Part shown: piece after piece, positions 1-64,000 of the stretch | Position numbering within the stretch: position 1 is the first letter of the stretch | Layout of the letters: each line of letters starts with the position of its first letter | Origin: a virus | Lineage: Duplodnaviria; Heunggongvirae; Uroviricota; Caudoviricetes | Virus record (IMG/VR): IMGVR_UViG_3300037400_004417 | Length of the DNA stretch: 64,000 nt | Reading direction: 5' to 3' (one strand) | The notes under the pieces: generated by a model | What the model saw: only the letters and a program-made list of their open reading frames with translations | Told to the model about the DNA's origin: nothing | The model's database searches: none | Program-made: the position numbers and the translations under genes

Positions 1-87
1 GAATCACCTCTTATGGATAAATTTTGTTGTAGCAAACTTATTTTACCACAATTAGTGACTCGTATGTTATTTTTATGTAAAATTTTA

Positions 88-1758
88 TTAATTTACAGGC
101 TCAACTAAAACCTGTAAACTGGTGTTATTATTAATACTTACAGAAGAAGATTCTAAAGCTTTTACATTATCAGTTAACTTTTTTGAATTACTTACTATAG
201 TATCTATAGTATCAGCAATTTTTTCGAATAGTCTAGATGATTCATTTACGATAACAGAACCAGATTCTACTCTCTTCGTATTCTCTTCCATTATCTTAAC
301 AGCTTTATCTGTATCTATTCTAACACTATTGACGATATCTGATATTTGCCCTGAAGCTTCTCTGCTTTGTTCCGCTAATTTACGAACTTCTTCTGCGACT
401 ACACTAAAGCCTCTGCCATGTTCGCCAGCTCTAGCTGCTTCAATCGCGGCATTTAACGCCAATAAATTAGTTTGTTCTGCAATATTAGAAATAACCTCAG
501 TAATTCCACTAATTTCTACAGATTTATCTTCTAAGACTTTAATTACCTTTGAAGAACTATCAACGGAATCTTTTATAATGTTCATCTGATTCATTGCTTC
601 ATTGGCCTTTTTCTTTCCAGAATTCGCCATTGAATGAGTCGAATTAATACTATCTATAGTAGTATCTAGTATATTATTGCAGTCATTCATTTTTGTCTGC
701 ATTTCGTTTGCACTAGCTGTAGATGATTCTACTGACTCAAATTGCTGTGTGCATGATCCAGCTACATTTACAGCTGAATCTGCTACTGTAGCAGAAACTA
801 TAGCAGATTGTTCTGATGATGCTAACAGTTGTTCAGAAGCAGCCGCAACTTGCTGTGCAGAATCAGCTATACTGGAAATTAACATTGCTACTTCTTCTTG
901 TAAGATTTCTAAAGATTTGTACATTACACCAATTTCACTTTCATTGGCATAATTGCTATATTCTATAGTTTGTTTAAAATCTCCAGAAGACATTGTAGAC
1001 ATTTTATTACAAATATCCAGTATAGGAGAGGCTATTGCCTTACTAATATTTACTGCTACTATATAAGAAATTATAGTAGTAAACATCATTACTACACAAA
1101 TAATTATAATTTCTTTATTGGTTTGAGCATCAGCTATTTCTGTTTGTTCTGCGACTTTTGCTTCTATAAAATCAATATAGATACCGGTGCCAAATACTAT
1201 TTCATATGGATCATAAGAAACACTATAATTCAATTTAGGATAAAATTCTGTGCTGTTATGTTTAGGAAAAGTCATATGAGTATAACCGCCACCTTCTTTG
1301 CGGCCATTGGAAATAACTTCCTTCATAAATTCTTTTCCTTCACTATCTTTAGCGTTAATCCTATTTTTACCTTCGACTTCTTTGTTGCCTAACAGAACTA
1401 AATTAGTACCGTCAAAAGTATCACAGAAATAATATCCATTACCGTTATCATATCTGGCATCTCTTAATAGATTTCTAACTTGCTCGATAGCTTGTTCTCT
1501 CGTAAATTCTCCGGCTAATTCTTTGTCATGGATTTTGTCAATACAACTCCATAACATTTCTGTTTTTTGCTTTAATTCTATCTTTACATCTTCTAATAAT
1601 TGATTCTCATATCTATTTATATATTCATTTTTATTTTGAAGATTATGAAAGATGAATATAGCTCCAATTAATAAAGTGGTTAGAAATGTAGCGACAACTA
1701 TAACTTTTATTAAAGTATTCTGTATCGTATCTTGAGTAGGTTTGAACGTTAATTTCAT
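88..1758 (-). CDS. methyl-accepting chemotaxis protein (TM + periplasmic sensor + HAMP + MCP signalling domain)
   Basis: 575-aa ORF 88..1815; conserved MCP signalling hairpin [34 protein letters not shown]; hydrophobic TM after MKLTF; likely true start at internal MKLTF (1758). Confidence 0.8.
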
Positions 1759-1792
1759 AACAACTCGTAATAAAACGCTCCTTTCTCTTTTT

Positions 1793-2074
1793 CTAAATAT
1801 TGTATGTATAGCCATCTATATTATTATTGATCTTTAAGATAAAATCTTCTAGATCGTCAATATAGATAGCACGATTAACAGGTCTTACTCTTGATTCTGC
1901 TAGAAAATGATCGTAACTCCAAAAATCTTCTTCTGGAATATCGATATCTAAATTTTCTGCGTCAATAAACATTTGTTTAGGATTGCCACAAATAACTATA
2001 CCGTACATAGCCGCAGCAGTCTTTAATAACTTTATTGTCTTTCCAGTACCGTTTGTTCCTACAATTTTAACCAT
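1793..2074 (-). CDS. small P-loop NTPase-like protein
   Basis: 93 aa, Walker A GTNGTGKT near N-terminus; too short for a full ATPase. Confidence 0.3.
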
Positions 2075-2119
2075 TATTTTACACTTCCTAACAAATATAA
2101 TTTTAGTCTCTCACATAAA

Positions 2120-2150
2120 GGATATAGGGCGCGCGAAGCGCCCTTATTAT
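2120..2150 (-). terminator. GC-rich hairpin GGGCGCGCGAAGCGCCC flanked by T/A-rich runs (possibly bidirectional)
   Basis: perfect 6-bp GC stem with GCGAA loop in an AT-rich genome, just downstream of the 2147..2770 stop; near-identical hairpin recurs at 51515. Confidence 0.4.
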
Positions 2151-2770
2151 TTCTTACTCTTTTTATCTTCTTTTCTCAACGCTTTTAATTCTTCTAGTTC
2201 TATCCATCTTTTGCCATATTTATCTGACCACTGAACACACATAAATTGGATATCAGGATATCTTGAACCAAATAATTTAGCTTTAATTTTAAATTCTGGA
2301 GTCTCGATACCTTTAACGTCTATAGCTGTTTGACTACCATCTGTTTCATCTATAACAAAATCGGCTAAATATTTTATTTCTCTAACCATTTTGCCTGTAA
2401 ATTTATTTTTATATTTGTCCATTAGAACAAAAGGTACTTGCATATCAAAATCTTTAATAAGCTTTTCTTTCTTTTGCTCTAATAAGAATATATAAAATTT
2501 CGCTTCCATAATGCTGTCAAACTCTATACCATTAACGACACATTTTTTGGCTCCAAATTTTTTATTCCTATAAATCTTCTCGTCCTCAACAGAAGGAAGT
2601 TTAAAACTTTTAATAAGTTTATTCTTCTTCCATTCGGAATGAAGCTCTACTAATTGTTTAGATTTATAATTTATTCCATCTATCGTGTATTTCGTAATTG
2701 TTCTAGTCTTTTTTTTAGTAGAAGAAGTGCCAGAAGCTTTTCTCTTTCTGATTAAAGCCATTAATATCAC
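2147..2770 (-). CDS. putative PD-(D/E)XK nuclease (DUF1064-like phage protein)
   Basis: 207 aa; motif ADFVIDETDGSQTAIDVKG resembles the D..E.K nuclease core; starts with GTG. Confidence 0.4.
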   Translation of the reverse strand: MILMALIRKRKASGTSSTKKKTRTITKYTIDGINYKSKQLVELHSEWKKNKLIKSFKLPSVEDEKIYRNKKFGAKKCVVNGIEFDSIMEAKFYIFLLEQKKEKLIKDFDMQVPFVLMDKYKNKFTGKMVREIKYLADFVIDETDGSQTAIDVKGIETPEFKIKAKLFGSRYPDIQFMCVQWSDKYGKRWIELEELKALRKEDKKSKK

Positions 2771-2779
2771 TCTTTTTTC

Positions 2780-3230
2780 TTAAGTATCCAAGAAAAATTA
2801 CGAATAATCATAAATCTTCTAAACTTGATTTTGTTCGATCTTTTAACTCTGCACGCTTAGCATTGTTCCAACGATCGACCGTGCCCGTTAAATCCTTATA
2901 TACCCCTACTTTCGTAGTACTTTAACGCTATTAATATAGCGGGAGTAGAGTACACCATCTTCCTATATATTGAAAGGAAGTCTGCATTATACTCGTTGAA
3001 CCTTCTTCTTAATACAATTAAGAAGTTTGGCTGCTGATTGTCCATTCAATTGGGTAGCAACTTTTAGCATCTATATCCTTAGGCAAAAATATAGACTTTT
3101 ATTTCAGCATGAGTCATCTCTCAACTTGTTTCTACTTTCGTTCCGTTATAGGCATGAGAGCTTTAGGAGTTTCCAGCATGTTAGCAGATTATTCGACTCT
3201 ACGTTACCGTAGAGAAGGGCCCAAAAATCA
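2780..3230 (-). ncRNA. group I intron-like element (family A), host gene unidentified
   Basis: contains an R-like element (plus-strand ctcgttgaacc at 2993) and ggctgctgattgtcc (3029), at the same 37-nt spacing as the recA, SNF2 and gyrB family-A introns; no ORF. Confidence 0.4.
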
Positions 3231-3503
3231 TCTTTGAGAGCCTGTGATTCGTCTTATACGATCAAATTTAACTGGATCTGTTTGAACGGCGATATCTAAA
3301 GTCTCAGGATCATCCATATCTGTTACCGTAATAGATACGATATCTTCAATAGAACTATTAGAAACTTTAATAGCCTGTTCAATATAATACTTTTCGTCTT
3401 CAGTACCAGACTCCAATATATTTTCTAATGGTACGCAAATTTTTCTCTGCCAATTAAATAAATGTTCTTCCATTTTTTCCTTTACTCCTTCTCTACTATG
3501 CAA
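3228..3503 (-). CDS. hypothetical protein (possible upstream exon of the gene split by the 2780-3230 intron)
   Basis: 91-aa ORF, no recognisable motif. Confidence 0.35.
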   Translation of the reverse strand: MHSREGVKEKMEEHLFNWQRKICVPLENILESGTEDEKYYIEQAIKVSNSSIEDIVSITVTDMDDPETLDIAVQTDPVKFDRIRRITGSQR

Positions 3504-3787
3504 CCTTCAGTATTGACATAACTAACTGTATATAAAGCATATTCTGAATTAGAATTAAATTCTACATCCAAAACACTTTCATTATGAATAGAGACTAATA
3601 AATCTATTAAAACATGGTTGCTTAATTCTTCATAAATATCAGATATCATATAACCAGACATAGGTAATAGCTCCATGCCTTTGTGTTCTATTAGCTTATT
3701 ATCGGCAGTCTCATATATTATTTCGGGTGCTGAATTTATTGTATTTTTTCTGACGAAAACTCTTTTAATAAATTGATTCTCTACCAT
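3482..3787 (-). CDS. hypothetical protein
   Basis: 101-aa ORF in the minus-strand operon. Confidence 0.4.
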   Translation of the reverse strand: MVENQFIKRVFVRKNTINSAPEIIYETADNKLIEHKGMELLPMSGYMISDIYEELSNHVLIDLLVSIHNESVLDVEFNSNSEYALYTVSYVNTEGCIVEKE

Positions 3788-3839
3788 TTTATCTTTTTCT
3801 CCTCTCTTTTTACAGCAAAAGGATACTCATTATATTACA

Positions 3840-4187
3840 TTACCTCGTATTGAAATAATTAACGATATCTTCTTTGCTTTTATTTTTAACGAAATCTTGC
3901 CAAACTCTATATTTTTCAGACATTTCATCTATATCAGGTATATCTATATGGCCAATTTTAAACCATAAAGCCATAGCTTCAGGAATATGAGTGCCACCAT
4001 AATAAGGCATACCCATATAATCATAAGGTATACCAGCGATATAATGACTATAAGAATCTTTTCCTAGATAACAGCCTAGATCCAAGAAATTTTTAGTCAC
4101 TAAGATATCGCCTGGTTTAAATTCAATAAATGGCGGCTTATAAAAAGTCTTTCTTATCCAATGTTTAATTTTAAACAAACTGATCAT
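3840..4187 (-). CDS. hypothetical protein
   Basis: 115-aa ORF. Confidence 0.4.
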   Translation of the reverse strand: MISLFKIKHWIRKTFYKPPFIEFKPGDILVTKNFLDLGCYLGKDSYSHYIAGIPYDYMGMPYYGGTHIPEAMALWFKIGHIDIPDIDEMSEKYRVWQDFVKNKSKEDIVNYFNTR

Positions 4188-4608
4188 AATGCCTCTTAAT
4201 GTACCAAATAGCCTTGTTACAATCCTCTATAGTTTTAGCAGGATTCTTCTTGCCGGCGCGAGATAAATACTTTATAGCGTTACCTAAATGAAAGCCCAAG
4301 CCATTCTGCTCTATAAAATCAATAACTTCATACTTGCCATCGGTATAATGATTAGGATGATTAACGACATCTTCATTAGATGTTTTCGTAAATTCATTTT
4401 CTTTTTCGCTATCATCATATTCATCTATAAAATGATTAATATTTGCAATCGCGAATTCAAGTAATTTTAATTGACTTCGATGATAATTTTCCTGTTCAAT
4501 AATTCCTTGAAAAGTCACGATATCAATAATGGCTTCACCTAAATACGGATTTATCTTTTTATCTATAATATAATCAATAGGCTTAATACAATCTTTAAAA
4601 TCAACCAT
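4171..4608 (-). CDS. DUF3310-like phage protein
   Basis: NHPNHYTDGKYEVIDFIE...GNAIKYLSRAGKKN resembles the NHPxHY..KYL signature of the DUF3310 family. Confidence 0.45.
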   Translation of the reverse strand: MVDFKDCIKPIDYIIDKKINPYLGEAIIDIVTFQGIIEQENYHRSQLKLLEFAIANINHFIDEYDDSEKENEFTKTSNEDVVNHPNHYTDGKYEVIDFIEQNGLGFHLGNAIKYLSRAGKKNPAKTIEDCNKAIWYIKRHYDQFV

Positions 4609-4617
4609 AAAATAAAA

Positions 4618-5016
4618 TCACTTCTTTCTTCTATCGGCGGCAACAAAAGCCTTCGCTAAAGTGTCGATAGTGCTATGCCATATAGTATATTCTAAAGAGT
4701 TTTCATCAGGAGGTTCTAATTCTGCCATAGTACAATGTAATAGCTCATGAACTAGAGTCTGTTCCATATCTTGAGGAAAATCGCTGTAATCCGGATAATC
4801 AAGTGGATCTAGAAGCATAATCAAAGACTGTTTACTGACTAATGTAATACGATTTTCTCCCTGTGCGTTCTGTAAATTAAAATACGCTGCACGACCGATT
4901 TGAGCTTTGATATCCCATTCCTGTAATCTAAGTATCTTCTTCCACTTCTTTAAAGCTTTGTTTAACTGTTTCTGATTCTTGTATATCATACAATATTCCT
5001 TTTCCTTTTCTAGCAT
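4618..5016 (-). CDS. putative HExxH zinc metallopeptidase-like protein
   Basis: 132 aa with VHELLH motif. Confidence 0.3.
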   Translation of the reverse strand: MLEKEKEYCMIYKNQKQLNKALKKWKKILRLQEWDIKAQIGRAAYFNLQNAQGENRITLVSKQSLIMLLDPLDYPDYSDFPQDMEQTLVHELLHCTMAELEPPDENSLEYTIWHSTIDTLAKAFVAADRRKK

Positions 5017-5288
5017 TCAGGATATATCAGTAGCATATCATTGGCAAAATCATACTTATATAGATGTCGTCTACCCTTTGAAATATAAATAACAGGATGA
5101 TTATTTTTTAGATATGCTTCTTTATCTATGATGTATTCAGGATCATCTATAATCACATCATCGATTTTAATAGCTTTCTTCTGAATTAATCGTCTAGCTT
5201 CACCGCCAGCAGCACATATTTTTGTCTTGCATAAAAATCTTCTTATATTCATATTTTTGTATCCTTTCCTTTCCAAATCATATTCCAC
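5010..5288 (-). CDS. hypothetical protein
   Basis: 92-aa ORF. Confidence 0.3.
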   Translation of the reverse strand: MEYDLERKGYKNMNIRRFLCKTKICAAGGEARRLIQKKAIKIDDVIIDDPEYIIDKEAYLKNNHPVIYISKGRRHLYKYDFANDMLLIYPEC

Positions 5289-5824
5289 GCCTTGTAATCT
5301 GTAGTTCCCATTATAATATTAGCTATACATTGTAAACCAATACAAAGTTCTAAGGGTATATCAATAAAATAAATAGCTAATGCGGCGCCAAAGAATTGCC
5401 CACCTAAATTCCAAGCGGATTCAAACGACTCCCATTTAGTTAGGTTATCCCCTTTTATAATATTGTTAACAGCATTACGCATTAATACATACCAAAGATT
5501 TGTACTGACCGCATTAAGTACAGCTAAACCTAGAAACCTTACAGTAATATACTCCGTAGATAAGAATGAGACAATACAAAAGCATAATAAATCTATAATA
5601 ACTATGCTATAGAAATGTTTTTTGTACCATCTCATAATCCTGTCTACAGCAACTGAGCTATTAACTAAAGCAGCTAATCCCGTAGAAAGCATATTGGCGG
5701 CGGCAAATATTTCAGTAGATACTCTGGACACAAAATATATCTGAATGATAGGACTCGTTAAAGCAAAGATAAATGATACTAAAACAGGACCTGACAATAG
5801 ATAGAACTTTAGTTTATTGCTCAT
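5249..5824 (-). CDS. multi-pass membrane protein
   Basis: 191 aa, several hydrophobic helices. Confidence 0.45.
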   Translation of the reverse strand: MSNKLKFYLLSGPVLVSFIFALTSPIIQIYFVSRVSTEIFAAANMLSTGLAALVNSSVAVDRIMRWYKKHFYSIVIIDLLCFCIVSFLSTEYITVRFLGLAVLNAVSTNLWYVLMRNAVNNIIKGDNLTKWESFESAWNLGGQFFGAALAIYFIDIPLELCIGLQCIANIIMGTTDYKAWNMIWKGKDTKI

Positions 5825-8118
5825 ATAATTTTTTCTGCCGGTAACAATCTATCTTCATAATACATCTTTTCTATATCTTTAATAGTAAGATTACGGAGAT
5901 AATCAGCGCCGAATTTATCCTTCAAGTCCCTTATGATATTATAAACTCTTACATCCTGTTCAGTAGCAAAGTTCTTTCTGACAGTCTTATTCTTAGAAAT
6001 AGATTCTAATAAGCCTCTCTTATATTTCCAGTACTTATAGAAAGGAGTCTTATATTTGAACATAAATCCATTAGAGTCTTCAAAGACATATCCTTCATAA
6101 AAAGGTTCATTGTTGTTTTCATGAAAACTTATAAAAGACTGCAAGTTATCCCAAGAAAAGAAAAGAGCTTTCGGCTTTTTAACTTCTATTTTAAAATCTT
6201 CAGCTATTTTCTTAACTTCTTCATAAGGTTTCTTATTAAACTCAAAGGTATTCTCTATAATATCTAAAAGATATAGATGATCTTTTTCATACCATATAGG
6301 GTGAGAGCTGTCTCTACTATCTACAACTTCAAAGACCATAGTTATGTTATTCTCTTTCAGATAGGTCTCAATTGCTTCTCTTGCATCTGCTGGTAACTTA
6401 CTGAACTGATACTTGAGCATGTCAGAGTATTCACCAGACAACAATGTCTTAGAACAGAACAATAACTTATCTTGTTCTCTGTCATAAGAGATAAGACCTA
6501 AGAAACCGTTCTCTTTCTTGTAGGCTGTCACAGGAAATACTAAAGTATTTTTTAAGGCTTCATCTGTAGTATTCTCTGTTTCAAGCCTGTTAAAAAATTT
6601 AGAATATCCTCTCGCTGCGATATCTCCTGTACTATTATAAACAAATAAGCCTCGAGCAGTACAGGTAAGGTTATTCCATTCTCTGCGCTTAAAAGCGCCC
6701 TTCGTAAAATTGTAAGAAGTTATATGCCCCTGAACAGTCTTTTTAATCAGCTTTGACTTCTCTAGCTGATCAATAATCTCAGTTTTATTATTATCAGAAA
6801 CTGTCACGTTTTCATTAGCAAATACTATAGGAATAATTCTTTCGTTGGGTATAGTATTCTTAATACGATGAACAGTTATCTCAGAAACTTCTAGATTTTC
6901 TTTTTTCTTGATCTGAAGAATTCTTAAATCGCCGCCGGTTTCTACCTTATCACAGAGATTATAAATCTTATTCTTAACTACTTCAGTCTCAACATCATAT
7001 ACATTACGATGAGCATGAATAAAGATACAGTCTGTATCAGACTCTAGAACTTCGTATAGCTTATCAGTATCTTCATACTTACCGACACCGTTAATAAGCT
7101 GATAAGTAGGAGTAAACCAGTCTGGAGGAGTAGGATAGCCACCATGACAGATAAAATAATCTTCTCCGGCAAAATAAAAATAAGCCATCTGAGCGAACTT
7201 GCGGCAGAACTGTCTTAAATCCTTCTTAGAAATATCCTTAATCTGAGGCATTGTATATTCCAAGAACTCCGCAGACCTAATCTTCTGGTGCAGTAAATTC
7301 TTAAGTTCCTTTTTGCTTAAAGTATTTCTCTGTTCATCAGTGACAGGAATTTCGGCGCCGTTGTCATCAGCATACATCCTTAACCATTTTTCATGATTGC
7401 CTTCTAAGAATAATACATTCTTATTCTGAGACAAGTTCATTAAGAATTCCAATGTCTCCTTATTCTGTAAGCCTCTATCTAAATAGTCTCCGGTAAATAC
7501 ATAACCGATCTCATTGTCAAAAGGATGTTCGTCAAACCATTTTTTTAAAGGTTCATAACAACCATGAATATCTCCGAATACCTGTACTTCCTTATAGTTA
7601 GAGTAATCATAGAACGGTTCTTCGTTACAGATAAAATTGCTAGCTTCATCGGGAGTCAAAGTATGAAATCTCTTAGATACTTCTTTATCTGCTTCGAATA
7701 CGGCATACATTTTACGGATAACTGCTTCAGGAACGAATTTGTAAGCATCTCTTTTCTTGTTTCTTTCTAAAGCAGTTTCCAAAGGAACCTGAGTAAAGTC
7801 AACGATAAAGTTTCTGTAGCGGTACTTAGATACTAAGTTTTTGTATCTATTAAGAAGTTCACTCTTATAATGGGTAGCGTCAATGATAATAAGCTCGCCG
7901 CGTTCCATTCTCTGTTCTAGCAGCTCCATTAATAGATCCCATACTTTTCCATCATTATTCTGGGAAATAGTATAATTGCCGTCAATATTCATAATAGGAC
8001 ACTGATACAGCAATCTGATATTGTCAGCAGATAAAGTATATCTTTCTAAATCGTTATCCTTAATCCAAGTAGATTTTCCGGCACCCGGAGCACCTCTTAA
8101 TAAAAATAACATTCGCAT
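5821..8118 (-). CDS. Pnkp-like polynucleotide kinase / metallophosphoesterase / ligase-like end-healing enzyme
   Basis: 765 aa; N-terminal P-loop kinase GAPGAGKST; central calcineurin-type phosphoesterase motifs GDIHG, GDYLDRG, GNHE; roughly 300-aa C-terminal domain in the position of the ligase/adenylyltransferase domain of bacterial Pnkp. Confidence 0.55.
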   Translation of the reverse strand: MRMLFLLRGAPGAGKSTWIKDNDLERYTLSADNIRLLYQCPIMNIDGNYTISQNNDGKVWDLLMELLEQRMERGELIIIDATHYKSELLNRYKNLVSKYRYRNFIVDFTQVPLETALERNKKRDAYKFVPEAVIRKMYAVFEADKEVSKRFHTLTPDEASNFICNEEPFYDYSNYKEVQVFGDIHGCYEPLKKWFDEHPFDNEIGYVFTGDYLDRGLQNKETLEFLMNLSQNKNVLFLEGNHEKWLRMYADDNGAEIPVTDEQRNTLSKKELKNLLHQKIRSAEFLEYTMPQIKDISKKDLRQFCRKFAQMAYFYFAGEDYFICHGGYPTPPDWFTPTYQLINGVGKYEDTDKLYEVLESDTDCIFIHAHRNVYDVETEVVKNKIYNLCDKVETGGDLRILQIKKKENLEVSEITVHRIKNTIPNERIIPIVFANENVTVSDNNKTEIIDQLEKSKLIKKTVQGHITSYNFTKGAFKRREWNNLTCTARGLFVYNSTGDIAARGYSKFFNRLETENTTDEALKNTLVFPVTAYKKENGFLGLISYDREQDKLLFCSKTLLSGEYSDMLKYQFSKLPADAREAIETYLKENNITMVFEVVDSRDSSHPIWYEKDHLYLLDIIENTFEFNKKPYEEVKKIAEDFKIEVKKPKALFFSWDNLQSFISFHENNNEPFYEGYVFEDSNGFMFKYKTPFYKYWKYKRGLLESISKNKTVRKNFATEQDVRVYNIIRDLKDKFGADYLRNLTIKDIEKMYYEDRLLPAEKII

Positions 8119-8133
8119 ATGGTTATCACCTCT

Positions 8134-8457
8134 TTATTTACATTTTTGCTGCAGGCGAAGATTTTCCCGAGCTTGAAAAATTTCTTTCAATTCAGTATCA
8201 AAATCAGCTGAAGGAAAAAGTTGATTCAAGTGGTTTTTTAAACATCTAAAATAATATCTAATTGCATTTATATCTTTTAAATAAGACGATACAGCCATAA
8301 ACATTCCTATTTTATCATGAGTAGCTATATCTTTTTCGTCAAATTCCATTAATTTATTAATCTCGGTTAATTCTATTCTAGCTTTACTTGTTCGTTCGCA
8401 AGATAATTCTTCACTAATTCTATATACATATTTAGCGAAATCAGATATATGTTCCAT
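8134..8457 (-). CDS. hypothetical protein
   Basis: 107-aa ORF. Confidence 0.4.
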   Translation of the reverse strand: MEHISDFAKYVYRISEELSCERTSKARIELTEINKLMEFDEKDIATHDKIGMFMAVSSYLKDINAIRYYFRCLKNHLNQLFPSADFDTELKEIFQARENLRLQQKCK

Positions 8458-8480
8458 GCAATTGACTCCTCTATGTTAAA

Positions 8481-9233
8481 TCACATATCTCCCTTAAGCA
8501 TAGGATCGACTTCTTTACAACTTACTTTCTCGTATGCTTTTAATAGCATATCTAAAGTTGGCGCCGCTCCACAACACTTGCTTCCTTCTGGGCAATATCC
8601 TAAAGATTTACAACTAGCTCCAGCTTTCTTGAATAGTACAGGAGAAATGTTTCTACACAATCTCAACATTTCAAAAGCCACTTCTCTCATTTCATCCATC
8701 GCTCTACGGCAACATCTAAGATTAAAGAAGTGAAGCAAAGTTCTAAGGTTCATTGTAAAAATAATTCTAGTAGCTGTGCCGTTAGGAAGAATATATCTAG
8801 CATCTTCTTTAGATACTCCCTGATCAAGTAACTCATTATATGCAGCTATGGATTCCTTCGCAATATCGTCAAATGTTTTTTTCGCCTTTTCGGTATATCT
8901 AGCTACACGTTTAAATTTATCGGGCTTAATAATCTCACAATTACTTTCGCTACAGTACCTCATCGAGCGTTGTGAATAGGACGCAAGCCGATGCCTTACA
9001 AGTTCATGTGTAAAGTTACGGCTTACTCCTTCTACTGCAAAGGTAAATGACACGTGTTCTAATGGGCTCTCATGGCCCATATCCATCAAGCCTTCGATAA
9101 ACTTTTCAGTATTTTCTGAAGTCAGATCGTCCATAATACTATCAATATCAACTTTATTAGAATAACAGAGCTTAGCCGCCGCCGCGATGATCTTTTTTGG
9201 TTCTGGTGTATGTGTTAATAGCTTTACTTTCAT
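8481..9233 (-). CDS. thyX: flavin-dependent thymidylate synthase ThyX with Cys-rich C-terminal extension
   Basis: HESPLEH and RHRLASYSQRSMRY signature motifs; C-terminal tail CKSLGYCPEGSKCCGAAP. Confidence 0.8.
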   Translation of the reverse strand: MKVKLLTHTPEPKKIIAAAAKLCYSNKVDIDSIMDDLTSENTEKFIEGLMDMGHESPLEHVSFTFAVEGVSRNFTHELVRHRLASYSQRSMRYCSESNCEIIKPDKFKRVARYTEKAKKTFDDIAKESIAAYNELLDQGVSKEDARYILPNGTATRIIFTMNLRTLLHFFNLRCCRRAMDEMREVAFEMLRLCRNISPVLFKKAGASCKSLGYCPEGSKCCGAAPTLDMLLKAYEKVSCKEVDPMLKGDM

Positions 9234-9505
9234 GACATTTGCTCCTTACTAGTTAAAGTTTGTAGTTTATCCTGCAATTCTGTTATAATCTTTAAAGCTG
9301 GAAGAAAATTAACAGCATCTTGAATATTGTAAAAACAATTTCCTAATTTTACAGCTTCAAGCAAAGCTTTCTTGTATTTAGTTTTTACAAGATAGTATCT
9401 TGACTCTCCAGTCTTATAGTTATAATCTTGATTCCAGACATATATAGACTCACCTTCGTCTGGGATTTGAATAGTATATTTAGATGTATCTATTTCTTTT
9501 TCCAT
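9230..9505 (-). CDS. hypothetical protein
   Basis: 91-aa ORF. Confidence 0.4.
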   Translation of the reverse strand: MEKEIDTSKYTIQIPDEGESIYVWNQDYNYKTGESRYYLVKTKYKKALLEAVKLGNCFYNIQDAVNFLPALKIITELQDKLQTLTSKEQMS

Positions 9506-9528
9506 GATATATATCCTTACTGATTTTA

Positions 9529-9777
9529 TTATCCTACAGATTCTTTGTATAATTCTTCGCTGTTTTTCAGCATATATGCTGCTATATTTTTATAAGCTTT
9601 ATCGCTAAGCCCTTCTGTAAAGCCTCTATAATCAGTTCTAGCCGGATACATTTTATTTTCTGTAGGATCGATAACTATACACCAGCCAAAAATATGCAAA
9701 AAAGAATTTACAAAATATAATAATCCAGTATTTCTAAATTCTTCTAATGTTTTTTCTGTTAAATGGTCTTTATTCAT
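9529..9777 (-). CDS. hypothetical protein
   Basis: 82-aa ORF. Confidence 0.4.
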   Translation of the reverse strand: MNKDHLTEKTLEEFRNTGLLYFVNSFLHIFGWCIVIDPTENKMYPARTDYRGFTEGLSDKAYKNIAAYMLKNSEELYKESVG

Positions 9778-10520
9778 TTTTCTCCTTTAATTAATTCTGT
9801 ATACACTTGAACTAGAAAATGATTTACGCCGGCAATATCTTTTTCTTTGATCTTGCTTTTCTTAAAAGACGTATCTAGCATCTCTTTATGAATCTCCTGG
9901 AGATGAAGAAATGCTTCATAAGATATTTTTCCATTACGAATATTTCTTAATATAGCGATATCGTTTTTTCTGTAAGTATTAACCTTACCAGTCATAAGAA
10001 TTTCAGAACCTATTCTCATTAGTCTAATATAATGATACATAGCTTTTCTTCTTTTCTCGTCATCAGTAAGTTTTTTGATTCTTCCTAGTTCAGATTTAGC
10101 AAAGCCGCCAAAAGTATAATAAACTTCTTTTGATACAAATAAGTCTATATTATCTCTTAATTGGCGGCCGATATCATCTATATAGATAATATCTTCTTCT
10201 CTAGTTCCTAGCATTTCTAGTATGTTAGGATTACAGTTAGAACATAATTTGACAAATTTCTTTAGTCCGTAAATAACAGTATCTGTCTCTCTATTCTCTA
10301 TCTGTTCAAAAGAAGATAATCCTAATAGTTCTTCAGGAGCATCTAAACAGATGCCCCTGATATCTAAATCTGAGGTAGGAGTAGCTACACCATATGCATA
10401 AGAGCCGCTAATAGTAAGATAAATAAGCCGGCGTTCTTCCATTAGCTTCTTAATAAAATTATATCTATTATCCTGTAACAATTTTTCTAAAGTCATAAAA
10501 TTTGCGTTATGGAAACTCAC
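9774..10520 (-). CDS. nucleotidyltransferase (minimal pol-beta-like NTase fold)
   Basis: GSYAYGVATPTSDLDIRGI matches the GS..G...SD.D nucleotidyltransferase motif; 248 aa. Confidence 0.5.
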   Translation of the reverse strand: MSFHNANFMTLEKLLQDNRYNFIKKLMEERRLIYLTISGSYAYGVATPTSDLDIRGICLDAPEELLGLSSFEQIENRETDTVIYGLKKFVKLCSNCNPNILEMLGTREEDIIYIDDIGRQLRDNIDLFVSKEVYYTFGGFAKSELGRIKKLTDDEKRRKAMYHYIRLMRIGSEILMTGKVNTYRKNDIAILRNIRNGKISYEAFLHLQEIHKEMLDTSFKKSKIKEKDIAGVNHFLVQVYTELIKGEK

Positions 10521-10648
10521 GGTTTTAATCGTGGGTTACTGAATACATTCTACCTTTGAACCTAAAAATAATCGATCCATCGCGTATCTATCTAATTCCA
10601 GCAAATAATTAAGATAATCAGTTATTTCTTCTTTTGTTATATATTCTT

Positions 10649-11371
10649 TCATGAAATTTCCTTTTCAAAAAAATCTTTCAGAATTAAAGAACAGGCTCTT
10701 AACATACCTATATGCTGATAATTAACGGCTACATTTTCTTTCATTAACGACTCTAATATGTTCTCTAAAGCTTGACTGGAAGTAAAACAATGATTCTGAT
10801 ATCCTTTGTTCTCTTCATAGATATCGAACAATTCAGACGCTAATCTATTAATATCTTTGCTATTTTTAATAGTATCCATATTATAGATATCATCTGTTAC
10901 TGGAATTCGGAAATAATGTTTCTTAGTGCGAGCATTATATTTAGCACGTAATTGTTCGCAAATCATGTCGATATGAATATCAGTTTTAATTTTCTTTAAT
11001 TCTACATTATAAAAGATACTCATAGCATTATCGCCATATTCGTTGACCCTTACGACAATAATGATATTACTTGACTCATTATAATCAAGAACATCTCGTT
11101 CAAACAATGTATAAGTTATATTGAGTGTTCCAGATAAATCAATATTCTTAAAGAGCTGATTAAAATTGCATTTTATCTCGAATATTTCGTCTGCGATATT
11201 TTCATTAATAGCAACTACAACATCGCTGCCAGGAAAACTATGATAAGTTTCAGTATAAGTCTTCCTATCATGAAGTTTTACGATAAAATTCTTATCTGTT
11301 TCTAATGGTGAAGGTGTAGTAGAGAAACTCTGTCCCTTATCTATAATGTATTTCTGTTGTTCTTCTGACAT
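10649..11371 (-). CDS. hypothetical protein
   Basis: 240-aa ORF. Confidence 0.4.
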   Translation of the reverse strand: MSEEQQKYIIDKGQSFSTTPSPLETDKNFIVKLHDRKTYTETYHSFPGSDVVVAINENIADEIFEIKCNFNQLFKNIDLSGTLNITYTLFERDVLDYNESSNIIIVVRVNEYGDNAMSIFYNVELKKIKTDIHIDMICEQLRAKYNARTKKHYFRIPVTDDIYNMDTIKNSKDINRLASELFDIYEENKGYQNHCFTSSQALENILESLMKENVAVNYQHIGMLRACSLILKDFFEKEIS

Positions 11372-11486
11372 TTACTTTCTCCTCTTTTCTATATTTATCT
11401 CACTCTAAAACTATATAAAATATGTTATCCTTTATATAAATCCATATACTTCCAAGTTTTTACGTTACTCATTTTTAAATAGTTTT

Positions 11487-12368
11487 TTATGGCTTAATCA
11501 TCATTGTGCTATCCATACCAGTATACTGTGGCAACTTGCCGTCCCACTTATCAATTTTCTTTAACTCAATAATGTTTCCGTTAAGAGAAGAGTTAATCAT
11601 AGCATTGCTATCAGCTTCTGCTTTAGCCTTGATAAGCATAGAATCAGCAACACCCTTTGCTTCAGCTACTTTCTTCTGAGCTTCTACTTCAGCCTTCTCC
11701 TTTTCTATCTTGGCCTGTTCTAAAGCATTCTGAGCATTAACTACATTCTGAATAGCTTCTTTTGTCTGCTCATCAGGCACAACGTCAGATAAATTAAATG
11801 TTTCAACGACAATACCGAATTCTTCAAGGCTATCTCTGAACTGCTGGAAAATCTTATTATTGATTTCCGGGCGCTTATCTCCTACAAGATCCATAAGAGA
11901 ATACTGAGAAGTTACTTCATTAATTGCCTGATACATTTCATTTTTCATATATCCAGCTTCAATTAAATCAGATTCCTGTCCACGAAATTTTTCAAATACC
12001 TTTGGCAAAGCATCTGCATCCATATGGTAAGCGTATGTTACACTAACATTTACCTGCTTACCGTCCTTGGTATTAACATTAATACTCTGATCTTTCTTCT
12101 TGTCTTTGTCGTTATCTCCATCTTCAGAAGACTTTGTGTAATACACAGTTTCTGTTGATACTGGATACTCTGTTACATGTTTCCATGGTGCAACCATATG
12201 AAAACCTTGGCCGAGAGTAGTATCTTCTATACCGCCATCCATATTGTAAACAACACCGGCGTAACCAGGATTAATCTTATAAGCACACATAGCACCGAGA
12301 ATGATTACAGTCGCACAGGTTACACCGACACCGGCAACACCTAACATTTTTATTATAGAATCTTTCAT
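11487..12368 (-). CDS. SPFH/band-7 (stomatin/prohibitin-like) membrane protein
   Basis: N-terminal TM, SPFH core, C-terminal coiled-coil rich in A/E/K. Confidence 0.7.
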   Translation of the reverse strand: MKDSIIKMLGVAGVGVTCATVIILGAMCAYKINPGYAGVVYNMDGGIEDTTLGQGFHMVAPWKHVTEYPVSTETVYYTKSSEDGDNDKDKKKDQSINVNTKDGKQVNVSVTYAYHMDADALPKVFEKFRGQESDLIEAGYMKNEMYQAINEVTSQYSLMDLVGDKRPEINNKIFQQFRDSLEEFGIVVETFNLSDVVPDEQTKEAIQNVVNAQNALEQAKIEKEKAEVEAQKKVAEAKGVADSMLIKAKAEADSNAMINSSLNGNIIELKKIDKWDGKLPQYTGMDSTMMIKP

Positions 12369-12576
12369 TTTTCTATTCTCTCTCCTCTTTAAATAATTTA
12401 TTCCATATGTCTTTTAAACTTATGCCAACTTCCTTGTTATGAGCAATAGCAAGTTTAACAAAAGCTATTAAACATAAAATACATAGTATAAACAGCATTG
12501 GTTTAACCATTTTCGTTTTCTCCTATTAATATAAGATATCGGCGCCGGCGTTTTACTTCCGACGCCTTTTTCTTAT

Positions 12577-12939
12577 TCATTCATGATAAGGTTCAAAATA
12601 TCTCCAGGCTTTTACATGTTCCATCTTTAGCATGCCGTTATTTCCATCTTTGACAAAGTTAGGATAAAAACAAGATGCTACTCTTTGTCCAATATAATAG
12701 CGACTACTTTTTCCTACATAGAAAACGGCTAATTTATATTCTTCAGGATAATCTTCTACAGACTGTATAGTTATCCAATCATTCATTTTTTTATTCATAT
12801 CCCCTTGCAAAAATTTTCTAAGCATTTGTCTCAACAGATATATTGTTTTTCCACATCGTCTTGGAATAATATACTTATACTTATTCCTTCTTACGCCTAA
12901 CTTCTTTAGAAGAAGAATATCTAACTTAATATCAATCAT
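12577..12939 (-). CDS. hypothetical protein
   Basis: 120-aa ORF. Confidence 0.4.
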   Translation of the reverse strand: MIDIKLDILLLKKLGVRRNKYKYIIPRRCGKTIYLLRQMLRKFLQGDMNKKMNDWITIQSVEDYPEEYKLAVFYVGKSSRYYIGQRVASCFYPNFVKDGNNGMLKMEHVKAWRYFEPYHE

Positions 12940-13858
12940 TGTTCTTGTATCTCTTTACTTTAGCCTTATAATTGCCATCTTCTCTTCTATGACAATGAGG
13001 ACATTCGTTAGCTATTATACCGGTATAACCACAGATAGGATCGTAATCTACAGGATGATTTATACTAATATAACCCATATCTGCTTCTACCATATTTTTA
13101 ATAAGCTTTTCAAACGCTGGTAAATTCTGCAATGGATCTCCAGGGAATTCAATATAAGCTATATTACCGGCATCCGTTTCACGATGATAAGGAGCTTCGA
13201 TTTCTATTTTATGTTTAGCGGAACATTCGTAATATGTTGGCACATGACTTCCATTCGTAAAATAATCTCTATCTGTTACTTTCTTTACGATTCCAAAATC
13301 TTTACGTGCAGCACGTAAGGATACTCCACAGAAATTTTCAGAAGGACTAGCAAAAGTACTCCAGTTCAAATGTGTTTCTTCAGTGAATTTTGTAGTCATA
13401 GCTCTTAAATGTTTTACGATTTTTAATCCTAATTTCTGAGCTTCCTCAGATTCTCCGTGATGTTTGCCTATCAAAGCTACTAAGCACTCTGCTAATCCTA
13501 CGAATCCAATACTTAAACTAGCATTTAGTAAAGCTGGTCTAATTTCATCCGTAAGTTTAAGTTTTTCGGAACCTTCATATAGACCTTGAGCAAATACAAA
13601 AGGATAATTATATACTTTTTTCTTAGCGATGATTTCAAAACGCCATTCTAAATATTTTTTACCCAAGTGAATATATTTGTTAAAAAGTTTAAAGAATTCA
13701 TCAATTAATTCCTTAGATTCAACAGTTTCATCTAAATCAATATTTAAATTTTTCTTAGCTTGTAAGGCTAAATACGGTAAATTAATAGTAGTAAACGCGA
13801 AATTGCCTCTAGATGCGGCATGTTCTGGCCCGTTTACGTTACTCATAACTCTTGTTCT
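12932..13858 (-). CDS. nrdD: anaerobic ribonucleoside-triphosphate reductase NrdD, exon 4 (C-terminal; glycyl-radical and Zn-ribbon)
   Basis: glycyl radical motif ICGYTG, C-terminal CPHCH Zn site; in-frame extension CRTRV upstream of the first Met; intron ends in G at 13859. Confidence 0.8.
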   Translation of the reverse strand, partial: RTRVMSNVNGPEHAASRGNFAFTTINLPYLALQAKKNLNIDLDETVESKELIDEFFKLFNKYIHLGKKYLEWRFEIIAKKKVYNYPFVFAQGLYEGSEKLKLTDEIRPALLNASLSIGFVGLAECLVALIGKHHGESEEAQKLGLKIVKHLRAMTTKFTEETHLNWSTFASPSENFCGVSLRAARKDFGIVKKVTDRDYFTNGSHVPTYYECSAKHKIEIEAPYHRETDAGNIAYIEFPGDPLQNLPAFEKLIKNMVEADMGYISINHPVDYDPICGYTGIIANECPHCHRREDGNYKAKVKRYKNND

Positions 13859-14092
13859 GCACTTTTATTAATAACTTGAATTTCTTCAAGGATCGGACTA
13901 TATCTTTATGCTATTAATAGCATATCTTCCATTTGGATATATAAATCTACGAGCGTAATAGCTCTAGTCTCTGAACCGAGTATTCTTTAAGAATACGATG
14001 GCTGCTGATTGTCGGCGTCGTCAAATTCTTTTATTGACAACACTACGATTTCCAGCAATTAGGAAGATTTTACATGAGCTGTAGAAAAGTTA
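13859..14092 (-). ncRNA. group I intron, nrdD intron 3 (family A, ORF-less)
   Basis: S-like cggactatatcttt (13905) and gctgctgattgtc (13998) on plus strand; exon 3 ends GGT (U), intron ends G; joins ...FAAAMG to CRTRV. Confidence 0.6.
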
Positions 14093-14378
14093 ACCCATGG
14101 CTGCTGCAAAGGTACGATAATCTCCTTCTTTATAGTAAGGAGCATTAAATGATGAAGACGTATTAAGAAAATTAGGGAATAAACGCTTCGCACTTACTTT
14201 GCAAGCATACTGGAATAAATCATAATTAGGATCTCCTTTTTCAAGATTTATTCCTTTATGGATTTGGAATACAGATATTGGGAAAATTGCAGGCTCTCCT
14301 TTTCCCAATCCATTCCATACTGCTTCTAATAAATACTTAGATACTAATCTACCTTCCGGAGAAGTATCCATTCCGAAA
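14093..14378 (-). CDS. nrdD: NrdD exon 3
   Basis: continues the NrdD reading frame; stop at 14090 lies just inside the intron. Confidence 0.6.
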
Positions 14379-15850
14379 TTAATAGAGCTAAATGGTCAGT
14401 AAGTTATTATCTCATGGTTTTTTATCCATGACTCTGGAAGTTTCCTTCATTTGAAGTTATCTCATTAACTAGTCAATTCTAGTTCAGCTTGGCGTACATT
14501 TTCATCCTATTATTAAATAGGAGTAAGACACTCTTGGTTATATTTTATTCTATAAAATAGTTTCAATAACTACGCTCTACGATGATATTGTTTTTTACGC
14601 AATATTTATCTCGGTATTGACATATCTGCTATTATATTCTTGTATAGCGGCCATAGCCTTTTCGTATTTTCTAAATAAATAAGTTGTAGAATCTGTATAT
14701 AAATAATTTATTAATGCAATAACATCTTTCTTAGATGACCATTTAACGGAGAATATTCCTTTTTCATAACTTGGTTTATTAAATGCGATGTTTAATTTGT
14801 TTGATAAATAATTTCTAATATCGTATATAATATTATCATGTCCACAAAATACAATGTGCCATGAAGGATTACGGTTAGTTAAAATTCGTCTATAAATACT
14901 TCCATCTCCATCGAAATATCCTCTTATAAAATGTTTATACATTTCTTCTTTTAATGTAGGAAAAAAACGATTAGGTTTATAATTAACCATTCCATGTCTT
15001 TCTAAATGTTCTACAAATTCATTATTTGTTACACTAATAGAAGATTCATTTTTTCTTTTGTCTATGACAATTTTTCTAGGTGCTTTTATTAAATCCTTTA
15101 TTTTCTTTATCATATAACTATCAGATTCTTGCAATTCAATTGTGAAAAGTTTACTATTATTTTTATATTTATTTATGAAAATACATCCATCGGCAATAAA
15201 TAACCCTAATAAATAAGCTTTTTCTTCACTATCTATTTTTTCAAAAAAGTTAGTTATTAAACTTCCTCTATTTAAATCTTGTCGATTATAAATGGAAATA
15301 TTATTTCTTTCTAAAACTTTTTTTGCCGTTAATTCACATATATGAAATTGTTTTGATAAGGCCTTTATTGACATAGGTTTTGTTAAATAAAAATTTATTA
15401 TCTTATTGTCGTCCAATATTTTTTTATTCATAATTATTTCACCTCCTTTTATCTAAAATAGCAGATTTAGTTTTTACCGACATTGTCTTATTTAAAAAAT
15501 ACATTACTGTATTCTCAGGCTACCATGTTAACCTGCGAACCGGCTCTACTATGACCTAACTACCCTCGGTTTCCCGATATTTATTAGGGGAGTAGACTAT
15601 CTTTTCATTTCTTGTGAAATGTCTCATCTTTTGAATAATAATATTATTCTACTTCCATATTGGAATAGTCGTTACACTTTGCTTTATTATCAAAAAACAA
15701 AGCACGGTATTTGCAGCTATCCTTTTTTATTAAAAGGACCTTAGCGTCTCTTACGGAGCTGATTCGAGCACAATGCCTTATTTAACTCCTACCGTTAGCC
15801 TTAATTATTTATTAAGACACCCTATATTTATAGGTTAATGAGATTTTCCG
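14379..15850 (-). mobile_element. group I intron, nrdD intron 2 (family D), carrying a LAGLIDADG HEG
   Basis: core 15690-15840 is near-identical to the core of the UvrD-helicase intron at 26790-26940; boundaries approximate. Confidence 0.55.
14595..15431 (-). CDS. double-motif LAGLIDADG homing endonuclease with N-terminal HTH
   Basis: YLLGLFIADGCIF and IRGYFDGDGSIY motifs; 278 aa. Confidence 0.8.
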   Translation of the reverse strand: MNKKILDDNKIINFYLTKPMSIKALSKQFHICELTAKKVLERNNISIYNRQDLNRGSLITNFFEKIDSEEKAYLLGLFIADGCIFINKYKNNSKLFTIELQESDSYMIKKIKDLIKAPRKIVIDKRKNESSISVTNNEFVEHLERHGMVNYKPNRFFPTLKEEMYKHFIRGYFDGDGSIYRRILTNRNPSWHIVFCGHDNIIYDIRNYLSNKLNIAFNKPSYEKGIFSVKWSSKKDVIALINYLYTDSTTYLFRKYEKAMAAIQEYNSRYVNTEINIA

Positions 15851-16440
15851 TCTTTATGCGGCCCCTACACAGTAAGGGAATTAAAATTGAAAACTAGTGC
15901 TTCCATTGCCTGTTTCGTTTCTTCTTCTACGTTTTGACAGGCAATATTATAAATAATTTCTCCATAACTTCGTTTATCAAAGTTATTCCTTGGAATTGTA
16001 AAATATGGTCCGATTCCGATAAGTCCTAAAATTTCGACCATATTTTTCCTGTCTTCCTCTTTATCTTTATATTTTATACGAGATAATATTTCTTCACCAT
16101 CTTCTTTATCTATATATAAACGACAGGAATGTTCTCCATTTGTTATTTTACATAAATTGATAAGCGCTTTTTTTAAATATTTCTGAAAACTTATATGAAC
16201 ATATTTTCCTAAAGCGAAATCAAATCCTACTAAACTTTGACCACCGAAGCAATCATTCTGTGCACTTTGTATTAAAATACATGCTAGAGATGCTGCTGCT
16301 CTGATAGACTTAGGAGGGCGTATAAAACCATGTCCAGTATTAAATCCATGTTTTAATGCCTTGCCTAAGTCAGAGTACAGGCAGTTAATCGTGATAAGAG
16401 AAAAATCCGCATCCGACCAATCGTCTTTTAGCAGACGATT
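15851..16440 (-). CDS. nrdD: NrdD exon 2 (no ATG, so absent from the ORF track)
   Basis: minus-strand translation reads ...DDWSDADFSLITINCLY...CFGGQSLVGFDFALGKY..., a NrdD core motif. Confidence 0.7.
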
Positions 16441-16694
16441 GGTCTGACTATATCATCATCTGTATGTTTGCTATTAAAATACAGATGCTAGGCACTTCAT
16501 ATATAGAATACTACTTGGTTATCACCAATAGTCGATTGACGGTCTATATTGTAAATAATAGTTTCGCACAGGATAACGTCGTAATAACGCTTCCCCTGTT
16601 AGCCTATCTTCTAATCATCATTTTCTATGATTCCTAAACGTAAGACAGACACCCCAGATTTCTGGGTTCACCTAGTTTTTCCATCGTAACTCAC
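16441..16694 (-). ncRNA. group I intron, nrdD intron 1 (family C, ORF-less)
   Basis: S ctgactatatca (16442) and R tagtcgattgac (16535) on plus strand; almost identical to the 5-prime gyrA intron. Confidence 0.55.
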
Positions 16695-17233
16695 GCTACG
16701 AGGCCACAATGCAACTTATGGATATGCTGGATATGTTTCTTATGCATTTCGCGGAATTCTTCAGGAAGAACATAATTATTAAGATACATCTTCGCATTTT
16801 CTGTTCCAAGCTTTAGCATGATTCCCATCGGAGCATCAGTGTTAATATTGGCATTGTCTCTTTTGAGGTCCATCTCCTCTGAATCAGCGAATAATAAATC
16901 ATGATTAAGCTTCATAAGATTTTCGGCAGCGTCTCTCTGCATCCTATGTCTTTCACGATATAAGATATACTTTTTAGCTGTTACGGGGAACATCTTACTT
17001 AGAGTACGTTCTACGATATCCTGGATTTCTTCTACGTTAATAGAATACTGCACTTCTTCATCGATGCTTAAAATTTCTTCTGAAATCTTACTGCTTATGT
17101 ATTCTATATCTTTCTCGTTCATTTCAGGAGACTCATCATATTCCAGATCATTATTAGCTTTAGTAATAGCTATCTTAATTCTTTCTGGATCGAAGTTTAT
17201 AATGTCTCCATTACGTTTTTCAACAGCAATCAA
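16695..17233 (-). CDS. nrdD: NrdD exon 1 (ATP-cone N-terminus)
   Basis: MIAVEKRNGDIINFDPERIKIAI is ATP-cone-like. Confidence 0.7.
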
Positions 17234-17240
17234 TTTAACT

Positions 17241-17519
17241 TCATCCTTTCTTATGATGTTTATCGAATTTTAAATAAATATCGGCAGTTTTTGGATAATC
17301 ATATTCTTTTAACTTTTGAGCGACGATTGTTTTTAAAGTTTTAGTTGTGACTTTATGTACATCCTTTATATAAATATCTATAGCTAATAATATTTCATTC
17401 ATGCCGTTGGTTGATATTTCTTTTGTAGTCTTATTTGCTTTTAACACAGAATGATAAATCTTAGGAGGTTCATAAGGAACTTCCATCCCTGAATTTTTTA
17501 TGATAATTCTTGGAGCCAT
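17241..17519 (-). CDS. hypothetical protein
   Basis: 92-aa ORF. Confidence 0.4.
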   Translation of the reverse strand: MAPRIIIKNSGMEVPYEPPKIYHSVLKANKTTKEISTNGMNEILLAIDIYIKDVHKVTTKTLKTIVAQKLKEYDYPKTADIYLKFDKHHKKG

Positions 17520-18229
17520 TTTAACATCACTACTTTCTCTAAAAAACTAAATCCATTATTCATGAAGATATAATCTAAAATATGTTTAGACCAAGATTCA
17601 AAATAACCATACTTAGCGATTAAATTGTTATAATCCATCCAAGAACCAGTTAGATTATCTTTTTCTTTAACGAATACTTCATTAGCTAACACGATAAATA
17701 CTATACCAGTATGATCATTAGTAGAACTACTTAAATCTCTTACATAACCGAATACATTTAATTTATTATTTACGAAATTTATATTTAATTCTTCATTCAT
17801 TTCACGTTTAGCGCAATTTAAGATAACATTTCCATAATCAGATGGATTAATATGACCACCGCAACCTAAAGAAAAACTACCTTGTAATCTTTCTTCACCA
17901 CTAATTCTCTGAGTAACGTAAAGATGTTTTAACTCTTTATCCGCTATCAAGATATAAGGAATAAGCTGTTGAAAAGCCGAGTTATATTCAGCATCATATC
18001 TCATGATAAATTTACCTAGAGTAGTCCAATCATCGATATTTCTATTAACTTTTTTAGCAGGAGTAAATTTATCTGGAATTATTGTAGTTTCATTGTATGG
18101 AACTACGAATACTTGTTCAGTTGGATACTTAAGTTTTAAGTTTCTTTTAACATCTAAAGTATTCACGATATAAAAAATCACCTCAAAGTTAAGATAAAAA
18201 TAGCAGCTATTTTCCTTGAATCTTTTCAA
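17498..18229 (-). CDS. possible Nudix-family hydrolase
   Basis: GGHINPSDYGNVILNCAKREMNEELNI loosely matches the Nudix box GX5EX7REUXEEXGU. Confidence 0.3.
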   Translation of the reverse strand: MKRFKENSCYFYLNFEVIFYIVNTLDVKRNLKLKYPTEQVFVVPYNETTIIPDKFTPAKKVNRNIDDWTTLGKFIMRYDAEYNSAFQQLIPYILIADKELKHLYVTQRISGEERLQGSFSLGCGGHINPSDYGNVILNCAKREMNEELNINFVNNKLNVFGYVRDLSSSTNDHTGIVFIVLANEVFVKEKDNLTGSWMDYNNLIAKYGYFESWSKHILDYIFMNNGFSFLEKVVMLKWLQELS

Positions 18230-18273
18230 ATTTATAAGAAAATAGCTGCATATCTTTTACTTACGAAAAGAAA

Positions 18274-18549
18274 TTACTTCGCAACAGAATCTTTAAAATA
18301 CTTGCCTGCCTTAAATGCAGGAACCTTTGTCGCTGGAATTTCTACACGTTCCTTCTTCTGAATATTGTAACCAGTACGAGCTGCACGGTTACGTACTTCA
18401 AAAGTACCGAAGCCTGTAATCTGTACGTTATCGCCATTAGCGAGAGCATTGATAATTTCATCAAAAACAATGGTTACATAGTTCTGTGCCTTCGTCTTAG
18501 GAATTTCTGCTTTCTTTGCTACTGCTGCTACTAAATCTGCCTTTGTCAT
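18274..18549 (-). CDS. hup: HU/IHF-family DNA-binding protein
   Basis: 91 aa; GFGTFEVRNRAARTGYN and VPAFKAGK are classic HU arm motifs. Confidence 0.85.
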   Translation of the reverse strand: MTKADLVAAVAKKAEIPKTKAQNYVTIVFDEIINALANGDNVQITGFGTFEVRNRAARTGYNIQKKERVEIPATKVPAFKAGKYFKDSVAK

Positions 18550-18573
18550 GTTTTGTTTTCTCCTTTTTAAGTG

Positions 18574-18915
18574 TTAAATTTTTCTTTTAATGTAATTATT
18601 TTTCTCTAAGCTTATGCAACTTAGATGGCACCAACGACATTCCATACCAGATGAGTTCTTTATGCCATATATTTGCTTTACTTTTTCACAAGCAGCATAA
18701 TGATTTGTTTTAGGAATAAAGATATCTGACTTATCTTCTGGAGGATTATAGTATGCGTTAATGCATTTTATTATTTTTTTATTGCTAAGAAACATAGTCC
18801 TATTATTTAACTGCCTAACCGTTATATTAGGGTGTGTCCTTTCTAATACCTGTTTAAACTCTTCAGGTTCCATGTTTCCAATAAACCTTTTAAAATAAAA
18901 GTCAAAGAATTTCAT
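18574..18915 (-). CDS. hypothetical protein
   Basis: 113-aa ORF. Confidence 0.4.
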   Translation of the reverse strand: MKFFDFYFKRFIGNMEPEEFKQVLERTHPNITVRQLNNRTMFLSNKKIIKCINAYYNPPEDKSDIFIPKTNHYAACEKVKQIYGIKNSSGMECRWCHLSCISLEKNNYIKRKI

Positions 18916-18941
18916 TTTTTTACCACATAAATATTGTCGTA

Positions 18942-19319
18942 TTATTCAGAATAACACGAGGAACAATATGATTTATTATCAGAGAGTTCAAATGTTTCAC
19001 ATGCTTCACAAATAGTCTTTCCACATTTCGCACAAGTCGTTAATTCAACGTTATTAGTTGAACAATTAGGACAAGTACCTTTATTTTTAGCCGTCAAAGT
19101 TTTAATTTTGTCAGAGATTTCATTGATTTTGTTTAATCCTCGATGGCTACTTTGTAGAAATGTATTATTTGTCGTAGAAGCGTGATTCTCTGAATCATTT
19201 GTCTTATTTATATTAAAATAAGGACATTTCTTCACTTCTACTTCGATATTCTTCTGAATAAATAAGTTATTAACTATACAAATCTGTTGATTATTACAAA
19301 TTTCACATGAAATATTCAT
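18942..19319 (-). CDS. zinc-ribbon protein
   Basis: multiple CxxC pairs (CEICNN, CPNCS, CAKCGKTICEAC, CSSC). Confidence 0.4.
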   Translation of the reverse strand: MNISCEICNNQQICIVNNLFIQKNIEVEVKKCPYFNINKTNDSENHASTTNNTFLQSSHRGLNKINEISDKIKTLTAKNKGTCPNCSTNNVELTTCAKCGKTICEACETFELSDNKSYCSSCYSE

Positions 19320-19342
19320 AAAAAATGAGAAACCTTTCTGCT

Positions 19343-19933
19343 TTAGCTAATAGAAAACTTATCTTCTAAAGTTACTTTTTCTATGCCGGGAACAACTTGA
19401 CCATCCAACATAAGCTTGCCGTCCTTAAACTTTCCTGCGGCCTTTAATTTTACTTTGTCAATCTTAGGAGGAGGGGTAGTTAAGAACTGAGAATAATGTG
19501 GATTGCTCTGCAAATACTTTCTCAGAATATCTTCTTCGTAATTAGTTTCTTCACTTTTACGGAAACTCATTTTGCCTTCTGGCAAAGTTAGAGTTTTAGT
19601 TTTAGCATTAATTAACTGTTCTTTAGCATAAGCTTTTAGCCTGGAAGCCAACCATTCCATAGTCCATGAACGCTTCCTTGCTTCTTCTTCTTTCCAGGCT
19701 TCAACTTTTGCTTTATGTTTTTCTATAATAGATTTAGCCGTTTCATTTACTTCATTTAATTCGGCTTGTAATTTATTATACTGCTTAATTAAATAATTAG
19801 CCTGTTCTCTATCCTTGATCGTAAAATTATCTTCGGTAGAGATATTTAACTCTTCAATTTCCTGTTCATCGATAAAATCTAAGAGTTCTTCGGTTAAAGA
19901 CTTTGTTTCTTGAATTTCATTGGTATCTTCCAT
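19343..19933 (-). CDS. Gam-like host-nuclease inhibitor / DNA-end-binding protein
   Basis: N-terminal coiled coil; AWKEE..SWTMEWL and C-terminal GIEKVTLEDKFSIS resemble Mu Gam (GW..ANRDELTNGGK..., GIEDFSIIP). Confidence 0.45.
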   Translation of the reverse strand: MEDTNEIQETKSLTEELLDFIDEQEIEELNISTEDNFTIKDREQANYLIKQYNKLQAELNEVNETAKSIIEKHKAKVEAWKEEEARKRSWTMEWLASRLKAYAKEQLINAKTKTLTLPEGKMSFRKSEETNYEEDILRKYLQSNPHYSQFLTTPPPKIDKVKLKAAGKFKDGKLMLDGQVVPGIEKVTLEDKFSIS

Positions 19934-20036
19934 AAAAAATCAGTCATCCTTTCTTTAACGATTTATATTATATATTCTTTAACGAGTTATGTCAAGTACT
20001 TTAACAAAAAATATCAAAAAAATATTCTAGTTAAAG

Positions 20037-20285
20037 TTAATCTGAAGTTAGGATATTAATTAAGTTTTCCATTTCAGCATCAGTCAAGGTAATTCCTTTA
20101 CTCATTTTAGTATGATCTTCTGACCACTCTCGGATATCATATTTAGGAGAAGCACCATTCCAAGATATTCGATTTAGTTCTTTACTCCAACCTTTTTCAG
20201 ACGTAGATATAACACCACATTTTTCTACGATATTAAATTTGATTTCTTTTGTAGCCATTATAAAAACACCTCGTCTAATTTGCAA
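20037..20285 (-). CDS. PC4/YdbC-like ssDNA-binding protein
   Basis: EKGWSKELNRISWNGASPKYDIREWSEDHTKMSKGITL matches the bacterial PC4-like (YdbC) signature. Confidence 0.55.
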   Translation of the reverse strand: MQIRRGVFIMATKEIKFNIVEKCGVISTSEKGWSKELNRISWNGASPKYDIREWSEDHTKMSKGITLTDAEMENLINILTSD

Positions 20286-20304
20286 GATTAATAGAAGAAG
20301 ACCG

Positions 20305-21373
20305 CTATTCGCAGTCTTCTAAACCTTCTCCTCTTACAATCTGATTATCATATTTTTCTTTTTTATTGATAATTTTCATAGCTATTTCATCATAAGATCC
20401 ATTAGCTATTAGCTGATATACATGAGCAGTATCACTTACGCTATCTGCTCGCTGTATTCTTCCATGTCTTTGAGTCTGTATAGCATAGCTGTTAGCTAAG
20501 TCCATTTCGATAAGATAGGAACACCAACCAAGAGAAATACCTTCAGCGCCGGCGTCTGATAATAGCAATATCTTACATTCAGGATTATCTCTAAATTTTA
20601 TAACATTGGCATATCTTTCATCACCGCTAAGAGAGCCATTTACAAAAGCCAATTCCATATTGAACAAGCTATTTCTTTTGGCTTCTTTGATTATACGCTT
20701 TTCTATTATGTCTTGCATTTTCTTATACCGACTAAATATACAAACTTTTTCTTCGGAATCAATAATTTCTTCTAATAATTCTATTAATAAATCCATTTTT
20801 GGATCTGAAGGAGAATTAGTCATATATTTTTGAGCATGTTCAGAATCACTAAATATTAAAAGTTCTTCAGAATCTGCTAACTCTTGGGCGAATGTTTGCC
20901 TCATCATTATTCCTGCTTCTATCTGTAATAATTCTGGAGGTTTTTCTTTGAGTTGTTTGCCACCTGTTAATGCTTTTTCTTTTTCATGGAGTTCATCTAA
21001 TTCTGCCATAATCCGGTCGTTCATTTTTAGTTGTTTAGGATGTAAATCACAATATCTTTGAGTAACGACTAGTTTCGGTAATTGAGATGAAACTTCTTCC
21101 TTCGTTTTTATTATAGTATATGGACTTATCTTTTCATTGAGTTTCTTTTCATTCCTAGAACCAATTACCCTACCATAACCGCCCCACTTTAAGTATGTAT
21201 TATCAAACTGGGATTTCTTAGGAAAGATTTCAGGATTTATAAACTTAAAGATTCCAAACAAATCTCTAGGATCACGTTGCAATGGAGTAGCAGTAGCACC
21301 CACAGTCATTTTAACATCGTTAAATTCATATAATGATTTAGATCTTTTAGCTGAATCAGATTTTATGTATTGG
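20305..21373 (-). CDS. SNF2-family helicase, exon 2 (motifs III-VI)
   Basis: TVGATATPLQ (motif III), QTQRHGRIQR (motif VI); frame open upstream of the listed Met to about 21373. Confidence 0.65.
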
Positions 21374-21816
21374 CATTAATGTTATTTAATTTCATTTATT
21401 TTATAAAAAAATAAAATTAAATTTCCTATATTTAGGACTCTGATTTTCATCAGAAGTTCAGACTATATCTTCATCCTTATAAAAAAGGAGTCGAGCATTT
21501 CGATTTAAAGGACTTTCACCTACCTGATACCAGGCCCTACTCCTATTGGCATTTCAGCCCACAATGGGATAGTCGTTGAACCTTCTCCTTACTCCACAAG
21601 TGAAGGAGCTTGGCTGCTGATCGTCGATTTTTATTTGAATTTTAGGACTATATTTTTTTATAGCTTTTATTTCACCATGATTCATTTTATTGTTTCTTTC
21701 AGTCTTTCGACAACATTCGCACTTATTATTTCTAATTATGCTGTAGTACAATAAACTTTACGATGTCCCAGCAATTAACTCGATTTTTTCCTACACATTA
21801 CTGTATAGGGAGACCC
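21374..21816 (-). ncRNA. group I intron (family A, ORF-less) in the SNF2 helicase gene
   Basis: S cagactatatctt (21460), R gatagtcgttgaacc (21573), gctgctgat (21612) on plus strand; proposed junction DEIN|IQYIKSD with exon end U and intron end G. Confidence 0.55.
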
Positions 21817-22553
21817 ATATTAATCTCATCCGCTCCAATAAAATCTAATTTCATTTTATGTAATTTAGCTCTTACTTTATCATCATTAAGAGTTTCATAA
21901 TTACATATCATTAAATCTACATTTTCGAATTGTTTATTGAATGCTTCTTCATTTCTGCATTTAGAATAAGTATCTAATATCTTAGAACGATAATCTGTAA
22001 ATTTTGATACTTCTGCATTCCATTGAGCTTTTAAAGATGCTTTAACAACTATTAATCCAGGAGGGGTTATCTTTCCTAAATTAACGGAATCAGAGAATAT
22101 ACCTAGTAAGCAGGCTGTTTTGCCAGCTCCACAACCTGCGACGATAAGACATTTTTCATTATCTGTCGCGAATTTGATTATATCCTGTTGATATTTATAA
22201 GGTTTAAGTTTTAAACTTAATCCTGCAGATTCAGAATCAATTATTTTTTGGCTAGATCCAAAAATCTTATTGACTCTATTGTTATGAGCAGTAATTCTTT
22301 TTTCTGTTCTATCCTTTTTAGCAGGAAATACTTCGTCGTTTAATTTGATTAGCTTATTTAATGCATATTCAGATATAAGCCAATCTCCTGATTCTATGTC
22401 CATACAAGATTCAGATTTTCTATCTCCAATGATATACATAAATTTATCGAAGTATTTCATAGCTTTAGATGAACTAGAAATATTTACAGCGAATTTATTA
22501 TCTTTATTCTGAAGTTTACGATAATAAAACAATTCTTTCTTGATGACCTTCAT
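21817..22553 (-). CDS. SNF2-family helicase, exon 1 (Walker A and DExx)
   Basis: AGCGAGKTA Walker A, GADEIN motif II. Confidence 0.65.
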
Positions 22554-22989
22554 TATCTATCCTTCTTTCTTTTACTAAAAAATAGTCATACGAGAAATTA
22601 GAACGTTCTTTTACGATATTTGCTTCAGTTAAAATTAATCTTAAAATATGAAGATCTGTTAAAGATATAGAAAAAGATTCGATTATTCTTGAATCTTTTT
22701 TGCATAGATATATATACTCAATTAAACTTTTATCAAGTCGCATAAAACAATTATTTTTTACGTATTCGCGTAAAAATATGGTAAATCTATTAGCTAAACA
22801 AATTATCTTATAGATATCTTCCTCATCTTCAATTACATTTAACAAATAATCTAGATATATGTATTTGTCATCGTGATTTAAAATCATAAGAAAATCTTTT
22901 AAACCATTCAAGAATATTGTTTTTTCTTCATCACTGTATTCAGTCAGCAATATAGGATTAAAGAAAATATTCGCAGAATTTTCTAGCAT
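22516..22989 (-). CDS. hypothetical protein
   Basis: 157-aa ORF. Confidence 0.4.
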   Translation of the reverse strand: MLENSANIFFNPILLTEYSDEEKTIFLNGLKDFLMILNHDDKYIYLDYLLNVIEDEEDIYKIICLANRFTIFLREYVKNNCFMRLDKSLIEYIYLCKKDSRIIESFSISLTDLHILRLILTEANIVKERSNFSYDYFLVKERRIDNEGHQERIVLLS

Positions 22990-23169
22990 TATAATTATCC
23001 TTTCTCTTTTGTGGATAGTTAATTATTTTTGAGGTGATTATATATCTATTTTTTCCTTTTGTCAAGCATTATTTCATCATAATCATATAAAATAAATATT
23101 CGCCATATTGATACTATTTTGTTGGATGTTTCTATTGCGAAGACATCCAACAAAATATATCTTAATGAT

Positions 23170-24561
23170 TTATTTATACAATTTATCAGGATAATCAGAT
23201 TCTACTTTAAAAGAGTTAATATCGTCAAGTAATTTAGTAATTGGTTCTGTAACAATACATTGCATAGCCAATGCCTGTTCTTCTTCATCAACTCTGACAT
23301 GAGCAGGTGCTGTCATATATTTACTTAACGCAATCATACTGTTTCTCATCAATACTTGAACTTTTCTGCATACAAACTCCCTTAACTTTTCTTCATGTCT
23401 TTTATAAGCGTCATTACAACGGCGTAAAGATTTGAGTTGTTCGCATAACTTCTCATTTTCTTCTTTTAGTTTATTATTTTCTTTTTGATAATCATCTTTA
23501 TTGTTTTGCAAAGTATCTATAACAAATTTGCTTTTCTCAACATCTTCAGAAATACGTTTATTATCTTCAGATAAAGCTGCAATTTTTTCAGCGTATTTAT
23601 TTGTTTCATTTAAATTATATGATTCCATAGAATCAATAATACTTCTTAAATTATCAAATAAATTATTCATAGATTCAGAAGAAGATACTTTTACATTTGA
23701 ATCATCATTATGTAATTTTGATATAACTGGATCATCTTCTATTACTTTATTATCTTGTGCTTTTATCCTACTAGAAATATCTATAATCTTTTTTAGATTT
23801 TTTTCTCGATTACTTTTATGTTCTTTTGCTTTCGATTCTATAATTTCCTGAAAGATTACGGATACATTTTCTGTATTAATTTCTTCTGATGCTTTTTCGT
23901 ATTCTTCTTCAGTCAAAGTTAATTTAGCTATATAATAATTAGCGATACTAGTTTTAGAAGGAACTGCGTGTTTAAACACCTTTAAAACTTTATGATCTTG
24001 TAGTAAATTTAACACATCGAAAGTAAAATCAATTGGTTGTAAGCATCTCGCAGCTATTTCCATAGCTTCTAATTTTATCCATTTTTTGTCAGCTTCTTGA
24101 GAAAATAAAACTCCTAGAACATTAAGAATATCTACTGCATCCATCGTAGTTATGTCAATTAATGATGAAATCAAATTTTTATCTTCATCGGATAAGTCTT
24201 TAGTAGCTACAGCTTTTAATCCTAATTCTTTCTTTTCACTCTCATTAACCCATTTAAATGCAAAAGGTCTCATTTTAACGGCTAAAGGATGTTTGCCACT
24301 AGGATCAGTCATCATTAATTTAGATATAATATTAGGATGTTTATGCAGTTTATAAACAACATGTTGCATTTCTCTGACTTTTAACGTATTCTTTTCTTTA
24401 CTATAAATTAGAGTAAACCAATCATCTGATTCTTTTATTCTTCTTATTAAATCTTCATAAATAGGTTTCGTAATTTCTTCAACTATCTGTTCTTTCTTTC
24501 TCTTATTTTGAACAATAGCTGGTAAAGCATATACTGTTATTTTGTCTAAATGCCTGTCCAT
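23170..24561 (-). CDS. hypothetical protein with C-terminal coiled coil
   Basis: 463-aa ORF. Confidence 0.4.
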   Translation of the reverse strand: MDRHLDKITVYALPAIVQNKRKKEQIVEEITKPIYEDLIRRIKESDDWFTLIYSKEKNTLKVREMQHVVYKLHKHPNIISKLMMTDPSGKHPLAVKMRPFAFKWVNESEKKELGLKAVATKDLSDEDKNLISSLIDITTMDAVDILNVLGVLFSQEADKKWIKLEAMEIAARCLQPIDFTFDVLNLLQDHKVLKVFKHAVPSKTSIANYYIAKLTLTEEEYEKASEEINTENVSVIFQEIIESKAKEHKSNREKNLKKIIDISSRIKAQDNKVIEDDPVISKLHNDDSNVKVSSSESMNNLFDNLRSIIDSMESYNLNETNKYAEKIAALSEDNKRISEDVEKSKFVIDTLQNNKDDYQKENNKLKEENEKLCEQLKSLRRCNDAYKRHEEKLREFVCRKVQVLMRNSMIALSKYMTAPAHVRVDEEEQALAMQCIVTEPITKLLDDINSFKVESDYPDKLYK

Positions 24562-24611
24562 ATTCTAAACGCCCTTTCCAATTAAACTTAATTATATATC
24601 TCTTTAAAAAA

Positions 24612-25760
24612 TTAAGTTTTTACTACGTATTGGGAATTTATCTCCTTGATAAATCGTGAAGGTTTGTTAGGGAACACGCCTCTTTTAGTAAGTACAGTGG
24701 TTGGATAGGTTATAAAAAGATACTTTTCGGCTCTCGTCATTCCGACATAGAATAACCTTCTTTCCTCTGAAATATCTCCAGCCTGTATTGCTTTTATATG
24801 AGGAACAACTTCTTCATTTGCTCCAACTATAATTACAGCTGGAAATTCCAAACCTTTAGATGCATGCATAGTCATTAGATTAACATAATCATCTTCATCT
24901 TGTTCTTCTGTCATCTGGGTATTCATTATAACATTATTAGAAAAGTCAGCTAAATCTACATAATTACATGCTACTTCTCTTAACTCTACTAAATTAGCTA
25001 ACTTTTCAGGAACTAATTCTTCTTCTGCTGTTTCACTAATATAGTCCTCATAATGAACCATATTAATGATCTCTTTAACTATGTCTTCAGGACTATTTGC
25101 TAAGCAATATTCGGTTAAAGTTTCAATTACAGCGATAAATCTGTTCAAATTTTCTCTTGTTGTCTTTGTTACCTTCACATTTTTACAAGCGGATAATAAT
25201 CCCCCGTTGTCTATTGTACCATGTTCATCAGCATATGTAAAGACCTTTTCTAAAGTTTTATCTCCAATTCCTCTCTTTGGAACGTTGATAATACGTCTTA
25301 ATGCTTCTGAATCATTAGGGTTTAATAGAAATCTGACATATGCCATAATATCTTTGATTTCTTGTCTCGCATAGAAAGCTAAACCGCCGGTGATTTTATA
25401 AGGAATTCTATTCTTTAACATAGCCTTTTCTATACGCCTAGACAAAAATTGCATTCTGTAAAGTATCGCCATATCTTTATATGCCATACCTTTTTTCTTT
25501 AAAGCTTTAACAATACGTACTACATGGTTTGCTTCATCAGTACTATTAGTCAACGCAGATAACATAATGCTGTTTCCTACTTCATTTTCAGTAAAAACAG
25601 TTTTCTTAATAGGTTCGTCATTGTTCTTAATCATACTGCGAGAAGCATTTACGATAGTTTTTGTGGATCTATAATTTTGTTCTAACATAAATTGTTTAAA
25701 ATTATATGTCTTCATAAAATCATATACGGATCCCATATTTGCGCCTCTGAAACTATATAT
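24612..25760 (-). CDS. UvrD/PcrA-like helicase, exon 3 (motifs IV-VI)
   Basis: IYSFRGA...LEQNYRSTKTI...VGMTRA; in-frame extension upstream of the Met to 25760. Confidence 0.75.
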   Translation of the reverse strand: MYSFRGANMGSVYDFMKTYNFKQFMLEQNYRSTKTIVNASRSMIKNNDEPIKKTVFTENEVGNSIMLSALTNSTDEANHVVRIVKALKKKGMAYKDMAILYRMQFLSRRIEKAMLKNRIPYKITGGLAFYARQEIKDIMAYVRFLLNPNDSEALRRIINVPKRGIGDKTLEKVFTYADEHGTIDNGGLLSACKNVKVTKTTRENLNRFIAVIETLTEYCLANSPEDIVKEIINMVHYEDYISETAEEELVPEKLANLVELREVACNYVDLADFSNNVIMNTQMTEEQDEDDYVNLMTMHASKGLEFPAVIIVGANEEVVPHIKAIQAGDISEERRLFYVGMTRAEKYLFITYPTTVLTKRGVFPNKPSRFIKEINSQYVVKT

Positions 25761-27000
25761 CTTTTTTATTTATTATATATACATTGATAAAAATACATGA
25801 ACATCATAGGTAATACATTTAATAATAAAAAACATCTCAAAGGAGTGTATACCTATGACAGAAAAACAGATATGTAAACAACAACAAATGATTGCGGCAG
25901 CAAATGAGTTTATCAAAGGAGCTAAACCGCAAGAAGTAATGAAAAAATACAATATATGTTATGCTTCCATTTGGAACACAATCAAAAGATATAATCTTCC
26001 TTACAAAAAGACATGGGGAAGAGAAATATTTTTTGATATTGATTTCTTTGAAAAAATTGATACAGAAGCAAAAGCTTATTGGTTAGGATTTATTTTTGCA
26101 GATGGTTCTGTAGTCAAAACAGACAAAAACTTACAAGAATATAATCGAGTATGTGTATCAATATCAGCAAAAGACATTGCCCACCTTCAAAAACTAGAAT
26201 CAATTCTTAATTTTTCTAAACCTAATAGAATCAAAATTTATAAAAAAACTCCAAATGCTTCATTTAAAAGTGAATATGACACTTGTTATCTTCATCTAAA
26301 TTCGATAAAATTATGTTCTGATATCATAAATCATGGTTGCGTTCCACAGAAAACATATGATACTACTCATAATCCACAAAATATCCCAGATCACTTAATA
26401 TGTCATTTTATAAGAGGATATTTCGATGGAGATGGAAGTATTTCTGGAAAACTAAAATCCCCAATGTTCAGTATTACGACATCAAAAAACCATAATGAAT
26501 GGATACAGTCTTATTTAATGCGTTTTTGCAATCTAAACAAGACTAAACTAACTTTTTGTCGCAATGCTTATCAATTAGATTATGGAGGAATAAATCAAAT
26601 TGTTCGTATTTTTCATTATTTATATGATGATGCTACTATTTATCTTGAACGTAAATATAATAAATTTTACTCTTATGTTTCTAATAGAGAACAGACTATC
26701 TCTTCATCCTTATCTGAAAAAGATAAGGAGCTCGGCACTTCGGCATAGGATTTTCACCACAGCCTACGAGAATCACTTCTCTAGTCGTTACACTCTTATA
26801 ATATTGTATATTATACTAGCACGGTATTTCCAGCTATCCTTTGTTTTGCAAAGGACCTTAGGTTCTCTTACGGAGCGTATTCAATATATTAACTCCTACC
26901 GTTAGCCCTCATTTTTAATAAATAAAACAAGGACACCCTATATTATATAGGTTCACCGAGGATTAATTATTCATTGCTGAATAAAAGAGCAATATAGTTT
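25761..27000 (-). mobile_element. group I intron (family D) in the UvrD-like helicase, with an antisense LAGLIDADG HEG
   Basis: exon 2 ends ...DADQS (AGT, U) at 27001; intron ends in G at 25761; exon 3 resumes IYSFRGA; core 26790-26940 is homologous to nrdD intron 2. Confidence 0.65.
25855..26748 (+). CDS. double-motif LAGLIDADG homing endonuclease, on the strand opposite to its host intron
   Basis: YWLGFIFADGSV and FIRGYFDGDGSIS; own RBS aaaggagtg. Confidence 0.8.
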   Translation: MTEKQICKQQQMIAAANEFIKGAKPQEVMKKYNICYASIWNTIKRYNLPYKKTWGREIFFDIDFFEKIDTEAKAYWLGFIFADGSVVKTDKNLQEYNRVCVSISAKDIAHLQKLESILNFSKPNRIKIYKKTPNASFKSEYDTCYLHLNSIKLCSDIINHGCVPQKTYDTTHNPQNIPDHLICHFIRGYFDGDGSISGKLKSPMFSITTSKNHNEWIQSYLMRFCNLNKTKLTFCRNAYQLDYGGINQIVRIFHYLYDDATIYLERKYNKFYSYVSNREQTISSSLSEKDKELGTSA

Positions 27001-27645
27001 ACTCTGATCAGCGTCAAGTATCAAACATACATTCATAGACTTACCGCCTAACAATTCAATTAAATGTAAATCTTCAGGGCTGCTATCATGTGCTTCATCA
27101 CAAGTTATATAAGTATATTTATCATTAATAGCTTCTTTTACTTCTGGATAGTTATCTAATAATTCAATAGTATAATAAATCAAGCCATCAAAATCAAAAG
27201 CATTATTTGCTTTCATTCTCTGTGAATACTGTTGATAAATTCTTGCGAGTGATTCAAAATATCTTCCAGAAGCTCCTAATAAAGCCTCTGAAGGACTAAC
27301 TAGATTCATTCTCCAATGAGAAATCATCTGCGAAGCATTTTGTGGTTCTACTGCAGGAATAGTCTTCTTGCATAATTCTTTTAAAAGTTTCTTTTTATCA
27401 TCTTCATCATAAATAGAATAATTTCTTGTCCAACCGATTTTATCCGCATATAATCGAAGAAGCTTTGAGCAGAAACTATGATAAGTACCGACAGTAATGC
27501 CTTTTGATTTAGGTCCAATCTTTTTGTATACTCTTTCCTTTATCTCATTTGCAGCTTTCTTTGTAAAGGTAAACAGTAAAATATTCTTAGGAGAAATTCC
27601 ATCTTCAATCATTAAAGTAGTTCTAGCAATTAGAGTTGCAGTTTT
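27001..27645 (-). CDS. UvrD/PcrA-like helicase, exon 2 (motifs Ia-III)
   Basis: KTATLIARTTLMIEDGISPKNILLFTFTKKAANE...GTYHSFCSKLLR...DADQS. Confidence 0.75.
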
Positions 27646-27977
27646 CCAATTGTTATTAACCTACGGCTTTTTATCCGTAGCTCTGGAGGTTATCCTCATT
27701 TTCATCGGTTAGTCTTTTCTAACCCAGTGTAGCGTACCTTTTGCATATAGCTTCTATATTTAATATAGAAGTAAAACTGTAAATATGGACCGGCCTCTTG
27801 GGAACATTATATCTTTTCAGTTCCTACGCGTTGCTCCTCATCTTACTTTGCAAGATGTTCGGTTCTGATTAGGTTTATAACCCTTCCAGCTTAATTCCGG
27901 CCTAATAATTCAGAAACTTCATACAGTCTTTGTTTCTGAACGGCAATATTTAATGTAATTCATTACATTACACAATT
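27646..27977 (-). ncRNA. group I intron (family B, ORF-less) inside the Walker A codons of the UvrD-like helicase
   Basis: exon 1 ends GPGSG (GGT) and exon 2 starts AAA ACT (KT); intron ends G at 27646; family-B core motifs at 27670-27700, 27775-27830, 27860-27900. Confidence 0.65.
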
Positions 27978-28105
27978 ACCACTACCTGGTCCCGCGTTTA
28001 CTGCACAAGGACCGTAATACTCTAATGCTGCTTGCTTTTGCTGGTTATTTAATGGAGCCAGCACCTTCTCCTTTATATTTTTAAATTCTACATTTGTTTC
28101 TGCCA
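27978..28105 (-). CDS. UvrD/PcrA-like helicase, exon 1
   Basis: MAETNVEFKNIKEKVLAPLNNQQKQAALEYYGPCAVNAGPGSG. Confidence 0.6.
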
Positions 28106-28144
28106 TAATAAAACATTAACCTTCTTCCTATGGTTACGATACCA

Positions 28145-28342
28145 TTAAATATTTAGATACTGTAAAGGATTATCGTCAGAAGCGTTGCGACTTTCTTCAT
28201 CTTCCATTTCTCCATTGATAACCTGAGCCAATGCTTCGGTAGTTGTTCTACATCCATATTGATCATAACCAGTTGCTTCAAATTCAAAAGTTCCATCGTT
28301 ATCGATAACAATCTTTATTCTTTTCTGTGCCATTTTTATCAC
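28145..28342 (-). CDS. hypothetical protein
   Basis: 65-aa ORF. Confidence 0.3.
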   Translation of the reverse strand: MIKMAQKRIKIVIDNDGTFEFEATGYDQYGCRTTTEALAQVINGEMEDEESRNASDDNPLQYLNI

Positions 28343-28408
28343 TCCTATATCTATTAATGAGAATAAGAAGGGGTGAACAAATAAGTCACCCCCTATATCT
28401 TTACTATT

Positions 28409-28807
28409 TTAACCGGCGTATGCTTCTATAATAATCTGTCCATTGTCATTCTTCTGACAAGACTCAATAGTCATACCTAATCCAAACTCTAACTGGTAAG
28501 TCAAACTATGCTTAGCATATTCTTGACTAAGAGTACCGATAAAAGTCCTTTCATCTAACCCAGTCTTCCAGAAATCTCCTTCAACGGTAAGAGAACCGTC
28601 TTTATCGCGAAACTTAAAGCCTAAAGTTAATGGCTCACCATCTTTAACGAGACCGGCATCTACAGTAATTGCGCGGTTCTCCCAAGCAGAACTTACATAC
28701 TTAATGGACTCATCAAAATCAAATTCCATATCCTGACAAGCCTTATGTAACATGTCGATATCTACGTTTTTAAGCACATTAGCGGTGTATTTTCTCCAAC
28801 AACTCAT
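28409..28807 (-). CDS. hypothetical protein
   Basis: 132-aa ORF. Confidence 0.4.
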   Translation of the reverse strand: MSCWRKYTANVLKNVDIDMLHKACQDMEFDFDESIKYVSSAWENRAITVDAGLVKDGEPLTLGFKFRDKDGSLTVEGDFWKTGLDERTFIGTLSQEYAKHSLTYQLEFGLGMTIESCQKNDNGQIIIEAYAG

Positions 28808-28850
28808 TTAAATCAATTCCTTTCTTTTCATATGTAATTTACATTCTATA

Positions 28851-29432
28851 TTATAAAGAGAATATATTTCCGAATCCTTTTTCTACATTTGTCTTAAATG
28901 ATTCTTTAGAAATATCATTCTTTTTATCTGGAATAATATCCGTATTTCTTGCTCTACCTATACTCCAATTCTGCAAAGCAATAATCTTTTCCTTAGAGGA
29001 TATAGATATAGGAATAACTTCACTGATGGCTTCAGACATTATAGCTTCCGAAAAAACATCTGATTTTATCTTTGTATCTTTATATCTAAGAAAATCTTTA
29101 CGTAAGCAAGTATATATAACTTCTTTAATCTCAGCACCAGTATATCCATCTGTCTTAGATACAATATAATCTAACGTTGCCTTGTCAGAAGATTTGTTAA
29201 TCTTCTTTAGATATATAGAAGCTATTTCTCTTCTTTCTTCTTTCTTTGGAAGATCAAAGAACCATTGAGCATCTATACGACCAGATCTCGTAAATTCAGG
29301 AGGTAACATAGTTATATCATTAGAAGTCATTATAACAAATACTCCATTATCATTATCTTGCATGAACTTTAAGAAGCTGGCCATTATTCTATTTCCAACA
29401 CCTCCATCGGTTCGAGCTGAGGCAGCAGTATT
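28851..29432 (-). CDS. classical AAA ATPase, exon 2 (second-region-of-homology and lid)
   Basis: ...TDGGVGNRIMASFLKFMQDNDNGVFVIMTSNDITMLPPEFTRSGRIDAQWFFDLP; frame open upstream of the Met. Confidence 0.6.
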   Translation of the reverse strand, partial: NTAASARTDGGVGNRIMASFLKFMQDNDNGVFVIMTSNDITMLPPEFTRSGRIDAQWFFDLPKKEERREIASIYLKKINKSSDKATLDYIVSKTDGYTGAEIKEVIYTCLRKDFLRYKDTKIKSDVFSEAIMSEAISEVIPISISSKEKIIALQNWSIGRARNTDIIPDKKNDISKESFKTNVEKGFGNIFSL

Positions 29433-29724
29433 CTAGATATTTTTATCCTATAGTTTTTTATCTATAGCTCTGGAGGTCGCCCTCATTTTCATCGGATGAT
29501 CAATACATCCCAGCATAGCATATCTTTTTATGTAGTTCTATATTGATTATAGAAATAGTACTGTAAACATAGAACGGTCTCTTGGTGAGATTATATCTTT
29601 TCACTCACTATGCGTTGCCCCTGACTTATCTTAAATAAGCCTTCGGTTCTGATTAGGTTTATAACCCTCCCAGCTTAATACCATTCTAATCATCGAGATT
29701 CTTCATACAGTCATTGAATCTCGA
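29433..29724 (-). ncRNA. group I intron (family B, ORF-less) in the AAA ATPase gene
   Basis: family-B motifs tctatagctctggaggtcgccctcattttcatcgg (29460), ggtctcttggtgagattatatcttttca (29575), cttcggttctgattaggtttataaccc (29640); boundaries approximate. Confidence 0.55.
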
Positions 29725-30808
29725 CGGCAAAAAATTCACCATTAATTGCTTTCTCTATCTCATCTACTAACAAGACACATGGAGCACATTTTCTTACGAT
29801 ATTTAAAGCTTGTTCTATTTTCTGTTCTGATTCTCCGACTAACTTAGACATAATCTTTGCAGGATTAAAAGATATAAACGGCATATTCATCATACCTGCA
29901 AATGCTTCTGCAATAGCTGTCTTAGCACATCCAGCTACACCCGTAAATACTGCACCTTTTGGGGCGGGTATATTAAACTCTCTAGCTTCTTCGCTAAAGA
30001 ATTCTTTTTCTTCGTATAACCATTTCTTAATGGCTCTATTCCCGCCAATGTCTTCCAAGGTCGTTTCAGGAATCTTATAATCTAATAAGCCACTCTTCTT
30101 GATAATTTGAATCTTGCTGTTAAGAAGGTGTTTAGGAGATATAGTATTTTCTTTAGTGAAAGATTCAGCAAGCGCCATACTAGCCTCTCGATAAGTGATA
30201 CCGCTAAGGGCTTTAACAGCTTCATCAATAATTTCTTCAGTAACGGATACATAATTGTTATTTCCTTTTTCTATATAGTATTTTAGCTTATCGTTGACCG
30301 CGCAAACTAATTTTCTAATATCTTCTTCTTCTGGATAGCCATAATCTACTACTCTAAAGAATCTGGAAATAGATTCTGGTATGTTTACGGTACCTGACGT
30401 ACAAATTACGATATTTGTTCCTTCACATCTATTTCCTTCATTTATTTCCTTGAAATATGAAGGAATCTTATCCATAGTCAAAAAATCATTAAAGTCTTTT
30501 AGTATAAATATATTGTTTGATGGCTCCTGATTACCTCGAAGTCCAATAATATCACTAATATGTTCTAAGATTGCCATAGGTTCTCTTAGTTTTAAATTAG
30601 GAGCTTCTTTATTGGATTCATCAAAGAAAGTTTCTACTCTTAATAATCCTCCTGAATTGCTCCAAGAATATAAATTAAATTCGCGACATTTATCAGAAAC
30701 CAACTCTGTCATGTCTTCAATAAATTCTTTTGATTCGAAAGTCGTTACCCAAATACAAGGCAAGCCTATATTTATTAAATTTTCAATTTCATTTAAACTT
30801 TGTCTCAT
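29725..30808 (-). CDS. classical AAA ATPase, exon 1 (N-domain, Walker A/B)
   Basis: GVAGCAKTAIAEA Walker A, LLVDEIEKA Walker B. Confidence 0.65.
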
Positions 30809-30824
30809 TTTATAAAAAACTCCT

Positions 30825-31709
30825 CTAGAATCGTAATCCAGAAAACAAGTCTGTTTTCTTTTCTTTTTTTTTATGTGTAATAAGACTATTTACATTTTCA
30901 TAATAATCTTTAAGATCTTTATATTCATCTTTAAATTTGTATTTAGAGAAAGTTTCTAGTAAGTTGGCCGCTTCTAAATTTTTTATTAAAACAATATGTG
31001 ACGTTAAAATATTAATAGAATAATCTTTGTCTTTTTGTCCTTTTATTGTTTTTATTGTGGTTCTTCGCGGACTAAAGCTAAAACTAAGTTGATAAATATC
31101 ATCACTATCTTTATCTTGAATAAAGATATATACACCTTTAAATGTTTTATCTTGAATGCTTATTGCAAGATCTGCACAATAAGTTGTAATCATAGGAATA
31201 TTATCATAATCATTCATCTTAACATAATAAAAAGTAAGATTTTCAAAGAAATTATCTATAATATATTCACCATTATCATCTATGTAGGCGATAATACCTT
31301 TTAGCTTATAAACTTTATCTCTAAGAGCTTTGCTATTTTGCAATAGATTTTTATATGCATATATGTCAAGAATTCTCTGTTTAGCTTCTTTCACAAATGG
31401 AAAATCAGTTACATTTAAACTATTGTTATTGATGGCATCAGCTATCATCGACATTCCAAAATGATGTTCATCGAATTGAATATTAGCTGTGACATACATA
31501 TTGTATACATTGTTTAAATATCCGCGAATTTCTACTTCTTTTGATTCTTCGACAGGAATAACTGAATAATTTATTTCTACTGATTTAATTCTTGGATCTT
31601 TTAAGTCAATAAATTCTGCATAATCATTTTGAATTTTAATCTTCTCCAATTCATTTCTATGAAATTCTATATCAGGATTTTTGTGTTTAGCTAAAATATC
31701 ATCTATCAT
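30825..31709 (-). CDS. hypothetical protein
   Basis: 294-aa ORF, start overlaps the radical-SAM gene by 11 nt. Confidence 0.4.
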   Translation of the reverse strand: MIDDILAKHKNPDIEFHRNELEKIKIQNDYAEFIDLKDPRIKSVEINYSVIPVEESKEVEIRGYLNNVYNMYVTANIQFDEHHFGMSMIADAINNNSLNVTDFPFVKEAKQRILDIYAYKNLLQNSKALRDKVYKLKGIIAYIDDNGEYIIDNFFENLTFYYVKMNDYDNIPMITTYCADLAISIQDKTFKGVYIFIQDKDSDDIYQLSFSFSPRRTTIKTIKGQKDKDYSINILTSHIVLIKNLEAANLLETFSKYKFKDEYKDLKDYYENVNSLITHKKKEKKTDLFSGLRF

Positions 31710-32364
31710 TCAAAATCCACTCCACCCTACTTTCTTTTTCTGTATCTTTAACGATATAAATTAGTTCATTATCGTAATTGACGGCTATTCCTTCTAAATC
31801 TCTGGCACTATATCCATGATTATTATGCATATTCCAAATAACTTGGTTGCCAGATCCTACTGCATTATGAAAACCATCATTATATTCTTCTTCATTATAG
31901 ATATGTTCTTCTTTAACGTATTCTCCGTCTATTAAAATATCTATATTGTTAAGTATACTAGCTAAATCATAATTTAAATTAAAATCCTTAATAGAACCTA
32001 TCCACTTTAAAATTTCATATTTAGTATAATGAGTAAATAATATAATATGAAAACTTTTAGACTTTAGGCCTCTACACAATTCAGCTAAAGCTTCTGGCTG
32101 ATCAAAAGGTTCGCCGCCAACTATTGTCACATATTTAATTTTAGATACTTCGTTAATATGGTCTACAACTTCAGATACTTCAATTTCTTTAGCATATTCA
32201 TCAGAATGCCATAACCCGGGGTTAAAACAACCACTACAAGGATTACCTGTAGCTGCTTTTTTACATCCACGCATAAATATTTCTACTCTTTGATTCCCCT
32301 CGAGGGGAGAAGGACCAGCAGTAGTACTGGTCCATTTAACATCATAAATCTTAATCTTAGACAT
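31699..32364 (-). CDS. radical-SAM activase-like protein (NrdG/QueE-type) with atypical Cx8Cx2C cluster motif
   Basis: FMRGCKKAATGNPCSGCFNP and VTIVGGEPFDQPEALAEL. Confidence 0.5.
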   Translation of the reverse strand: MSKIKIYDVKWTSTTAGPSPLEGNQRVEIFMRGCKKAATGNPCSGCFNPGLWHSDEYAKEIEVSEVVDHINEVSKIKYVTIVGGEPFDQPEALAELCRGLKSKSFHIILFTHYTKYEILKWIGSIKDFNLNYDLASILNNIDILIDGEYVKEEHIYNEEEYNDGFHNAVGSGNQVIWNMHNNHGYSARDLEGIAVNYDNELIYIVKDTEKESRVEWILNDR

Positions 32365-32396
32365 ATAATGTTCCCTTTCTTGATTGTTTGTTTAAA

Positions 32397-33110
32397 TTAT
32401 TCGGATACAGTTGATTCGTTGACTTCTAATTGTTCCTTTAAATAATTTACGAAATCTGTTAATTCTTTCGGCAATAAATCGTTTACGTCAGTATATGTGT
32501 CAGAAGACCATTCGGATACTATTTCGCTTAATTCTTTTCTAGAAACTGTATTATCAGTAATCAGCTTCTTAATATAATCAAATTCATGCTGGTGTTCATT
32601 TAGAATTTCATCAGTCCATGGATCTTCATAACATAGATTTTCGAAATATTCCTGTTCATCTTCATCTCGATATAACTGAGCGCCAATACCTAACAAAGAA
32701 GCAGCTTTCTTTAATGCATCGGTAGAAGCAGATTTAAATATATCTTTCTGCTCATTTTGTCCGCCAATAACTGGTTTTGCTCCAGCAGCTTGCTTTTTAA
32801 TAGATATTATATTATCATTTTCGTCTTTCATATATATGGTAAGTGTACCGATAACATGAGCAACTGGTCCCTGTGGTTTAGGTTCTTTGTCATACTTAGG
32901 ATTAAACTTATCTTCAGAAGTCTCTTTCCAACAATGATCAATAGTCCAATCCCAATTATAGTTAGTAAGCTTATTTAAGATATCGATAACCATACATCCT
33001 GAAATATACTTTAAATCTCCCTGTCCTGGTTTCTGTTTGATTAAGTTAGCGGGAATTTCTGCACTTATTAAATCAGTAAACTCTTTCTGGATTTCAATTT
33101 TCTTTAACAT
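32397..33110 (-). CDS. Rad52/Sak-like single-strand annealing protein
   Basis: KPGQGDLKYISGCMVIDILNKLTNYNWDW and ASTDALKKAASLLGIGAQLY match Rad52-family signatures. Confidence 0.5.
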   Translation of the reverse strand: MLKKIEIQKEFTDLISAEIPANLIKQKPGQGDLKYISGCMVIDILNKLTNYNWDWTIDHCWKETSEDKFNPKYDKEPKPQGPVAHVIGTLTIYMKDENDNIISIKKQAAGAKPVIGGQNEQKDIFKSASTDALKKAASLLGIGAQLYRDEDEQEYFENLCYEDPWTDEILNEHQHEFDYIKKLITDNTVSRKELSEIVSEWSSDTYTDVNDLLPKELTDFVNYLKEQLEVNESTVSE

Positions 33111-33377
33111 AAAATAAACAAACTCCTCTCTAAAAGTCGTGATATATAATAAAACTATAATGATAAACTAATTATTGCTATTACTATCTTCTAAGAAATC
33201 TAAGATTTCTTTATCGGACATAACGTTTCTTTTCAACTCCATAGTAAAACAAACATTGGATACTGGACATTCGGTATTACATTCTTTTCCATTACAAATA
33301 ATCATAAAAATTTTACCTCAAAAGATAATATTAAGAGATAGCCATATTGACCATCTCTTAATATATTAAATTATAAA

Positions 33378-33650
33378 CTAATCATTAAGTTCAGATGGCA
33401 ACCTCCATCTTACAGCATTGCCATGTTGAAGCCAATTTCTAAAATACATTCTGAGATTCTTTTCATTAATAGAAGAATATGGAGGAACAGGTGTTTCGTA
33501 AGCTTTTTCATTTAGCTGATTAATAACGAAAAAAGTGCTTGATCCTCTTTCTTTCTTGATGGTCGCTTTAAAAGTTCCTTCCGTTAATAAGAATCCGGCT
33601 GTAATATGCCATTTATCTCGTTCTAAAAGCATAATGTTAAGCTTAGACAT
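33378..33650 (-). CDS. hypothetical protein
   Basis: 90-aa ORF. Confidence 0.4.
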   Translation of the reverse strand: MSKLNIMLLERDKWHITAGFLLTEGTFKATIKKERGSSTFFVINQLNEKAYETPVPPYSSINEKNLRMYFRNWLQHGNAVRWRLPSELND

Positions 33651-33654
33651 AATG

Positions 33655-34767
33655 TTACACCGCCCCGTAATTAAGTTTTTCTTCTAACTTCATACTGCTA
33701 GACATAGTAATACAAAGATCAGACATAAACTTAATACGTGCACGAATATCGACTAAGAATTCATAACGACAACGAGTTGCGGCAACAAGATAAGAAAGAT
33801 TAAACTTTTCACCCATATAAGTTGCGTTAGTTAAAGCTCTCTGGGCATTAGTCTTTCTTTCTGCGTCATTCTTACCAATACTTGAGGTCTTACGAATAGT
33901 AGAGCATAAACCATCTTCCTTATCAGTTAAAGCTTCAAGCAAACCACGCATATTAGCTAATGGCACTGCAATCATACCATATAAATCATTTAACTGAGTC
34001 AAGAGAATCTTCATCATGCCTGGATTCATATCCGGAGCAATCTTAATTTCACGAAGCTGATCAGTTACTTCCTGCTTAAACTTCTTCCAATCATCATCTT
34101 CCAAGGAAGAAAGAATCTTGGCGGCGTGTTCATTATAATTTACGCCGACGCCCATTAACTCATCAACATTAACTGGTTCGTTATTAACAGGAGTGATAAC
34201 TTCCTCATTTTTTTCTGTATTAGAATCTTCGCCATCATTATTAACAGGAACAGTGTCACTTTCAGTTGAAGGAATTTCTACAGTTTCGGTCTTCTTAGCT
34301 GCTTCTTCGGCGGCACGAGCGGCTTCCATTTCTGCACGAGTACGACGCTTACGCTTAGCAGGCTTAGGCTTTTCTTCATCTTCTTCCTTCTGCGCTTCAA
34401 TTTCATTAGCGACTTCTGCCTTAGCTTCGTTCACTAAATCTTCTACACTCTGTTCAGAAGTATCTTCTACTGCTTCCTTTTTATCTTCAACGACTGATTC
34501 AGCTTTAATATTTTCTGTTGAAGTATTATTTACTTCTGCATCTTTATTCTCCTCAATCTTTTCTTCAATATCTGTAATTTCTTCGGCAACTGGAACAGAC
34601 TGTTCTGCTCCCTTCTTCTTCCTTGCCAATAAAGACTTAAAACTTGGCTTAGGGGCAGCGGTTTCCTTCGCCTCTGGTTCTGATGTTTTATTTTCAACGT
34701 TAACTTCATTCTTTTTAGCAGCTTCATCAGCAGCACGACGTGCCTTAATCTTATCTAAAAAACTCAT
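33655..34767 (-). CDS. acidic low-complexity protein
   Basis: 370 aa rich in E/K/A/V/N. Confidence 0.4.
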   Translation of the reverse strand: MSFLDKIKARRAADEAAKKNEVNVENKTSEPEAKETAAPKPSFKSLLARKKKGAEQSVPVAEEITDIEEKIEENKDAEVNNTSTENIKAESVVEDKKEAVEDTSEQSVEDLVNEAKAEVANEIEAQKEEDEEKPKPAKRKRRTRAEMEAARAAEEAAKKTETVEIPSTESDTVPVNNDGEDSNTEKNEEVITPVNNEPVNVDELMGVGVNYNEHAAKILSSLEDDDWKKFKQEVTDQLREIKIAPDMNPGMMKILLTQLNDLYGMIAVPLANMRGLLEALTDKEDGLCSTIRKTSSIGKNDAERKTNAQRALTNATYMGEKFNLSYLVAATRCRYEFLVDIRARIKFMSDLCITMSSSMKLEEKLNYGAV

Positions 34768-34812
34768 AATTTATTTTCTCCTTTTTACTTATCTACTTAC
34801 TTACTTTTTTTA

Positions 34813-35526
34813 CTATAAAATGACATCACTATCTGGATAATCTTCTTTTGCTTTTATAAACACAGAAGCAATATCTTTAAAGAAATCCTCTTTATAATCG
34901 CCGGCAAAATCATCTTGAATACTTTCTAACTGTTTTATAGTACTAGGAGCATAAGTGGCCATTGCCTGAATATTATCTCTAATATAGAACCATTTGCCAT
35001 GCTCTTTATCTATAGTTGTGTTTTTCTTAAATACATTCAAGGCAATATTTCCAATAACTATAATATAGAGAGGTTTAAAAGCATCTATAGCATAATCTAT
35101 ATAACATTTGCAGTTATTGATTTCAGAACTACTAGGTGCTCTTCTTAATGTTTCTTTGCCTATCTTTTTGTGAGTAAAACAATTGACGACATTCATCCAT
35201 ATGATTTGTTCTTTGTTAGCATTGCATTTATCTAAAGCTTCATTAATTAAATTGCCTTCTTCTGTATTCTCATAAGGATATACATAATCTTTATCTGACT
35301 GAGATTCGATTACGTGTTCTCCTATAATCATAATGGCCCCATGAGGATTACCAGAAACTAAACTTTTAGTACCTTCAGAGCATTCTTCGCAATAGTCACA
35401 CGTTCGTATAAAGTTATTTAATGTATCTTTAGCTAGTTCTTCAACAGCATAGTCAACATAATGTATAGGATCTGGAGGTCCTACATTTTTAACGAGTTCG
35501 ACTATCTGCTTCTGAACATCATCCAT
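34813..35526 (-). CDS. uracil-DNA glycosylase, family 4-like
   Basis: N-terminal Cys cluster CDYCEEC, GNPHGAIMIIGEHV, VVNCF, ATYAPS match family-4 UDG motifs. Confidence 0.5.
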   Translation of the reverse strand: MDDVQKQIVELVKNVGPPDPIHYVDYAVEELAKDTLNNFIRTCDYCEECSEGTKSLVSGNPHGAIMIIGEHVIESQSDKDYVYPYENTEEGNLINEALDKCNANKEQIIWMNVVNCFTHKKIGKETLRRAPSSSEINNCKCYIDYAIDAFKPLYIIVIGNIALNVFKKNTTIDKEHGKWFYIRDNIQAMATYAPSTIKQLESIQDDFAGDYKEDFFKDIASVFIKAKEDYPDSDVIL

Positions 35527-35652
35527 ACAATCACCTACTTTCCTTATCTTTTATTATTATAAAACAAACAACAGAATACTATAGCTACAGCAAAATATTC
35601 TAGAACAGTTGCTAAATTGTCACCGATTTCAATCATGAGGCAACACCCTCTC

Positions 35653-35991
35653 TTAATTAAGTAAGCCTTGCTTATGAATAATTGGCAACATCTTTGCAGC
35701 TTTTACATCATTCATATCATGTGTCCACTTCTTCCATTCTTCCATAATAAGTTCTTTATTCTTTTTTCCAATATGTCCAATAAAATGATACCATTCAGGA
35801 TGCTCAGTATTTACGTTAATAATAAAATTCTTTCTAGATTCTAATGGTTTTAATGTCTTTATAAAACCTGTATCTTTATCTATCTCATATACTAAAGCTA
35901 CTTGAAAATTAATTGGAGAAATGTATAATACTATATCTCCGATTCTATAATTAAATTCTTTAACTTTCTTATTTTTACTCATTGAATTCAC
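35653..35991 (-). CDS. hypothetical protein
   Basis: 112-aa ORF. Confidence 0.4.
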   Translation of the reverse strand: MNSMSKNKKVKEFNYRIGDIVLYISPINFQVALVYEIDKDTGFIKTLKPLESRKNFIINVNTEHPEWYHFIGHIGKKNKELIMEEWKKWTHDMNDVKAAKMLPIIHKQGLLN

Positions 35992-36660
35992 CTATAAGGT
36001 ATGTTGGAAAATATCTTTTCCACATTTTTCTTCTAGTATTTTCTTTTCTGCTTTTAACAGTTCATTTTCGGCTTTTAATTTTATTAAATTTGCTTCTACT
36101 AATTCTCTTCTTTTTATTTCTAAATTAATTCTGTTATTTGCTGATTTAGCTATTCTCCTATCTTCTATCATGGTTTTAACCATAGACATAATAACATCTT
36201 GATCTACGACAATAAATACTTCATCGTCTGTTTCCTGAAAACTAAATTTTAAATACCAGAATTCCATTTCTTCTCTAGGAGCTTCTCTAGCCAATTTGTC
36301 TAGCCATTCTTTTTTTATCGTAAAAGTCTTTTTACCTGGGGCTTGTTCTTTTACCTTTGTTTTAAGTTCTTCCATTATTCGAATAATGCCGACAATCTGT
36401 TCATCACCTTTTTGTTTATTTGTTGCTCCACTATTAAGAGTCATAGAAGTTTGAACAGTATCATTCATGGCTGCTACATTGGCTTTATGATTTTTATATT
36501 CGAAATTACTTCCCTGTCTTTTATCTGCTTTTTGTGCTACTTTAGCCAGTCCAAACTTTTTTTGTTGAACTGGCTTATAGCACTGAGTAGAGTTAAAACA
36601 GAGATCACATTTTATACCTTCAAATTTGCAATCGGTATAACCCCATTCACAACTACTCAC
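35992..36660 (-). CDS. hypothetical protein (Cys-rich N-terminus, coiled-coil C-terminus)
   Basis: 222-aa ORF. Confidence 0.4.
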   Translation of the reverse strand: MSSCEWGYTDCKFEGIKCDLCFNSTQCYKPVQQKKFGLAKVAQKADKRQGSNFEYKNHKANVAAMNDTVQTSMTLNSGATNKQKGDEQIVGIIRIMEELKTKVKEQAPGKKTFTIKKEWLDKLAREAPREEMEFWYLKFSFQETDDEVFIVVDQDVIMSMVKTMIEDRRIAKSANNRINLEIKRRELVEANLIKLKAENELLKAEKKILEEKCGKDIFQHTL

Positions 36661-36691
36661 AATAGGTCTTCCTTATATTTTGATTATGTGA

Positions 36692-37747
36692 TTAATTATC
36701 ATCTGCAGAAATAACATCTTCTGCTGCAATAGCTGCGGCCAAATCTTCTGCTTCTGATACTTCTTCCACCGGCGTAACTTCTCTAATAGAGGAATGAGAT
36801 TTCTTGCTGGACCGCTTAGTTTTCTTTTCAGCCTGTTCAATAAGTTCATCTAATGCCTCCTCTTCTGCTTTTATTTCCTCAATTTCTTCAGAAGATAATT
36901 CGCTACCACCATAGACAAGATTGGTCAAAGCTTCAAACTTATCAGGATTATTCCTCATATCTTCTCTGAATGCAACTTTACCATTCCATTTATCTACTTC
37001 TTCGCCGTCACTATTGTACTGGCGAATCCATGCACCTTTCATTTCAAGTATGCCTTTTTCTATGCCAGAATTAAGAGCAGAGAAAATAGTCTCTACGCCT
37101 TCTCCAAATAAAGCATAGTATTCAAGTTTTGTATAGGCAAACTTTTCAGGACGAACATGGTTCTTCTTAATAGTTACGCCTATCTTTACGCCTTCTTCTT
37201 TTGTAATTGGTTCTCCGGGGCCAATACTTTTCTTTCTCAAATCTAAAGTAAGATGAGACCAGTGCTTGATTGCTTGACCGCCTTTAAGGACTAATGGATC
37301 TTTAGACATGGTTCCTATATTGGTGGATAAATGACCAATTAAAATAAAGGCTGTCTCGAATTCAGCAATTAAGGCATTAAACTTGCGGTAAATGCGACTA
37401 TTTAACCGGGCCTGAACTGCTACTGTCGCTCCTTCGAAAGATGCTTCTGCCTCCTGACTAGGTAAAATCGCAGATAAAGAATTAATACATACTAAATCAA
37501 TAGCACCTTCTGAACCTTTCATTACTTCATAAAGAGTATCTAAGATTTTTTCAGCTGGCATACTAGAATCAATTGGTATATAATAAAATCTATCTGGATC
37601 TATATGGAATGTATCACAAACATATTCTTTCGTTAAAGAATTTTCAGCCTCTACCCAAGTCGCAATAAAAGACTCTCCTCCTGGAGCATTCATCGCTTTT
37701 CCGATAGATTCTAATACAAGTGAAGTTTTCTTTTGTACCCTTGTTTT
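36692..37747 (-). CDS. recA: RecA recombinase, exon 2
   Basis: KTRVQKKTSLVLESIGKAM...IDLVCINSLSAILP...GATVAVQARLNSRIYRKFNALIAEFETAFILIGHLSTNIGTMSKDPLVLKGGQAIKHWSHLTLDLRK. Confidence 0.8.
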   Translation of the reverse strand, partial: KTRVQKKTSLVLESIGKAMNAPGGESFIATWVEAENSLTKEYVCDTFHIDPDRFYYIPIDSSMPAEKILDTLYEVMKGSEGAIDLVCINSLSAILPSQEAEASFEGATVAVQARLNSRIYRKFNALIAEFETAFILIGHLSTNIGTMSKDPLVLKGGQAIKHWSHLTLDLRKKSIGPGEPITKEEGVKIGVTIKKNHVRPEKFAYTKLEYYALFGEGVETIFSALNSGIEKGILEMKGAWIRQYNSDGEEVDKWNGKVAFREDMRNNPDKFEALTNLVYGGSELSSEEIEEIKAEEEALDELIEQAEKKTKRSSKKSHSSIREVTPVEEVSEAEDLAAAIAAEDVISADDN

Positions 37748-38113
37748 CACAATATTTATATTAGGGAATAGACTATATCTTTACCATATCTTATAGTTAA
37801 TATAAGACTTAGGCACTCTGCACTTCCATTTAAGGGATTCTCACCCATCCTGTAAACGCAGGACCGTACTCTTGTAGCTGATTTTCACAGCCCCTCGCGG
37901 GAGATAGTCGTTGAACCCTTTTTATGTATCCATAAAATTAGGAAGCTGATTGTCTTATGATAATGCATATATCACTTAGATTTTCCAGCATTTCACAGAG
38001 TTTCTTACCTTATTATTTCTAACAAGGATGGCTTCTATTTAAATAATAAAATTTTTTTCTTTTTTTAATAAATTGTTTGTTCTAAATTTTTATGCAATAT
38101 TTAAATAGATTTT
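37748..38113 (-). ncRNA. group I intron (family A, ORF-less) inside the recA Walker A codons
   Basis: exon 1 ends IEDSG (GGT, U), intron ends G at 37748, exon 2 starts AAA ACA (KT); S aatagactatatcttt (37775), R gagatagtcgttgaaccc (37900). Confidence 0.7.
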
Positions 38114-38374
38114 ACCACTATCTTCAATACCTGTAATAATAGAACATCTTCTTCTTGGAAAGCCTCCGCTTACTTTACCGCTAATAGCCTTATTTAAATC
38201 TGGGCAAGCGGTAGGAATATACTTAATAGAAAGTTTTTCTTCAATTTCAGGGTTCTTACCGATTCGCCCCATTATAGTCTTACCGAATTTCTTATTGACC
38301 TTGTCAGTGATTTTATCTAATAACAACATCTTTTCAGCCAAAGTCTTTTGTTTAATAGGTTCTAAACTTGCCAT
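38114..38374 (-). CDS. recA: RecA recombinase, exon 1
   Basis: KKFGKTIMGRIGKNPEIEEKLSIKYIPTACPDLNKAISGKVSGGFPRRRCSIITGIEDSG. Confidence 0.75.
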
Positions 38375-38380
38375 AAATAT

Positions 38381-38587
38381 TTACTCCTCTTTGTATTCTT
38401 TGAACTCTCCATTATTAATATCATCTAAGGCATTAGCCAACTGAGAATGCAAATTCCAAATAGAATTATATTTCATAAAATCTTGACTTTTAGCTTTTGA
38501 CGCAATTAATAAAGTGAAATCATTTATTATGTTAACCAATTCATCTCTAGTAAACTGAAGTTCTATATTATAAAATTCTTCTTTCAC
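38381..38587 (-). CDS. hypothetical protein
   Basis: 68-aa ORF. Confidence 0.35.
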   Translation of the reverse strand: MKEEFYNIELQFTRDELVNIINDFTLLIASKAKSQDFMKYNSIWNLHSQLANALDDINNGEFKEYKEE

Positions 38588-38604
38588 GATAATCAGGACC
38601 TTTA

Positions 38605-38952
38605 CTACTGATTAGAATTTTCGATTAAGTCATTTAAGATTTTTATAATATTTTCATATTTACCAGTAGCATCTTTTATAGTATCTGCTGGTAATCCTTG
38701 GAGATATATAATTTTCTTTATAGACTTTAATCTTTCTTCTAATATAAATTTACTGGCTCTTAATACAGGTTTGGCTACAAATATATCTAAAGAATTTGTC
38801 TCAGAATCTTGTGCTAATTTTAAAGCTTCTTCTACGAGAGTAGCAGCGACTAGTTGTCTAGCCGCCTTTCCCTCGTATTCACTTGATTGAATCATAGAAC
38901 CAATATACTGTACTAAGCCCTGCTTTATCATTTCAGGAGTTGCCTTACCCAT
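38605..38952 (-). CDS. hypothetical protein
   Basis: 115-aa ORF. Confidence 0.4.
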   Translation of the reverse strand: MGKATPEMIKQGLVQYIGSMIQSSEYEGKAARQLVAATLVEEALKLAQDSETNSLDIFVAKPVLRASKFILEERLKSIKKIIYLQGLPADTIKDATGKYENIIKILNDLIENSNQ

Positions 38953-38961
38953 ATTATGATT

Positions 38962-41106
38962 CTATACCTCCGCTTTTTCTTCTTCAATCTCGTCTTCCTG
39001 CATAGGAGCAGAACTTACACTAGCAATAATATCATCTTTTTGAAGATTAACTATTTTAGAACCAGTTGCTGTTCTACTCATTACTTTTATACTAGATGCT
39101 GGAATTCTTATAGTCATACCTAACTGTGTGACAACAAATATAGTTTTGTCGTCTTCAGCAATCAGTATAATATTAATGGCGCCAGTATTTTTAGTAGGCT
39201 TATAGTAAGAGACACCTTTGCTTCCTCGATTAGTAATTCTTATATCTTCAGCATTCATTCTCTTAGCTATACCTTTGTCAGTAACGATAAGAAGCTGATC
39301 TTTGTTATTAGCTTTTAATACAGATACTACATAATCAGAATCATCTTTAAACTTAATTCCTGTTACTCCAGCTGCCGCACGCCCCATTAATCTTATATTA
39401 GATACAGGAGTTCTCACGGCAAAACCATTATTTGTAGCCAATAATACGATATCATTATCTTCTACTAAAGTACAGCCAATAATACTATCATCATCTTTAA
39501 TATTTATGACTTTAGCTCCAGATTTTGTAGAAGGCAAATCTTTAACAGAAAGTCTCTTACATAAACCTTTCTTTGAAGCGAAGAATAAAGTAACATTATC
39601 ATCATTTTCCTTAATCGGAACAATATTAATGATTTTTTCACTTTCTTCTAAAGAAACATAGTTTTGAACATATTTGCCAACAGATTTCTTTGATACAATA
39701 GGTATCTGATATGCCGGCAAAATATAAGCCTTACCTATATTAGTAATAAAGACCAAATTATCATGATTAGTTAAAGATATAATATTCTCAACAAAATCAT
39801 CATCTACTAACTTAGAAGATACTCCCTTGCCATTTTTCTTCTGAGCATTATATTCATTAGTTTTAACAGCTTTAATGATCCCTTTATGAGTAATCATTAT
39901 CATGATATCTTCTTTGGCAATATAATCTTTATCTGTTAAGGAATTTGTAGTCTCGCAAGATATCTCAGTAAGTCGTTCTTCCTTTTCGAATTTTACGGCA
40001 ACTTCATTTAATCTCAACTTTGTTTCATTAAGAAGCTCGAAATCATCATTAAGAATATTCGTTAAGTGTTGTATTTCTTTTGTAAGATTATTTATTTCTT
40101 CATTATATTCATCTATACTAATTTTCTTTAATGTTCTAATTTGTCTAGATAATATCGCAGAAGTTTGTTCTTCGTCTAAAGAATATAAGTCGTTAAATTT
40201 AGACACTATTTCTTCATCGCTATTTGCTTCTTTTATAATGTCTATAACTTCATTAATATTTGGAGTGATTATAGCAAAACCTTCCAAAATATGTAATCTC
40301 TTCTGTTTTCGCGGCAAATCATATTTTATTTTATTCCTTATAATTTCAATAGAATGCTCTAAGAATATTTCTAATAATTCTTTTAAAGTTAAATGTTCTC
40401 TAATTTTACCTTTAACCAAAGCTTGATGATTCATAGAAACAGTTGTCGCCATTTCTGTATCTTTTAATAATTTATTAATGGTAAGTTCAGTATTCACATT
40501 TTTCTTTAAATCTATAACTACCCTTATTCCATCTCGATCAGATTCGTCTCTTACTTCTTTTATGTCTGGAATAATATTATCTTTTCTAAGTTCATCTATT
40601 TTAGATACTAATCTAGATTTTATAACGCCAAAAGGAATTTCTGTAATAATAATACTTTCATTTCCCTTTTTGTCTATTTCTGTATGATACTTAGAACGAA
40701 TCTTTACAGATCCTTTTCCTTCTTTATATCCTTGATGAATCTCTTTTAATGATGTTATAATACCACCAGTAGGAAAATCTGGAGCTTTTATTATATCGAT
40801 TAATTCATCGTCTGTATATTCTTCTCCCTCTAATGTCTTATCTATTATATGATTAACAGCTTTGTAAACATCTTTAGCCATATGAGGAACAAAAGACGTC
40901 CCCATACCTACTGCTATACCACTTACGTAAGAACATAAGAGATTAGGGAATAATCCACTAAGGACAACAGTTTCTTTTTCTGATTCATCATAATTAGGTA
41001 CGAAATCTACAGTACCTTTATCTAAATCCGTCAGCATTAAATCGCCATATACTGATAATCTTCCTTCCGTATATCGCATCGCCGCCGGAGGGTCACCATC
41101 TAAATT
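38962..41106 (-). CDS. gyrA: DNA gyrase/topoisomerase IV subunit A, exon 3
   Basis: NLDGDPPAAMRYTEGRLS, VDFVPNYDESE, GIAVGMGTSF, C-terminal beta-pinwheel repeats (GRAAAGVTGIKF). Confidence 0.8.
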   Translation of the reverse strand, partial: NLDGDPPAAMRYTEGRLSVYGDLMLTDLDKGTVDFVPNYDESEKETVVLSGLFPNLLCSYVSGIAVGMGTSFVPHMAKDVYKAVNHIIDKTLEGEEYTDDELIDIIKAPDFPTGGIITSLKEIHQGYKEGKGSVKIRSKYHTEIDKKGNESIIITEIPFGVIKSRLVSKIDELRKDNIIPDIKEVRDESDRDGIRVVIDLKKNVNTELTINKLLKDTEMATTVSMNHQALVKGKIREHLTLKELLEIFLEHSIEIIRNKIKYDLPRKQKRLHILEGFAIITPNINEVIDIIKEANSDEEIVSKFNDLYSLDEEQTSAILSRQIRTLKKISIDEYNEEINNLTKEIQHLTNILNDDFELLNETKLRLNEVAVKFEKEERLTEISCETTNSLTDKDYIAKEDIMIMITHKGIIKAVKTNEYNAQKKNGKGVSSKLVDDDFVENIISLTNHDNLVFITNIGKAYILPAYQIPIVSKKSVGKYVQNYVSLEESEKIINIVPIKENDDNVTLFFASKKGLCKRLSVKDLPSTKSGAKVINIKDDDSIIGCTLVEDNDIVLLATNNGFAVRTPVSNIRLMGRAAAGVTGIKFKDDSDYVVSVLKANNKDQLLIVTDKGIAKRMNAEDIRITNRGSKGVSYYKPTKNTGAINIILIAEDDKTIFVVTQLGMTIRIPASSIKVMSRTATGSKIVNLQKDDIIASVSSAPMQEDEIEEEKAEV

Positions 41107-42237
41107 CATTTTGTTAATCGTTAAGTTTTTTATCTTAACTCTATATCTTGCGATACAGATCAGCATATATTTTTACGTATTTTTATCATTACTTCAAACG
41201 TAATCCGGTCTCTTGGTAGAATTATATCTTTTCATCTACTATGCGTTGCCCCTGAATATACTTAGTATATCCTTCGGTTCGCGTTTTCCTTGTTCAGGAT
41301 TTTCACGTTTAATACCAGATTAATAATCTAATTTCTTCATGAAGTTTTTGAAACTAGACGGCAAAAATTTAAATATCTATTGTATTTTCTGTCTAAATAA
41401 ATAGTAGCATCAGAATACATAAAATTTAATGCTTTTAAGATTTCTTGTTTTGCTGATATTCTGTATATGTATACATTTTTTCTAAATTTTACTTTGTAAG
41501 TAGTTTTTACACCAGCTAAACGTTCAAAGATATCTTTTATGTATTCCAATATATCTTTCCCCATGCCAAAACCTATTTCTCTATAATTATAGCCATAAGT
41601 TATCCATCCATCTCCATCAAAAATACCCCTTATATAATGATGAATAAGGTGTTCTGGAATTTGTTTTGCTGGCCTTTCGTTTAAAGTTTTAACACTGGAA
41701 AATCCTAAATTTATCAGGGCTTGATGTAAATGTTTATTAGTAATAGTTAATGTACTAACTAAAGCGGTATCACTATATCCACCACTTTTTCTGATTTCAA
41801 TCGGATGTTCAGATTCAATCGATTTTTTAAACTTTTCAACATGATTATGATCTGAATGCATAAGACTTAATCTAATTCCATTGCTCGATTTAAAAATACA
41901 ACCATCTGCGGTTAATAAACCAAGCCAATATGCTTTTTCTTCAGTGTCTATTACATCAAAGTAATTTTCATTTACATCATATATTCCCCGGATTTCATAT
42001 CTATTGTATTCTTTTAAATATTTGGCTAAAGTATCTCTTGATACTCCTAAATCTTTAGCACATTGGGTAATGCTTAGATCTTTATGTTGAGAAAAGTAAT
42101 TTACTGCATCTTCCCAAAATTTTTCGAGCATTTTTTGTTTGTTTAACATTTAAGAACACTTCTTTCTGTGGAAATAGTATACTTAAATTATTACCAAACA
42201 GCTTTAATGCTTTATACATAGATGTTTAAATTTGTTT
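41107..42237 (-). mobile_element. group I intron, gyrA intron 2 (family B-like core), carrying a LAGLIDADG HEG
   Basis: micro-exon ends ...QGNHG (GGT, U) at 42238; intron ends G at 41107; family-B motifs ccggtctcttggtagaattatatcttttca (41205) and ccttcggttcgcg (41270). Confidence 0.6.
41337..42149 (-). CDS. double-motif LAGLIDADG homing endonuclease with N-terminal HTH
   Basis: YWLGLLTADGCIF and YIRGIFDGDGWI. Confidence 0.8.
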   Translation of the reverse strand: MLNKQKMLEKFWEDAVNYFSQHKDLSITQCAKDLGVSRDTLAKYLKEYNRYEIRGIYDVNENYFDVIDTEEKAYWLGLLTADGCIFKSSNGIRLSLMHSDHNHVEKFKKSIESEHPIEIRKSGGYSDTALVSTLTITNKHLHQALINLGFSSVKTLNERPAKQIPEHLIHHYIRGIFDGDGWITYGYNYREIGFGMGKDILEYIKDIFERLAGVKTTYKVKFRKNVYIYRISAKQEILKALNFMYSDATIYLDRKYNRYLNFCRLVSKTS

Positions 42238-42333
42238 ACCATGGTTTCCCTGCATATCTACTAATGGATATCTTTGTTTAAAATCCTGAGACATATTTAC
42301 CATTGCTTCATATACTGATTGATCTCCATGAGG
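42238..42333 (-). CDS. gyrA: gyrA micro-exon (32 codons: [32 protein letters not shown])
   Basis: supplies the conserved PHGDSAVYD..RY.LVDGQGNFG block missing between the flanking exons; absent from the ORF track. Confidence 0.65.
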
Positions 42334-42635
42334 CAATTATATTACAAATATAATCTGACTATATCATCATCTTTGTTTTATACCAAAGAGCTAGGCGCTT
42401 CATGACAAGGAAATTCACCTTATTCATTACACTCTTATTTGAGTTAGTCGATTGACCTACTATTATATATAATAGATTGGCACAGGATAAAGCTAATTCA
42501 ACTGTCCCCTGTTAGCACTATCATTATATGTCATTTCCTACATACACAATTAATCGTTGATAGCACACCTTACATAATTATAAGTTCACCTAGTTTTCAT
42601 TATGATTCTCATCATAATGCCACCCGATTTCACAA
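42334..42635 (-). ncRNA. group I intron, gyrA intron 1 (family C, ORF-less)
   Basis: exon 1 ends ...GRYH (CAT, U) at 42636; intron ends G at 42334; S ctgactatatca (42357), R tagtcgattgac (42440); about 85% similar to nrdD intron 1. Confidence 0.65.
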
Positions 42636-42866
42636 ATGGTATCGCCCGAGGCATTCACCTACTGTTCTTGCACTCTTTTTATATGAAGTATTAGCATGTA
42701 GTCCTAATCCATTTAAAGACTGAAGTATTCTTCTCTGCACTGGTTTTAAACCATCTTCTGCAGCTGGAATGGCTCTTCCTTCAATTACGTCTTTTGCATA
42801 CAATAAATAATTCGTATACATATGTTCCGCAAAAGAAACTTCTTCTATATTTTTAACTTCGTTCAT
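42636..42866 (-). CDS. gyrA: DNA gyrase subunit A, exon 1
   Basis: [11 protein letters not shown]...[15 protein letters not shown]. Confidence 0.75.
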
Positions 42867-42884
42867 GGTCGTATTTCCTCTCTA

Positions 42885-43556
42885 TTATTCTGAAATATTA
42901 TTTTCTGCGTTAATAACTTCAATAGAGTTAGCAGAAATTTCCTGTACAGAATATTCTAAAATATGGCCATTTTCTTCTTTACTGTAAGTTCTTGTCTGGA
43001 AACGTCCAATAGCTTTAATTTCGTCTCCAATTTTTAGATTCTTGGCTTCTTTTGCGACATTCCCCCAGCAAATTACGGGAATATAAAAACTCTTATTTCT
43101 CTTTAAATTGCACGCTACTGTTAAGTCTGTAATATATCTGCCAGTCTTAGATGTTTTACGGTATCTTGGTTCTTTAGAAATATAGCCTGTTAATTCAATA
43201 ATGTTTTGAGTTTTTCTTTCTGGTACTCTTTCATCGGAAAGAATATTATATTCTCTAACATATCCATAAACAAATCTATAACTACGCTCATTGAAAGTTC
43301 TATATTTAACTCTAACATCTCCTTTGACTTCAATAAAATCTCCTACTTTAATAGGAGTGGCCTTGATTAAGTCATTAGAAATTGTTAAAGGTAAAACATC
43401 AGTAGTACTGCTTAAACGATCAACTTCAAGCTTAATATTTGTATAACTATTTTCGTTGTTTTTACTAATATTATCTTCAATTTCTAAAACAACACCGTAA
43501 AGATACATCTTATTTTCATTAATATTTACTTGACTCATAAAAAACGTACACTCCAA
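42885..43556 (-). CDS. SSB-like protein with two OB-fold regions
   Basis: C-terminal half NIIELTGYISKEPRYRKTSKTGRYITDLTVACN...VICWGNVAKEAKNLKIGDEIKAIGRFQTRTY is a canonical SSB OB fold. Confidence 0.45.
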   Translation of the reverse strand: MECTFFMSQVNINENKMYLYGVVLEIEDNISKNNENSYTNIKLEVDRLSSTTDVLPLTISNDLIKATPIKVGDFIEVKGDVRVKYRTFNERSYRFVYGYVREYNILSDERVPERKTQNIIELTGYISKEPRYRKTSKTGRYITDLTVACNLKRNKSFYIPVICWGNVAKEAKNLKIGDEIKAIGRFQTRTYSKEENGHILEYSVQEISANSIEVINAENNISE

Positions 43557-43632
43557 TCTGTATTAAATTATATTATATATACAGATTGTATATCCATAAC
43601 TTAATACAGATATACAATCTGTTTGTCGTATA

Positions 43633-43797
43633 TCATAAATTTTGAAGAATATATTCTCTTCTTGCTTCTACATTATTACTCATACAAATTTCTAAAGCAT
43701 TTGCGGCGCTTTCACAATCATCTATCGTGATTCTCTTTAATCTGGCAATTTCAGGATTCATGGTTGTCTCCCAAAGCTGTTCAGGATTCATTTCTCC
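43633..43797 (-). CDS. gyrB: DNA gyrase subunit B, exon 4 (C-terminus)
   Basis: minus-strand translation (L)GEMNPEQLWETTMNPEIARLKRITIDD...; no ATG, so absent from the ORF track. Confidence 0.7.
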   Translation of the reverse strand, partial: GEMNPEQLWETTMNPEIARLKRITIDDCESAANALEICMSNNVEARREYILQNL

Positions 43798-44058
43798 TAC
43801 ATGTTTTTTCTTATGTTACCATAAGCACTGACTATTTCTTCGTTGAATATTTCAACGTTATCTTTTTCCCAATGCGTATCAATAGCATCAGTACTTCCCG
43901 ACAAAGGGAATAGTCGATACAGGATTAAGTATTTTTTACTTTTTCCCACGAGACATTCCTAAAAATATTTAGGACGGCCCTCGTTAGCTATATTAATGGT
44001 AATTATTAATATAACCCCGCTGATAAACGGAAAAGATAATAAGGGCTCGGATTCTCTA
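43798..44058 (-). ncRNA. group I intron, gyrB intron 3 (short, ORF-less)
   Basis: exon 3 ends KG + T (U), intron ends G at 43798; together these restore RYKGLGEMNPEQLW; R/S-like ggaatagtcgatac and cactgactatttc. Confidence 0.55.
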
Positions 44059-44275
44059 ACCCTTTATAGCGACTTACGCTATAACCATTCGTATCAAAAG
44101 CGTCCAATTCTTCTTTTGTATATAAATAATGTACTTCTTCTTTGTTTTTACTTATCTTCCTTGATACTTTAAATAGTGGTGGACAAGCCGCATATAAATA
44201 TCCAGCTTCTATAATAGGTCTCATATAATGATAAAAGAACGACATATGTAAGCAAGCAATATGCCCGCCATCAAC
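44059..44275 (-). CDS. gyrB: DNA gyrase subunit B, exon 3
   Basis: VDGGHIACLHMSFFYHYMRPIIEAGYLYAACPPLFKV...RYKG. Confidence 0.75.
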
Positions 44276-45446
44276 CGATTATACCCTTGCTTTTGCAATA
44301 TTTAAAAATTCATCATATATTTCTTTTTTTCTATCTAAATAAATGGTTGCATCTAAATACATAATGTTTAAAATTTTATATAATTGAATATTTCCTCCAA
44401 TATGTAATTCAAATGCATTATTATGAGGTACGATTTTTAAATTGTTTTTATTGAAATAACTAGATATACCTTTTAACATATCTTTAGTTCCAGTAAAACC
44501 CAAACAATATTTTTTTTGGTTATTGTAATTGTAATATGATAAAGATCCATCACCATCAAAATATCCTCGAATAAAATGATGTATTAAATCTTTCGGAACA
44601 ATATTGTCTGTTGGAAAATTTAATAAATATGTTTTGTGTTCGGCAACACCTTTATCTTTTAAATCATTTACAGTTTTGCTACTTGTTAACAGTATTTTTG
44701 CGAACATATTTTCTTTTGCAAATCCACTACCTTTATATATTTTAATAGGATTTGTAGCTTCAATATCTTTTTTAAATTTATATAAATGATTTATCTCTGA
44801 ATGTTTTAAAGTTATACCTATTTTTTGATTTGAATTTTCTCTTTTTGATTCAATAAAACCATCAGCATATAAAAATCCTAACCAATAAGCTTTATGCTCT
44901 GTATTTATTGTTTCAAAAAAAGATTCATTATGAAAATATTTTCTAGAATTTATAGAATTATTTCTAATTGTGATATTATGTTCTTTTAAAATATTCGATA
45001 GAGTTTTTCTATCATGATTGTATTTCTTTTCTAAAGAACGTAAAGATATGTTATTTTCATAATCAACAATTAAATTTTGCAATTCATTTATTGATAGATT
45101 TAATTTTTTTGCCATAAATACCATTCCTTTGTTATATATTTATATATTTATTACTACAAAGTAAATGATATTTATACAAATGGCGTAAATATATTTAATG
45201 TATAGGGTCTAGATCATATCTTCACCATATTTTTATATTGTCATAAAAACTTAGGTTGCTCCACTTCCTTCTTAAAATATATTATTTAGAAGTAAGTCCG
45301 AATGGACTGATCGTTGAACCTTCTTTATTTATTATAAAGATTGGCTGCGAATTGTCCATTTAATTTAAATAATAAAAAATGGATATCCTCGCAATTCAGA
45401 GCTCTTTAAATTATATCTTTCGATATAATACGACTGTTAAAATTCA
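44276..45446 (-). mobile_element. group I intron, gyrB intron 2 (family A), with a LAGLIDADG HEG whose stop lies 3 nt from the 3-prime splice site
   Basis: exon 2 ends ...MNDAD (GAT, U) at 45447; intron ends G at 44276; S ctagatcatatcttca (45215), R gactgatcgttgaacc (45307), ggctgcgaattgtcc (45343). Confidence 0.7.
44279..45124 (-). CDS. double-motif LAGLIDADG homing endonuclease with N-terminal HTH
   Basis: YWLGFLYADGFI and FIRGYFDGDGSLS. Confidence 0.8.
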   Translation of the reverse strand: MVFMAKKLNLSINELQNLIVDYENNISLRSLEKKYNHDRKTLSNILKEHNITIRNNSINSRKYFHNESFFETINTEHKAYWLGFLYADGFIESKRENSNQKIGITLKHSEINHLYKFKKDIEATNPIKIYKGSGFAKENMFAKILLTSSKTVNDLKDKGVAEHKTYLLNFPTDNIVPKDLIHHFIRGYFDGDGSLSYYNYNNQKKYCLGFTGTKDMLKGISSYFNKNNLKIVPHNNAFELHIGGNIQLYKILNIMYLDATIYLDRKKEIYDEFLNIAKARV

Positions 45447-46646
45447 ATCTGCATCGTTCATTAATATTATCTTATGATATCTTAATTTATCTAAATTAAA
45501 TTCTTCGCCTATCCCACACTTTAAAGCCTTTACTAAATCCATAATTTTTGGGCTTTTTAAAATTTTATCTAAGGTAGTTTTAGTAGAGTTTAAACCTTTA
45601 CCAAAAAATGGCAAGATTGCTTGAGTTCTTCTATCTCTTCCACCTTTAGCACTACCTCCTGCAGAATCGCCCTCTACTATAAATAGCATACATTCTTCGG
45701 GATTTTTAGAGCTACAGTCTGCTAATCCTTCTACGTGTCCACTATCTATAGCTTTAACACCTCTAGCGGTATCACGTGCTTTTCTAGCTGCTTCTCTAGC
45801 TTTTGCAGCCTTTAAAACTTTTTCAATAATTAAAGTACTTCTATTTTTATCTTGAGATAAGAAATCATATATATATTCTTCTATAGCCTCTTTTACGGAA
45901 GAATATATGTTTTTCATTCTAAGACGGCCTTTTCCCTGTCCTTCAAAAACAGGGTCCTTTAATTTAACAGAGACTATAGCTGTTAAACCTTCCTGACAAT
46001 CATCACTCGTGATTTGGCTAGCTTCTTTGATATGATTATATTCTAAAGCATATTTTCTAATTGCGTTAAATAATCCTGCTTTAAACCCTGTCTCATGATC
46101 GCCACCATAAATAGTGATTACATCATTAACGAAAGATTTAATATTAGGAGAAAATGTTTCAATATAAGACATAGCTATATCTATATCGACATTTCTCTCT
46201 ATATTCTCATTATTAAACTTTATAGTATACTGAGACGTCTTAGAGAAACTAATAGGTTCCAGTATCGGTGTTTTATTTGCGATAGATTCTTTTACATATC
46301 CAATTAATCCCTCCGGATAACAATAAGATTCATCTATCTTTACCGGCTTATTATCCTTATCTACAGAATCTACATAATAATTTAAAGTTAACCCTGGATT
46401 TAAATAGGCTAATCTTTTTATATGTTTATTTAATTCGATAAAATCGAACCATTCATCTTGCCATATATCTGAATCAGGGATAAAATGTATTTCTGTTCCC
46501 GTTACATCTTTCTCTATCTGTTCTCCTGTTTCATATAAAGGCTTCGTTAATAATCCTTTAGAATATTCAATAGCATATTCTTTTCCATTAGTTCTAACTA
46601 CTGCTTTAAAGAAATCAGATGTAGCATTTACACAACTTATACCTAC
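45447..46646 (-). CDS. gyrB: DNA gyrase subunit B, exon 2 (transducer and Toprim)
   Basis: VGISCVNATS..., EGDSAGGSAKGGRDRRTQAILP, KLRYHKIILMNDAD. Confidence 0.8.
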
Positions 46647-46902
46647 CATTTATGTTCGATTAAGGTCGCTAATCTTAATCCGTTCTCCTACGAACTGCTT
46701 TATGTTTCCATAAAGATCAGACTATATCTTTTTCGATTTTTCTTGAAAGTTTCTGTTTCCATTCGCTTGAATGTACGGCTTATTGCCTAGTCGTTGAACT
46801 CTATTATATAATATCAGCTGCTGATTGTCCTTATATTATAATATAAGGGGATTCCAGCATTTAAGAAACTTTTACAACGGCATATTTTTTTTATGCGGTT
46901 TT
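46647..46902 (-). ncRNA. group I intron, gyrB intron 1 (family A, ORF-less)
   Basis: exon 1 ends ...SGLNG (GGT, U) at 46903; intron ends G at 46647; exon 2 starts VGISCVNA, restoring GLNGVGISCVNA; S cagactatatcttt (46715), R gcctagtcgttgaac (46790), gctgctgattgtcc (46817). Confidence 0.7.
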
Positions 46903-47238
46903 ACCGTTTAAACCTGAAGTATTTGTTGTGTATCCATCTTGTGATGAAAACTTGCCACCTGCATGTAAAGAGCCTATTGCAAGCTCAATTTGACGTTTAT
47001 CTTCATATCCTGGAGTTTTAGAATATCCAATAGGGATACCGCCGCCATTATCTTCTACGATAACTTCTTTATCTATGATAGCGGTGGTTATGATAGAACA
47101 TCTCCCGGCGCTCGCTTCATCTCTAGAATTATCTAAAGCCTCATTAATACAATGATCAATAGAAGGGAGATACATTCCTCTTCTCATTCTAACATTGTCT
47201 GGAAAATCTAATACGCTTATTTGTGCTTGTTCCGCCAT
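46903..47238 (-). CDS. gyrB: DNA gyrase subunit B, exon 1 (GHKL ATPase N-terminus)
   Basis: VRMRRGMYLPS...EALDNSRDEA...VEDNGGGIP...LHAGGKF. Confidence 0.8.
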
Positions 47239-47433
47239 AATTAAGAATCACCATCTTTATTTTTTTGTTCACGAAAGTTCTTTCTATAATCTTCTAATGC
47301 CTGAGAATATATCTTATACATAAATTCACTATCAGCATCTTCTAATATATTTTCAGAATCTTCGTCTAATGTTTCAAGCAATTTAGCCATGTCGTTGATG
47401 TCGATAATAAAGCATCACCCTTATAGCATATTT

Positions 47434-47841
47434 TTAGTCGTCTTCTAATTCTGTTGCTTCAGGAATAGCTCCAGAAATATATCTTAATAAAGCTTCGGCT
47501 ATAGCTTTTAAATTTGCTTTATAGCCTAAACTATTATTAACTTCTGCAGTAATGGTTCTTGGAATATAATGCTTATCAGACTGTTTGGCTAATTCATACA
47601 TTTCCTCACAAATTGCTACTGCATAAATAAATTCTTTAAAATTACTACTAATTTTCTTTATAGCTTTAATAGTATAATGATATCCTTGGAATTCTATTTT
47701 TGAGCATTGATCTGGTCGAAGTAATATATCTGTCGATATTTGTTCAGCTATTGCTTCTATTTCTTCTTCCAGAGCGAGAGGAGCATCAATATACTGATGC
47801 TCCAATTCCTGCTGTATAGAATTTAACTCTTGTAAGTCCAT
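47434..47841 (-). CDS. hypothetical protein
   Basis: 135-aa ORF. Confidence 0.4.
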   Translation of the reverse strand: MDLQELNSIQQELEHQYIDAPLALEEEIEAIAEQISTDILLRPDQCSKIEFQGYHYTIKAIKKISSNFKEFIYAVAICEEMYELAKQSDKHYIPRTITAEVNNSLGYKANLKAIAEALLRYISGAIPEATELEDD

Positions 47842-47883
47842 AAACTCTACTACAACTCCCTGAAATTAAAGAGAATATTAAAA

Positions 47884-48333
47884 TTAAATTCTCTTATTCT
47901 TTAAACGATTAGAAAGAGCGGCTCTACTAGCCTTCTTATCTTCAGCACTTGATTCAGCCTTTGTGTCTTCTTCTGTATTGCTCTTTGGACCAACCTGACG
48001 AACATTATCTACATTAAGGAATAATTCTCCGTAATGCATATTTCCATCTTCATCCTCCCAGTTGTTATCCTTGCGAATTTCACCGACAATTGCGACATAA
48101 TCACCACGATTAATGTAATTATGCATAAAAGTAGCATTATGCCCCCACGCCTTGAATGGAATCAGATCCTCTGGATAATACTCATCATCCTTACCCTTAA
48201 GACTTCTTCTAATAGAAACACTACCCTGCATAAAATTCTTTGTTGGATCGGAAGCATTCTCCTTAAAATTATAACGAATCTTATCAGTGTTAGGGATACG
48301 GCCAATGCAATTAAAAGTGTTAAATGGATTCAT
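47884..48333 (-). CDS. ssb: single-stranded DNA-binding protein SSB
   Basis: MNPFNTFNCIGRI...DLIPFKAWGHNATFMHNYINRGDYVAIVGEIRKDNNWEDEDGNMHYGELFL plus acidic tail; start taken at the internal Met. Confidence 0.6.
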   Translation of the reverse strand: MNPFNTFNCIGRIPNTDKIRYNFKENASDPTKNFMQGSVSIRRSLKGKDDEYYPEDLIPFKAWGHNATFMHNYINRGDYVAIVGEIRKDNNWEDEDGNMHYGELFLNVDNVRQVGPKSNTEEDTKAESSAEDKKASRAALSNRLKNKRI

Positions 48334-48399
48334 AGTTATTTTCTCCTTGTGTTTTAAATAAAAATAATAATACAATAAGCTTATTTAAAAAGACAAACA

Positions 48400-49029
48400 T
48401 CAATCTTCTTCAGTTTCGAGACCCTGCAGATAAAGCAAGAAACCACGAATATTAAGAGGATTTAATTCGTCTGCACTAGTATACTTTCCTTCAGAAAATG
48501 CAGATACGATATTATTTACTTCATCTTCTCCATACATTTCAATCTTTTCAGACAAAATAGTTAATTCAGAATCAAAATAAGCGAAAGCCTCGTCAGTCCA
48601 CTCTTCTGTCCATTCTGGTTCCTGTTCGGTCGTTGAAGTTGGCTTCTTATCTTCATTCTTACTATCTTCTGTTACCTTATCTGGCTTTGGAGTTAAAGTC
48701 TCCTTGGCATCAAGCTTCTCTACCTTATCTTCCTTGGTTTCTTTAGCTGTCTTTGTAGAAGTAGTAGATTTCTTCTTAGTATTACTGTTTCTAGTCTCAG
48801 AAGTCTTAGCCTTGTCTTCGCTGCCCATATTAGTGATTTCTTCTACAGTATCTACGGAAACAGCAGATTCCATATTGCTTGGGACAAAAGACTGTCCATT
48901 AATAGCGTGTGCTAAAGCATTTGCGATATTTGCTAAAGCATTTGCCTTCTGACAAGGATCTGAAATACCTCCAGCTGCCTTATATGCTTCATTAATTACT
49001 TCACTAAACATATCATGAATCTTACTCAT
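48400..49029 (-). CDS. acidic hypothetical protein
   Basis: 209-aa ORF, K/E/T-rich centre. Confidence 0.4.
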   Translation of the reverse strand: MSKIHDMFSEVINEAYKAAGGISDPCQKANALANIANALAHAINGQSFVPSNMESAVSVDTVEEITNMGSEDKAKTSETRNSNTKKKSTTSTKTAKETKEDKVEKLDAKETLTPKPDKVTEDSKNEDKKPTSTTEQEPEWTEEWTDEAFAYFDSELTILSEKIEMYGEDEVNNIVSAFSEGKYTSADELNPLNIRGFLLYLQGLETEED

Positions 49030-49068
49030 ATTTTCTATTCTCCTATTTACTTAATTAGTTATTTTTCT

Positions 49069-49874
49069 TTATCCAACAGCTAATTCGTCAAAGTTATCTT
49101 TAACGATTATTTCATTAGTGTTTGGATCTACATCTACTATAATCTCTTTACTGCCTTTAAAATCTGGCATTTTATACATCGTATCCATTAAGATATTTTC
49201 AACGATACCTCTAAGAGATCTTGCTCCTGTCTTCATCTCAATGGCTTTATTGGCAATTTTTCTTAAAGCTTCATCAGTAAAAGTTAAAGTAGCAGCATTA
49301 GCTCTAAAAATATTCTTATACTGCTTTACCAATGAGTTCTTTGGTTCAGTTAAAATCTTAGTTAAAGCTTCTTCAGATAGAGTTTGTAAGGAACATATTA
49401 CAGGGAATCTACCTAATAACTCCGGCAACATACCATATTTACGTAGGTCTTCGGCTTTAATATCCAAAATTAAATCGTTAAAAGCCTTTTCTTCGTCTAA
49501 CTGTATTGTCGTACCAAAACCCAAGGTAGAACCAGATGTTTTCTTCTGTCTCTTAGCGATAATCTTCTCAATACCTTCAAATGCTCCGCCTACAATAAAT
49601 AATACATTTTCAGTATTGAACTTAAAGGTTTCTGCATTCGGATGATGTCTTTGTCCTTTTGCGGCTACTTCTACTACTGTTCCCTCTACGAACTTCAATA
49701 ATCCCTGCTGTAAATCTTCATGACTAGGATCTGCAGAAGTAGAAGCGCTCTCTCCTTTTCTAGAACACTTATCTATTTCGTCAATGTAAACAATACCACG
49801 TTCTGCCTTAGAAATGTCTCCATTAGCAGCATTCACTAGGTCTTTTAAAATTGACTCGAGGTCTCGACCTACAA
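49069..49874 (-). CDS. clpX: ClpX ATP-dependent protease ATPase subunit, exon 2
   Basis: VGRDLESILKDLVNAANGDISKAERGIVYIDEIDK...GLLKFVEGT...; listed start is GTG within the exon. Confidence 0.8.
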
Positions 49875-50262
49875 CTAATTATTTTTATCTTGCGATTTTT
49901 TATTCGCAACTCTGGAGATTGCTCTCATTTTCATCGATTAGTTATTTCCAATCCAGTATAGCATACCTTTTTATATAGTCTTTAATAAAATCATTAAAGA
50001 TTCAACTACAAATATAAAGCGGCCTCTTGGGAGTATTATATCTTTTCAACTCCTATGCGTTGCCCCTGGTTAAACGAATTATTATTTTACGTTTATCATT
50101 AATTTCCGGCATTATCCTTTATATAATTTAGCTACTTAAATTTGTAGCACCTTCGGTTCTGATTAGGTTGTATTTAACCCTTCCAGCTTAATTCCGCTTT
50201 TATAATCTATGGCTTTCTTGTAGTCTTTAACCATAGACGGCTATTTGTTTTTCAAATAAATA
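49875..50262 (-). ncRNA. group I intron (family B, ORF-less) in clpX
   Basis: exon 1 ends ...SSTG + TT (U) at 50263; intron ends G at 49875; the join restores TGFVGRD (ClpX AGYVGED); family-B motifs at 49895, 50010, 50150. Confidence 0.7.
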
Positions 50263-50755
50263 ACCCAGTCGAACTAAAACTCGTTATGTCCTCTATTACG
50301 AATGGTAAACCCAATGCTTGTGCTAATCTTTTTATTAATAAAGTTTTACCAGAGCCAGTTGAACCAACCATTAAGATATTGCTCTTTTCAATATCGTCGC
50401 TTCCTTCGATACCCATTTTCTTCATTCTTAATCTTAAGAAATGGTTATATATAGCGACAGCAATTGTCTTCTTTGCATTTTCCTGTCCGATTACGTAATT
50501 ATCAAGATATTCTTTTAACCCTGCAGGAGTTTGCTTTATCTCGTTAGTGCCTGCTGAAATGGTTTCATTCTCCTTCTTTGTTTCTTCTACGACTGCGATA
50601 TGTTTAAAACCAGAATATACATTTGTCGCACAATTAAAACATAAGCAGTTTCCAGTTAACCCTTGTACTAAAAAATTAGAGGTATTTTCTTCTGCGGAAA
50701 TAGGTTTACCGCAAAACAAACATTTAGTATCGTTTGTAATAATATTTTTATTCAT
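50263..50755 (-). CDS. clpX: ClpX, exon 1 (zinc-binding N-domain, Walker A)
   Basis: CLFCGKP...CFNC zinc finger; LKEYLDNYVIGQENAKKTIAVAIYNHF; ILMVGSTGSGKTLL. Confidence 0.8.
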
Positions 50756-50809
50756 ATTTTTTATTTTTGTCCTCGTGTATGTGCATAAATAATTGGTTCC
50801 GTGAAAAAA

Positions 50810-51442
50810 TCAATTTGTCCCGTCGTGTCTAGTAACGATTTTGTCAATTAAGCCATATTCTAATGCCTCCTCTGCTGTCATATAACAATCTCGATCCATA
50901 TCTTCTAAAAGATCTTCATATTTCTGTCCTGTATGTTTTACATATAACTTAGTCAGGACTTCCTTTGTATGTTTCATGTGTTCCCAGACAATTTCCATAT
51001 CCGAAGCCATACCCTGAGAACCACCACTAGGCTGATGAATCATGATATTAGAATGAGGTAATGCCATTCTCTTACCTTTAGTTCCACCCATTAAAAGCAA
51101 AGAACCCATAGATGCCGCCAAACCTACACATACAGTTCTTACATCGCAAGTAATATATTGCATTGTATCGTAAATACCTAAACCAGTATCTACTTGGCCG
51201 CCAGGACTATCAATATACATAGTAATATCTGCTTTTGGATCTTCATGTTCCAATAAAATTAACTGAGCCTTAATAGCATTAGCCAAATTAGGTTCAATTG
51301 GTCCAGTTACATAAATAATTCTTTCTTGCAAGAGTCTTGAATAAATATCCATCGCTCTTTCGGATCTACCATCTCTCTGGATTACCATAGGCGCATAGTA
51401 ATCATTAATAATAGTATTGTTGTGCATAGTTAAAATCTCCAA
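50810..51442 (-). CDS. clpP: ClpP protease proteolytic subunit
   Basis: IDSPGGQV, GLAASMGS (catalytic Ser), MIHQP (catalytic His). Confidence 0.85.
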   Translation of the reverse strand: MEILTMHNNTIINDYYAPMVIQRDGRSERAMDIYSRLLQERIIYVTGPIEPNLANAIKAQLILLEHEDPKADITMYIDSPGGQVDTGLGIYDTMQYITCDVRTVCVGLAASMGSLLLMGGTKGKRMALPHSNIMIHQPSGGSQGMASDMEIVWEHMKHTKEVLTKLYVKHTGQKYEDLLEDMDRDCYMTAEEALEYGLIDKIVTRHDGTN

Positions 51443-51507
51443 TAAAAAACTTAAGTATTAGGCATAAAGGGATAGAACTTTTCGTTCACCCCCTATCCAC
51501 ATGTAAA

Positions 51508-51540
51508 AGATATAGGGCGCGCGGAGCGCCTTTGATATTT
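51508..51540 (-). terminator. GC-rich hairpin GGGCGCGCGGAGCGCC with flanking T-runs
   Basis: near-copy of the hairpin at 2127; lies between the 51854..52555 stop and the clpP start. Confidence 0.4.
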
Positions 51541-51604
51541 TGTTTTAGTATTATAACATATCGTTAAAGAAAAAACAAGTACTTTTACTAAGCATTAAAG
51601 TTAT

Positions 51605-51640
51605 AAAAATAAAAAACCCCAAGAAAACATCTTGGGGCGG
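51605..51640 (-). terminator. rho-independent terminator (CCCCAAGA..TCTTGGGG followed by U6 on the minus strand)
   Basis: 7-bp GC stem; plus-strand A-run 51608-51616 gives UUUUUUAUUUUUA on the minus transcript. Confidence 0.55.
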
Positions 51641-51853
51641 TAGAAAATACATAATTATTTTTCGTCGTTATTTTTATGCATCTGGTTCCATTTATGCTGC
51701 CACCAAATACCGACAGTAATTAAACCAACGACACAAGTTGAAATAAATGCAGCAAGTATACTTAATTCTATTAAAATAAGATCACCAGCTTCCTATGTTG
51801 TAATATACTATATTTAAATATTACGTAAAATAAGAAACTATATCGTATTAGAA

Positions 51854-52555
51854 TTAAGATATCTTTCTGCAACGCCATATTAATTCTGCATTCTTTTTTA
51901 ATTTCTTAAATTTATCTCTAATATTATCATTCATAGAATGACCTTTTGTTGAAATAACAGCGTCAAAATAACTTATTAAATCCTCAATGGATTTAGCCTT
52001 CGTTAATTTTCCTCTTAAAGCCTTAATTTTCTGTGGAGTAAATTTAACTCCAATTTTCTTTAAGATTTCCTCCAAGACAAGTTGATCTTCATCTTTATTA
52101 GGGATAATCGGGTATATTAACTCTAACATCTTTTTGTTGACGATTTCAATTTCTTCGTCAATCTTAGATTTGTTAGCATTTAATTCTAGAATCTTTGAAT
52201 GAAGAATAACTTGTTCTATATTAGCCAGAACTTTAACGGAATTAACTCCTAACAAAGAAGCAGCTTCTAAAACTTTTAAATATCCTCTATCACGACTAAT
52301 AATATAGATAAGGACATCTGGTTCATATTCTTTAAATACCCGACCTAGTATTTTAATATCCATAGAATTAGGATATCCATTATGTGCCGTGTCCATATAA
52401 ATAGGAATATCTATATTTGGAATATCTTTTTCTAGTAAAATGCATTTTTCTGATTCAAAAATGATTATCTTGTCTTCTTCTGGATTAAGCTTTTCGGCTC
52501 CGATGAGTCCACCTCCATGAACATTTTCTAGGTCCACTATTATTACTCTTTTCAA
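51854..52555 (-). CDS. hypothetical protein (possible NYN/PIN-like N-terminus)
   Basis: VIIVDLENVHGGG start resembles NYN/LabA-like domains; weak. Confidence 0.3.
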   Translation of the reverse strand: MKRVIIVDLENVHGGGLIGAEKLNPEEDKIIIFESEKCILLEKDIPNIDIPIYMDTAHNGYPNSMDIKILGRVFKEYEPDVLIYIISRDRGYLKVLEAASLLGVNSVKVLANIEQVILHSKILELNANKSKIDEEIEIVNKKMLELIYPIIPNKDEDQLVLEEILKKIGVKFTPQKIKALRGKLTKAKSIEDLISYFDAVISTKGHSMNDNIRDKFKKLKKNAELIWRCRKIS

Positions 52556-52749
52556 CGTGGACTCACTTCCTTTCTCGTTATATTAATAAATAATAAATAA
52601 TACTGGAAAAAGACATAATAAGAAATAAAATTGAAAAAACTAGAAAATATATTAATATTTCTTTTACGTATTCAATGGCTTCTTCTTTTTCTTTTACGCT
52701 CTTTATCCATCTATTAGGTCTGTTTTTTCCTGGATACATTAAAAAACCT

Positions 52750-52947
52750 TCAACCTTCTTCTGTGTTAATATAGTTATGAACAGAAAAGGAATTGCTCTT
52801 TTCTATTGCGGTTTTAATAAGTTCATTCCCTTCTGAAGCAATAATAAAACTTAAATAAAATAATCCTATTAGTAATATAACACATACGACGACATAATAT
52901 CTAATCTTTAAAAGATTGTCTAATTCGTCTAAAAAATCTTTGTACAT
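52750..52947 (-). CDS. small membrane protein
   Basis: 65 aa with one hydrophobic helix. Confidence 0.35.
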   Translation of the reverse strand: MYKDFLDELDNLLKIRYYVVVCVILLIGLFYLSFIIASEGNELIKTAIEKSNSFSVHNYINTEEG

Positions 52948-52953
52948 AGTATT

Positions 52954-53478
52954 TTAGTCTCTCTCTTCTATCTTTTTAATAACAGGTTCTAAATACTTTT
53001 GTATAGTTTCTTTATCGATAAGTCTCTGATTGGAACTTCCTCTAAAGTTTAAACTTAAATCTCTTTGTTCTAAGATAAAAGGACCGTCTACTAGCATATC
53101 TATATTTTCTAGAATGTTAAGAATATCCCAGTCATGATACTTTTCTATCTCTTCTATCATTTGTTCAATAGTATATCCAGTGTATAACCATATAGTCATA
53201 TCTGGATATCTTTCTTTGAACGCTAGAATAAAACATGCTGTATCATAAGGCTGATAAAGAGGATCGCCGCCGGATAAAGTTATTCCGTCTAATAAATCCT
53301 TATTCTTTTCAAAGTCTTTTAAGAATTCGTCAATAGAAATTTCTTTGCCGCCATTAAAATCCCAAGTCTGTGGATTATGACAGCCTTTACAATGATGAGT
53401 ACAGCCTTGAGTAAATATTACGTATCTAATGCCTTCGCCGTCTACGAAGCTTTCTCGTTCTATTCCTGCAATACGCAT
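52954..53478 (-). CDS. nrdG: anaerobic ribonucleotide reductase activating protein NrdG (radical SAM)
   Basis: GCTHHCKGCHNP (CxxxCxxC) and TLSGGDPL. Confidence 0.8.
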   Translation of the reverse strand: MRIAGIERESFVDGEGIRYVIFTQGCTHHCKGCHNPQTWDFNGGKEISIDEFLKDFEKNKDLLDGITLSGGDPLYQPYDTACFILAFKERYPDMTIWLYTGYTIEQMIEEIEKYHDWDILNILENIDMLVDGPFILEQRDLSLNFRGSSNQRLIDKETIQKYLEPVIKKIEERD

Positions 53479-53762
53479 TATAAATTCGCCGCCTTAGCCT
53501 TACGTTCTGCTTCCTTCTTAGCCTTGATAGCAGTCTTGTGTTCTGCACGTTCCTTTAATTTTCTTGGTCGTGCAGAATTCTTTTCAATATCTCTTAAATA
53601 CTTAGCTAACTTAATTACGGCATTACGATTATCATGAACCATATTATAAAAATCTTCAGCTGTCTTAGCATTCTTAGCACTTACACTTAACGCAGCTACA
53701 GCATCAATGTTATCTCTAATATACTGGCTTAAAGAATTATCCGGCATCATAAATAAAATCAA
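53478..53762 (-). CDS. hypothetical basic protein
   Basis: 94-aa ORF. Confidence 0.4.
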   Translation of the reverse strand: MILFMMPDNSLSQYIRDNIDAVAALSVSAKNAKTAEDFYNMVHDNRNAVIKLAKYLRDIEKNSARPRKLKERAEHKTAIKAKKEAERKAKAANL

Positions 53763-53789
53763 TCCTCTCTTTTATTATTTATGTAAAAT

Positions 53790-53927
53790 TTATTTATTGC
53801 ATCCACATGGACACATATTAGTAGTACAAGAAGGTCCTCCACAATTTGTGCAAGAACCAGTATTAAATGTCATATATGCTCCGGTAATAGCTGCTAAAAT
53901 TAAAAATGTAGAAATAATCTTTTTCAT
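53790..53927 (-). CDS. 45-aa secreted/hydrophobic-leader peptide with six Cys in the C-terminal 22 residues
   Basis: MKKIISTFLILAAITGAYMTFNTGSCTNCGGPSCTTNMCPCGCNK; RBS aaagg upstream; below the ORF-track size cutoff. Confidence 0.4.
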   Translation of the reverse strand: MKKIISTFLILAAITGAYMTFNTGSCTNCGGPSCTTNMCPCGCNK

Positions 53928-54181
53928 ATAATTCTATTTTCCTTTCTTTATTCCCTATTTATATTTTTATGTCATTAGGTGGTCCACCTGGCTCTGCTGG
54001 TTGAAGCCCTGCATCCAATGGTTCGTCAGCTAAGATAAGTTTATCTATAAACACTCCTAAATCTGTATCGATATAATCATCTGTATCTATCCACAAATCT
54101 CCAACTTCGGCGGCTTAGCGTACCTATTCCTTGAAAATAATAGGCACGCTAAATATTAACCACTAAAAATTAAATAATATA

Positions 54182-54661
54182 TTACTCTGGAACGTGTACA
54201 CCGAGATCAGTCTGCATTAATAACTGAAAATCAGCTTTGCGCTCCCTCTTATATGCTAATAACTTATTCTTTACGTTATCCAAAGTATCAATATAATCCT
54301 GGATGTTCTGCATTGCGGCATTATGTCTCTTGCGAATGGCCTGCTTAAATGCGATAGTACAGCCTACTTCTGCATCAAACTTATCTCTTGGATCACAAGT
54401 TGCTACACCTGTATATTCAACAATCTTAGAATAACCGTTTGTCTCAATAATATCTTTTGGATGACTAACTGCGATATCTAACTTAGAAGTATCAAAGCCA
54501 GCAAAAATGGCGTCGATATCACTTAAAGTCTCCAAATCAAAAGGTGTATATTCTGTAATAGTACAGGATATAGTCTTATTATTCTTATTTACCATAAACT
54601 TAGCGGCATAACACTCATTAAAATTAGTATCTACGAATACGTTTACATTCTTCTTTGCCAT
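54182..54661 (-). CDS. hypothetical protein
   Basis: 159-aa ORF. Confidence 0.4.
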   Translation of the reverse strand: MAKKNVNVFVDTNFNECYAAKFMVNKNNKTISCTITEYTPFDLETLSDIDAIFAGFDTSKLDIAVSHPKDIIETNGYSKIVEYTGVATCDPRDKFDAEVGCTIAFKQAIRKRHNAAMQNIQDYIDTLDNVKNKLLAYKRERKADFQLLMQTDLGVHVPE

Positions 54662-54766
54662 AAATACATCTCTTCTTTCTTAATCTAATTAAATTAACAT
54701 TTTCTTATTAACTTTCTTTGCCAAATTAATATGATTATTAGGCATTAATATATATCTTCATTCCTT

Positions 54767-55120
54767 CTAAACCTTAACGATCTTGAAAATATAAACATTT
54801 TCTCCATTCTGATACAGTATTGCATCATAAGCATCTATATATGAATCTGCTTTGCTATCCTCACTTAACCCTTCTTTTGGGATATAAGAATTATATTTTA
54901 AAACCATTTTGTTATAAGCATCCTCATATCTGTAAAATACCATAGTATCGATATCATAGCCATCAGTTTCGATAAGGATATATTTACTTTCTTTTTCTAG
55001 AATAATATCATACATTTTCTGCAGAGTATCATTGCTTTTCTGATTCTGCTCAAGACTTTTCTTAAAGTACTCTATAGCATAATATAGAAATTCCTTTTCT
55101 GCTCTAGTTTCAAATAACAT
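54767..55120 (-). CDS. hypothetical protein
   Basis: 117-aa ORF. Confidence 0.4.
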   Translation of the reverse strand: MLFETRAEKEFLYYAIEYFKKSLEQNQKSNDTLQKMYDIILEKESKYILIETDGYDIDTMVFYRYEDAYNKMVLKYNSYIPKEGLSEDSKADSYIDAYDAILYQNGENVYIFKIVKV

Positions 55121-55346
55121 CAGTCCACTTCCCTTATACTATCTTTGTCAGCTTCCGCTACGATAAATTTGTAAAAATATTACTACTTCTATAAATTTAT
55201 ACTTTAATACTTCTCACGAAGTATTTTCCTCGTTCATCGAATCCGATTTCGCCGAAGCTATTCTCGTTTGATATAATTCTCCGGAGGCTTAAATTCCCTA
55301 GTAGCGATAGGTACACGTTTAAGTGTTCTTCGAAAATTGAACGTTC

Positions 55347-56564
55347 TTAAACTTCATAATTCGCGAGATTTATAGCTGCGTTTAAGTCTCGATCAATAAT
55401 TAAACCGCAGTTGTCACATCTATATATTCTATCCTTTAATTTTAAGTCAACTTTCTTATGTCCACAACAAGAACAGTTTTTGCTAGATGGATAATATCTA
55501 TCGGCTTTTACCAAAGTAATTCCATATTTCTCTGTCTTGTATTCAAGTTGACGTCTAAATTCATAGAATTTTTGATTAACGATTGCTTTAGCTAAATGTT
55601 TATTTTTCATCATTCCTAAAACGTTTAAATCTTCAATTACAATTCTAGCTGGCTTGGTTTTCACCAGTTCTGCCGTAATTTGATGTATATGATTATTTCT
55701 TATATCAGTTAATCTTTTGTAAATCAACTTGATTTTTCTATTTTGACGTGTAATATTTTTGCATTCTCTTAGAGGTTTTTTATAAACAGGTTTATATCCG
55801 CCAGACTTTTTATCTTCTTTTTGGATATATTCATAATGATCTGTATTTTTTAGGCGTTTACGATTCAATTTACGTTGTTCTCTTTTAAGTTTCTTTTCTA
55901 AACGCTTAACCTCTTTAGACTTATTAATATTCTTATAAAATTTTTGGGTTTTAGAATATTTAGAATACGTTACAGCTAATTCTTTCAAACCTAAATCTAT
56001 TCCTATAGATTCTTCAGTAAGCTCAACTGGTTCGAGTTCTTGGTCGATACAAAAACTTAAATACCAATGTTTCCCATCATAAGAAATCCTGGGATTAGAA
56101 TAATGTTGGTTTTCTCCTAATCTCGGAAGCACCTTCGCTGTTTTTACATAGCCTATTTTTTCTCCATGAAATCCATTCGGTTTCCAAGAAAGATATTCAT
56201 AATTTACGTAAAAACTAGGTTTCGCTTTTCTTTTTGATTTAAATTTTGGTTCATTTCTCTTCCCCTTAAAAAATGCTTTAAATGCTTTGTCAGCATCTCG
56301 AATAGCTTCTTTCGGAATATTGGAACCAACATTTTTTAACCAACTATACTCTTCTGTTTTCTTTAATTGAGTAATCTGTTTTCTAACATCTCCTGAAGAA
56401 ATGTTTTTAAGACCTGTTTTATTATTATCTAAATATTCTTTATATACACGTTTTCTTTCTCCCAAGAAATAATTCCACGCCCATCTTGCTGTTCCCGCAC
56501 TTTGCCAGAAAAGTTTTTCCTGTTCAGGTGTTGGAAGCAGTCTTATCTTCTTTCCTAGAAGCAT
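55347..56564 (-). CDS. tnpB: IS605/IS607-family TnpB (RuvC-like, Zn-finger; RNA-guided nuclease ancestor)
   Basis: GIDLGLKELAV (RuvC-I), ...IVIEDLNV..., C-terminal CSCCGHKK...CDNCG Zn finger. Confidence 0.85.
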   Translation of the reverse strand: MLLGKKIRLLPTPEQEKLFWQSAGTARWAWNYFLGERKRVYKEYLDNNKTGLKNISSGDVRKQITQLKKTEEYSWLKNVGSNIPKEAIRDADKAFKAFFKGKRNEPKFKSKRKAKPSFYVNYEYLSWKPNGFHGEKIGYVKTAKVLPRLGENQHYSNPRISYDGKHWYLSFCIDQELEPVELTEESIGIDLGLKELAVTYSKYSKTQKFYKNINKSKEVKRLEKKLKREQRKLNRKRLKNTDHYEYIQKEDKKSGGYKPVYKKPLRECKNITRQNRKIKLIYKRLTDIRNNHIHQITAELVKTKPARIVIEDLNVLGMMKNKHLAKAIVNQKFYEFRRQLEYKTEKYGITLVKADRYYPSSKNCSCCGHKKVDLKLKDRIYRCDNCGLIIDRDLNAAINLANYEV

Positions 56565-57165
56565 TAGTCTTCACCTCATCGATTAATCTCTTGGTTTTTC
56601 TTGATCTCTGTCCATACAGACGATTAGCGAATACAGTAATTATCTGAATTAAATCATCGGTTAATTCCTGTTCTTTACTTTGTTCCGTATTGTCGATAAT
56701 TTCAATTTCGACGTCATTTAATTCACAGAGATATTTAATTAAGTCAAAACCGAATCTGATTAGTCTGTCCTCATAAAGAATAACGATTTTAGAAATTTCT
56801 TTATCGTTTATTTTCTTTATAAGTTCTTGAAGGCCTTTCTTGTTGTAATTGATTCCAGAACCTATGTCAGTAATAATTTTGAACTTATATCCTTTAGCGT
56901 ACATATAAGTTTTAAGATTATTAACTTGAGTTTCTAGATCATCTTTTTGAGATGGCGTAGATACACGGCAGTAGCCTATAACTATTTTTTCTACGTTTTC
57001 AGTTTCTTTTGAAATAAACTTTTTTAACTGATCTTCGGAATAATATCTCGTACCGCCAGCTGATATATGACAAGGAATTAATTCTCCTGTCTTATGTAGT
57101 CTTCTAACAGTAGTAGGAGTTACTCCTAAAATCTTCGCGAATTTACCTATGCTAATTAATTTCAT
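56524..57165 (-). CDS. tnpA: IS607-family TnpA serine recombinase with N-terminal MerR-like HTH
   Basis: IGKFAKILGVTPTTVRRL HTH; catalytic YCRVSTPSQ; RBS aaaggtga precedes the MKLISIG start at 57165. Confidence 0.8.
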   Translation of the reverse strand: MKLISIGKFAKILGVTPTTVRRLHKTGELIPCHISAGGTRYYSEDQLKKFISKETENVEKIVIGYCRVSTPSQKDDLETQVNNLKTYMYAKGYKFKIITDIGSGINYNKKGLQELIKKINDKEISKIVILYEDRLIRFGFDLIKYLCELNDVEIEIIDNTEQSKEQELTDDLIQIITVFANRLYGQRSRKTKRLIDEVKTNASRKEDKTASNT

Positions 57166-57299
57166 AGTGTCGTCACCTTTCTGCGTTTTATTTTTATATA
57201 TTATATATATTACGCAAAAAGATGACATATTTATATAGAAAGTAAAATATTTTTATAAATTTATCTCGTTCACCTAGAAACGCAACTTTCTAGACAGTC

Positions 57300-57560
57300 T
57301 TACTGTCACCAGCAGACCTCCTTGTCTTTCGACAAGGCGCAGACTATATCTTCATCCTTCGCGATAAATCGCGGAGGAGCAGTATTTTTCTTCCGCCCTT
57401 AGCTTCCGGTTTTACTCTCCCTCAAGGAGATAGTCGTTGGAGGTCCCGCGTATCTTGATTTTTTAATCAAGACTTAGCGGTTTCCCTGCTAAACACCCAT
57501 TGTTTACGATACTTAGGACTGACGTTTCTAGACGGTCACTATTTATATTTCATCTAGTAC
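57300..57560 (-). ncRNA. orphan group I intron-like core (family-A R/S elements) with no recognisable host exons
   Basis: S gcagactatatcttcatcc (57340) and R ggagatagtcgttggagg (57430) at family-A spacing; unusually GC-rich; lies between the IS607 and a small upstream gene. Confidence 0.3.
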
Positions 57561-57943
57561 TGATCAGCTTTTGTTTCACCTTATATCATCTACACTGTTT
57601 TTTCTGCTTTCGCGCAATTTACGTCTACTGTTTCCAGTTCCGCTTTAGCCGTGTAGCTTTAGGGGTTAAAAGCAATTAACTCTGAGTTCGCACCGATTAC
57701 TCGATACGAAGGGTCTTCTGTTTCAGTTATAATATTTATATATTAATTTAAAAAACTATAAATATTTGTTAACTGTTTCTTTCCCAGCTATTCACGACAT
57801 AATCCTGATCATATACATCATCGGTGATATAAATGCCATCATCATCCTGTGCTATCTTTAACGCTTCTTCTTTAGAATTAGCTTCTATATCTAAGTAACC
57901 ATATATAGAAAACTGTACGCCCACTTTGTATGTAGCCACGATC

Positions 57944-58186
57944 TTATGCCTTCCCCTCTTTCATGTCGTTGTATAGCTTAAGAATTTCCATATCTTCTTC
58001 TATTTCGTAAGATCCATCTATATATTCTGGGTCATCTCCCAAAGGGAGTACATCAATATGCTCCTTGCAATATGCCAATGCTTCTTCTAAGCTATTGGCT
58101 TGTACAAGCAAACGGTCATATACTTGCCAAGTAATAGGAATCTTGTATTCCTTATTAGCATTTTCGTTAGCTGTTATGCATCTCAT
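57944..58186 (-). CDS. hypothetical protein
   Basis: 80-aa ORF. Confidence 0.35.
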   Translation of the reverse strand: MRCITANENANKEYKIPITWQVYDRLLVQANSLEEALAYCKEHIDVLPLGDDPEYIDGSYEIEEDMEILKLYNDMKEGKA

Positions 58187-58391
58187 CGCTTATAATCCCC
58201 CATGCTTTCATTAAATCTTTTAACTGATCTTGCAAGATACCATAATCAGAACCGTAAATAATGGCTGCCTCATCGTCCTCTTCCTTTTCTGGATTATCGA
58301 TATTAATACCTTTTTCTTCTAAAAAATCTTCGAAGATATCAATGATTCTACCTAAGAATTCTGATGTGTCTTCGTTGCTTATTACTGCCAT
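58167..58391 (-). CDS. hypothetical acidic protein
   Basis: 74-aa ORF. Confidence 0.35.
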   Translation of the reverse strand: MAVISNEDTSEFLGRIIDIFEDFLEEKGINIDNPEKEEDDEAAIIYGSDYGILQDQLKDLMKAWGIISDEMHNS

Positions 58392-58397
58392 ATTATA

Positions 58398-58727
58398 TCA
58401 TCCTTTCTGTTCTTTAACGATTGTGTTCCATATATCTTCAAGAAACTCCCAAGTAATGCCTACATTAGCGTCAAAATATTTATCAGCTCTATACGCAAGG
58501 ATTTTTACGGCGGCATCAATTCCTCCTAATTGATTGATTATTTCGATTCTGTTATTTTTATCTTCGTTTGTCCAATTATAAATGAGTGTATAACAATCAA
58601 CGTCTGTCCAAAATCCTAATAAATTATTATATACAGCTACATCTGTGAAATCTGTTTCTGTCTTAATTTTTTCTTCAAGGTCTTTCAAACTTGCTTTGTC
58701 ATCAGACATAATTATAAGTGCGGCCAT
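58398..58727 (-). CDS. hypothetical protein
   Basis: 109-aa ORF. Confidence 0.4.
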   Translation of the reverse strand: MAALIIMSDDKASLKDLEEKIKTETDFTDVAVYNNLLGFWTDVDCYTLIYNWTNEDKNNRIEIINQLGGIDAAVKILAYRADKYFDANVGITWEFLEDIWNTIVKEQKG

Positions 58728-58739
58728 AATTACTCCTCC

Positions 58740-59267
58740 TTAAAAATGATAATCATAAGAAGCTATCACATATAACTCTAATGGATCCTTTTCCGTAATT
58801 AAATTTTCAAGGAATTTGTCATAAGTGGAAATCGTATTGTAATCATCTAAGTCTACGATATACCAGCCGTATCTATCATGTAAAATTTCTAAAGCTTGAT
58901 AGATAGAAGTTTTCATCGCGATAATGTCGTCATTGGCATTAGCCTGATTAAGATTAACTGTATTATTCCTGTCTTTTTCTTTAGTAAGAAAATCAACTGC
59001 AATATTAATTTTATTCTTTAGCACTGTTCTTATAGATTCTTTAATATTTTCAATACGAATCTTATTTCCTTCAGAAGTAGCTCCTGGAATTGAACGAGCA
59101 ATGCCGGCGGCGATTTCTGCCATCACCTCATAACTTTTTACATAACTATATTCAAATCTAACGTAATCAGCCACTCCATGCATGTCTTCAAATACTTCAT
59201 CTTCTGTTGGTAAATTAAAAACATCATAATTCTTATCTGTACTCAACGCAAAAATATTACTATGCAC
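58740..59267 (-). CDS. hypothetical protein
   Basis: 175-aa ORF. Confidence 0.4.
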   Translation of the reverse strand: MHSNIFALSTDKNYDVFNLPTEDEVFEDMHGVADYVRFEYSYVKSYEVMAEIAAGIARSIPGATSEGNKIRIENIKESIRTVLKNKINIAVDFLTKEKDRNNTVNLNQANANDDIIAMKTSIYQALEILHDRYGWYIVDLDDYNTISTYDKFLENLITEKDPLELYVIASYDYHF

Positions 59268-59499
59268 TTAAATCGCCTTCTTTCTTTGCTTCTTCTATAA
59301 ATAAGTCGCTAATAGATATACCGTATAAATCTACTAACCATGCTAATGTCTCGGCGTATATCCTGCTTCTTCTATTTTCCCAATGATATAACATCATGGG
59401 GCAATATCCTATAGCTGCAGCTACTTCTTTAACAGTAAGCCCGCTATTCTTCCTTGCTGCCTTTAACAGCTCTGGCTTAAATACTAACATATTTTTCAC
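59260..59499 (-). CDS. XRE-family helix-turn-helix transcriptional regulator
   Basis: LTVKEVAAAIGYCPMMLYHWENRRSRIYAETLAWLVDLYGISISDL. Confidence 0.6.
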   Translation of the reverse strand: MKNMLVFKPELLKAARKNSGLTVKEVAAAIGYCPMMLYHWENRRSRIYAETLAWLVDLYGISISDLFIEEAKKEGDLSA

Positions 59500-59504
59500 C
59501 TCTA

Positions 59505-59959
59505 ATCAGATGACGAACAGTCACAAGAACTACTACTATCGCTCCAAGAATCAGAACAGCCGCCGCCCCCGGACGAACCACCTCCATAGTTATGAGAAGA
59601 ACTTGTACTATCATCATGATTATGAGATTGACCTACATAATAGTTATTATCATAAGAAGTACTGGACGAATAAAGATAATTGTTGCATCCAGAGTTTTGA
59701 TTTTTTTGATCATAGTATCTTTGTCAACTTGCTTATTTCTATCAGTCTTATTTCTTCTATCGTTAATCGACGTGTTGGTCTTGTTGACGATATCGCGCAT
59801 TTTAGAATATTCAGCGTCACAATTATATTCGAGGCAATCAAAATCTCGTCTAAGTACTCTTATTTTCTCTTTCAGCTTATTAATACGACTAGAAAGATTA
59901 GAAAATATTGCTAGTAAAAAAACAAAAAATACTACTAAAAGAATGATTGTATTAATCAA
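59505..59959 (-). CDS. membrane/coiled-coil protein, possibly continued into a Ser/Gly/Cys-rich tail after a frameshift at an A7 tract
   Basis: ORF 59633..59959 has an N-terminal TM; after the A7 run at 59703-59709 the +1 frame reads DQKNQNSGCNNYLYSSSTSYDNNYYVGQSHNHDDSTSSSHNYGGGSSGGGGCSDSWSDSSSSCDCSSSD. Confidence 0.3.
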
Positions 59960-60150
59960 GACTTTTCCTCCGTTTTCTTAAAAACTTCTGCCACAGTACC
60001 TAAATAACACTTTCTTAAGGCTCCTAAATCCTTTTCTAATTTTCTCTTCTATCAATCGTAATCTAGCATCGTATCTTCTATCTGCAGCAGAAATACAACA
60101 AGATATAAACAGAAGAAGACCAAAAAGAATAATTGTTACGCACTGTTCCA

Positions 60151-60579
60151 TCAATATTCAGCCTTCGCAGGTAATACGCCTGTCTTTTCTAATGCCCACT
60201 CTCTCGCCATCTTCTGAGCATTAAAAATCTTAATCTCATTCTTTGTAATAGCTACGACATCAGTGACTAAATACCTTAGCTTCTCGCTGCCTGTACAAAC
60301 ATGAATAAATGTTTCTCCTTCTAAGAGAATTTCTTTAAGCTGCTTATAGAAAGAATCCATATTGTATTCATATTCTTCATCGTCTTCATTTTCTGGACCA
60401 AATTCTATACAGCCGTATGCACCGAAACCATGAAGGATATTGCCATTATTGTCTATTTTCGTAAAATCGAATATCTCGTCACCAGTATCTACACATAATC
60501 GCTTAAATAAAGCGTTATACTTTTCTTCGTCAGTAACCTTAAAATAATTAGTTCTTTCAATACCATAAAAATTAGCCAT
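60151..60579 (-). CDS. hypothetical protein
   Basis: 142-aa ORF. Confidence 0.4.
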   Translation of the reverse strand: MANFYGIERTNYFKVTDEEKYNALFKRLCVDTGDEIFDFTKIDNNGNILHGFGAYGCIEFGPENEDDEEYEYNMDSFYKQLKEILLEGETFIHVCTGSEKLRYLVTDVVAITKNEIKIFNAQKMAREWALEKTGVLPAKAEY

Positions 60580-60603
60580 TAGCCTGCCCCCCCTTAACGT
60601 TTT

Positions 60604-60900
60604 TTAGTCTTTAGCAATCCATTCAGTTACGGTAACGATCTTTTCCTTCTTAGCAACTTCGTACGGCTGTTCGCCAAACCAGTTATCCTGACATTCGGTC
60701 AATCCTCTCTGCCAATCGACAGAGAAGAATCTATTACCCGCTTTTACTATCGTGCTCACGGGAACATCCCAGCGGCTACGTTCTCCCTCTACTTCGTCCA
60801 CATATTCAAGTTCGGATTCTTCGTATGCTATATTCTCTAATTCTTCTTCTGTAAACTTTTCGTTGTTGTTAATCTTGTTTAAAAATTCTGCTTCAGTCAT
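60604..60900 (-). CDS. hypothetical acidic protein
   Basis: 98-aa ORF. Confidence 0.4.
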   Translation of the reverse strand: MTEAEFLNKINNNEKFTEEELENIAYEESELEYVDEVEGERSRWDVPVSTIVKAGNRFFSVDWQRGLTECQDNWFGEQPYEVAKKEKIVTVTEWIAKD

Positions 60901-60903
60901 TTA

Positions 60904-61563
60904 TTATTCTCCTTTGCTGTATTGTCCTAACCATTCTTTCGCACAAGCTATACTATAATGAAGATCAAAATCTCGATGGATTCTAATATAATCTTCTATT
61001 TTTTCCATATCATACTGTCTGATATAATCAGCCATTTCTTTAAGTGACTTAAACTGCTGATGATCCCATAATTTGACGAATTTGGCATCTGGCTTAATTT
61101 CTTTCTTAAAGTTTAAGAAATCATTAATGTCATCTTGCTCCGAATGAGGGAATATTGCCAGGAAATCTTCTGCAGTATTTTCTAAGTAAGTTTCTACGTC
61201 AAAATAATCGAAGAAGTCTGTATTACAGGAAAACACAGTCGCCGCCAGTTCTTCATCCGTATAATTCTTTGGATCTTTTATATTACATTTTACGAGATAG
61301 CCCTTTTCAGGATCATATTCTTCAAAGTATATGTCAGCTTCACAATCATCACAGTAAATTTCGCCACGGCCATTAATGATTTCTTCCTTGATAAAATTCA
61401 TAATATCAGAAGTGTCTGTAGTAACATCGGCACGAAAAGTTTCGTTAATATCATGCAACACTGTTATCCTAGCAGATACATTTGCTTGTAGATTTATAGG
61501 ACTACCGCAATAAGGACATTTATTCCAAGCGAATTTTTCCATTTGAAATTTTCTCCTCGTCAA
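60904..61563 (-). CDS. hypothetical protein with N-terminal zinc ribbon
   Basis: CPYCGSP...CDDCEAD. Confidence 0.4.
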   Translation of the reverse strand: MTRRKFQMEKFAWNKCPYCGSPINLQANVSARITVLHDINETFRADVTTDTSDIMNFIKEEIINGRGEIYCDDCEADIYFEEYDPEKGYLVKCNIKDPKNYTDEELAATVFSCNTDFFDYFDVETYLENTAEDFLAIFPHSEQDDINDFLNFKKEIKPDAKFVKLWDHQQFKSLKEMADYIRQYDMEKIEDYIRIHRDFDLHYSIACAKEWLGQYSKGE

Positions 61564-61885
61564 ATTCAGTCAGCCAAACAGTTTCACCAGTATGAAGCAT
61601 ATGCTCTTCGTTTATGATCCATAATACATCATGACTCCCGTCTTCCAAATTTTCAATCTTAGGACCTACGATAGAATATAAATAATTAACTAAGATATTC
61701 TTCTTAATGCGACATGCAATATCGCCGCAATCATCATCGCCAGCTACTTCGTAATAATACTTTCCTTCTTGTATACTATAAGGATCTAATCTTATTTCAA
61801 ATACCTCGTAGGTTTCTACTTTGCCGTCAATTAAAATACCTATTTCAAAATCTGCGGCAGTTTCTTCGTACTTATACCTAGCCAT
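61520..61885 (-). CDS. hypothetical protein
   Basis: 121-aa ORF. Confidence 0.4.
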   Translation of the reverse strand: MARYKYEETAADFEIGILIDGKVETYEVFEIRLDPYSIQEGKYYYEVAGDDDCGDIACRIKKNILVNYLYSIVGPKIENLEDGSHDVLWIINEEHMLHTGETVWLTEFDEEKISNGKIRLE

Positions 61886-62057
61886 TAAAATATCACCTTC
61901 CTAATACTCCAAGCCATATAAATGCAACACCCGTTATAAATCCAGACATAAAAGACAACTGTAAACAAGCGAATTTATCGTCTTCATCATATTTGCTGTA
62001 AGACATAGCCAAGAATAAAATTGATAACAGTAAAGTTATTATTTCGATATACATTTT

Positions 62058-62342
62058 TTAGTTATCTTCTATAATTTCAAAGACGTTAAAAGTTCTACAA
62101 TAAAGTTTTGAATCGATGTCTTCTTTTGACGTTACGGCAACTGTTCCATTAATTTCTAAAGTTACAGAATAGCCGCCGTTTTTATCTTCATAATCCTTTA
62201 TTATTTCGATATCTACGTTAGTCATTTCAGAACAGTCATCCTTTCTGACATTCTCGATATCTTCTTGAAGATACTTATTGTAATCCTGAATACAGCTATA
62301 CCATAACTTTTTAGTAGCTCTTATATCATACTCATATATCAT
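62058..62342 (-). CDS. hypothetical protein
   Basis: 94-aa ORF. Confidence 0.4.
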   Translation of the reverse strand: MIYEYDIRATKKLWYSCIQDYNKYLQEDIENVRKDDCSEMTNVDIEIIKDYEDKNGGYSVTLEINGTVAVTSKEDIDSKLYCRTFNVFEIIEDN

Positions 62343-62788
62343 AACCTGTCTCCTCGAATCTTATATAATCTCAAAATAAATTCTTTTTCTGTTAATACAG
62401 TCCTTCTAATGTCATTTTTGCCAATGCTATGAATAAGTTTATTTTTGCCAGTATCGAATAAAGCCTGCTTGAAATCATTGTTCAAGCTCAAAGCTTTAAA
62501 AGCTTTATCTAGCAGGAGTTGATATTCGGTGCTATCTCTTTTAATCTCTTTCCCTTGCCAGTGTAATACTTGATTTCTATACCATCTCTTTTTCTTGCCT
62601 TTAAATTTAGCATCTTTACCATACAACTGACATATTTCTATCTGTCGATATATGTCTTTAAATTTTAAAGATTGCAAAAATCCTTCCATTGAAGCGCATT
62701 TTACGCCGTCTATGACAAAATGATGCTCTGCAAAATTTGACAATGTCTTAGATAGAAAAGACTCATCCTTGCCTATATCGATTAGCAT
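62339..62788 (-). CDS. NADAR (YbiA/DUF1768-like) domain protein
   Basis: LSNFAEHHFVIDGVKCASMEGFLQSLKF aligns to YbiA FSNFAAWPIKVDGKTWPTSEHYFQAQKF; ALFDTGKNKLIHSIG aligns to LLLATAPAKLVEHTEND. Confidence 0.55.
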   Translation of the reverse strand: MLIDIGKDESFLSKTLSNFAEHHFVIDGVKCASMEGFLQSLKFKDIYRQIEICQLYGKDAKFKGKKKRWYRNQVLHWQGKEIKRDSTEYQLLLDKAFKALSLNNDFKQALFDTGKNKLIHSIGKNDIRRTVLTEKEFILRLYKIRGDRL

Positions 62789-62848
62789 TAGTCTATATCC
62801 TCAAGATCTAGTTTTTCGATTATGAAACCCATTTCGCTGACAATGTCT

Positions 62849-63322
62849 CTAATTTTTGATTTTATACCATAGACTTTTTTCTGTAATAATTGCCTCCATT
62901 TGATCAATCTTATTTTCTAAGTCATCATTTTTGCATTCTAAATCGTAAATTTTATCTTCGAAACCTTTTATATCACATTGTAAAGCTTCTATTTCCTCGT
63001 CACGATCTTCTACTTGAGATTCTAATTCATTTTTTTCACTTTCTAAGTCATCTATATCTGATTCAAGATGATCTATATCTCTTTGTAAATCTTCGACTTC
63101 ATACTGTAAATACTCTTCTCTTTCTGAGACCTGATTATTAATAGCTGTTACATAATCGGCGGCGTCATTTCCTAACTTATTTCTGATTAAATCAATAAAA
63201 TCGTCGGCATTAGAGATAAAATAATTTTCGCCGCCAATCTGTAAGACATTGATAGAATCTAAATCGAGCATGCCTTTTTCTCCACTTGAATCTCGCAAGG
63301 AAACCAACTGCCATAAGCCCAA
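62849..63322 (-). CDS. coiled-coil protein
   Basis: 157 aa with heptad-like acidic repeats (DIDHLESDIDDLESEKNELESQVEDRDEEIEALQ). Confidence 0.4.
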   Translation of the reverse strand: MGLWQLVSLRDSSGEKGMLDLDSINVLQIGGENYFISNADDFIDLIRNKLGNDAADYVTAINNQVSEREEYLQYEVEDLQRDIDHLESDIDDLESEKNELESQVEDRDEEIEALQCDIKGFEDKIYDLECKNDDLENKIDQMEAIITEKSLWYKIKN

Positions 63323-63498
63323 ATGCCAATTTTAGTTTCGCATTTCTTGCATTTCACGGTATATTCTACTGTTCCTTGGTCGTCGTTGATATAATCAGTA
63401 TCTTCTGTGTCAGTAGAACCACAGATGGGACATCGATATTCACTCATCACAAAACACCTCAACAAAAACATTAAAATTCTTATCATCAGGAATAGCAA
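63259..63498 (-). CDS. small zinc-ribbon protein
   Basis: CPICGS...CKKCETK. Confidence 0.4.
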   Translation of the reverse strand: MLFLMIRILMFLLRCFVMSEYRCPICGSTDTEDTDYINDDQGTVEYTVKCKKCETKIGIWAYGSWFPCEIQVEKKACSI

Positions 63499-64000
63499 AG
63501 AAAATATTCATATGCCTATTCAGTTTTTCAATTTCTTCATTAAATATTGTAGCTACTTCTATCGGATCCTGCTTAAATACTCCGCAACCCCAAGCTCCTA
63601 AAATTAAAATGTCTACATAATTTTGTGCTGCGATATTCAAAACAAACTTTATACGATTTCTTAAAACTTTACTGTTCTCTTCTTCAGCAAAGTTACCATA
63701 TTTATACAGAAGACTTTTGTTCGGAGCGGCACAAGTAATTACATCACATGATACTACGCTTTTTTCGTTACGAAAATAAACGCCAGGAGTGTATAATGCC
63801 CTATCCTTGTACAGACCTCTATTTTTATTATGCCTGTTATCTTTGTAGTAAGTATCATTAAACTCTTTTAATACATTAAACAAGAAAGATGAATGGCATA
63901 AGGATTCTTCCTGTGCCGTAGAACCATCTAAGAATCTGCCGCCAGGATTATTATAAGAAGCAAAGTTAAGAACAGCTGTTTTTGAGAATGCATTCTGCTC
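63440..64000 (-). CDS. microbial PARG-like macrodomain protein (partial; N-terminus beyond window)
   Basis: frame open to the window edge; NFASYNNPGGRFLDGSTAQEESLCHSS matches the PARG GGx-x6-8-QEE signature; VDILILGAWGCGVFKQDP matches the TIGR02452/DUF2263 macro fold. Confidence 0.55.
   Translation of the reverse strand, partial: EQNAFSKTAVLNFASYNNPGGRFLDGSTAQEESLCHSSFLFNVLKEFNDTYYKDNRHNKNRGLYKDRALYTPGVYFRNEKSVVSCDVITCAAPNKSLLYKYGNFAEEENSKVLRNRIKFVLNIAAQNYVDILILGAWGCGVFKQDPIEVATIFNEEIEKLNRHMNIFFAIPDDKNFNVFVEVFCDE

Follow-up and report, generated by a model that had tools for sequence, protein, structure and literature searches.

A gyrA gene in three pieces from a gut phage: a 32-codon micro-exon between two group I-type introns that differ in class

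The gyrA gene of an AT-rich gut phage, encoded on the minus strand of the 64-kb stretch of DNA analysed here (the window), reads in the sequence as three exons separated by two intervening sequences, IVS1 and IVS2. This three-piece reading is confirmed, with evidence far beyond chance, and the 96-nt piece in its middle is supported as a genuine internal exon lying between two introns of group I type, each from a class of its own. The explanation which we favour, with a probability of about 90%, is that mobile group I introns from two classes have settled in the gene on two occasions.

Exons and junctions of gyrA

Exon 1 (42636..42866, minus strand) comprises 77 codons (M..GECLGRYH) and ends in ..CGA TAC CAT, the last T, a U in the RNA, lying at 42636. 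The micro-exon (42238..42333, minus strand) is 96 nt or 32 codons long (PHGD..QGNHG) and has the 3' end GGT with its T at 42238. This segment corresponds to residues 79-110 of E. coli GyrA, the quinolone-resistance-determining region with helix alpha4. Exon 3 (38962..41106, minus strand) opens with AAT TTA GAT GGT GAC (NLDGD), NLDGDPPAAMRYTE.., encodes both the motif AAMRYTE with the catalytic tyrosine and the beta-propeller of the C-terminus, and runs to the stop codon. The predicted junctions are CGATACCAT joined to CCTCATGGAG (42636 to 42333) for exon 1 and the micro-exon, and AACCATGGT joined to AATTTAGATG (42238 to 41106) for the micro-exon and exon 3; skipping of the micro-exon would give GATACCAT joined to AATTTAGA. 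Coordinates and letters of the exons and introns, re-read from the sequence, are as an earlier sequence-only reading of the locus had given them.

The three exons joined together encode 823 amino acids with one match to the Pfam profile DNA_topoisoIV (PF00521; residues 31-469, profile positions 1-425, E=2e-129), and in a protein alignment this reconstructed GyrA is colinear with uninterrupted GyrA proteins. Intron-free homologues with 48-57% identity show the pattern GRLHPHGD..GN.GS.DGD, homologues are uninterrupted where exon 1 meets the micro-exon (GR(L/Y)H directly followed by PHGD), and the 32 micro-exon residues are present in every homologue compared. That the micro-exon is the missing GyrA segment, as first proposed, is thus borne out by the single PF00521 stretch and by a natural fusion of the micro-exon to exon 3.

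This fusion is found in an allele (L001, P0001) which is 99% identical and from which IVS2 is exactly absent: ..CATGGT continues with AATTTAGAT.., as in the predicted junction, and the micro-exon is continuous and in frame with exon 3 inside one ORF. The L001-type sequence at the intron-less site is ..CAGGGAAACCATGGTAATTTAGATGGTGAC.. / ..ATGCAGGGAAACCATGGTAATTTAGATGGTGACCCT.. and the empty site is ambiguous by 2 nt, with U(-1) and omega G occurring together only in the chosen register. Among the close relatives every allele found carries IVS1; the boundary of this intron rests on protein homology and the U/G rule. The predicted junction of exon 1 and the micro-exon, searched as a 19-mer, occurs without a break in some 17 gyrA genes for GRYHPHGD, which are unrelated to the phage gene. 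The same four junctions and the two-intron layout are present in three independent assemblies; because these agree, the layout is not an artefact. Samples SRR12668996 and ERR15880664 are examples in which the two-intron strain is present. Near-identical DNA to the locus was not detected in the phage genome collection by megablast, nor were close gyrA relatives in IMG/VR by a protein-seeded scan.

Comparison of the strains indicates that the exon pieces are in frame and under purifying selection. All three strain differences in the micro-exon (SNPs at 42304, 42265 and 42259) are synonymous in the proposed frame, and exon 3 shows 32 synonymous versus 8 non-synonymous codon differences. These counts stand against a fragmented and decaying gyrA, in which the IVSs would be dead remnants and GyrA would be non-functional or made of separate polypeptides like the T4 topoisomerase subunits. 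We consider such decay very improbable, although the gene callers used on the public assemblies give separate ORFs and the Rfam model RF00028 recognises neither intron. The micro-exon has neither a start codon nor a ribosome-binding site of its own, yet it encodes an indispensable helix; the two-intron architecture is kept in strains which are 1.1% diverged; and the ribozyme helices are intact, the substitutions between strains sparing or repairing stems (in IVS1 they lie in loops or change G·U to A-U). In the public gene calls of this lineage gyrA is represented by two or three unrelated ORFs, and the micro-exon is missed or given a false TTG start, in agreement with the earlier remark that it is easily overlooked. 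Therefore gyrase would score as broken or missing in such calls.

Fold and class of the two introns

Both intervening sequences are probably group I-type introns, which is supported in the modelled folds by the U·G pair of P1, a P3/P7 pseudoknot, P7.1 and the terminal G. The U(-1)/terminal-G rule is satisfied by both, with U at the exon ends and G at the intron ends as the sequence-only reading had noted, and at each 5' splice site a U·G pair with the guide is predicted.

IVS1 (42334..42635, minus strand; 'family C') is 302 nt long, contains no ORF and resembles the IA2 group I introns. It starts with TTGTGAAAT and ends in ..TATAATTG, with the terminal G at 42334. In P1 the exon CCAU and the intron UUG pair with the guide CGGGUGG (42626-42620), and the same P1 is predicted by the MFE fold. 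The further helices are P2 (42619-42598), P3 (42593-42587 with 42397-42391), two additional hairpins in the stretch from P3 to J3/4 (42584-42569 and 42566-42515), P4-P5 (42512-42482), P6/P6a (42481-42455), P7 (42449-42445 with 42361-42357), P7.1 (42444-42431), P7.2 (42426-42402), P8 (42389-42370) and P9 (42354-42336), all of which are given by the single-sequence MFE fold (z=-3.46). Within the class (25 members, 48 pairs) 90.8% of the cells are paired versus 32-48% in slid controls, and P3, P6 and both extra hairpins covary. P4 and P7 have no covariation support because both helices are invariant, and P8 is paired to 48% on a MAFFT alignment with a shifted register, i.e. misaligned. P7.1 and P7.2, the mark of subgroup IA, are both present in the single-sequence fold only; the covariation scores do not cover them, as MAFFT misaligned this stretch. 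A blastn search with IVS1 gave no match in phage genomes.

IVS2 (41107..42237, minus strand; 'family B') is an IA-like group I intron of 1131 nt with a single P7.1 and ends in ..AAAATG, the terminal G being at 41107. Its P1 is formed by the exon AUGGU and the intron AAA with the guide UUUGCCGU (41365-41358), and it is followed by P2 (41357-41328), P3 (41320-41314 with 41209-41203), P4 (41307-41304 with 41283-41280), P7 (41244-41240 with 41167-41163; GCAUA/UAUGC), P7.1 (41239-41216), P8 (41202-41174), P9 (41158-41141) and P9.1 (41139-41120). The class (29 members, 43 pairs, with the P7 pseudoknot added) is 96.3% paired versus 33-42% in the slid controls, a value reached by none of 500 shuffles. 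Compensatory changes occur in 33 of the 43 pairs, among them the P7 pseudoknot, which covaries in L005a; in P7.1 they affect three of four stem pairs and one more pair in the loop region, where 14 nt are conserved (UGAAAAGAUAUAAU). RNAalifold finds P3, P4, P5, P6, P6a, P7.1, P8 and P9.1 unaided, and the single-sequence MFE fold (z=-3.85) has the same helices. The guide is GCCGU, and the exon ends in (U/C)GGU, in eight out of eight gyrA relatives of this class. Two candidates were rejected. A P7 of the form UUCUA/UAGAG, derived from a chance CAAGAUAUAG, was ruled out by comparison with L002, L003 and L005, in which GCAUA/UAUGC is the helix that covaries; for L005a, a guide lying some 130 nt away from its 5' splice site was ruled out since the guide follows the ORF in all endonuclease-bearing copies.

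RF00028 matches neither IVS1 nor IVS2 nor the endonuclease-free relative in L002, be it at the gathering cut-off or at E<=10, but it does match two other introns in the window. Because both introns are missed, their group I membership rests on the hand-built fold together with the covariation. It is plausible that insertions (the two J3/4 hairpins and the 770-nt P1 loop) and a divergent P7 and J6/7 contribute to this miss, and RF00028 is known to be incomplete for phage introns (PMC11878797). Families C and B of the sequence-only reading hold as two paralogous classes; both are represented by further copies in the window and, in IMG/VR, by more than 120 copies for each class. A census of introns made with RF00028 only would miss these two very abundant phage classes.

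From these folds the following course may be proposed. gyrA would be transcribed as a single pre-mRNA, in which IVS1 and IVS2 fold as separate ribozymes. Each guide would pair with the last four to five exon bases, with U·G at the splice site (CCAU/GUGG in IVS1, AUGGU/GCCGU in IVS2), and each intron would excise itself by two guanosine-dependent transesterifications, finishing at the terminal G. Ligation of exon 1, micro-exon and exon 3 would then give an intact GyrA, to which the micro-exon would contribute the DNA-gate helix beside the catalytic tyrosine. We infer that the two introns should splice independently, with skipping disfavoured, because their guides differ; the micro-exon is probably long enough for two P1/P10 interactions without overlap. 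The P10 pairings of both introns comprise 2 bp only.

Exon skipping between tandem group I introns is known, examples being orf142 of Twort and phage SIOphi (PMC11878797), and the reading frame of gyrA survives the loss of the 96 nt. A single composite intron (42635-41107) with the 96 nt being intronic, or dominant skipping, would lead to a GyrA without residues 79-110. We regard this as extremely improbable. L001 has the 96 nt joined in frame to exon 3 in one ORF, which upholds the earlier proposal of two introns instead of one larger one, and it would be difficult to reconcile with such a product that the 32 residues are never lacking in homologues and that the micro-exon changes are synonymous only. 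Further, each guide seems to fit its own 5' exon only (CCAU for IVS1, AUGGU for IVS2), and the P10 partner of IVS1 is mismatched to exon 3. That the interruptions are inteins, group II introns, a translational bypass or an assembly chimera is refuted already: inteins do occur at the exact IVS2 site (QGNFG directly before C..) in other gyrA genes and a translational bypass is known from gene 60 of the T4 topoisomerase, but gyrA-frame stops lie just past both 5' junctions (TTG TGA; GGT AAA CAA ATT TAA), a Hint domain is absent, group II introns are much longer than 302 nt, 302 and 1131 nt are far above the 50-nt bypass, the three independent assemblies are concordant, and the fold shows the P3/P7 pseudoknot topology with covariation.

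Mobility of IVS2 and insertions in gyrA

On the reading of two group I introns, the second one would carry the means of its own mobility. The P1 loop of IVS2 harbours an ORF (41337..42149, minus strand) for a double-motif LAGLIDADG homing endonuclease of 270 aa with an N-terminal helix-turn-helix, the last codons of which (..NFCRLVSKTS*) reach into the ribozyme, where they overlap with the guide and with P2. The protein matches PF14528 (E=6e-10, 39.6 bits with a cut-off of 22.5) and PHROG 4645 'endonuclease' (E=5e-50), in accordance with the gene first suspected there, and the motifs YWLGLLTADG and IRGIFDGDG are readable in it; the product would presumably be active as an endonuclease. It shares 52.5% identity with the endonuclease encoded in the L003 gyrA intron, and the L003 type of insertion site lies 9 nt upstream of the IVS2 site.

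IVS2 is present in L284, L285 and L286 and absent in L001. Between strains it differs at 2 of 1131 positions (0.18%) versus 41 of 2145 (1.9%) in the adjoining exon 3, about tenfold less, and therefore recent homing is indicated. Together, these comparisons point to an IVS2 which homed recently and is mobile in the population. IVS1, without an endonuclease gene, looks vertically inherited.

In related phages introns interrupt gyrA at four further codon boundaries, all inside the 36-codon stretch that the two introns occupy here, with the IVS2 class at neighbouring gyrA codons, and one related phage has a different micro-exon of 26 codons. Four metagenomic gyrA genes contain an intein after QGNFG, which is the codon boundary of IVS2. 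Hopping of a single lineage of IVS2-class copies within gyrA was rejected: the core identity between IVS2 and any other copy is at most 69%, as it is to introns elsewhere. IVS2-class introns at the same site cluster at 80% core identity. One may speculate that the 36-codon segment of the DNA-gate helix has served repeatedly as a landing pad, where many lineages of one class with the fixed 5-nt guide GCCGU arrived independently at the Gly-GGU codons G75, G81, G107 and G110 and a second class at H78, micro-exons arising by successive colonisation and the guide, not the endonuclease alone, setting the sites (by reverse splicing or by selection for splice-competent ectopic insertions). We think this rather unlikely; if it were true, the pairing of introns from different classes would guard against exon skipping.

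Comparison with other phage introns and with inteins

Several introns in one phage gene have been described before. Twort orf142 comprises three group I introns, the ribonucleotide reductase of phiNIT1 has a small exon between two introns, and the SIOphi terminase is also a multi-intron gene (PMC11878797; Landthaler & Shub 1999, cited therein). As in these Twort- and Bastille-like phages, several IA-type introns lie in one essential gene, some introns bear homing endonucleases, and small exons are missed by annotation. In contrast to them, the host gene is gyrA and its two introns come from separate classes; moreover, splicing and skipping were shown by cDNA in those phages, whereas splicing of the present gyrA is predicted from the sequence. 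A full-text literature search found no report of a multi-intron gyrA in a phage.

The Jug jumbo phages contain 18.5 group I introns per genome and have nrdD in four fragments (PMC12880540), and the crAss-like phages are intron-rich gut phages, too (PMC7886860). With both groups our phage shares the origin from gut metagenomes and a dense load of short group I introns and of endonucleases, free-standing or carried by introns, in genes for replication and packaging, and the IVS2 class is also found in the crAss-like genomes cr7_1 and cr131_1. With at least 12 group I introns in 64 kb, the window is locally denser in introns than the Jug phages are on average.

The two introns follow the helix order of the phage subgroup IA2 (T4 td, nrdB and nrdD/sunY; Twort), namely P1-P2-P3-P4-P5-P6-P7-P7.1(-P7.2)-P3'-P8-P7'-P9. 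In IVS1 the stretch J6/7-P7 (GUCAAUCGACUA) as well as J8/7-P7' (GAUAUAGUC) agrees with the consensus. Many class members are located in nrdD, as is sunY. Unlike the IA2 introns modelled by RF00028, the IVS1 class possesses the two covarying hairpins between P3 and J3/4, which are not known from td and Twort, and the IVS2 class has GCAUA/UAUGC as P7 and the single P7.1.

How group I introns are currently understood to work is not altered by this gene. It provides a clean natural case of tandem introns from different classes, as relatives have both, the first only or other combinations, and it adds the quinolone-resistance region of gyrA to the sites targeted by introns and inteins. Like the GyrA inteins, IVS1 and IVS2 are selfish elements located where gyrA is most conserved, but while inteins are removed from the protein, these elements would be removed from the RNA. 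In total, such an arrangement is nothing out of the ordinary among phages, since multi-intron genes and small internal exons have been published for Twort, the Bastillevirinae and gut jumbo phages.

Reconstruction of gyrA and its natural alleles

The gyrA locus of the window lies on the minus strand and can be read in three pieces. The exon 1 ORF, starting at 42866, runs into stop codons (CAT|TTG TGA) after its gyrA segment, the 96 bases at 42333-42238 translate into 32 gyrA codons, and NLDGDPPAAMRYTE is encoded from 41106 onward, inside a long ORF which ends at 38962. Joined, the pieces give a protein of 823 aa, for which Pfam finds one uninterrupted DNA_topoisoIV stretch (residues 31-469 on profile positions 1-425, E=2e-129) followed by six GyrA C-terminal repeats. 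tblastn aligns the joined protein without a break to GyrA genes that have no interruption. The sequence-only reading, which had proposed this arrangement, is exact as to the minus-strand pieces, and 42238-42333 is the missing GyrA segment. It had also claimed U at the exon ends and G at the intron ends; the last base is T in both upstream exon pieces (42636, 42238) and G in both intervening sequences (42334, 41107). Observation and interpretation both hold, splicing itself being predicted.

Searching with exon 3 revealed P0001, a 99% identical protein starting with MPHGDRSVYEAM..MQGNHGNLDGDPPAAMRYTE. Its contig from a human gut metagenome, L001, carries SSB, gyrA exon 1 and the 302-nt intervening sequence carrying a few substitutions, after which it continues ..AACCATGGT AATTTAGATGGT... 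Because L001 reads through at the predicted junction, the 1131-nt second intron (IVS2) is precisely absent there. The empty site leaves a 2-nt (AA) ambiguity; U(-1) and a terminal G coincide in the proposed register alone. The "M" start of P0001 is a gene-caller artefact, a TTG at the end of the first intron. No allele lacking this 302-nt first intron (IVS1) was found among close relatives. GRLHPHGD is uninterrupted in the homologues P0002-P0012 (48-57% identity), and the predicted ligated 19-mer of exon 1 and the micro-exon, GATACCATCCTCATGGAGA, is uninterrupted in about 17 gyrA genes from JGI metagenomes encoding GRYHPHGD.

The IVS2-encoded protein is present on three more contigs from independent runs, one matching the window at every position of 4701 nt (L284, 100%) and two with 98.9% gap-free identity (L285, L286). 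Each of them contains four of four junction sequences; therefore the two-intron layout is not an assembly artefact.

Two intron classes with covarying folds

Two group I introns of the window are recognised by Rfam (RF00028; 13874-14148 and 46698-46920, minus strand); they are the only intron cores there to reach the gathering score, and both are away from gyrA. Because 40900-42900 gave no Rfam match even at E<=10, both gyrA introns were folded by hand and the folds tested on relatives.

In IVS1 (42635-42334) exon CCAU and UUG pair with CGGGUGG to form P1, the P2 loop is GAGA and P3 is CUAGGUG/CGCCUAG. J6/7-P7 (GUCAAUCGACUA) and J8/7-P7' (GAUAUAGUC) are both near the RF00028 consensus. Between P7 and P3' there are P7.1 and P7.2, a hallmark of subgroup IA, followed by P8 and P9. 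The unconstrained MFE fold recovers all hand-assigned nested helices (z=-3.46). A paralogue lies inside the window (16441-16677), and an exact-pattern scan for the P4-P5 signature finds more than 120 IMG/VR contigs among the matches listed. Across 25 members of the class 90.8% of cells are paired, against 32-48% with the partners slid. Compensatory changes occur in P3 (5/7 pairs) and P6; P4 and P7 are invariant, leaving no variation to score, and P8 is misaligned in the 25-member alignment. The class has two unusual hairpins, placed after the 5' strand of P3 and before J3/4 (42515-42584, minus strand, and 24 other aligned sequences), with conserved linkers (GAAC .. GUGU .. GCUAA). Both covary (hairpin a 4/5 pairs, hairpin b 7/9 outer and 6/7 inner). 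To our knowledge, textbook IA2 introns (T4 td, Twort) have no hairpins at this position, and the literature searched gave no name for them.

The ribozyme portion of IVS2 (42237-41107) lies largely 3' of its ORF. Exon AUGGU and intron AAA are the pairing partners of the guide, UUUGCCGU (41365-41358), which is followed by P2, P3 (AUCUGGU/ACCGGAU), P4, P5, P6/P6a, P7 (GCAUA/UAUGC), a single P7.1 hairpin whose 14-nt loop is conserved, P8, P9 and P9.1. The MFE fold of 41370-41107 has z=-3.85. For 29 members of this class RNAalifold recovers P3, P4, P5, P6, P6a, P7.1, P8 and P9.1 unaided; with the P7 pseudoknot included, 96.3% of cells are paired (33-42% when slid) and compensatory changes affect 33 of 43 pairs, values reached by none of 500 shuffles. 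The two flanking introns do belong to different families, as had been supposed. The core 16-mer CAGGGGCAACGCATAG is found in more than 120 IMG/VR contigs among the matches listed, in many different genes. Weak blastn matches of the class include crAss-like phages, Bacillus phage BpSp and Twort-like staphylococcal phages. In phi116 the portal gene lies downstream of an unannotated copy that adjoins an annotated "endonuclease" CDS; the stretch around this copy is taken to be a split terminase.

RF00028 gave no match on the window's own copies of both classes or on relatives L002, L003 and L005, including at E<=10 where applied. Since it also misses an endonuclease-free IVS2-class member (L002:3731-4003), ORF insertion alone does not explain the miss. 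IMG/VR loci of the two classes among the matches listed are L042-L121 and L162-L273. Several of these loci (e.g. L178, L171, L188, L226) pack two or three copies into 0.5-1.5 kb, so short exons between tandem introns may be widespread.

Endonuclease, homing and insertion sites

The IVS2 ORF (42149-41337, minus strand, 270 aa) combines an N-terminal helix-turn-helix with two LAGLIDADG motifs, and matches PF14528 (E=6e-10) and PHROG 4645 "endonuclease" (E=5e-50). As the guide is 3' of the ORF and pairs with the 5' exon, the P1 loop contains the ORF. The last ten codons (..FCRLVSKTS*; 41337-41365) run across the guide and the P2 5' strand, and the stop codon falls within the P2 loop; the ORF of the L003 gyrA intron continues through P3 and stops in J3/4. 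Given this overlap, translation and ribozyme folding should interfere mutually.

Against L285 and L286, the window has 41 differences in the 2145 positions of exon 3 (32 synonymous and 8 non-synonymous codons), 3 in the 96 of the micro-exon (3/3 synonymous), 3-4 in the 302 of IVS1, each in a loop or G·U to A-U, and just 2 in the 1131 of IVS2. IVS2 is ten times less diverged than the adjoining exon, and a strain with 99% identity lacks it; it thus bears the classical signature of recent homing, with a predicted endonuclease. IVS1 behaves like vertically inherited sequence.

Related metagenomic phages (42-48% GyrA identity) keep the order gyrB-SSB-gyrA-..-recA-UDG, and their gyrA is also interrupted, every time by the IVS2 class. 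In E. coli numbering these introns lie after G75 (L002), G81 (L005, L278, L279, L281) and G107 (L003, L005, L280); IVS2 lies after G110, a site seen among these gyrA loci in the window alone, and IVS1 after H78. All five sites fall in a stretch of 36 codons inside the quinolone-resistance-determining region. L005:2444-3988 has its own 26-codon micro-exon (DTSVYDALINMSQDFNYHYPLIDVHG; DTSVY..IDVHG), wholly missed by the public gene call, between two IVS2-class introns, the first with a LAGLIDADG gene. The guide is GCCGU in 8/8 gyrA introns of relatives, where exons end in (U/C)GGU. The endonuclease of L003, inserted 9 nt upstream, is 52.5% identical to the 270-aa protein, the ORF in the window's gyrB intron 38% and those of G81-site introns 28-30%.

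Hopping within gyrA is argued against by the IVS2 core, at most 69% identical to other gyrA introns and no closer to them than to introns in other genes. Because, in addition, same-site introns cluster (80% core identity), the pattern seems to reflect repeated, independent colonisation and not within-gene hopping.

Four JGI metagenome contigs (L288, L292, L300, L305) have gyrA genes uninterrupted at H78 which read ..GQGNFG|CFTKDT.., an intein; being at the IVS2 codon boundary, the site is common to intron and inteins. In one related lineage a TnpB-like gene (OrfB_IS605 and Cas12f-like TNB) lies between SSB and gyrA (L003:1273-2511, L004:1273-2511). Micro-exon codon 5 (42319-42321, minus strand) is equivalent to E. 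coli GyrA Ser83, the principal position for quinolone resistance; it encodes Gln, and Arg in the L001 strain. The Asp87 equivalent is Glu. The phage gyrase may be quinolone-insensitive by nature.

Intron load of the window and known systems

By profile and Rfam searches the 64-kb window has at least 12 group I introns, the two in gyrA and about ten further cores, all on the minus strand. Besides the RF00028 introns these are IVS2-class cores at 14402-14575 (weak), 27651-27907, 29438-29684 and 49885-50204, and IVS1-class cores at 16441-16677, 21456-21592, 26689-26960, 37766-37925 and 57339-57478. recA (36692-38374) appears split: the core at 37766-37925 separates an N-terminal ORF of 94 aa (38090-38374, ..GGFPRRRCSIITGIEDSGK) from a 352-aa ORF beginning at RecA profile position 64, and recA of L279 is split too, with an IVS1-class match at 6801-7079.

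gyrB is likewise in pieces (43633-47238, minus strand), with ORFs at 46891-47238, 45444-46649 (GyrB and Toprim start, ending ..NDAD), 44006-44245 and 43633-43791 (C-terminal end). They are separated by the RF00028 intron 46698-46920, a 281-aa LAGLIDADG ORF (44279-45124) and one more gap; the set of interruptions varies among L284, L285 and L286. A full-length RAGATH-18 motif (Rfam, 55226-55287, minus strand; 66.4 bits, gathering score 44.9, E=5e-11) occurs between genes, upstream of ORF 54767-55120. In one 765-aa ORF (5821-8118, minus strand) a P-loop kinase, a calcineurin-like phosphatase and a T4 Rnl1-type RNA ligase are joined; its product looks like a fused tRNA-repair (Pnk and Rnl) enzyme.

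The intron density of the window, about one per 5 kb, is above the published average of gut jumbo phages, which have a mean of 18.5 group I introns per genome and an nrdD in four pieces (PMC12880540); crAss-like phages resemble them (PMC7886860). Full-text searching of an incompletely covered literature turned up no group I intron reported in a phage gyrA. Multiple group I introns in one phage gene, small internal exons found by cDNA alone and exon skipping between tandem introns are known from Twort and Bastillevirinae, and RF00028 is weak on phage introns (PMC11878797). The two-intron layout of gyrA is therefore a well supported arrangement of an already-known type, with no new mechanism, and its reading is correct, useful as annotation and backed by good natural controls.

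Follow-up and report, generated by a model that had tools for sequence, protein, structure and literature searches.

The gyrB region of this phage sequence raises the question of whether the four or five separate ORFs into which gene callers split it belong to one gene. In the window (the whole stretch of DNA analysed, 64,000 nucleotides), the minus strand between 47238 and 43633 holds four gyrB coding pieces and three intervening sequences. With high confidence, we read the region as a single gene for a type IIA topoisomerase B subunit, from a large phage of low GC content, whose pre-mRNA contains three group I introns.

Spliced product and intron boundaries

The joined exons form a 1920-nt ORF, with intron 3 placed at 43800-44058, and encode a type IIA topoisomerase B subunit of 639 amino acids, with an expected mass of 72 kDa (Table 1). 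Pfam recognizes HATPase_c, DNA_gyraseB (3e-42), Toprim and DNA_gyraseB_C (GyrB_C; 1e-23) on the spliced product, which can be aligned over its whole length with both E. coli GyrB (E = 6e-121) and S. pneumoniae ParE. The catalytic motifs are intact with respect to the E. coli protein: VEGDSAGGS (EGDSAGG), MNDADVDGGHI (DxDxD), GLNGVGIS (the ATP-lid glycines) and EGQGKGR (the QxK loop). Two of these four are restored by splicing only. The insertion sites of all three introns are codons of highly conserved motifs, namely the ATP lid (GLNG/VG), the Toprim motif (DAD/VDG) and the C-terminal YKGL/GEM. To judge by its sequence the product is GyrB-like, and both gyrase proper (negative supercoiling) and a topoisomerase IV-like decatenation are candidate activities. 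The closest annotated phage GyrB is about 40% identical, and a megablast search of annotated phages with the complete region returned nothing beyond a chance match of 34 nt. Downstream of gyrB lies a GyrA-like partner whose C-terminal domain is a beta-pinwheel.

Table 1. Coordinates of the gyrB exons, the introns and their structural elements in the window; a slash marks an insertion point or separates the two strands of a helix.
Feature	Position	Strand	Description
gyrB exon 1	46903..47238	-	112 codons, MAEQ...SGLNG; N-terminal part of the ATPase; adjoins exon 2 directly in intron-less L002
gyrB exon 2	45447..46646	-	400 codons, VGISCVNA...ILMNDAD
gyrB exon 3	44059..44275	-	217 nt, VDGGHI...RYKG and first base of a Leu codon
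gyrB exon 4	43633..43799	-	last two bases of the Leu codon, GEMNPEQLW...QNL, stop
Intron 1, group I (IA2-like)	46647..46902	-	256 nt, no ORF, phase 0; GLNG/VG of the ATP lid
Intron 1 P1	46908-46903 / 46881-46876	-	AACGGU / GCCGUU
Intron 1 P7	46792-46788 / 46724-46720	-
Intron 1 terminal G	46647	-
Intron 2, group I (IA2-like), with endonuclease gene	44276..45446	-	1171 nt, phase 0; Toprim DAD/VDG; exactly absent in L001 and L002
Intron 2 ribozyme core	45200..45446	-	all upstream of the ORF
Intron 2 P1	45449-45445 / 45436-45432	-	GAU/UG with CAGUC (slash, splice site); 5 bp only
Intron 2 core helices	within 45200..45446	-	P2 (GAAA loop), P3, P4-P6, P7.1, P7.2, P8
Intron 2 P7 / P7'	45312-45308 / 45216-45212	-	GAUCA / UGAUC
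Intron 2 P9 5' strand	45208-45204	-	ACCCU
Intron 2 3' module	44276..44287	-	P9 3' strand AGGGU 44287-44283 and tail AUAAUCG, G 44276
LAGLIDADG homing endonuclease gene	44279..45115	-	in intron 2; two motifs, LGFLYADGF and IRGYFDGDGS
Intron 3, group I, IA-like core, atypical periphery	43800..44058	-	259 nt, no ORF, phase 1; RYKG-L/GEM; exactly absent in L002
Intron 3 P1 and P10 region	44041..44064	-
Intron 3 P1	44064-44059 / 44046-44041	-	exon AAGGGU / guide GCCCUU; U.G at splice site
Intron 3 P10	44051-44047 / exon 4	-	guide UCCGA / exon 4 UAGGA
Intron 3 P3 5' strand and hairpins	43986..44039	-	P3 5' strand 44039-44031, hairpin A 44030-44017, hairpin B 44016-43986; A and B before J3/4
Intron 3 core	43830..43984	-	P4-P5 43984-43948, P6 43947-43922
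Intron 3 P7 / P7'	43915-43911 / 43834-43830	-	GACUA / UAGUC
Intron 3 P7.1; P7.2	43910-43895; 43891-43869	-	P7.2 with loop UAUUGAUAC
Intron 3 P3'; P8	43867-43858; 43857-43841	-	followed by J8/7 AAGAAA
Intron 3 P9 hairpin and tail	43800..43825	-	hairpin 43825-43810 with GUAA loop; tail to G 43800

Relatives were found by protein search; a search with exon 2 for related loci in IMG/VR gave no match. Logan SRR27369429 and ENA ERZ28436068 are the samples in which the relatives occur. Two near-identical metagenomic relatives, L001 and L002 (97–99% amino acid identity), provide natural empty-site alleles. L002 is devoid of all three introns and L001 of intron 2, and the presence or absence of the introns is thus polymorphic between genomes that are 97–99% identical. 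The exact empty sites fix the three introns at the positions of Table 1, and the sequence spliced in silico is identical to the uninterrupted alleles over about ±30 nt around all three junctions.

The initial annotation had described a gyrB with three group I introns, one of them with an endonuclease gene, and four exons reconstructed to the nucleotide. The architecture is retained, and the first two junctions are exact, as the segments 47238-46903, 46646-45447 and 44275-44059 join in frame and the empty-site alleles agree. Precision to the nucleotide does not extend to the 3' end of intron 3. The protein junction proposed there (RYKG+L/GEMNPEQLW) was correct, but the interval, 43798-44058 (261 nt), overshoots by 2 nt and yields a join of 1918 nt with a frameshift to ...RYKGWRNES-stop. 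With the end corrected to 43800, the 1920-nt ORF reads RYKGLGEMNPEQLW and its translation aligns to E. coli GyrB without a gap at any junction. Because intron 3 and exon 4 both start with UA, three placements of the intron give one and the same mRNA, and the former interval was a mixture of two equivalent placements. The group I rule, with U before the 5' splice site and G as the last intron base, selects the placement 44058..43800.

Introns 1 and 2 and the endonuclease gene

The assignment of the intervening sequences to group I is borne out. Each is preceded by a U that pairs with a G of the internal guide sequence and has a G as its terminal base (46647, 44276 and 43800), and the class is further supported by RF00028 for intron 1, by comparison with a homologue for intron 2 and by family covariation for intron 3. 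Intron 1 scores 61.7 bits against Rfam RF00028, above the gathering score of 50. The core of intron 2, searched alone (45456..45199), obtains 38 bits (E = 2e-8), below the gathering threshold. Folding of this core by RNAalifold together with L011, an ORF-less homologue at the same insertion site, gives 68 pairs, 15 of them compensatory, and recovers P1-P6, P7.1, P7.2, P8 and P9. Both introns display the canonical strand order, in which the 5' strand of P3 is followed directly by J3/4 and P4, and their Rfam alignments contain insertions at the P7.1/P7.2 position, which follows P7 and precedes the 3' strand of P3.

Intron 2 is the only one of the three that carries an ORF. The likely start of the endonuclease gene is the AUG at 45115, with AAAGGA 9 nt upstream, and a second in-frame AUG is located at 45124. 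The product, of 278 amino acids, scores 24.5 bits against Pfam LAGLIDADG_3 (cut-off 22.5) and matches phrog_4645, 'endonuclease' (1.5e-57), and its relatives are annotated as intron endonucleases; the two LAGLIDADG motifs predict a monomeric homing endonuclease. A scan for sigma-70 promoters across the region found 30 where 26 were expected, which is chance level.

P9 of intron 2 is predicted to form between ACCCU and the 3' module AGGGUAUAAUCG. The endonuclease gene occupies the loop closed by P9, which leaves the ribozyme core upstream of the ORF. The sequence of the 3' module, GGGUAUAAUCG, is identical in the ORF-less intron of L011, and L009, L029 and L030 also have this module. It had been proposed from the sequence that the endonuclease gene ends 3 nt from the 3' splice site in the frame of exon 3, and that the end of its coding sequence overlaps structural elements of the intron. 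Both points are confirmed: the stop is UAA at 44281-44279, and the codons AGG GUA UAA overlap the 3' strand of P9 (AGGGU) and the conserved tail, so that the overlap amounts to two sense codons and the stop only. The orthologous endonuclease of L009 (62% identity, starting MAKKL) likewise occupies the P9 loop of an intron at this site, in a host GyrB that is only 47% identical, and it stops 10 nt before its splice site. The frame match with exon 3 is therefore not conserved, and the reading frame common to the two is a coincidence.

The CCC/GGG core of this P9 is invariant, and the support for the helix thus consists of conservation and the RNAalifold prediction, not of covariation. A CCCG/CGGG pairing in L012 was considered as covariation and rejected, the extra G and C belonging to inner hairpins. 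When the J6/7-P7 pattern GGTTCAACGATCAGTCC was searched in IMG/VR, each of the four matches lay in GC-rich sequence that lacked intron features, and they were read as chance; the pattern GAAGATATGATCTAGNCC retrieved two other introns that have only the 3' module in common with intron 2.

Intron 3 and the alternative readings

Intron 3 has no match to RF00028 at E <= 10, and with seven relatives included (eight members scanned), thresholds of E <= 1 to 10 likewise gave none. A blastn search in distant mode against annotated phages gave no match to the intron, and among the 60 top-scoring annotated phage records of a tblastn search with exons 3 and 4, none showed a split at site 3. The family appears to specialize in conserved sites of type IIA topoisomerase B genes (YKGL/GEM and EG/DSAGG). 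At least seven of its IMG/VR members are located on phage contigs of 86–260 kb, and one metagenome member on a contig of 303 kb.

An alignment of 13 family sequences comprises 15 helices and 75 pairs, with 94.9% of the cells paired as against 38–47% in slid controls. More than half of the pairs (38 of 75) are changed on both sides, and the covariation score was reached in none of 500 shuffles; the folding z-score of the intron 3 RNA is -4.9. Covariation yields a group I topology with the P3/P7 pseudoknot, P1/P10 and P4-P9, with the limit that P4 and P7 are invariant and covariation is therefore uninformative on both. Pairs changed on both sides number five in P3, three each in hairpins A and B, and five of six in P9, while P7.1 and P7.2 contain three and seven covarying pairs. 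Both P1 and P10 covary with the exons throughout the family. A 4-bp kissing contact connects the loop of hairpin A (AUCA) with UGAU in L7.2; it reads ACCA/UGGU in 5 of the 13 members, and is paired in all 13 and in further members. An alternative partner for the L7.2 loop (GAUAC), J6/7 (GUAUC), is broken in L003 and was discarded, whereas the hairpin A loop covaries perfectly.

These features bear on whether intron 3 belongs to group I at all. The U.G at the 5' splice site lies in a guide helix that covaries with the exon, P10 shows covariation with the 3' exon, and the intron ends in G. The P3/P7 pseudoknot adjoins P8, P7 (GACUA/UAGUC) and J8/7 (AAGAAAUAGUC) fit the IA2 consensus of the Rfam alignments of introns 1 and 2, P7.1 and P7.2 occupy the IA position, and the element is exactly absent from L002. 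It is thus very unlikely that intron 3 is a structured insertion of another kind, whether a ribozyme of unknown class or a sequence excised by a protein factor of host or phage, even though such an origin would agree with the absence of an RF00028 match for it and seven family members, and with a departure from the canonical IA strand order in which P2 is missing and two covariation-supported hairpins, foreign to the canonical group I layout, stand between P3 and J3/4. Taking intron 3 as a group I intron, we advance tentatively, as a possibility that falls short of being probable, that it represents an undescribed structural lineage, with an IA-type catalytic core (P7, J8/7, P4, P7.1/P7.2) that lacks P2, hairpins A and B and the conserved kissing contact, specialized in topoisomerase B genes and systematically missed by Rfam. 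If this is true, intron counts in phage genomes are underestimated.

A permanently fragmented, unspliced gyrB, whose pieces would be dead or act as separate subunits, is slightly less probable still. Split topoisomerase genes do exist, as in genes 39 and 60 of phage T4. The breakpoints in gyrB, however, fall inside the ATP lid, the Toprim acidic motif and the YKGLGEM motif, and each insertion shows ribozyme features and is bounded exactly by U...G. The pieces are called as separate ORFs, and those of exons 2 and 4 happen to start near an ATG, but a start at the ATG of exon 4 would drop the conserved GLGE residues, and exon 3 has neither a start codon nor a ribosome-binding site. Moreover, the exons are 97–99% identical to the uninterrupted alleles and show no decay. 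Inteins, removed from the protein and known from gyrase genes such as the GyrA gene of MarsHill (bioRxiv 10.1101/2020.12.14.422802), are hardly conceivable here, since the reading is already refuted by in-frame stop codons, every exon frame running into one a few codons inside the insertion (for instance ...GLNG-KTA-stop and ...DAD-stop); in addition, introns 1 and 3 lack a long ORF, and Pfam detects neither Hint nor intein domains in them.

Proposed mechanism and comparison with known systems

For the three group I introns of gyrB, a splicing route can be proposed from group I chemistry. Free guanosine would attack the 5' splice site at the U.G wobble of the guide-sequence helix, and the released exon end would then attack after the terminal intron G, joining the exons. 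Removal of all three introns by RNA self-splicing would lead to the 639-amino-acid protein. The endonuclease would be translated from a ribosome-binding site of its own in the P9-closed loop, and would cut intron-less gyrB at DAD/VDG in a co-infecting phage; L001 and L002, identical to the window around this site (AATGAACGATGCAGAT/GTTGATGGCGGGCAT), are candidate targets. Repair after cleavage would copy intron 2 into the intron-less allele. We infer, then, three self-splicing introns, an active endonuclease and homing of intron 2. Introns 1 and 3 are free of ORFs, and the GIY-YIG genes found in P6 of intron 3 relatives would fit cycles of endonuclease gain and loss.

The locus combines three introns in one essential gene with exact intron-plus and intron-minus alleles in nearly identical genomes, which makes the system directly usable for the study of homing, intron gain and loss, and splicing order. 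Standard annotation fails on this gyrB, which is called in fragments in a window where only 2 of about 9 candidate introns pass the Rfam threshold. From the intron 3 family come a covariation-backed secondary-structure model and a tertiary contact open to testing, both for a variant of group I that Rfam missed in all eight members scanned. The existing picture of how such introns work is unchanged.

The introns of phage T4 in td, nrdB and nrdD (sunY) are of the IA2 type, with endonuclease ORFs looped out of the ribozyme; the sunY ORF is positioned downstream of the core, and the T4 enzymes are of the GIY-YIG or HNH types. The gyrB introns resemble them in the IA2 core with P7.1/P7.2, in a peripheral-loop ORF with its own translation signals and in the presumed homing lifestyle, and intron 2 shares with sunY the location of the ORF downstream of the core. 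By contrast, the enzyme here is of the LAGLIDADG type, and the stop codon of the ORF falls inside the conserved 3' tail, with 3 nt left to the splice site.

Phage genes with several introns have already been published, as have gyrase genes of jumbo phages that are split by introns, and gyrB here is a further case. Three group I introns are described in orf142 of Staphylococcus phage Twort (Landthaler & Shub 1999, as cited in PMC11878797), and two or three in DNA polymerase and terminase genes of Bastillevirinae (PMC11878797). As in those systems, an essential phage gene contains IA-type group I introns, some with endonuclease genes, and intron content differs between close relatives. The differences are the host gene, gyrB, and an intron 3 that Rfam fails to detect and in which additional hairpins separate P3 from J3/4.

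In the Jug (jumbo gut) phages, genomes have about 18.5 group I introns each; these were identified with published covariance models, and many of the splicings are confirmed by metatranscriptome reads (PMC12880540). The intron 3 family may lie inside or outside the reach of the models used in that study. With its candidate introns at about 9 in 64 kb, the window likewise appears to derive from an intron-dense large phage genome. Introns and inteins repeatedly target gyrase subunit genes in large phages, as with the intein of MarsHill GyrA (bioRxiv 10.1101/2020.12.14.422802), and gyrB here conforms to this pattern. Whereas the published gyrase introns of large phages were inferred from protein alignment only, the intron boundaries of this gyrB are derived from empty-site alleles.

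Structure of the gyrB gene and its intron-less alleles

The gyrB-like gene was read from the sequence as four coding pieces separated by three insertions, either non-coding or ORF-bearing (Table). Joining 47238–46903, 46646–45447, 44275–44059 and 43799–43633 yields an ORF of 1920 nt (639 codons and a stop). The spliced product contains the HATPase_c, DNA_gyraseB, Toprim and DNA_gyraseB_C domains, and aligns over its full length with Escherichia coli GyrB (E = 6e-121) and also with other GyrB/ParE structures. The alignment to GyrB has no indels at SGLNG/VGISCVNA, MNDAD/VDGGHI or RYKGL/GEMNPEQLW (the slash marks the insertion point), and the joined exons thus restore the canonical motifs at all three protein junctions, as the initial annotation had proposed.

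Used as the query of a protein search, the spliced product retrieved two near-identical relatives, P0001 (97% identity) and P0002 (99%), encoded on contigs L001 (Logan SRR27369429) and L002 (ENA ERZ28436068), respectively. P0001 begins MVGISC and is uninterrupted through MNDADVDGGHI before it enters the same intron 3 read-through peptide, and P0002 is uninterrupted through SGLNGVGISCVNA. By blastn, window positions 45447/44275 are adjacent in L001, and 46903/46646, 45447/44275 and 44059/43799 are all adjacent in L002. The window spliced in silico is identical to these uninterrupted alleles for about 30 nt on either side of every junction, which therefore fixes the intron bounds listed in the Table. 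All three introns are thus polymorphic for presence among genomes that are 97–99% identical.

The earlier reading, which gave four exons to the nucleotide, is partly confirmed: junctions 1 and 2 are correct, while its intron 3 (43798–44058) is 2 nt too long, and gives a join of 1918 nt with a frameshift after RYKG. Intron 3 and exon 4 share an initial UA, which allows three equivalent placements, and the start had been taken from one placement and the end from another. The interpretation of the insertions as group I introns in gyrB is supported.

L002, which lacks introns 1–3, has another group I intron (1418–2674) after VEG, which contains an ORF of HNH type. At the apparent 3' junction of this intron the coding sequence resumes at SAKGG, so that the 15 nt for DSAGG (window about 45669–45655) are absent; the allele could be truly deleted, the contig mis-assembled, or a splice site overlooked.

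Table. Coordinates of gyrB, its introns and other features of the window
Feature	Position	Strand	Remarks
gyrB-like gene	47238-43633	-	four pieces and three insertions; sequence reading
Intron 1	46647-46902	-	256 nt
Intron 2	44276-45446	-	1171 nt
Intron 3	43800-44058	-	259 nt
gyrA-like gene	38962-42866	-	also split; downstream of gyrB
gyrA intron A	about 42334-42635	-	302 nt; between GRYH and PHGD
gyrA intron B	about 41107-42237	-	1131 nt; between GNHG and NLDGD
LAGLIDADG gene in gyrA intron B	41337-42149	-	38% identical to that of gyrB intron 2
RecA/UvsX-like gene	38374..36692	-	split within P-loop codons DSGK/T
Insertion in RecA/UvsX-like gene	about 37751-38089	-	IA2-type R, S elements
Further RF00028 match	13874-14148	-	85 bits
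R/S motif pairs	57351-57440, 21470-21579, near 16538	-	possible group I introns
RAGATH-18 RNA motif	55226-55287	-	66.4 bits; gathering score 44.9
Near-perfect hairpin	43571-43626	-	about 22 bp; just after gyrB stop codon
SSB/OB-fold gene	42885-43556	-	between gyrB and gyrA
Second SSB	47884-48375		

Introns 1 and 2 and the intron 2 endonuclease

Intron 1 matches RF00028 with 61.7 bits (gathering score 50). Its P1 pairs the 5' exon AACGGU with GCCGUU, 21 nt into the intron, and places a U.G at the splice site. P7 (GACUA paired with UAGUC) and J8/7 agree with the consensus, there are two hairpins at the position of P7.1/P7.2 that is specific to IA introns, and the final base is G. An intron at the same site in contig L011 (358–770) appears to be an exception to the U.G rule, with an A before its 5' splice site.

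Intron 2 was not detected in the Rfam scan of the whole window. Searched alone, the region 45456..45199 gives an end-to-end match to RF00028 (38 bits, E = 2e-8) that lies below the gathering score. The ribozyme core is located wholly upstream of the ORF, and comprises P1 (GAU/UG with CAGUC), P2 with a GAAA loop, P3, P4–P6, P7, P7.1, P7.2 and P8; P7 (GAUCA with UGAUC) carries a double change relative to the usual GACUA and UAGUC. L011, which encodes the more distant GyrB P0040, has an ORF-less intron at the identical DAD/VD site. From this intron and window intron 2 minus its ORF, RNAalifold independently predicted P1–P6, P7.1, P7.2, P8 and P9, with compensatory changes in 15 of 68 pairs.

Downstream of P7' there is a UAG and then ACCCU (45208–45204), which pairs with AGGGU (44287–44283) to form P9; AUAAUCG then leads up to the splice site. 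This 3' end, GGGUAUAAUCG, is identical in L011, where nothing but a small GAAA-capped hairpin lies in the P9 loop, and the module also occurs in the unrelated introns L009, L029 and L030. The P9 loop of the window intron spans about 920 nt, ORF included, and the final ORF codons, AGG GUA UAA, double as the 3' strand of P9 and the first bases of the conserved tail. The suggested overlap of the endonuclease C-terminus with 3' structural elements was therefore right, with an extent of only eight bases; it involves P9, whose 3' strand overlaps the ORF, and not P10, which uses the guide sequence and exon 3. The overlap rests on conservation rather than covariation, because the CCC/GGG core of P9 is invariant. 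The match in frame between the stop codon and exon 3 is not conserved, as the L009 orthologue stops 10 nt before the splice site.

The ORF contains two LAGLIDADG motifs, and its predicted product is therefore a monomer with two domains. It scores above the Pfam LAGLIDADG_3 cut-off and matches phrog_4645 (1.5e-57); among annotated intron endonucleases, it resembles those from Bacillus phage 0305phi8-36, Twort-like phages and crAss-like phages. The L009 orthologue (62% identity) occupies the same loop and site in a GyrB that is only 47% identical, and because it begins MAKKL, it points to AUG 45115 (with AAAGGA 9 nt upstream) as the probable start, rather than 45124. A paralogue of 38% identity lies within a gyrA intron of the window. 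In another GyrB relative, L012, a different intron (4507–5830) with a LAGLIDADG gene upstream of the ribozyme core is inserted 6 nt downstream of the intron 2 site, after DADAD and not before its last two codons; the Toprim motif is therefore targeted by several unrelated introns.

Architecture and family of intron 3

The isolated intron 3 region has no Rfam match even at E ≤ 10, and folds far better than its shuffles (z = -4.9). Its helices are arranged as in a group I intron. P1 pairs AAGGGU with GCCCUU and includes a U.G; P1 and P10 share one guide region, and each of them covaries with the exon sequence (e.g., GGCU/GGCC in L015 and GGAU/GUCC in L041). The homologue in L005/L006 departs from the U.G rule, with a C at -1 opposite guide A in L005 (C.A wobble). 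P3 is long-range, has five covarying pairs, adjoins P8 and crosses P7 (GACUA with UAGUC; J8/7 AAGAAA). P4–P5 and P6 are present, the latter being the location of GIY-YIG ORFs in relatives, together with P7.1, P7.2, a P9 with a GNRA loop and a terminal G. Two features are atypical: P2 is absent, and the P3 5' strand is separated from J3/4 by two extra hairpins, A and B. Hairpin A contacts the conserved loop of P7.2 through its own loop, with AUCA paired to UGAU; both switch jointly to ACCA/UGGU in 5 of 13 members, the contact is paired in every sequence, and further metagenome members keep the rule wherever both loops are readable. In most family members (L005, L007, L014–L019, L024) P8 is larger, with an internal loop (CAC-GAU-GA-AGAC / GUCU-GA-GUG) that reads as kink-turn-like, instead of the plain 7-bp hairpin of the window copy.

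The first homologues, L003–L008, share the RYKG-L/GEM site in GyrB genes of 50–56% identity. A sequence pattern from P4/P5 was used to extend the family. It retrieved 11 more members from IMG/VR and 14 matches from metagenomes, 13 of which have the family flanking elements (absent from L032); none was found in 185,579 bacterial and archaeal genomes. Nearly all are inserted at RYKG-L/GEM, with L023 and L035 at the EG/DSAGG Toprim site. At least seven IMG/VR members reside on contigs of 86–260 kb, and one metagenome member on a 303-kb contig. Covariation was assessed on a 13-sequence alignment, using a structure that we derived ourselves: 94.9% of cells are paired, against 38–47% with slid partners, both sides change in 38 of 75 pairs, and none of 500 shuffles reached the covariation score. 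RF00028 detected none of seven scanned members at E ≤ 1. Judged from sequence against RF00028 only, this architecture is the sole part of the finding that might be new in kind.

Other candidate introns, proposed working and known systems

Both gyrA introns are preceded by U and end in G; from the called ORFs, L001 seems to lack intron B. The RecA/UvsX-like insertion has R and S elements UUCAACGACUA at 37914 and AGAUAUAGUC at 37780, and no match in an Rfam scan at the gathering threshold. The other minus-strand R/S pairs suggest more group I introns. The total is about nine candidates in 64 kb, only two of which pass the Rfam gathering score. The hairpin after gyrB may be a terminator or an RNA-processing element; its Rfam match to a microRNA was judged spurious. 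The gene order ClpP, ClpX-like, SSB, gyrB, SSB, gyrA, recA-like recurs in all related contigs.

The analysis shows how the gene is built, exactly where its introns begin and end, how the ribozymes are organised, to which family the ORF belongs, and that the introns are polymorphic for presence. By analogy with group I biology, guanosine-initiated self-splicing of all three introns would restore gyrB. The endonuclease would be expressed from the P9 loop of intron 2 and, as in homing, would in mixed infections cleave intron-less DAD/VDG alleles (e.g., those of L001 and L002), with intron 2 then copied in by repair. Introns 1 and 3 lack an ORF; they may be remnants that once held an endonuclease gene, or may spread, either through co-conversion or with trans-acting help. 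The three insertion sites fall in the codons where the enzyme is conserved most strongly, a typical trait of homing targets.

The genomes of Jug phages contain 18.5 introns on average (PMC12880540), and the polymerase and terminase genes of Bastillevirinae contain up to three (PMC11878797). Gyrase B is disrupted by introns in MarsHill-like S. aureus jumbo phages, as it is in the window, and AR9 gyrase A has two introns (bioRxiv 10.1101/2020.12.14.422802). Twort orf142 (Landthaler & Shub 1999, as cited in PMC11878797) shares with the present gyrB the occurrence of three group I introns in one phage gene. Because these cases are published, the gene represents an unusually well-documented example of an already known phenomenon.

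Follow-up and report, generated by a model that had tools for sequence, protein, structure and literature searches.

Positions 50262 to 49875 on the minus strand of the DNA analysed here, a 64,000-nucleotide Caudoviricetes stretch from IMG/VR record IMGVR_UViG_3300037400_004417 (the window), are very probably occupied by a group I intron of the IA2-like "family B" type, which has no endonuclease and splits the aromatic pore-1-loop codon of clpX between its first and second bases. The insert interrupts the gene exactly and its helices are intact. It belongs to a widespread family with covarying helices and shared splice-site rules, both of its exons are under purifying selection, and other phages reuse its site. 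Coordinates are collected in Table 1.

The earlier note had placed an intron of 388 nt in clpX at 49875-50262. This interruption is confirmed, and its coordinates exactly fit the group I rule, by which U precedes the 5′ splice site and the intron ends in G. The wording given for the exon ends ("G+TT" and "(T)") is one base off from those same coordinates; the resulting mRNA is identical, because base 1 of the intron and base 1 of exon 2 are both T. Exon 1 codes for residues 1–164 of the fused ClpX and supplies base 1 of its codon 165. Reading on from it leads to an in-frame TGA three codons into the insert, where no ORF is present and all three frames are full of stops. On the far side, ClpX-like codons (VGRDLESILKDLV) extend in frame upstream of GTG 49836, the earliest possible start of the C-terminal ORF, and reach 49874.

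Joining 50263 to 49874 gives a fused ORF of 432 aa, which scores 428.4 bits against TIGR00382 (cut-off 370.75) and 458.5 bits against the ClpX equivalog NCBIfam NF003745 (cut-off 359). An alignment of the reconstructed ClpX, which the earlier note had proposed as a check, bears out the join: against Neisseria meningitidis ClpX (6vfs) it covers GSTGSGKT and GFVG and is gapless at the junction (ditsfsstgFvgrdlesil versus datTLTEAGYVGEDVEQII). Opposite ..sstgFvgrdlesil.., solved ClpX structures read ..TEAGYVGEDVEQII.., again with no gap at this point. The insertion point falls after base 1 of the aromatic codon (T/TT, the slash marking the insertion point; G-F-V-G). In established ClpX biochemistry, the G-Y/F-V-G motif is the pore-1 loop. 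The aromatic residue of this loop grips substrates.

In every contig, gene calling yields one ORF of 167 aa and one of 255 aa here, as it would if clpX were truly split, with N-terminal (167-aa) and C-terminal products that assemble and 388 nt of unspliced spacer between them. We regard such an arrangement as highly improbable. The C-terminal start at GTG 49836 lies 13 conserved codons past the junction, and these codons are in frame and under purifying selection; the break is inside the pore-1-loop codon; along its full length, the spacer matches a structured-RNA family whose helices covary; and in a sister phage, L002, the break comes 8 nt further on with the coding sequence still collinear.

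Table 1 Features of the clpX locus, of its intron and of the further introns in the window (a slash in a coding sequence or protein motif marks an insertion point or junction; elsewhere it separates paired strands)
Feature	Position	Strand	Details
clpP	50810..51442	-	directly upstream of clpX, co-oriented; PF00574, 259.9 bits
clpX exon 1	50263..50755	-	Zn-finger N-domain and Walker A; ends ..AGT TCG ACT GGG T
Insert	50262..49875	-	388 nt; first letters UAUUUAUUUGA, last ..AAUAAUUAG
clpX exon 2	49069..49874	-	first codons TT GTA GGT CGA GAC; F-V-G-R of the pore-1 loop
N-terminal ClpX ORF	50252..50755	-	167 aa; stop three codons past ..FSSTG
C-terminal ClpX ORF	49836..49069	-	about 255 aa; earliest possible start GTG 49836
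clpX codons at the site, spliced-cDNA form			TTT GTA GGT CGA
Predicted spliced DNA junction			..ACTGGGT/TTGTAGGTCGAG..; as a longer form AGTTCGACTGGGT/TTGTAGGTCGAGACC
Intron-less clpX target sequence			..ACTGGGTTCGTGGGTAGGGACCTC..
P1	50239..50265	-	exon GGU and intron UAUUU (50265..50258) with internal guide AAAUAGCC (50246..50239); 8/8 pairs
P2 hairpin	50205..50238	-	10 bp, 14-nt loop; 10/10 pairs
P3, 5′ strand AAAGCGG	50194..50200	-	with 50022..50016 CCGCUUU; 7/7 pairs
P4 (CUGG/UCAG) around P5 (GGGUU/AACCU)	50159..50186	-	J3/4 AAUUAAG just upstream
P6 (CC/GG) and extended P6a-c arm	50065..50156	-	78-nt peripheral insertion, placed inside P6a by model R1
P7, 5′ strand GCAUA	50054..50058	-	after J6/7 GGCAAC; partner 49965..49961 UAUGC
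P7.1 hairpin (GGAGU/ACUCC)	50030..50053	-	conserved loop UGAAAAGAUAUAAU
P3, 3′ strand CCGCUUU	50016..50022	-	closes the P3/P7 pseudoknot
P8	49975..50009	-	4-bp outer and 8-bp inner stem; 12/12 pairs
J8/7 AUAAAAAGG and P7 3′ strand UAUGC	49961..49974	-	
P9 three-way junction and P9.2	49890..49956	-	P9 CUG/CAG, P9a, P9b with GNRA loop GCAA
Terminal G (omega-G), 3′ splice site	49875	-	
Family-B intron, UvrD-like helicase	27646-27977	-	332 nt; Walker A GPGSG/KT; R1 109 bits; no RF00028 call
Family-B intron, AAA ATPase	29433-29737	-	305 nt; R1 119 bits; no RF00028 call
Family-B intron, gyrA	41107-42237	-	1131 nt; before N-L-D-G-D-P-P-A-A-M-R-Y; R1 107 bits; no RF00028 call
Probable gyrA intron	~42334-42635	-	~302 nt after ..GRYH; contains GAUGAUAUAGUCAGA, ends in G
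RF00028 group I introns	13874-14148, 46698-46920	-	at gathering score
RF00028 match	21438-21832	-	74.9 bits; missed in the gathering run, seen with laxer filters
RF00028 match	45199-45456	-	38 bits, sub-threshold; laxer filters

The helices of the insert follow the order of a group I core, with a P3/P7 pseudoknot, P4-P5-P6, P8 between P3′ and P7′, and P9 after P7′, and all 18 of the listed helices are fully paired in the clpX copy. At the 5′ splice site, U50263 and G50241 form a wobble pair within P1. P7 starts at G205-C302 beside the unpaired C204 and U303, a candidate guanosine-binding site by its G-C pair next to unpaired bases and arranged as in phage Twort (CAAC-G../..C-U-GAAC), and in the J8/7 region the family consensus AAAAGAUAUGC is similar to the RF00028/Twort motif AAGAUAUAGUC. 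The 10-bp P2 hairpin is kept in the other family-B introns of the window with a different sequence, and multi-hairpin P6 arms like that of the clpX intron occur at five further loci (L039, L066, L060, L114 and L002). For P10, only a weak ACAA/UUGU pairing is possible and none is claimed. The clpX copy encodes no homing endonuclease, as there is no ORF in the 388 nt. The reading of the insert as a group I intron, proposed in the earlier note, stands on P1 with its U.G pair, the guide, the P3/P7 pseudoknot, P4-P6, P8, P9, the terminal G and family membership.

An outer P7 made of CAG and CUG around "GGGCAAC" was considered and dropped after comparison with Twort and with variants that have a short P9. 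The CAG by "GGGCAAC" is part of the P6/P6a internal loop, and the partner of the CUG is a CAG in the P9 three-way junction, in a helix that is invariant. As a separate observation, the L2 loop (UUAAAGACUACAAGAAA, 50214-50230) nearly repeats the 3′ strand of P8 plus J8/7 (UUAAAGACUAUAUAAAA, 49969-49985), and L2 of the other family-B introns in the window carries a similar conserved sequence, AAAGACUGUAUGAA.

The Rfam group I model RF00028 does not see this family. It returned nothing on the insert (searched over 49600-50500) even at E ≤ 10 with lax filters, nothing at E ≤ 10 on a canonical family-B member, and no match at the motif in 18 family-B loci at the gathering score. This is a gap in the coverage of one model, not a failed structural criterion. 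Since RF00028 is silent, the evidence for a group I intron comes from a purpose-built model together with covariation and the logic of the splice sites. The missing curated Rfam match is also the one point, with nothing more specific beside it, that could be cited for some other kind of insertion, be it an IS or MITE, a group II intron, an intein or a translational bypass element. To judge from the sequence, all of these are effectively refuted: a scan of the insert boundaries found neither terminal inverted repeats nor a target-site duplication, the insert falls short of the length of a group II intron, for which Rfam gave no match either, stops in all frames exclude an intein, and 388 nt is far above the known bypass gaps, with a group I-type P1, guide and terminal G present.

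Reading the insert by eye yielded P1, P2, P3 and the motifs GAACCGAAGG and CAGGGGCAACGC, which recur at two further places in the window. The 16-mer CAGGGGCAACGCATAG is found in at least 120 IMG/VR stretches and its GCGTAG variant in at least 120 more, giving a total of at least 240 stretches with the family-B core (loci L011-L252). The flanks of the 16-mer sites have one conserved architecture, with helices that visibly compensate. The "family B core" that the earlier note recognised in the insert is thereby real; besides these stretches it is present in three further introns of the window and in the gyrA introns of phage AR9. A BLAST search with one family-B member gave matches in records of crAss-like, large Clostridioides difficile and Staphylococcus phages, in each case at places that bear no annotation.

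We built a covariance model, R1, from 37 IMG/VR sequences, none of them the window, spanning P3-P4-P5-P6-P6a-P7.1-P3′ (119 positions, 28 pairs). R1 matches the clpX insert from 50202 to 50015 over model positions 1–119, with 92.7 bits and E = 6e-25. A match of this significance to a window-free model, together with an identical split gene in five independent gut-metagenome contigs, puts the insert well outside what chance would give. Over 88 kb searched on both strands, R1 gave only eight matches, all within split genes: the clpX insert, 29689..29570, 27905..27786, 41323..41201, two gyrA introns of AR9, the gyrA intron of phage vB_BpuM-BpSp (BpSp) and the clpX intron of L002.

The helices of the family covary. 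In the R1 seed, 95.1% of cells are paired and 18 of the 28 pairs show double changes; sliding the partners by 1–3 columns lowers pairing to 30–46%. For the 3′ domain, 17 "long P9" sequences, including AR9 and BpSp, are 99% paired, with double changes at 18/29 pairs (P7.1, P9a, P9b and P9.2). Between the two tests P3 (5/7 pairs), P4, P5, P6a, P7.1 (4/5 pairs), P9a, P9b and P9.2 covary. The P6 and P9 stems are invariant and so carry no covariation signal, and P8 was left out of the counts as its length is too variable for a MAFFT alignment. As P7 is fixed by the search motif, it was tested in a directed way: of 84 sequences with 5′ GCAUA, 83 have 3′ UAUGC, and all 70 with 5′ GCGUA have 3′ UACGC, a covariation that may reflect just two lineages or a few evolutionary events. 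The P4-P5 pattern of family B matches that of the RF00028 consensus AAUUGCGGGAAA..UAAUCCGCAGCC.

Splice sites were compared in five family-B introns with exon positions taken from protein alignments (clpX, the AAA ATPase, the UvrD-like helicase, gyrA and clpX of L002). In all five, the 5′ exon ends in GGU, with the U paired to G in a guide whose last letters are ..GCC. The intron side of P1 (3–8 bases) varies in sequence in all five with pairing kept, that is, it covaries. P2 is shorter in L002, whereas in the other four a P2 of 10 bp comes after P1. All family introns with a 3′ junction placed by protein alignment (8/8) end in G; in AR9 and BpSp this final G directly precedes conserved GyrA codons.

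Group I introns splice by guanosine attack at the U.G pair, followed by exon ligation at the terminal G. In the pathway that we propose for the clpX copy, clpP and clpX would be transcribed as a single RNA; on the minus strand from clpP to the end of clpX, no promoter- or terminator-like sites were found except one weak promoter-like match inside exon 1. The intron would then fold into P1 to P9.2, including the P3/P7 pseudoknot. A guanosine held in P7, the holder of the G site by analogy, would attack the phosphodiester 3′ of U50263, which the guide AAAUAGCC presents in a U.G wobble. Next, the terminal G 49875 would enter the G site, and the 3′-OH of exon 1 would be joined to exon 2. The predicted message, ..ACUGGGU-UUGUAGGUCGA.., would encode the 432-aa ClpX working with the adjacent ClpP. 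We infer from these sequence features that the clpX copy is catalytic and is spliced in vivo. It cannot home by itself, because it is without an endonuclease gene, and is either a homing relic or was moved by recombination.

The same phage lineage is represented in several contigs from gut metagenomes; metagenome contigs come from SRR12668996, SRR22213167, ERR15880646 and ERZ27250409. A megablast search of the clpX intron region against 50,697 phage records gave no match, and an exact look-up of the C-terminal ORF (P0001) returned no record; its cluster mates did yield contigs. In the five independent gut-metagenome contigs that share the split clpX, the 388-nt insert differs by 0–4 substitutions. 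The four natural substitutions are in loops or in the peripheral P6 arm, and one of them changes the P9b loop from GCAA to GUAA, retaining a GNRA loop. The closest uninterrupted ClpX proteins are only 55–59% identical; in one of them (L001) the codons ACT GGC TTC GTG GGG AGG run straight across the site.

The sister phage L002 carries an alternative intron. Its clpX is intact up to ..GGG TTC GTG GGT, where a 1463-nt family-B intron (1508-2970; R1 64.5 bits) precedes AGG GAC, 8 nt downstream of the window site. This intron holds a 399-aa LAGLIDADG ORF (26.2 bits, cut-off 22.5), which at 1617-2816 crosses the ribozyme core from P3 to the P7.1 loop, so that coding sequence and catalytic RNA overlap. 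By clusters of the N-terminal fragment, the 388-nt form is present on ~10 contigs and the LAGLIDADG form on ~5. The spliced coding sequences of the window and L002 are 1299 nt each and collinear, and differ at 35 positions with two amino-acid changes; both exons are under purifying selection. Four synonymous differences (at 495, 498, 502 and 504) flank both insertion sites. The 8 nt that separate the sites belong to exon 2 in the window but to exon 1 in L002, a switch of exon roles that is difficult to explain other than by precise removal of both inserts.

These comparisons also bear on whether the element is an intron by descent whose present copy is catalytically dead, or dependent on a maturase or host factor, with clpX a pseudogene or conditionally expressed. 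The copy has no ORF of its own, it has an extra arm of 78 nt in P6a, its helices are AT-rich, and its minimum free energy gives a z-score of only -2.7; the AT-rich helices and the P6a arm could make folding protein-dependent. Yet all core helices and junction motifs are intact, P6 arms of comparable size occur in other family members, the exons remain under the purifying selection described above, and the changes among the five other contigs, in which the intron is conserved, are confined to loops or the peripheral P6 arm. A dead or dependent copy is on this evidence improbable.

The pore-1 codon is a recurrent target. A tblastn search with the fused ClpX against loci that had been collected by the intron motif alone found about a dozen split phage clpX genes. 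Six of these loci (L137, L161, L121, L101, L087 and L068), with ClpX proteins 36–57% identical to that of the window, have a family-B intron at the same position, its final G directly before AT GTC, TC GTT or TT GTT, and the introns of L133 and L151 lie 1 nt upstream. A second site is the Walker A codon pair GGT/AAA (G-x-G/K-T), occupied by a family-B intron in L123, L062, L076, L133, L101 and L068; this is the same type of site as that of the helicase intron in the window. Some phage clpX genes with a Walker A intron (set L123, L062, L076, L133, L101, L068 and L121) also have a pore-1 intron, with a mini-exon of ~87 nt between the two. The earlier note had called introns in proteolysis genes unusual, which is overstated given about a dozen split phage clpX genes, with at least six lineages at or 1 nt from the codon. 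Within the literature library searched, no relevant paper on clpX together with group I introns was found.

The window itself is rich in introns, with about nine or ten of the RF00028 and family-B types in its 64 kb. The family-B intron in gyrA has a 270-aa LAGLIDADG ORF (41337-42149) in its P1 loop and occupies the site of AR9 intron 2. A second, probable gyrA intron (~42334-42635) was matched by neither RF00028 nor R1; its site is that of AR9 gyrA intron 1 and of the BpSp intron. The four RF00028-type introns have nrdD, an SNF2-type helicase gene and gyrB as hosts, and LAGLIDADG ORFs are found near introns of this type at 14595-15431 and 44279-45124.

Several other features of the window were recorded. 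An ORF on the minus strand at 88-1815 has methyl-accepting chemotaxis signalling and Cache domains (139.7 and 118.4 bits), so either this is an odd phage gene or this end of the window is not phage. The ORF at 5821-8118 (minus strand) encodes a 765-aa protein in which a kinase (AAA_33) is fused to a phosphoesterase and a T4-type RNA ligase 1 domain, and looks like an RNA-repair (Pnkp/ligase) gene. A RAGATH-18 RNA is present at 55226-55287 (minus strand; 66.4 bits, above gathering), and RF03531 ("C. difficile sRNA included into helicase gene") gives a sub-threshold match of 37 bits at 24700-24797 (minus strand), inside the UvrD_C ORF.

A group I intron at a conserved functional codon of a phage gene is an already known kind of element, and the clpX intron leaves current knowledge of the group I mechanism unchanged. 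Two side results are the escape of family B from Rfam and the recurrent targeting of clpX pore-loop and Walker A codons in uncultured phages. As the family escapes the Rfam group I model, gene calling breaks clpX of the window, like about a dozen further phage clpX genes, into two fragment ORFs, and a dedicated family-B model would mend many split phage genes. With the intron in the codon for the aromatic residue of the pore-1 loop, ClpX activity would depend wholly on accurate splicing, and divergent phages have introns at this site or its immediate neighbours. Near-identical genomes with two different introns 8 nt apart offer a natural system in which to study how introns turn over and how their endonucleases compete.

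The 8 nt between the two sites and the clustering of synonymous changes there prompt the speculation that the copy without an endonuclease gives protection from the LAGLIDADG intron next to it. A broader scheme, which we offer tentatively and consider rather unlikely to hold as a whole, is that family B is an uncurated IA-type subclass (single P7.1, GCAUA/UAUGC P7, invisible to RF00028) that spread in gut and jumbo phages via P-loop and pore-loop codons ending in GGU, with the 388-nt clpX copy persisting as an immunity allele by splitting the recognition site of the LAGLIDADG intron 8 nt downstream.

The nearest known relatives of the clpX intron are in gyrA of the Bacillus jumbo phage AR9/PBS1 and of BpSp, which belong to the same RNA family (R1 74 bits for each AR9 intron, 78 bits for BpSp). 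They have in common with it the P2 hairpin, a long three-way junction at P9 whose P9b bears a GNRA loop, P9.2 and the terminal G, and the 3′ domain of the AR9 intron is 86% identical over 78 nt. AR9 differs in phage and in host gene, gyrA instead of clpX, and the clpX copy has the larger P6 arm. According to a preprint (10.1101/2020.12.14.422802), which also refers to mature AR9 mRNAs determined by experiment, two introns disrupt AR9 gyrA. The AR9 gyrA coding sequence is annotated as a join of three pieces.

Proven ribozymes are represented by the orf142 introns of Staphylococcus phage Twort, which are of subgroup IA2 and whose I2 ribozyme has a crystal structure (PDB 1Y0Q). Twort orf142 and the clpX intron share one helix order, P1-P2-P3-P4-P5-P6-P6a-P7-P7.1-P3′-P8-P7′-P9-P9.x. 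Twort I2 and family B further have in common J3/4 AAUU, J4/5 AA, J5/4 AAU, J6/7 GCAAC, GAUAU-[P7 3′]-UGAAC, GAAG and a similar tail (GUAACAUAAUUG versus GAUAACAUAUUG). From this helix order, the junction motifs and the RF00028-like P4-P5 pattern, family B is classed as probably IA2-like. The differences are that P7 is GACUAU/AUAGUC in Twort and GCAUA/UAUGC in the clpX intron, that Twort has both P7.1 and P7.2 where family B shows a single hairpin and then CCA(C/A)GAG, and that the Twort introns score 64–101 bits on RF00028, which gives none for family B. Searched against phage Twort, R1 did not match the introns and gave only a 13-bit chance match; as there is no statistical match between the two, the link to proven ribozymes runs through architecture, motifs and the AR9 annotation.

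The classical phage group I introns are those of T4 td, nrdB and nrdD/sunY and of the DNA polymerase genes of SPO1, SP82 and Bastille. Such introns occupy conserved functional codons, optionally carry homing-endonuclease ORFs, and vary between close relatives in presence and in site; for the Bastille intron, a distance of about 21 nt from the SPO1 site is reported. The classical hosts are nucleotide- and DNA-metabolism genes, whereas clpX encodes a protease-associated unfoldase, and the family-B endonucleases found here are of the LAGLIDADG type. The pattern seen between the window and L002, with sites 8 nt apart, is like the classical site shift between SPO1 and Bastille.

Follow-up and report, generated by a model that had tools for sequence, protein, structure and literature searches.

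A group I ribozyme beside an IS607 transposase in an uncultivated phage is very probably part of an apparently complete group B IStron

Introduction

IStrons are assigned, as a clade, to group I intron subgroup IA2 (Tourasse et al. 2014, PMC4227781). Group A elements (CdISt1 and the CdiIStrons; IS200/IS605, with a tyrosine TnpA) fuse an IA2-type group I intron to an IS that carries TnpB, and they are recognised by insertion after TTGAT-type pentanucleotides, a TCAG end, a short balanced IR stem and a Y1 transposase, while group B IStrons have a long (15–34 bp), >80% AU IR stem that joins the two ends, their 3' IR being preceded by a 3' DR (PMC4227781). The c-st element named CbISt3, of subgroup IA2, carries ORF A and ORF B and belongs to IS607 (Tourasse et al. 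2014, PMC4227781).

For CboIStron, from plasmid p1 of C. botulinum BKT015925, excision, RNA-guided cleavage and self-splicing have been reconstituted (Zedaveinyte et al., bioRxiv 10.1101/2023.11.20.567912). That study determined experimentally that TGGG is both the TnpA target and the TnpB TAM, that mutation of the TAM abolishes splicing and that TnpA needs a left end of roughly 40 bp; the omega-RNA scaffold ends in ...UCGG, and the 3' half of the omega-RNA pseudoknot overlaps the 3' splice site and represses splicing (bioRxiv 10.1101/2023.11.20.567912).

Here we analyse a 64,000-nucleotide stretch of an uncultivated phage genome (IMG/VR record IMGVR_UViG_3300037400_004417; hereafter the window). 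A first-pass annotation made from the letters alone had recorded at 57230-57780 an orphan group I-like core lying between an IS607 and the upstream gene. We find that this block is very probably, on the minus strand, the ribozyme part of a group B IS607-family IStron that runs from 57782 to 55155 and is inserted in sense orientation after TGGG in a 63-codon phage gene.

Results

Boundaries and coding content of the element

The main parts of the element are as follows.

55155 to 57782, minus strand: apparently complete IS607-family (group B) IStron of 2628 bp, from its collinearity with CboIStron, CbISt3 and SrISt1 and from gapless alignment to empty sites after its removal in silico
57783 to 57786, minus strand: TGGG, the IS607 target with its core GG, also the TnpB TAM and, as the end of the 5' exon, the pairing partner of the ribozyme CCC guide (P1), from homologues and the CboIStron experiments
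57200 to 57228, minus strand: putative sigma-70-like promoter ATGTCA-17-TATAAT for tnpA-tnpB-omegaRNA, by consensus match only (10/12)
56524 to 57165, minus strand: tnpA, IS607 serine recombinase with a MerR-type HTH and a Resolvase domain (Pfam Resolvase 8e-21, MerR 2.5e-10)
55347 to 56564, minus strand: tnpB, RNA-guided nuclease (Pfam HTH_OrfB_IS605, OrfB_IS605 and Cas12f1-like_TNB)

In blastn searches the 550-nt block was 71% identical to the sequence directly upstream of the IS607 OrfA/OrfB in Clostridium phage c-st, and 92% of the length of the whole element aligned collinearly, at 66% identity, with CboIStron, CbISt3 (the prophage-plasmid of phage c-st) and SrISt1 (Selenomonas pSRC1). 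First comes an IA2-type group I ribozyme, then the serine recombinase gene tnpA, then tnpB and last an omega-RNA (RAGATH-18). The boundaries were observed directly: in four-way alignments, similarity begins directly after TGGG (57786-57783) and stops directly after ...GTAGCGG (55161-55155), the flanks beyond being unrelated, and some 30 further homologues from genomes and viral contigs have identical left and right limits. Based on these limits, and since TGGG is the known CboIStron target and TAM, the element was placed at 57782 to 55155; because GG is present at both junctions, its boundaries are uncertain by at most 2 nt. GGG (mostly TGGG) directly precedes the conserved left end in all full-length homologous elements, and every right end compared finishes in ...CGG, after which the sequences diverge. 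Insertion after a GG-ending site (TGGG), a 3' end of ...CGG and the absence of a target-site duplication are features of group B. Among the homologous elements the ribozyme block is always fused to tnpA/tnpB or to the matching right end, with common boundaries. The association with IS607 noted in the first-pass annotation therefore stands, but the core lies inside the IS, with conservation running from TGGG to ...GCGG (55155), and not between the IS607 and the upstream gene.

TnpA shares 71% identity with CboTnpA and has its catalytic Ser69, which aligns with S67, the residue that was mutated in the CboIStron study (bioRxiv 10.1101/2023.11.20.567912). TnpB is 59% identical to CboTnpB, with the RuvC residues D190, E311 and D393 conserved and the CxxC...CxxC zinc finger intact, its cysteines C364, C367, C383 and C386 being invariant in the alignment. 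At the position aligned with the putative promoter, c-st and BKT carry TTGACA...TATAAT. No minus-strand ORF of at least 24 aa was found in 57782-57166. Judged from its sequence, the IStron of the window looks intact, complete and autonomous.

The interrupted gene and its empty and occupied alleles

The two exons of the interrupted gene are as follows.

57783 to 57939, minus strand: exon 1 of the interrupted 63-codon phage gene, with a GTG start at 57939; P0001 and P0002 are uninterrupted 63-aa homologues
55120 to 55154, minus strand: exon 2 (AAGCUGAC...), the last 10 and 2/3 codons (.ADKDSIREVD*), with a C-terminus identical in P0002

Joining 57783 to 55154 keeps the frame (...NSWE-ADKDSIREVD) and restores a 63-aa ORF. 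In the predicted exon1-exon2 junction RNA, ...AGCUGGG is joined to AAGCUGAC..., and the predicted spliced junction sequence is ...AGCUGGGAAGCUGAC...; without splicing, the read-through product would be 56 aa long and end in ...NSWERNS*. A protein search with the spliced 63-aa product returned two 63-aa proteins, P0001 (C-terminus ...HSWKADIDNVKEVD) and P0002 (...NSWEADKDSIREVD), and one 56-aa protein, P0003, whose C-terminus ...NSWERNS is exactly that of the unspliced read-through. The contigs that encode these three proteins share the gene order of the window (175, 109, 74, 76/80, 63, 117 and 159 aa), and in them the 63-aa gene abuts the 117-aa gene. The TGA stop of exon 2 (55122-55120) overlaps the ATG of the next gene, and the same 1-nt gene overlap is present in metagenome contig L006.

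When the window flanks were joined in silico, they aligned with 0 gaps across the joint to L006 and L007 (both 90% over 1073 nt), L008 and L009, and the predicted joint was identical at 60/60 nt to L009, a metagenome scaffold with an empty site. The empty sites L006-L009 contain none of the block sequence, and the 63-aa gene directly adjoins the next gene in them. The uninterrupted homologues and the gapless alignments of the joined flanks thus establish that a protein gene is interrupted and that its exons are unambiguous. The first-pass annotation had seen no recognisable exons and no interrupted gene; the comparison that it proposed, with relatives lacking the IS607, overturns this and gives the 63-aa phage gene (exon 1, 57939-57783; exon 2, 55154-55120) as the interrupted sequence.

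Three allele types are found at the locus in metagenomes: occupied (the window and L010), empty with TGGG (L009) and empty with TGGA (L006-L008). The second occupied copy, L010:1366-1887 (Logan SRR24151135), shares the insertion site, within another host-gene allele, and has the same 56-aa truncated ORF. Its contig ends within the left end, which is 97% identical to that of the window, and the differences lie mostly in the loop of the AU-rich P1-extension hairpin. The empty allele L009:243-434 carries the TGGG TAM followed by a perfect match to the predicted guide (TGGG+AAGCTGACAAAGATAG). The empty alleles L006:5001-5192, L007 and L008 (Logan SRR316056xx) instead carry TGGA, which changes a Glu codon to Lys, and two mismatches in the first 16 guide positions (TGGA+AAGCTGACATAGATAA in L006); the TGGA allele may be a target-escape allele.

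Pfam gave no match for the interrupted 63-aa gene or for its upstream 80-aa neighbour (57944-58186, minus strand). The 63-aa gene (57783-57939, minus strand) and this neighbour share an ...ANSxEEAL... motif and may be paralogues. A tblastn search of the spliced protein against phages found nothing meaningful, viral contigs gave no related locus for the downstream 117-aa protein, and megablast of the window against 50,697 phage records found no close relative of the host genome. The contigs closest to the window come from metagenome assemblies and keep its gene order (L006, 20 kb). The nearest relatives of the ribozyme come from anaerobic Bacillota (Selenomonas, Clostridium, Acetobacterium and Proteocatella), which hints at the host range.

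Structure and covariation of the ribozyme

The S and R elements that the first-pass annotation placed at about 57340 and 57430 are present on the minus strand. gcagactatatcttcatcc is located at 57340-57358 and ggagatagtcgttggagg at 57426-57443; on the minus strand R is upstream of S, R reading CCUCCAACGACUAUCUCC (J6/7 and P7 5') and S reading GGAUGAAGAUAUAGUCUGC (J8/7 and P7 3'), and in textbook group I form the minus-strand readings are R = CCAACGACUAUCUCC and S = GAUGAAGAUAUAGUCUGC. The joint pattern CAACGACTATC-N55-85-GAAGATATAGTC was matched a single time across the window, at 57342-57439 on the minus strand, and in 0/100 shuffles. Folding gave a z of -5.8 for the minus strand versus -3.9 for the plus strand, with several GNRA loops. 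The description of the core as G+C-rich and group I-like also holds, as the block reaches 0.52 G+C versus about 0.3 in its surroundings, has an Rfam match (below) and folds into helices supported by covariation.

To describe the fold, we aligned 33 near full-length homologues of 66-77% identity and obtained the structure with RNAalifold, to which P7 was added. The elements of the fold are as follows.

57724 to 57775, minus strand: AU-rich hairpin of the left end that extends P1 (CAGUUA...UAACUG); in c-st the stem is CUGUUAU/AUAACAG, which compensates for CAGUUA/UAACUG of the window
57711 to 57713, minus strand: internal guide CCC, the complement of GGG in the TAM/5' exon, invariant in 33/33 sequences
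57272 to 57709, minus strand: ribozyme body P2-P9.2, from RNAalifold and pair counts on the 33 homologues and the 49.5-bit Rfam match, comprising the helices below
57709-57688, minus strand: P2
57684-57678 with 57386-57380, minus strand: P3
57674-57671 with 57490-57487, minus strand: P4, preceded by J3/4 AAU
57667-57662 with 57498-57492, minus strand: P5
57656-57508, minus strand: large, branched P5 extension, roughly 200 nt in the alignment, from RNAalifold
57486-57441, minus strand: P6/6a/6b
57435-57431 with 57346-57342, minus strand: P7, added to the RNAalifold structure, forming a pseudoknot with P3
57430-57416, minus strand: P7.1
57409-57393, minus strand: P7.2, with 3 covarying pairs
57378-57355, minus strand: P8
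57337-57320, minus strand: P9, with a GAAA loop
57318-57296, minus strand: P9.1, with a GUGA loop (GNRA in homologues)
57295-57272, minus strand: P9.2, with a conserved GUUGCG loop and compensatory changes in 8/9 pairs

Subgroup IA2 is defined, in the Michel-Westhof nomenclature, by the extra helices P7.1 and P7.2 between the 5' strand of P7 and the 3' strand of P3. Helices are found between these strands here, at 57430-57416 and 57409-57393. The covariation is directly visible in the alignment. Standard pairs fill 98.1% of 3657 cells across the 33 homologues, versus 82.6% in shuffles and 37-43% in slid controls, and 70 of the 112 ribozyme pairs have changes on both sides. The covariation score is 0.47, versus 0.06-0.08 in slid controls, and 0/500 shuffles reach any observed measure. 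P7 is invariant in this alignment because the pattern used to collect the homologues fixed both of its strands, and it is hence uninformative on covariation. For the 5' strand of P3, the Rfam alignment gave CAGUA (about 57560), which was dropped in favour of CAGAGUU (57684-57678), since the latter covaries with the 3' strand in the 33 sequences.

The window copy has four non-standard pairs (108/112 intact) and the experimentally active CboIStron has three. Those of the window are A.A in P3 (57681 with 57383), the 5'-side A of which is also present in L010, C.A in P8, G.G at the fourth P7.2 pair and U.U in the P5 extension. The first intron nucleotide (57782) is A, as in L010 and in CbISt3 of c-st; most relatives have U and several have C, so this position is variable within the family. 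A U at +1 has been proposed to form a shifted U.G pair (Tourasse 2014, PMC4227781). The P1-extension hairpin is located in the left-end stretch, of roughly 40 bp, on which TnpA depends in CboIStron. A P10 pairing with the 3' exon, searched for by eye, gave at most a weak CAG/CUG match.

The first-pass annotation had also pointed to inverted tttctagac/ctagaaa repeats as a possible IS end or hairpin. The repeats are present and form hairpins, but mark no IS end: the pair at 57272-57295 is the single hairpin P9.2, and the copy near 57526-57534 is in a different local hairpin of the P5 extension. Within a plus-strand ORF of 59 aa (57500-57679), the conservation pattern is that of minus-strand base-pair covariation.

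The right end and its links to the left end

The following features connect the two ends.

57242 to 57265, minus strand: 5' IR (GAUAAAUUUAUAAAAAUAUUUUAC), which pairs with the right-end 3' IR in a long AU-rich IR stem
55301 to 55306, minus strand: CGCUAC, just upstream of RAGATH-18, the upstream partner of a pseudoknot-type pairing with the 3'-terminal GUAGCG (55161-55156)
55155 to 55330, minus strand: omega-RNA scaffold, with an approximate 5' limit, including the RAGATH-18 motif at 55287-55226
55162 to 55200, minus strand: 3' DR (55200-55191) and 3' IR (55183-55162); their local pairing is an omega-RNA stem-loop, and the alternative pairing of 3' IR with 5' IR is the splicing-competent fold
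55155 to 55161, minus strand: GUAGCGG, with which both the intron and the omega-RNA scaffold end; the terminal (omega) G and the 3' splice site are predicted at G55155

The duplex of 5' IR and 3' IR has a predicted energy (RNAduplex) of -23.7 kcal/mol, versus -10.8 +/- 2.8 for shuffles, and equivalent stems made of other sequences are present in 10 other elements, so that 11/11 elements checked have one. The window element therefore has both the IR stem and the 3' DR described for group B IStrons. RAGATH-18 was detected with 66.4 bits and an E of 5e-11 (55287-55226, minus strand) and occupies the same position in L001, L004 and L005; as in group B, the omega-RNA is at the right end and overlaps the 3' splice site. 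The long-range pairing is kept by compensatory changes, being CGCUAC/GUAGCG in the window, CGAUAC/GUAUCG in c-st and BKT, CGUUAC/GUAACG in L051 and GCUAU/AUAGC in L070, and it is the counterpart of PK-1/PK-2 of the CboIStron omega-RNA. From this compensated pairing, together with the alternative pairing of the 3' IR, an "intron versus guide RNA" switch can be read in the window sequence. The first ~16-20 nt of exon 2 would also be the omega-RNA guide.

Detection by Rfam

The covariance-model search for group I introns proposed in the first-pass annotation gave RF00028 Intron_gpI at 57320-57600 (minus strand) with 49.5 bits and an E of 1.3e-11 in a narrow scan of 576 nt, missing the curated gathering threshold of 50 bits by 0.5 bit. 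Rfam scans of the 64-kb window and of a 3.2-kb piece gave no group I match in the ribozyme region. The ribozyme was thus missed through the speed filters that act on long inputs and a score 0.5 bit under the gathering threshold. SrISt1 scored 49.7 bits for RF00028, and CboIStron and CbISt3 were not reported at E<=1 in a 25-kb scan. This is a general Rfam blind spot for the IStron-ribozyme clade.

Other group I signals were noted in the window. An intron at 21438-21832 (minus strand) scored 74.9 bits in a narrow scan, above threshold, and was not listed by the gathering scan of the full window; an nhmmer search with the IStron-ribozyme alignment matched 21439-21781 as well (E 4e-15). Weaker group I-like signals are at 26671-27010 (minus strand; RF00028, 27.9 bits, E 5e-5) and at 2989-3179 (minus strand; nhmmer E 8e-9). 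With 13874-14148 and 46698-46920, the count of group I introns in the window may come to five or six, every one of them on the minus strand. As standard Rfam scans miss the IStron clade and filters hide a 74.9-bit intron on long inputs, IStrons and phage introns are probably under-annotated.

Discussion

The element belongs to an already characterised type, the IS607-family group B IStron, of which it is a new copy; it is no new RNA class. It resembles CboIStron in the order of its parts (ribozyme, tnpA(S), tnpB, omega-RNA), in its TGGG target/TAM and ...CGG right end, and in having an IR stem, RAGATH-18, a putative internal promoter at the corresponding position and a pseudoknot that overlaps with the 3' splice site. 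It differs in that the DNA identity is only about 66%, the +1 nucleotide is A where CboIStron has U, and the right end is ...AGCGG (with the compensating CGCUAC) where CboIStron has ...AUCGG. Moreover, the P6b and P8 hairpins are longer, the stem-loop after RAGATH-18 is shorter, TnpB has small insertions, and both the host gene and the genome, that of an uncultivated phage, are different.

CbISt3 (ISCbt4) of phage c-st is the best full-length match in the phage collection, with 71% identity over the ribozyme, and likewise is phage-borne, carries ORF A and ORF B, has an IA2 ribozyme and starts with A at +1. However, in the TnpA of c-st (L001:4519-5118, CST133) the catalytic Ser, which the window element keeps, is replaced by Asn (YCRVNTPSQ); because of this replacement the CbISt3 copy is probably non-autonomous for transposition. 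With group A IStrons the element shares the fusion of an IA2-type group I intron to a TnpB-carrying IS, but it has none of the features proper to that group.

Twort-type IA2 phage introns share the R and S consensus and a P3-P9 core that includes P7.1 and P7.2, and shorter matches to related cores were found in IA2 introns of Staphylococcus and Enterococcus Herelleviridae phages. Unlike in these introns, the 3' splice site of the window element is 2.1 kb away, past the transposase and nuclease genes, and its mobility would depend on a serine recombinase and an RNA-guided nuclease where Twort-type introns use a homing endonuclease. The exon resumes only at 55154, and not directly after P9/P9.x or a homing endonuclease ORF. 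In Staphylococcus phage Romulus (L002:1501-3066), a related core is followed by a Pfam-confirmed TnpB-family ORF in a region annotated as 'similar to portal protein'; here a structural gene of a Herelleviridae phage, that for the portal, seems to carry an IStron-like element. An Enterococcus phage match (L003), at first taken to lie upstream of a TnpB, was dropped since Pfam shows no TnpB domains in the ORF.

A genuine IStron by descent could have a ribozyme that no longer splices efficiently in the window copy, its insertion being tolerated, and we regard this as unlikely. The insertion replaces no more than the final 11 codons of a small, accessory gene, so selection for splicing could be weak, and the downstream gene would keep its own ribosome-binding site. 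The A.A in P3, the C.A in P8, A in place of U at +1 and an Rfam score just under threshold point the same way, and natural CdiIStron and CseIStron copies vary widely in splicing efficiency (bioRxiv 10.1101/2023.11.20.567912). On the other hand, the 108/112 intact pairs are comparable to active CboIStron, and the IR stem, CCC guide, terminal G, TnpA, TnpB and omega-RNA are all intact. In addition L010, which is 97% identical in another allele background, differs mostly in a hairpin loop.

The first-pass annotation had offered a free-standing ribozyme-like RNA, to which can be added any other structured ncRNA gene merely adjoining the IS607. This is very improbable: although no annotated exon lies directly beside the 550-nt block and the full-window Rfam scan had no match, the block is joined to tnpA/tnpB or to a matching right end wherever it was found, its 5' IR pairs with the right end, and the flanks rejoin precisely only after removal of all 2628 bp. 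Its two further suggestions, what is left of a gene (host or ncRNA) into which the IS607 inserted and an intron of an unannotated ncRNA gene, are favoured by position alone and have practically no standing, given that the block is absent from the empty sites L006-L009, where the 63-aa gene abuts the next gene, that it is homologous to IStron left ends in unrelated genomic contexts, and that the 3' splice site falls at the right end of the IS, 2.1 kb downstream.

We therefore return to the group B IStron. Its mechanism is taken from the homologous CboIStron, and we infer its splicing, cleavage and transposition on that basis; the matching architecture and mechanism are described in PMC4227781 and bioRxiv 10.1101/2023.11.20.567912. 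The chief reservations about this reading are the A.A in P3 and the A at +1. The phage transcript would read through the element, and the left-end RNA would fold into the IA2-type group I core (P2-P9.2), the CCC guide pairing with the exon GGG to give P1. The stem of 5' IR (57265-57242) and 3' IR (55183-55162) would loop out tnpA and tnpB and bring ...GUAGCG-G55155 to the active site, where two transesterifications would excise all 2.6 kb, restoring ...NSWE-ADKDSIREVD* and translational coupling to the next gene. In the alternative 3' fold, RAGATH-18, the local 3' DR/3' IR hairpin and the CGCUAC/GUAGCG pairing would form the omega-RNA and conceal the 3' splice site. TnpB would bind this omega-RNA with the downstream exon as guide and cut empty TGGG+AAGCUGAC... 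sites, upon which the element would be copied back, and the serine recombinase TnpA would excise and integrate the DNA at GG.

An apparent "orphan ribozyme" thus becomes a fully annotated mobile element, and the gene model is corrected to a 63-aa gene split 2.6 kb apart. The IS607 IStrons gain a member from an uncultivated phage that appears intact and autonomous, and for which both occupied and empty alleles exist in nature. That this element is active, fully autonomous and spreading by RNA-guided homing among related uncultivated phages is a tentative proposal, which we consider less probable than its converse. The by-products of most use are the metagenomic alleles (occupied, empty and TAM-variant) and the blind spot of Rfam. 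These alleles could be a natural snapshot of TnpB-driven super-Mendelian spread and target-site escape in phage co-infection, and the occupied/empty set would be a convenient natural system for the trade-off between splicing and guide RNA described for CboIStron.
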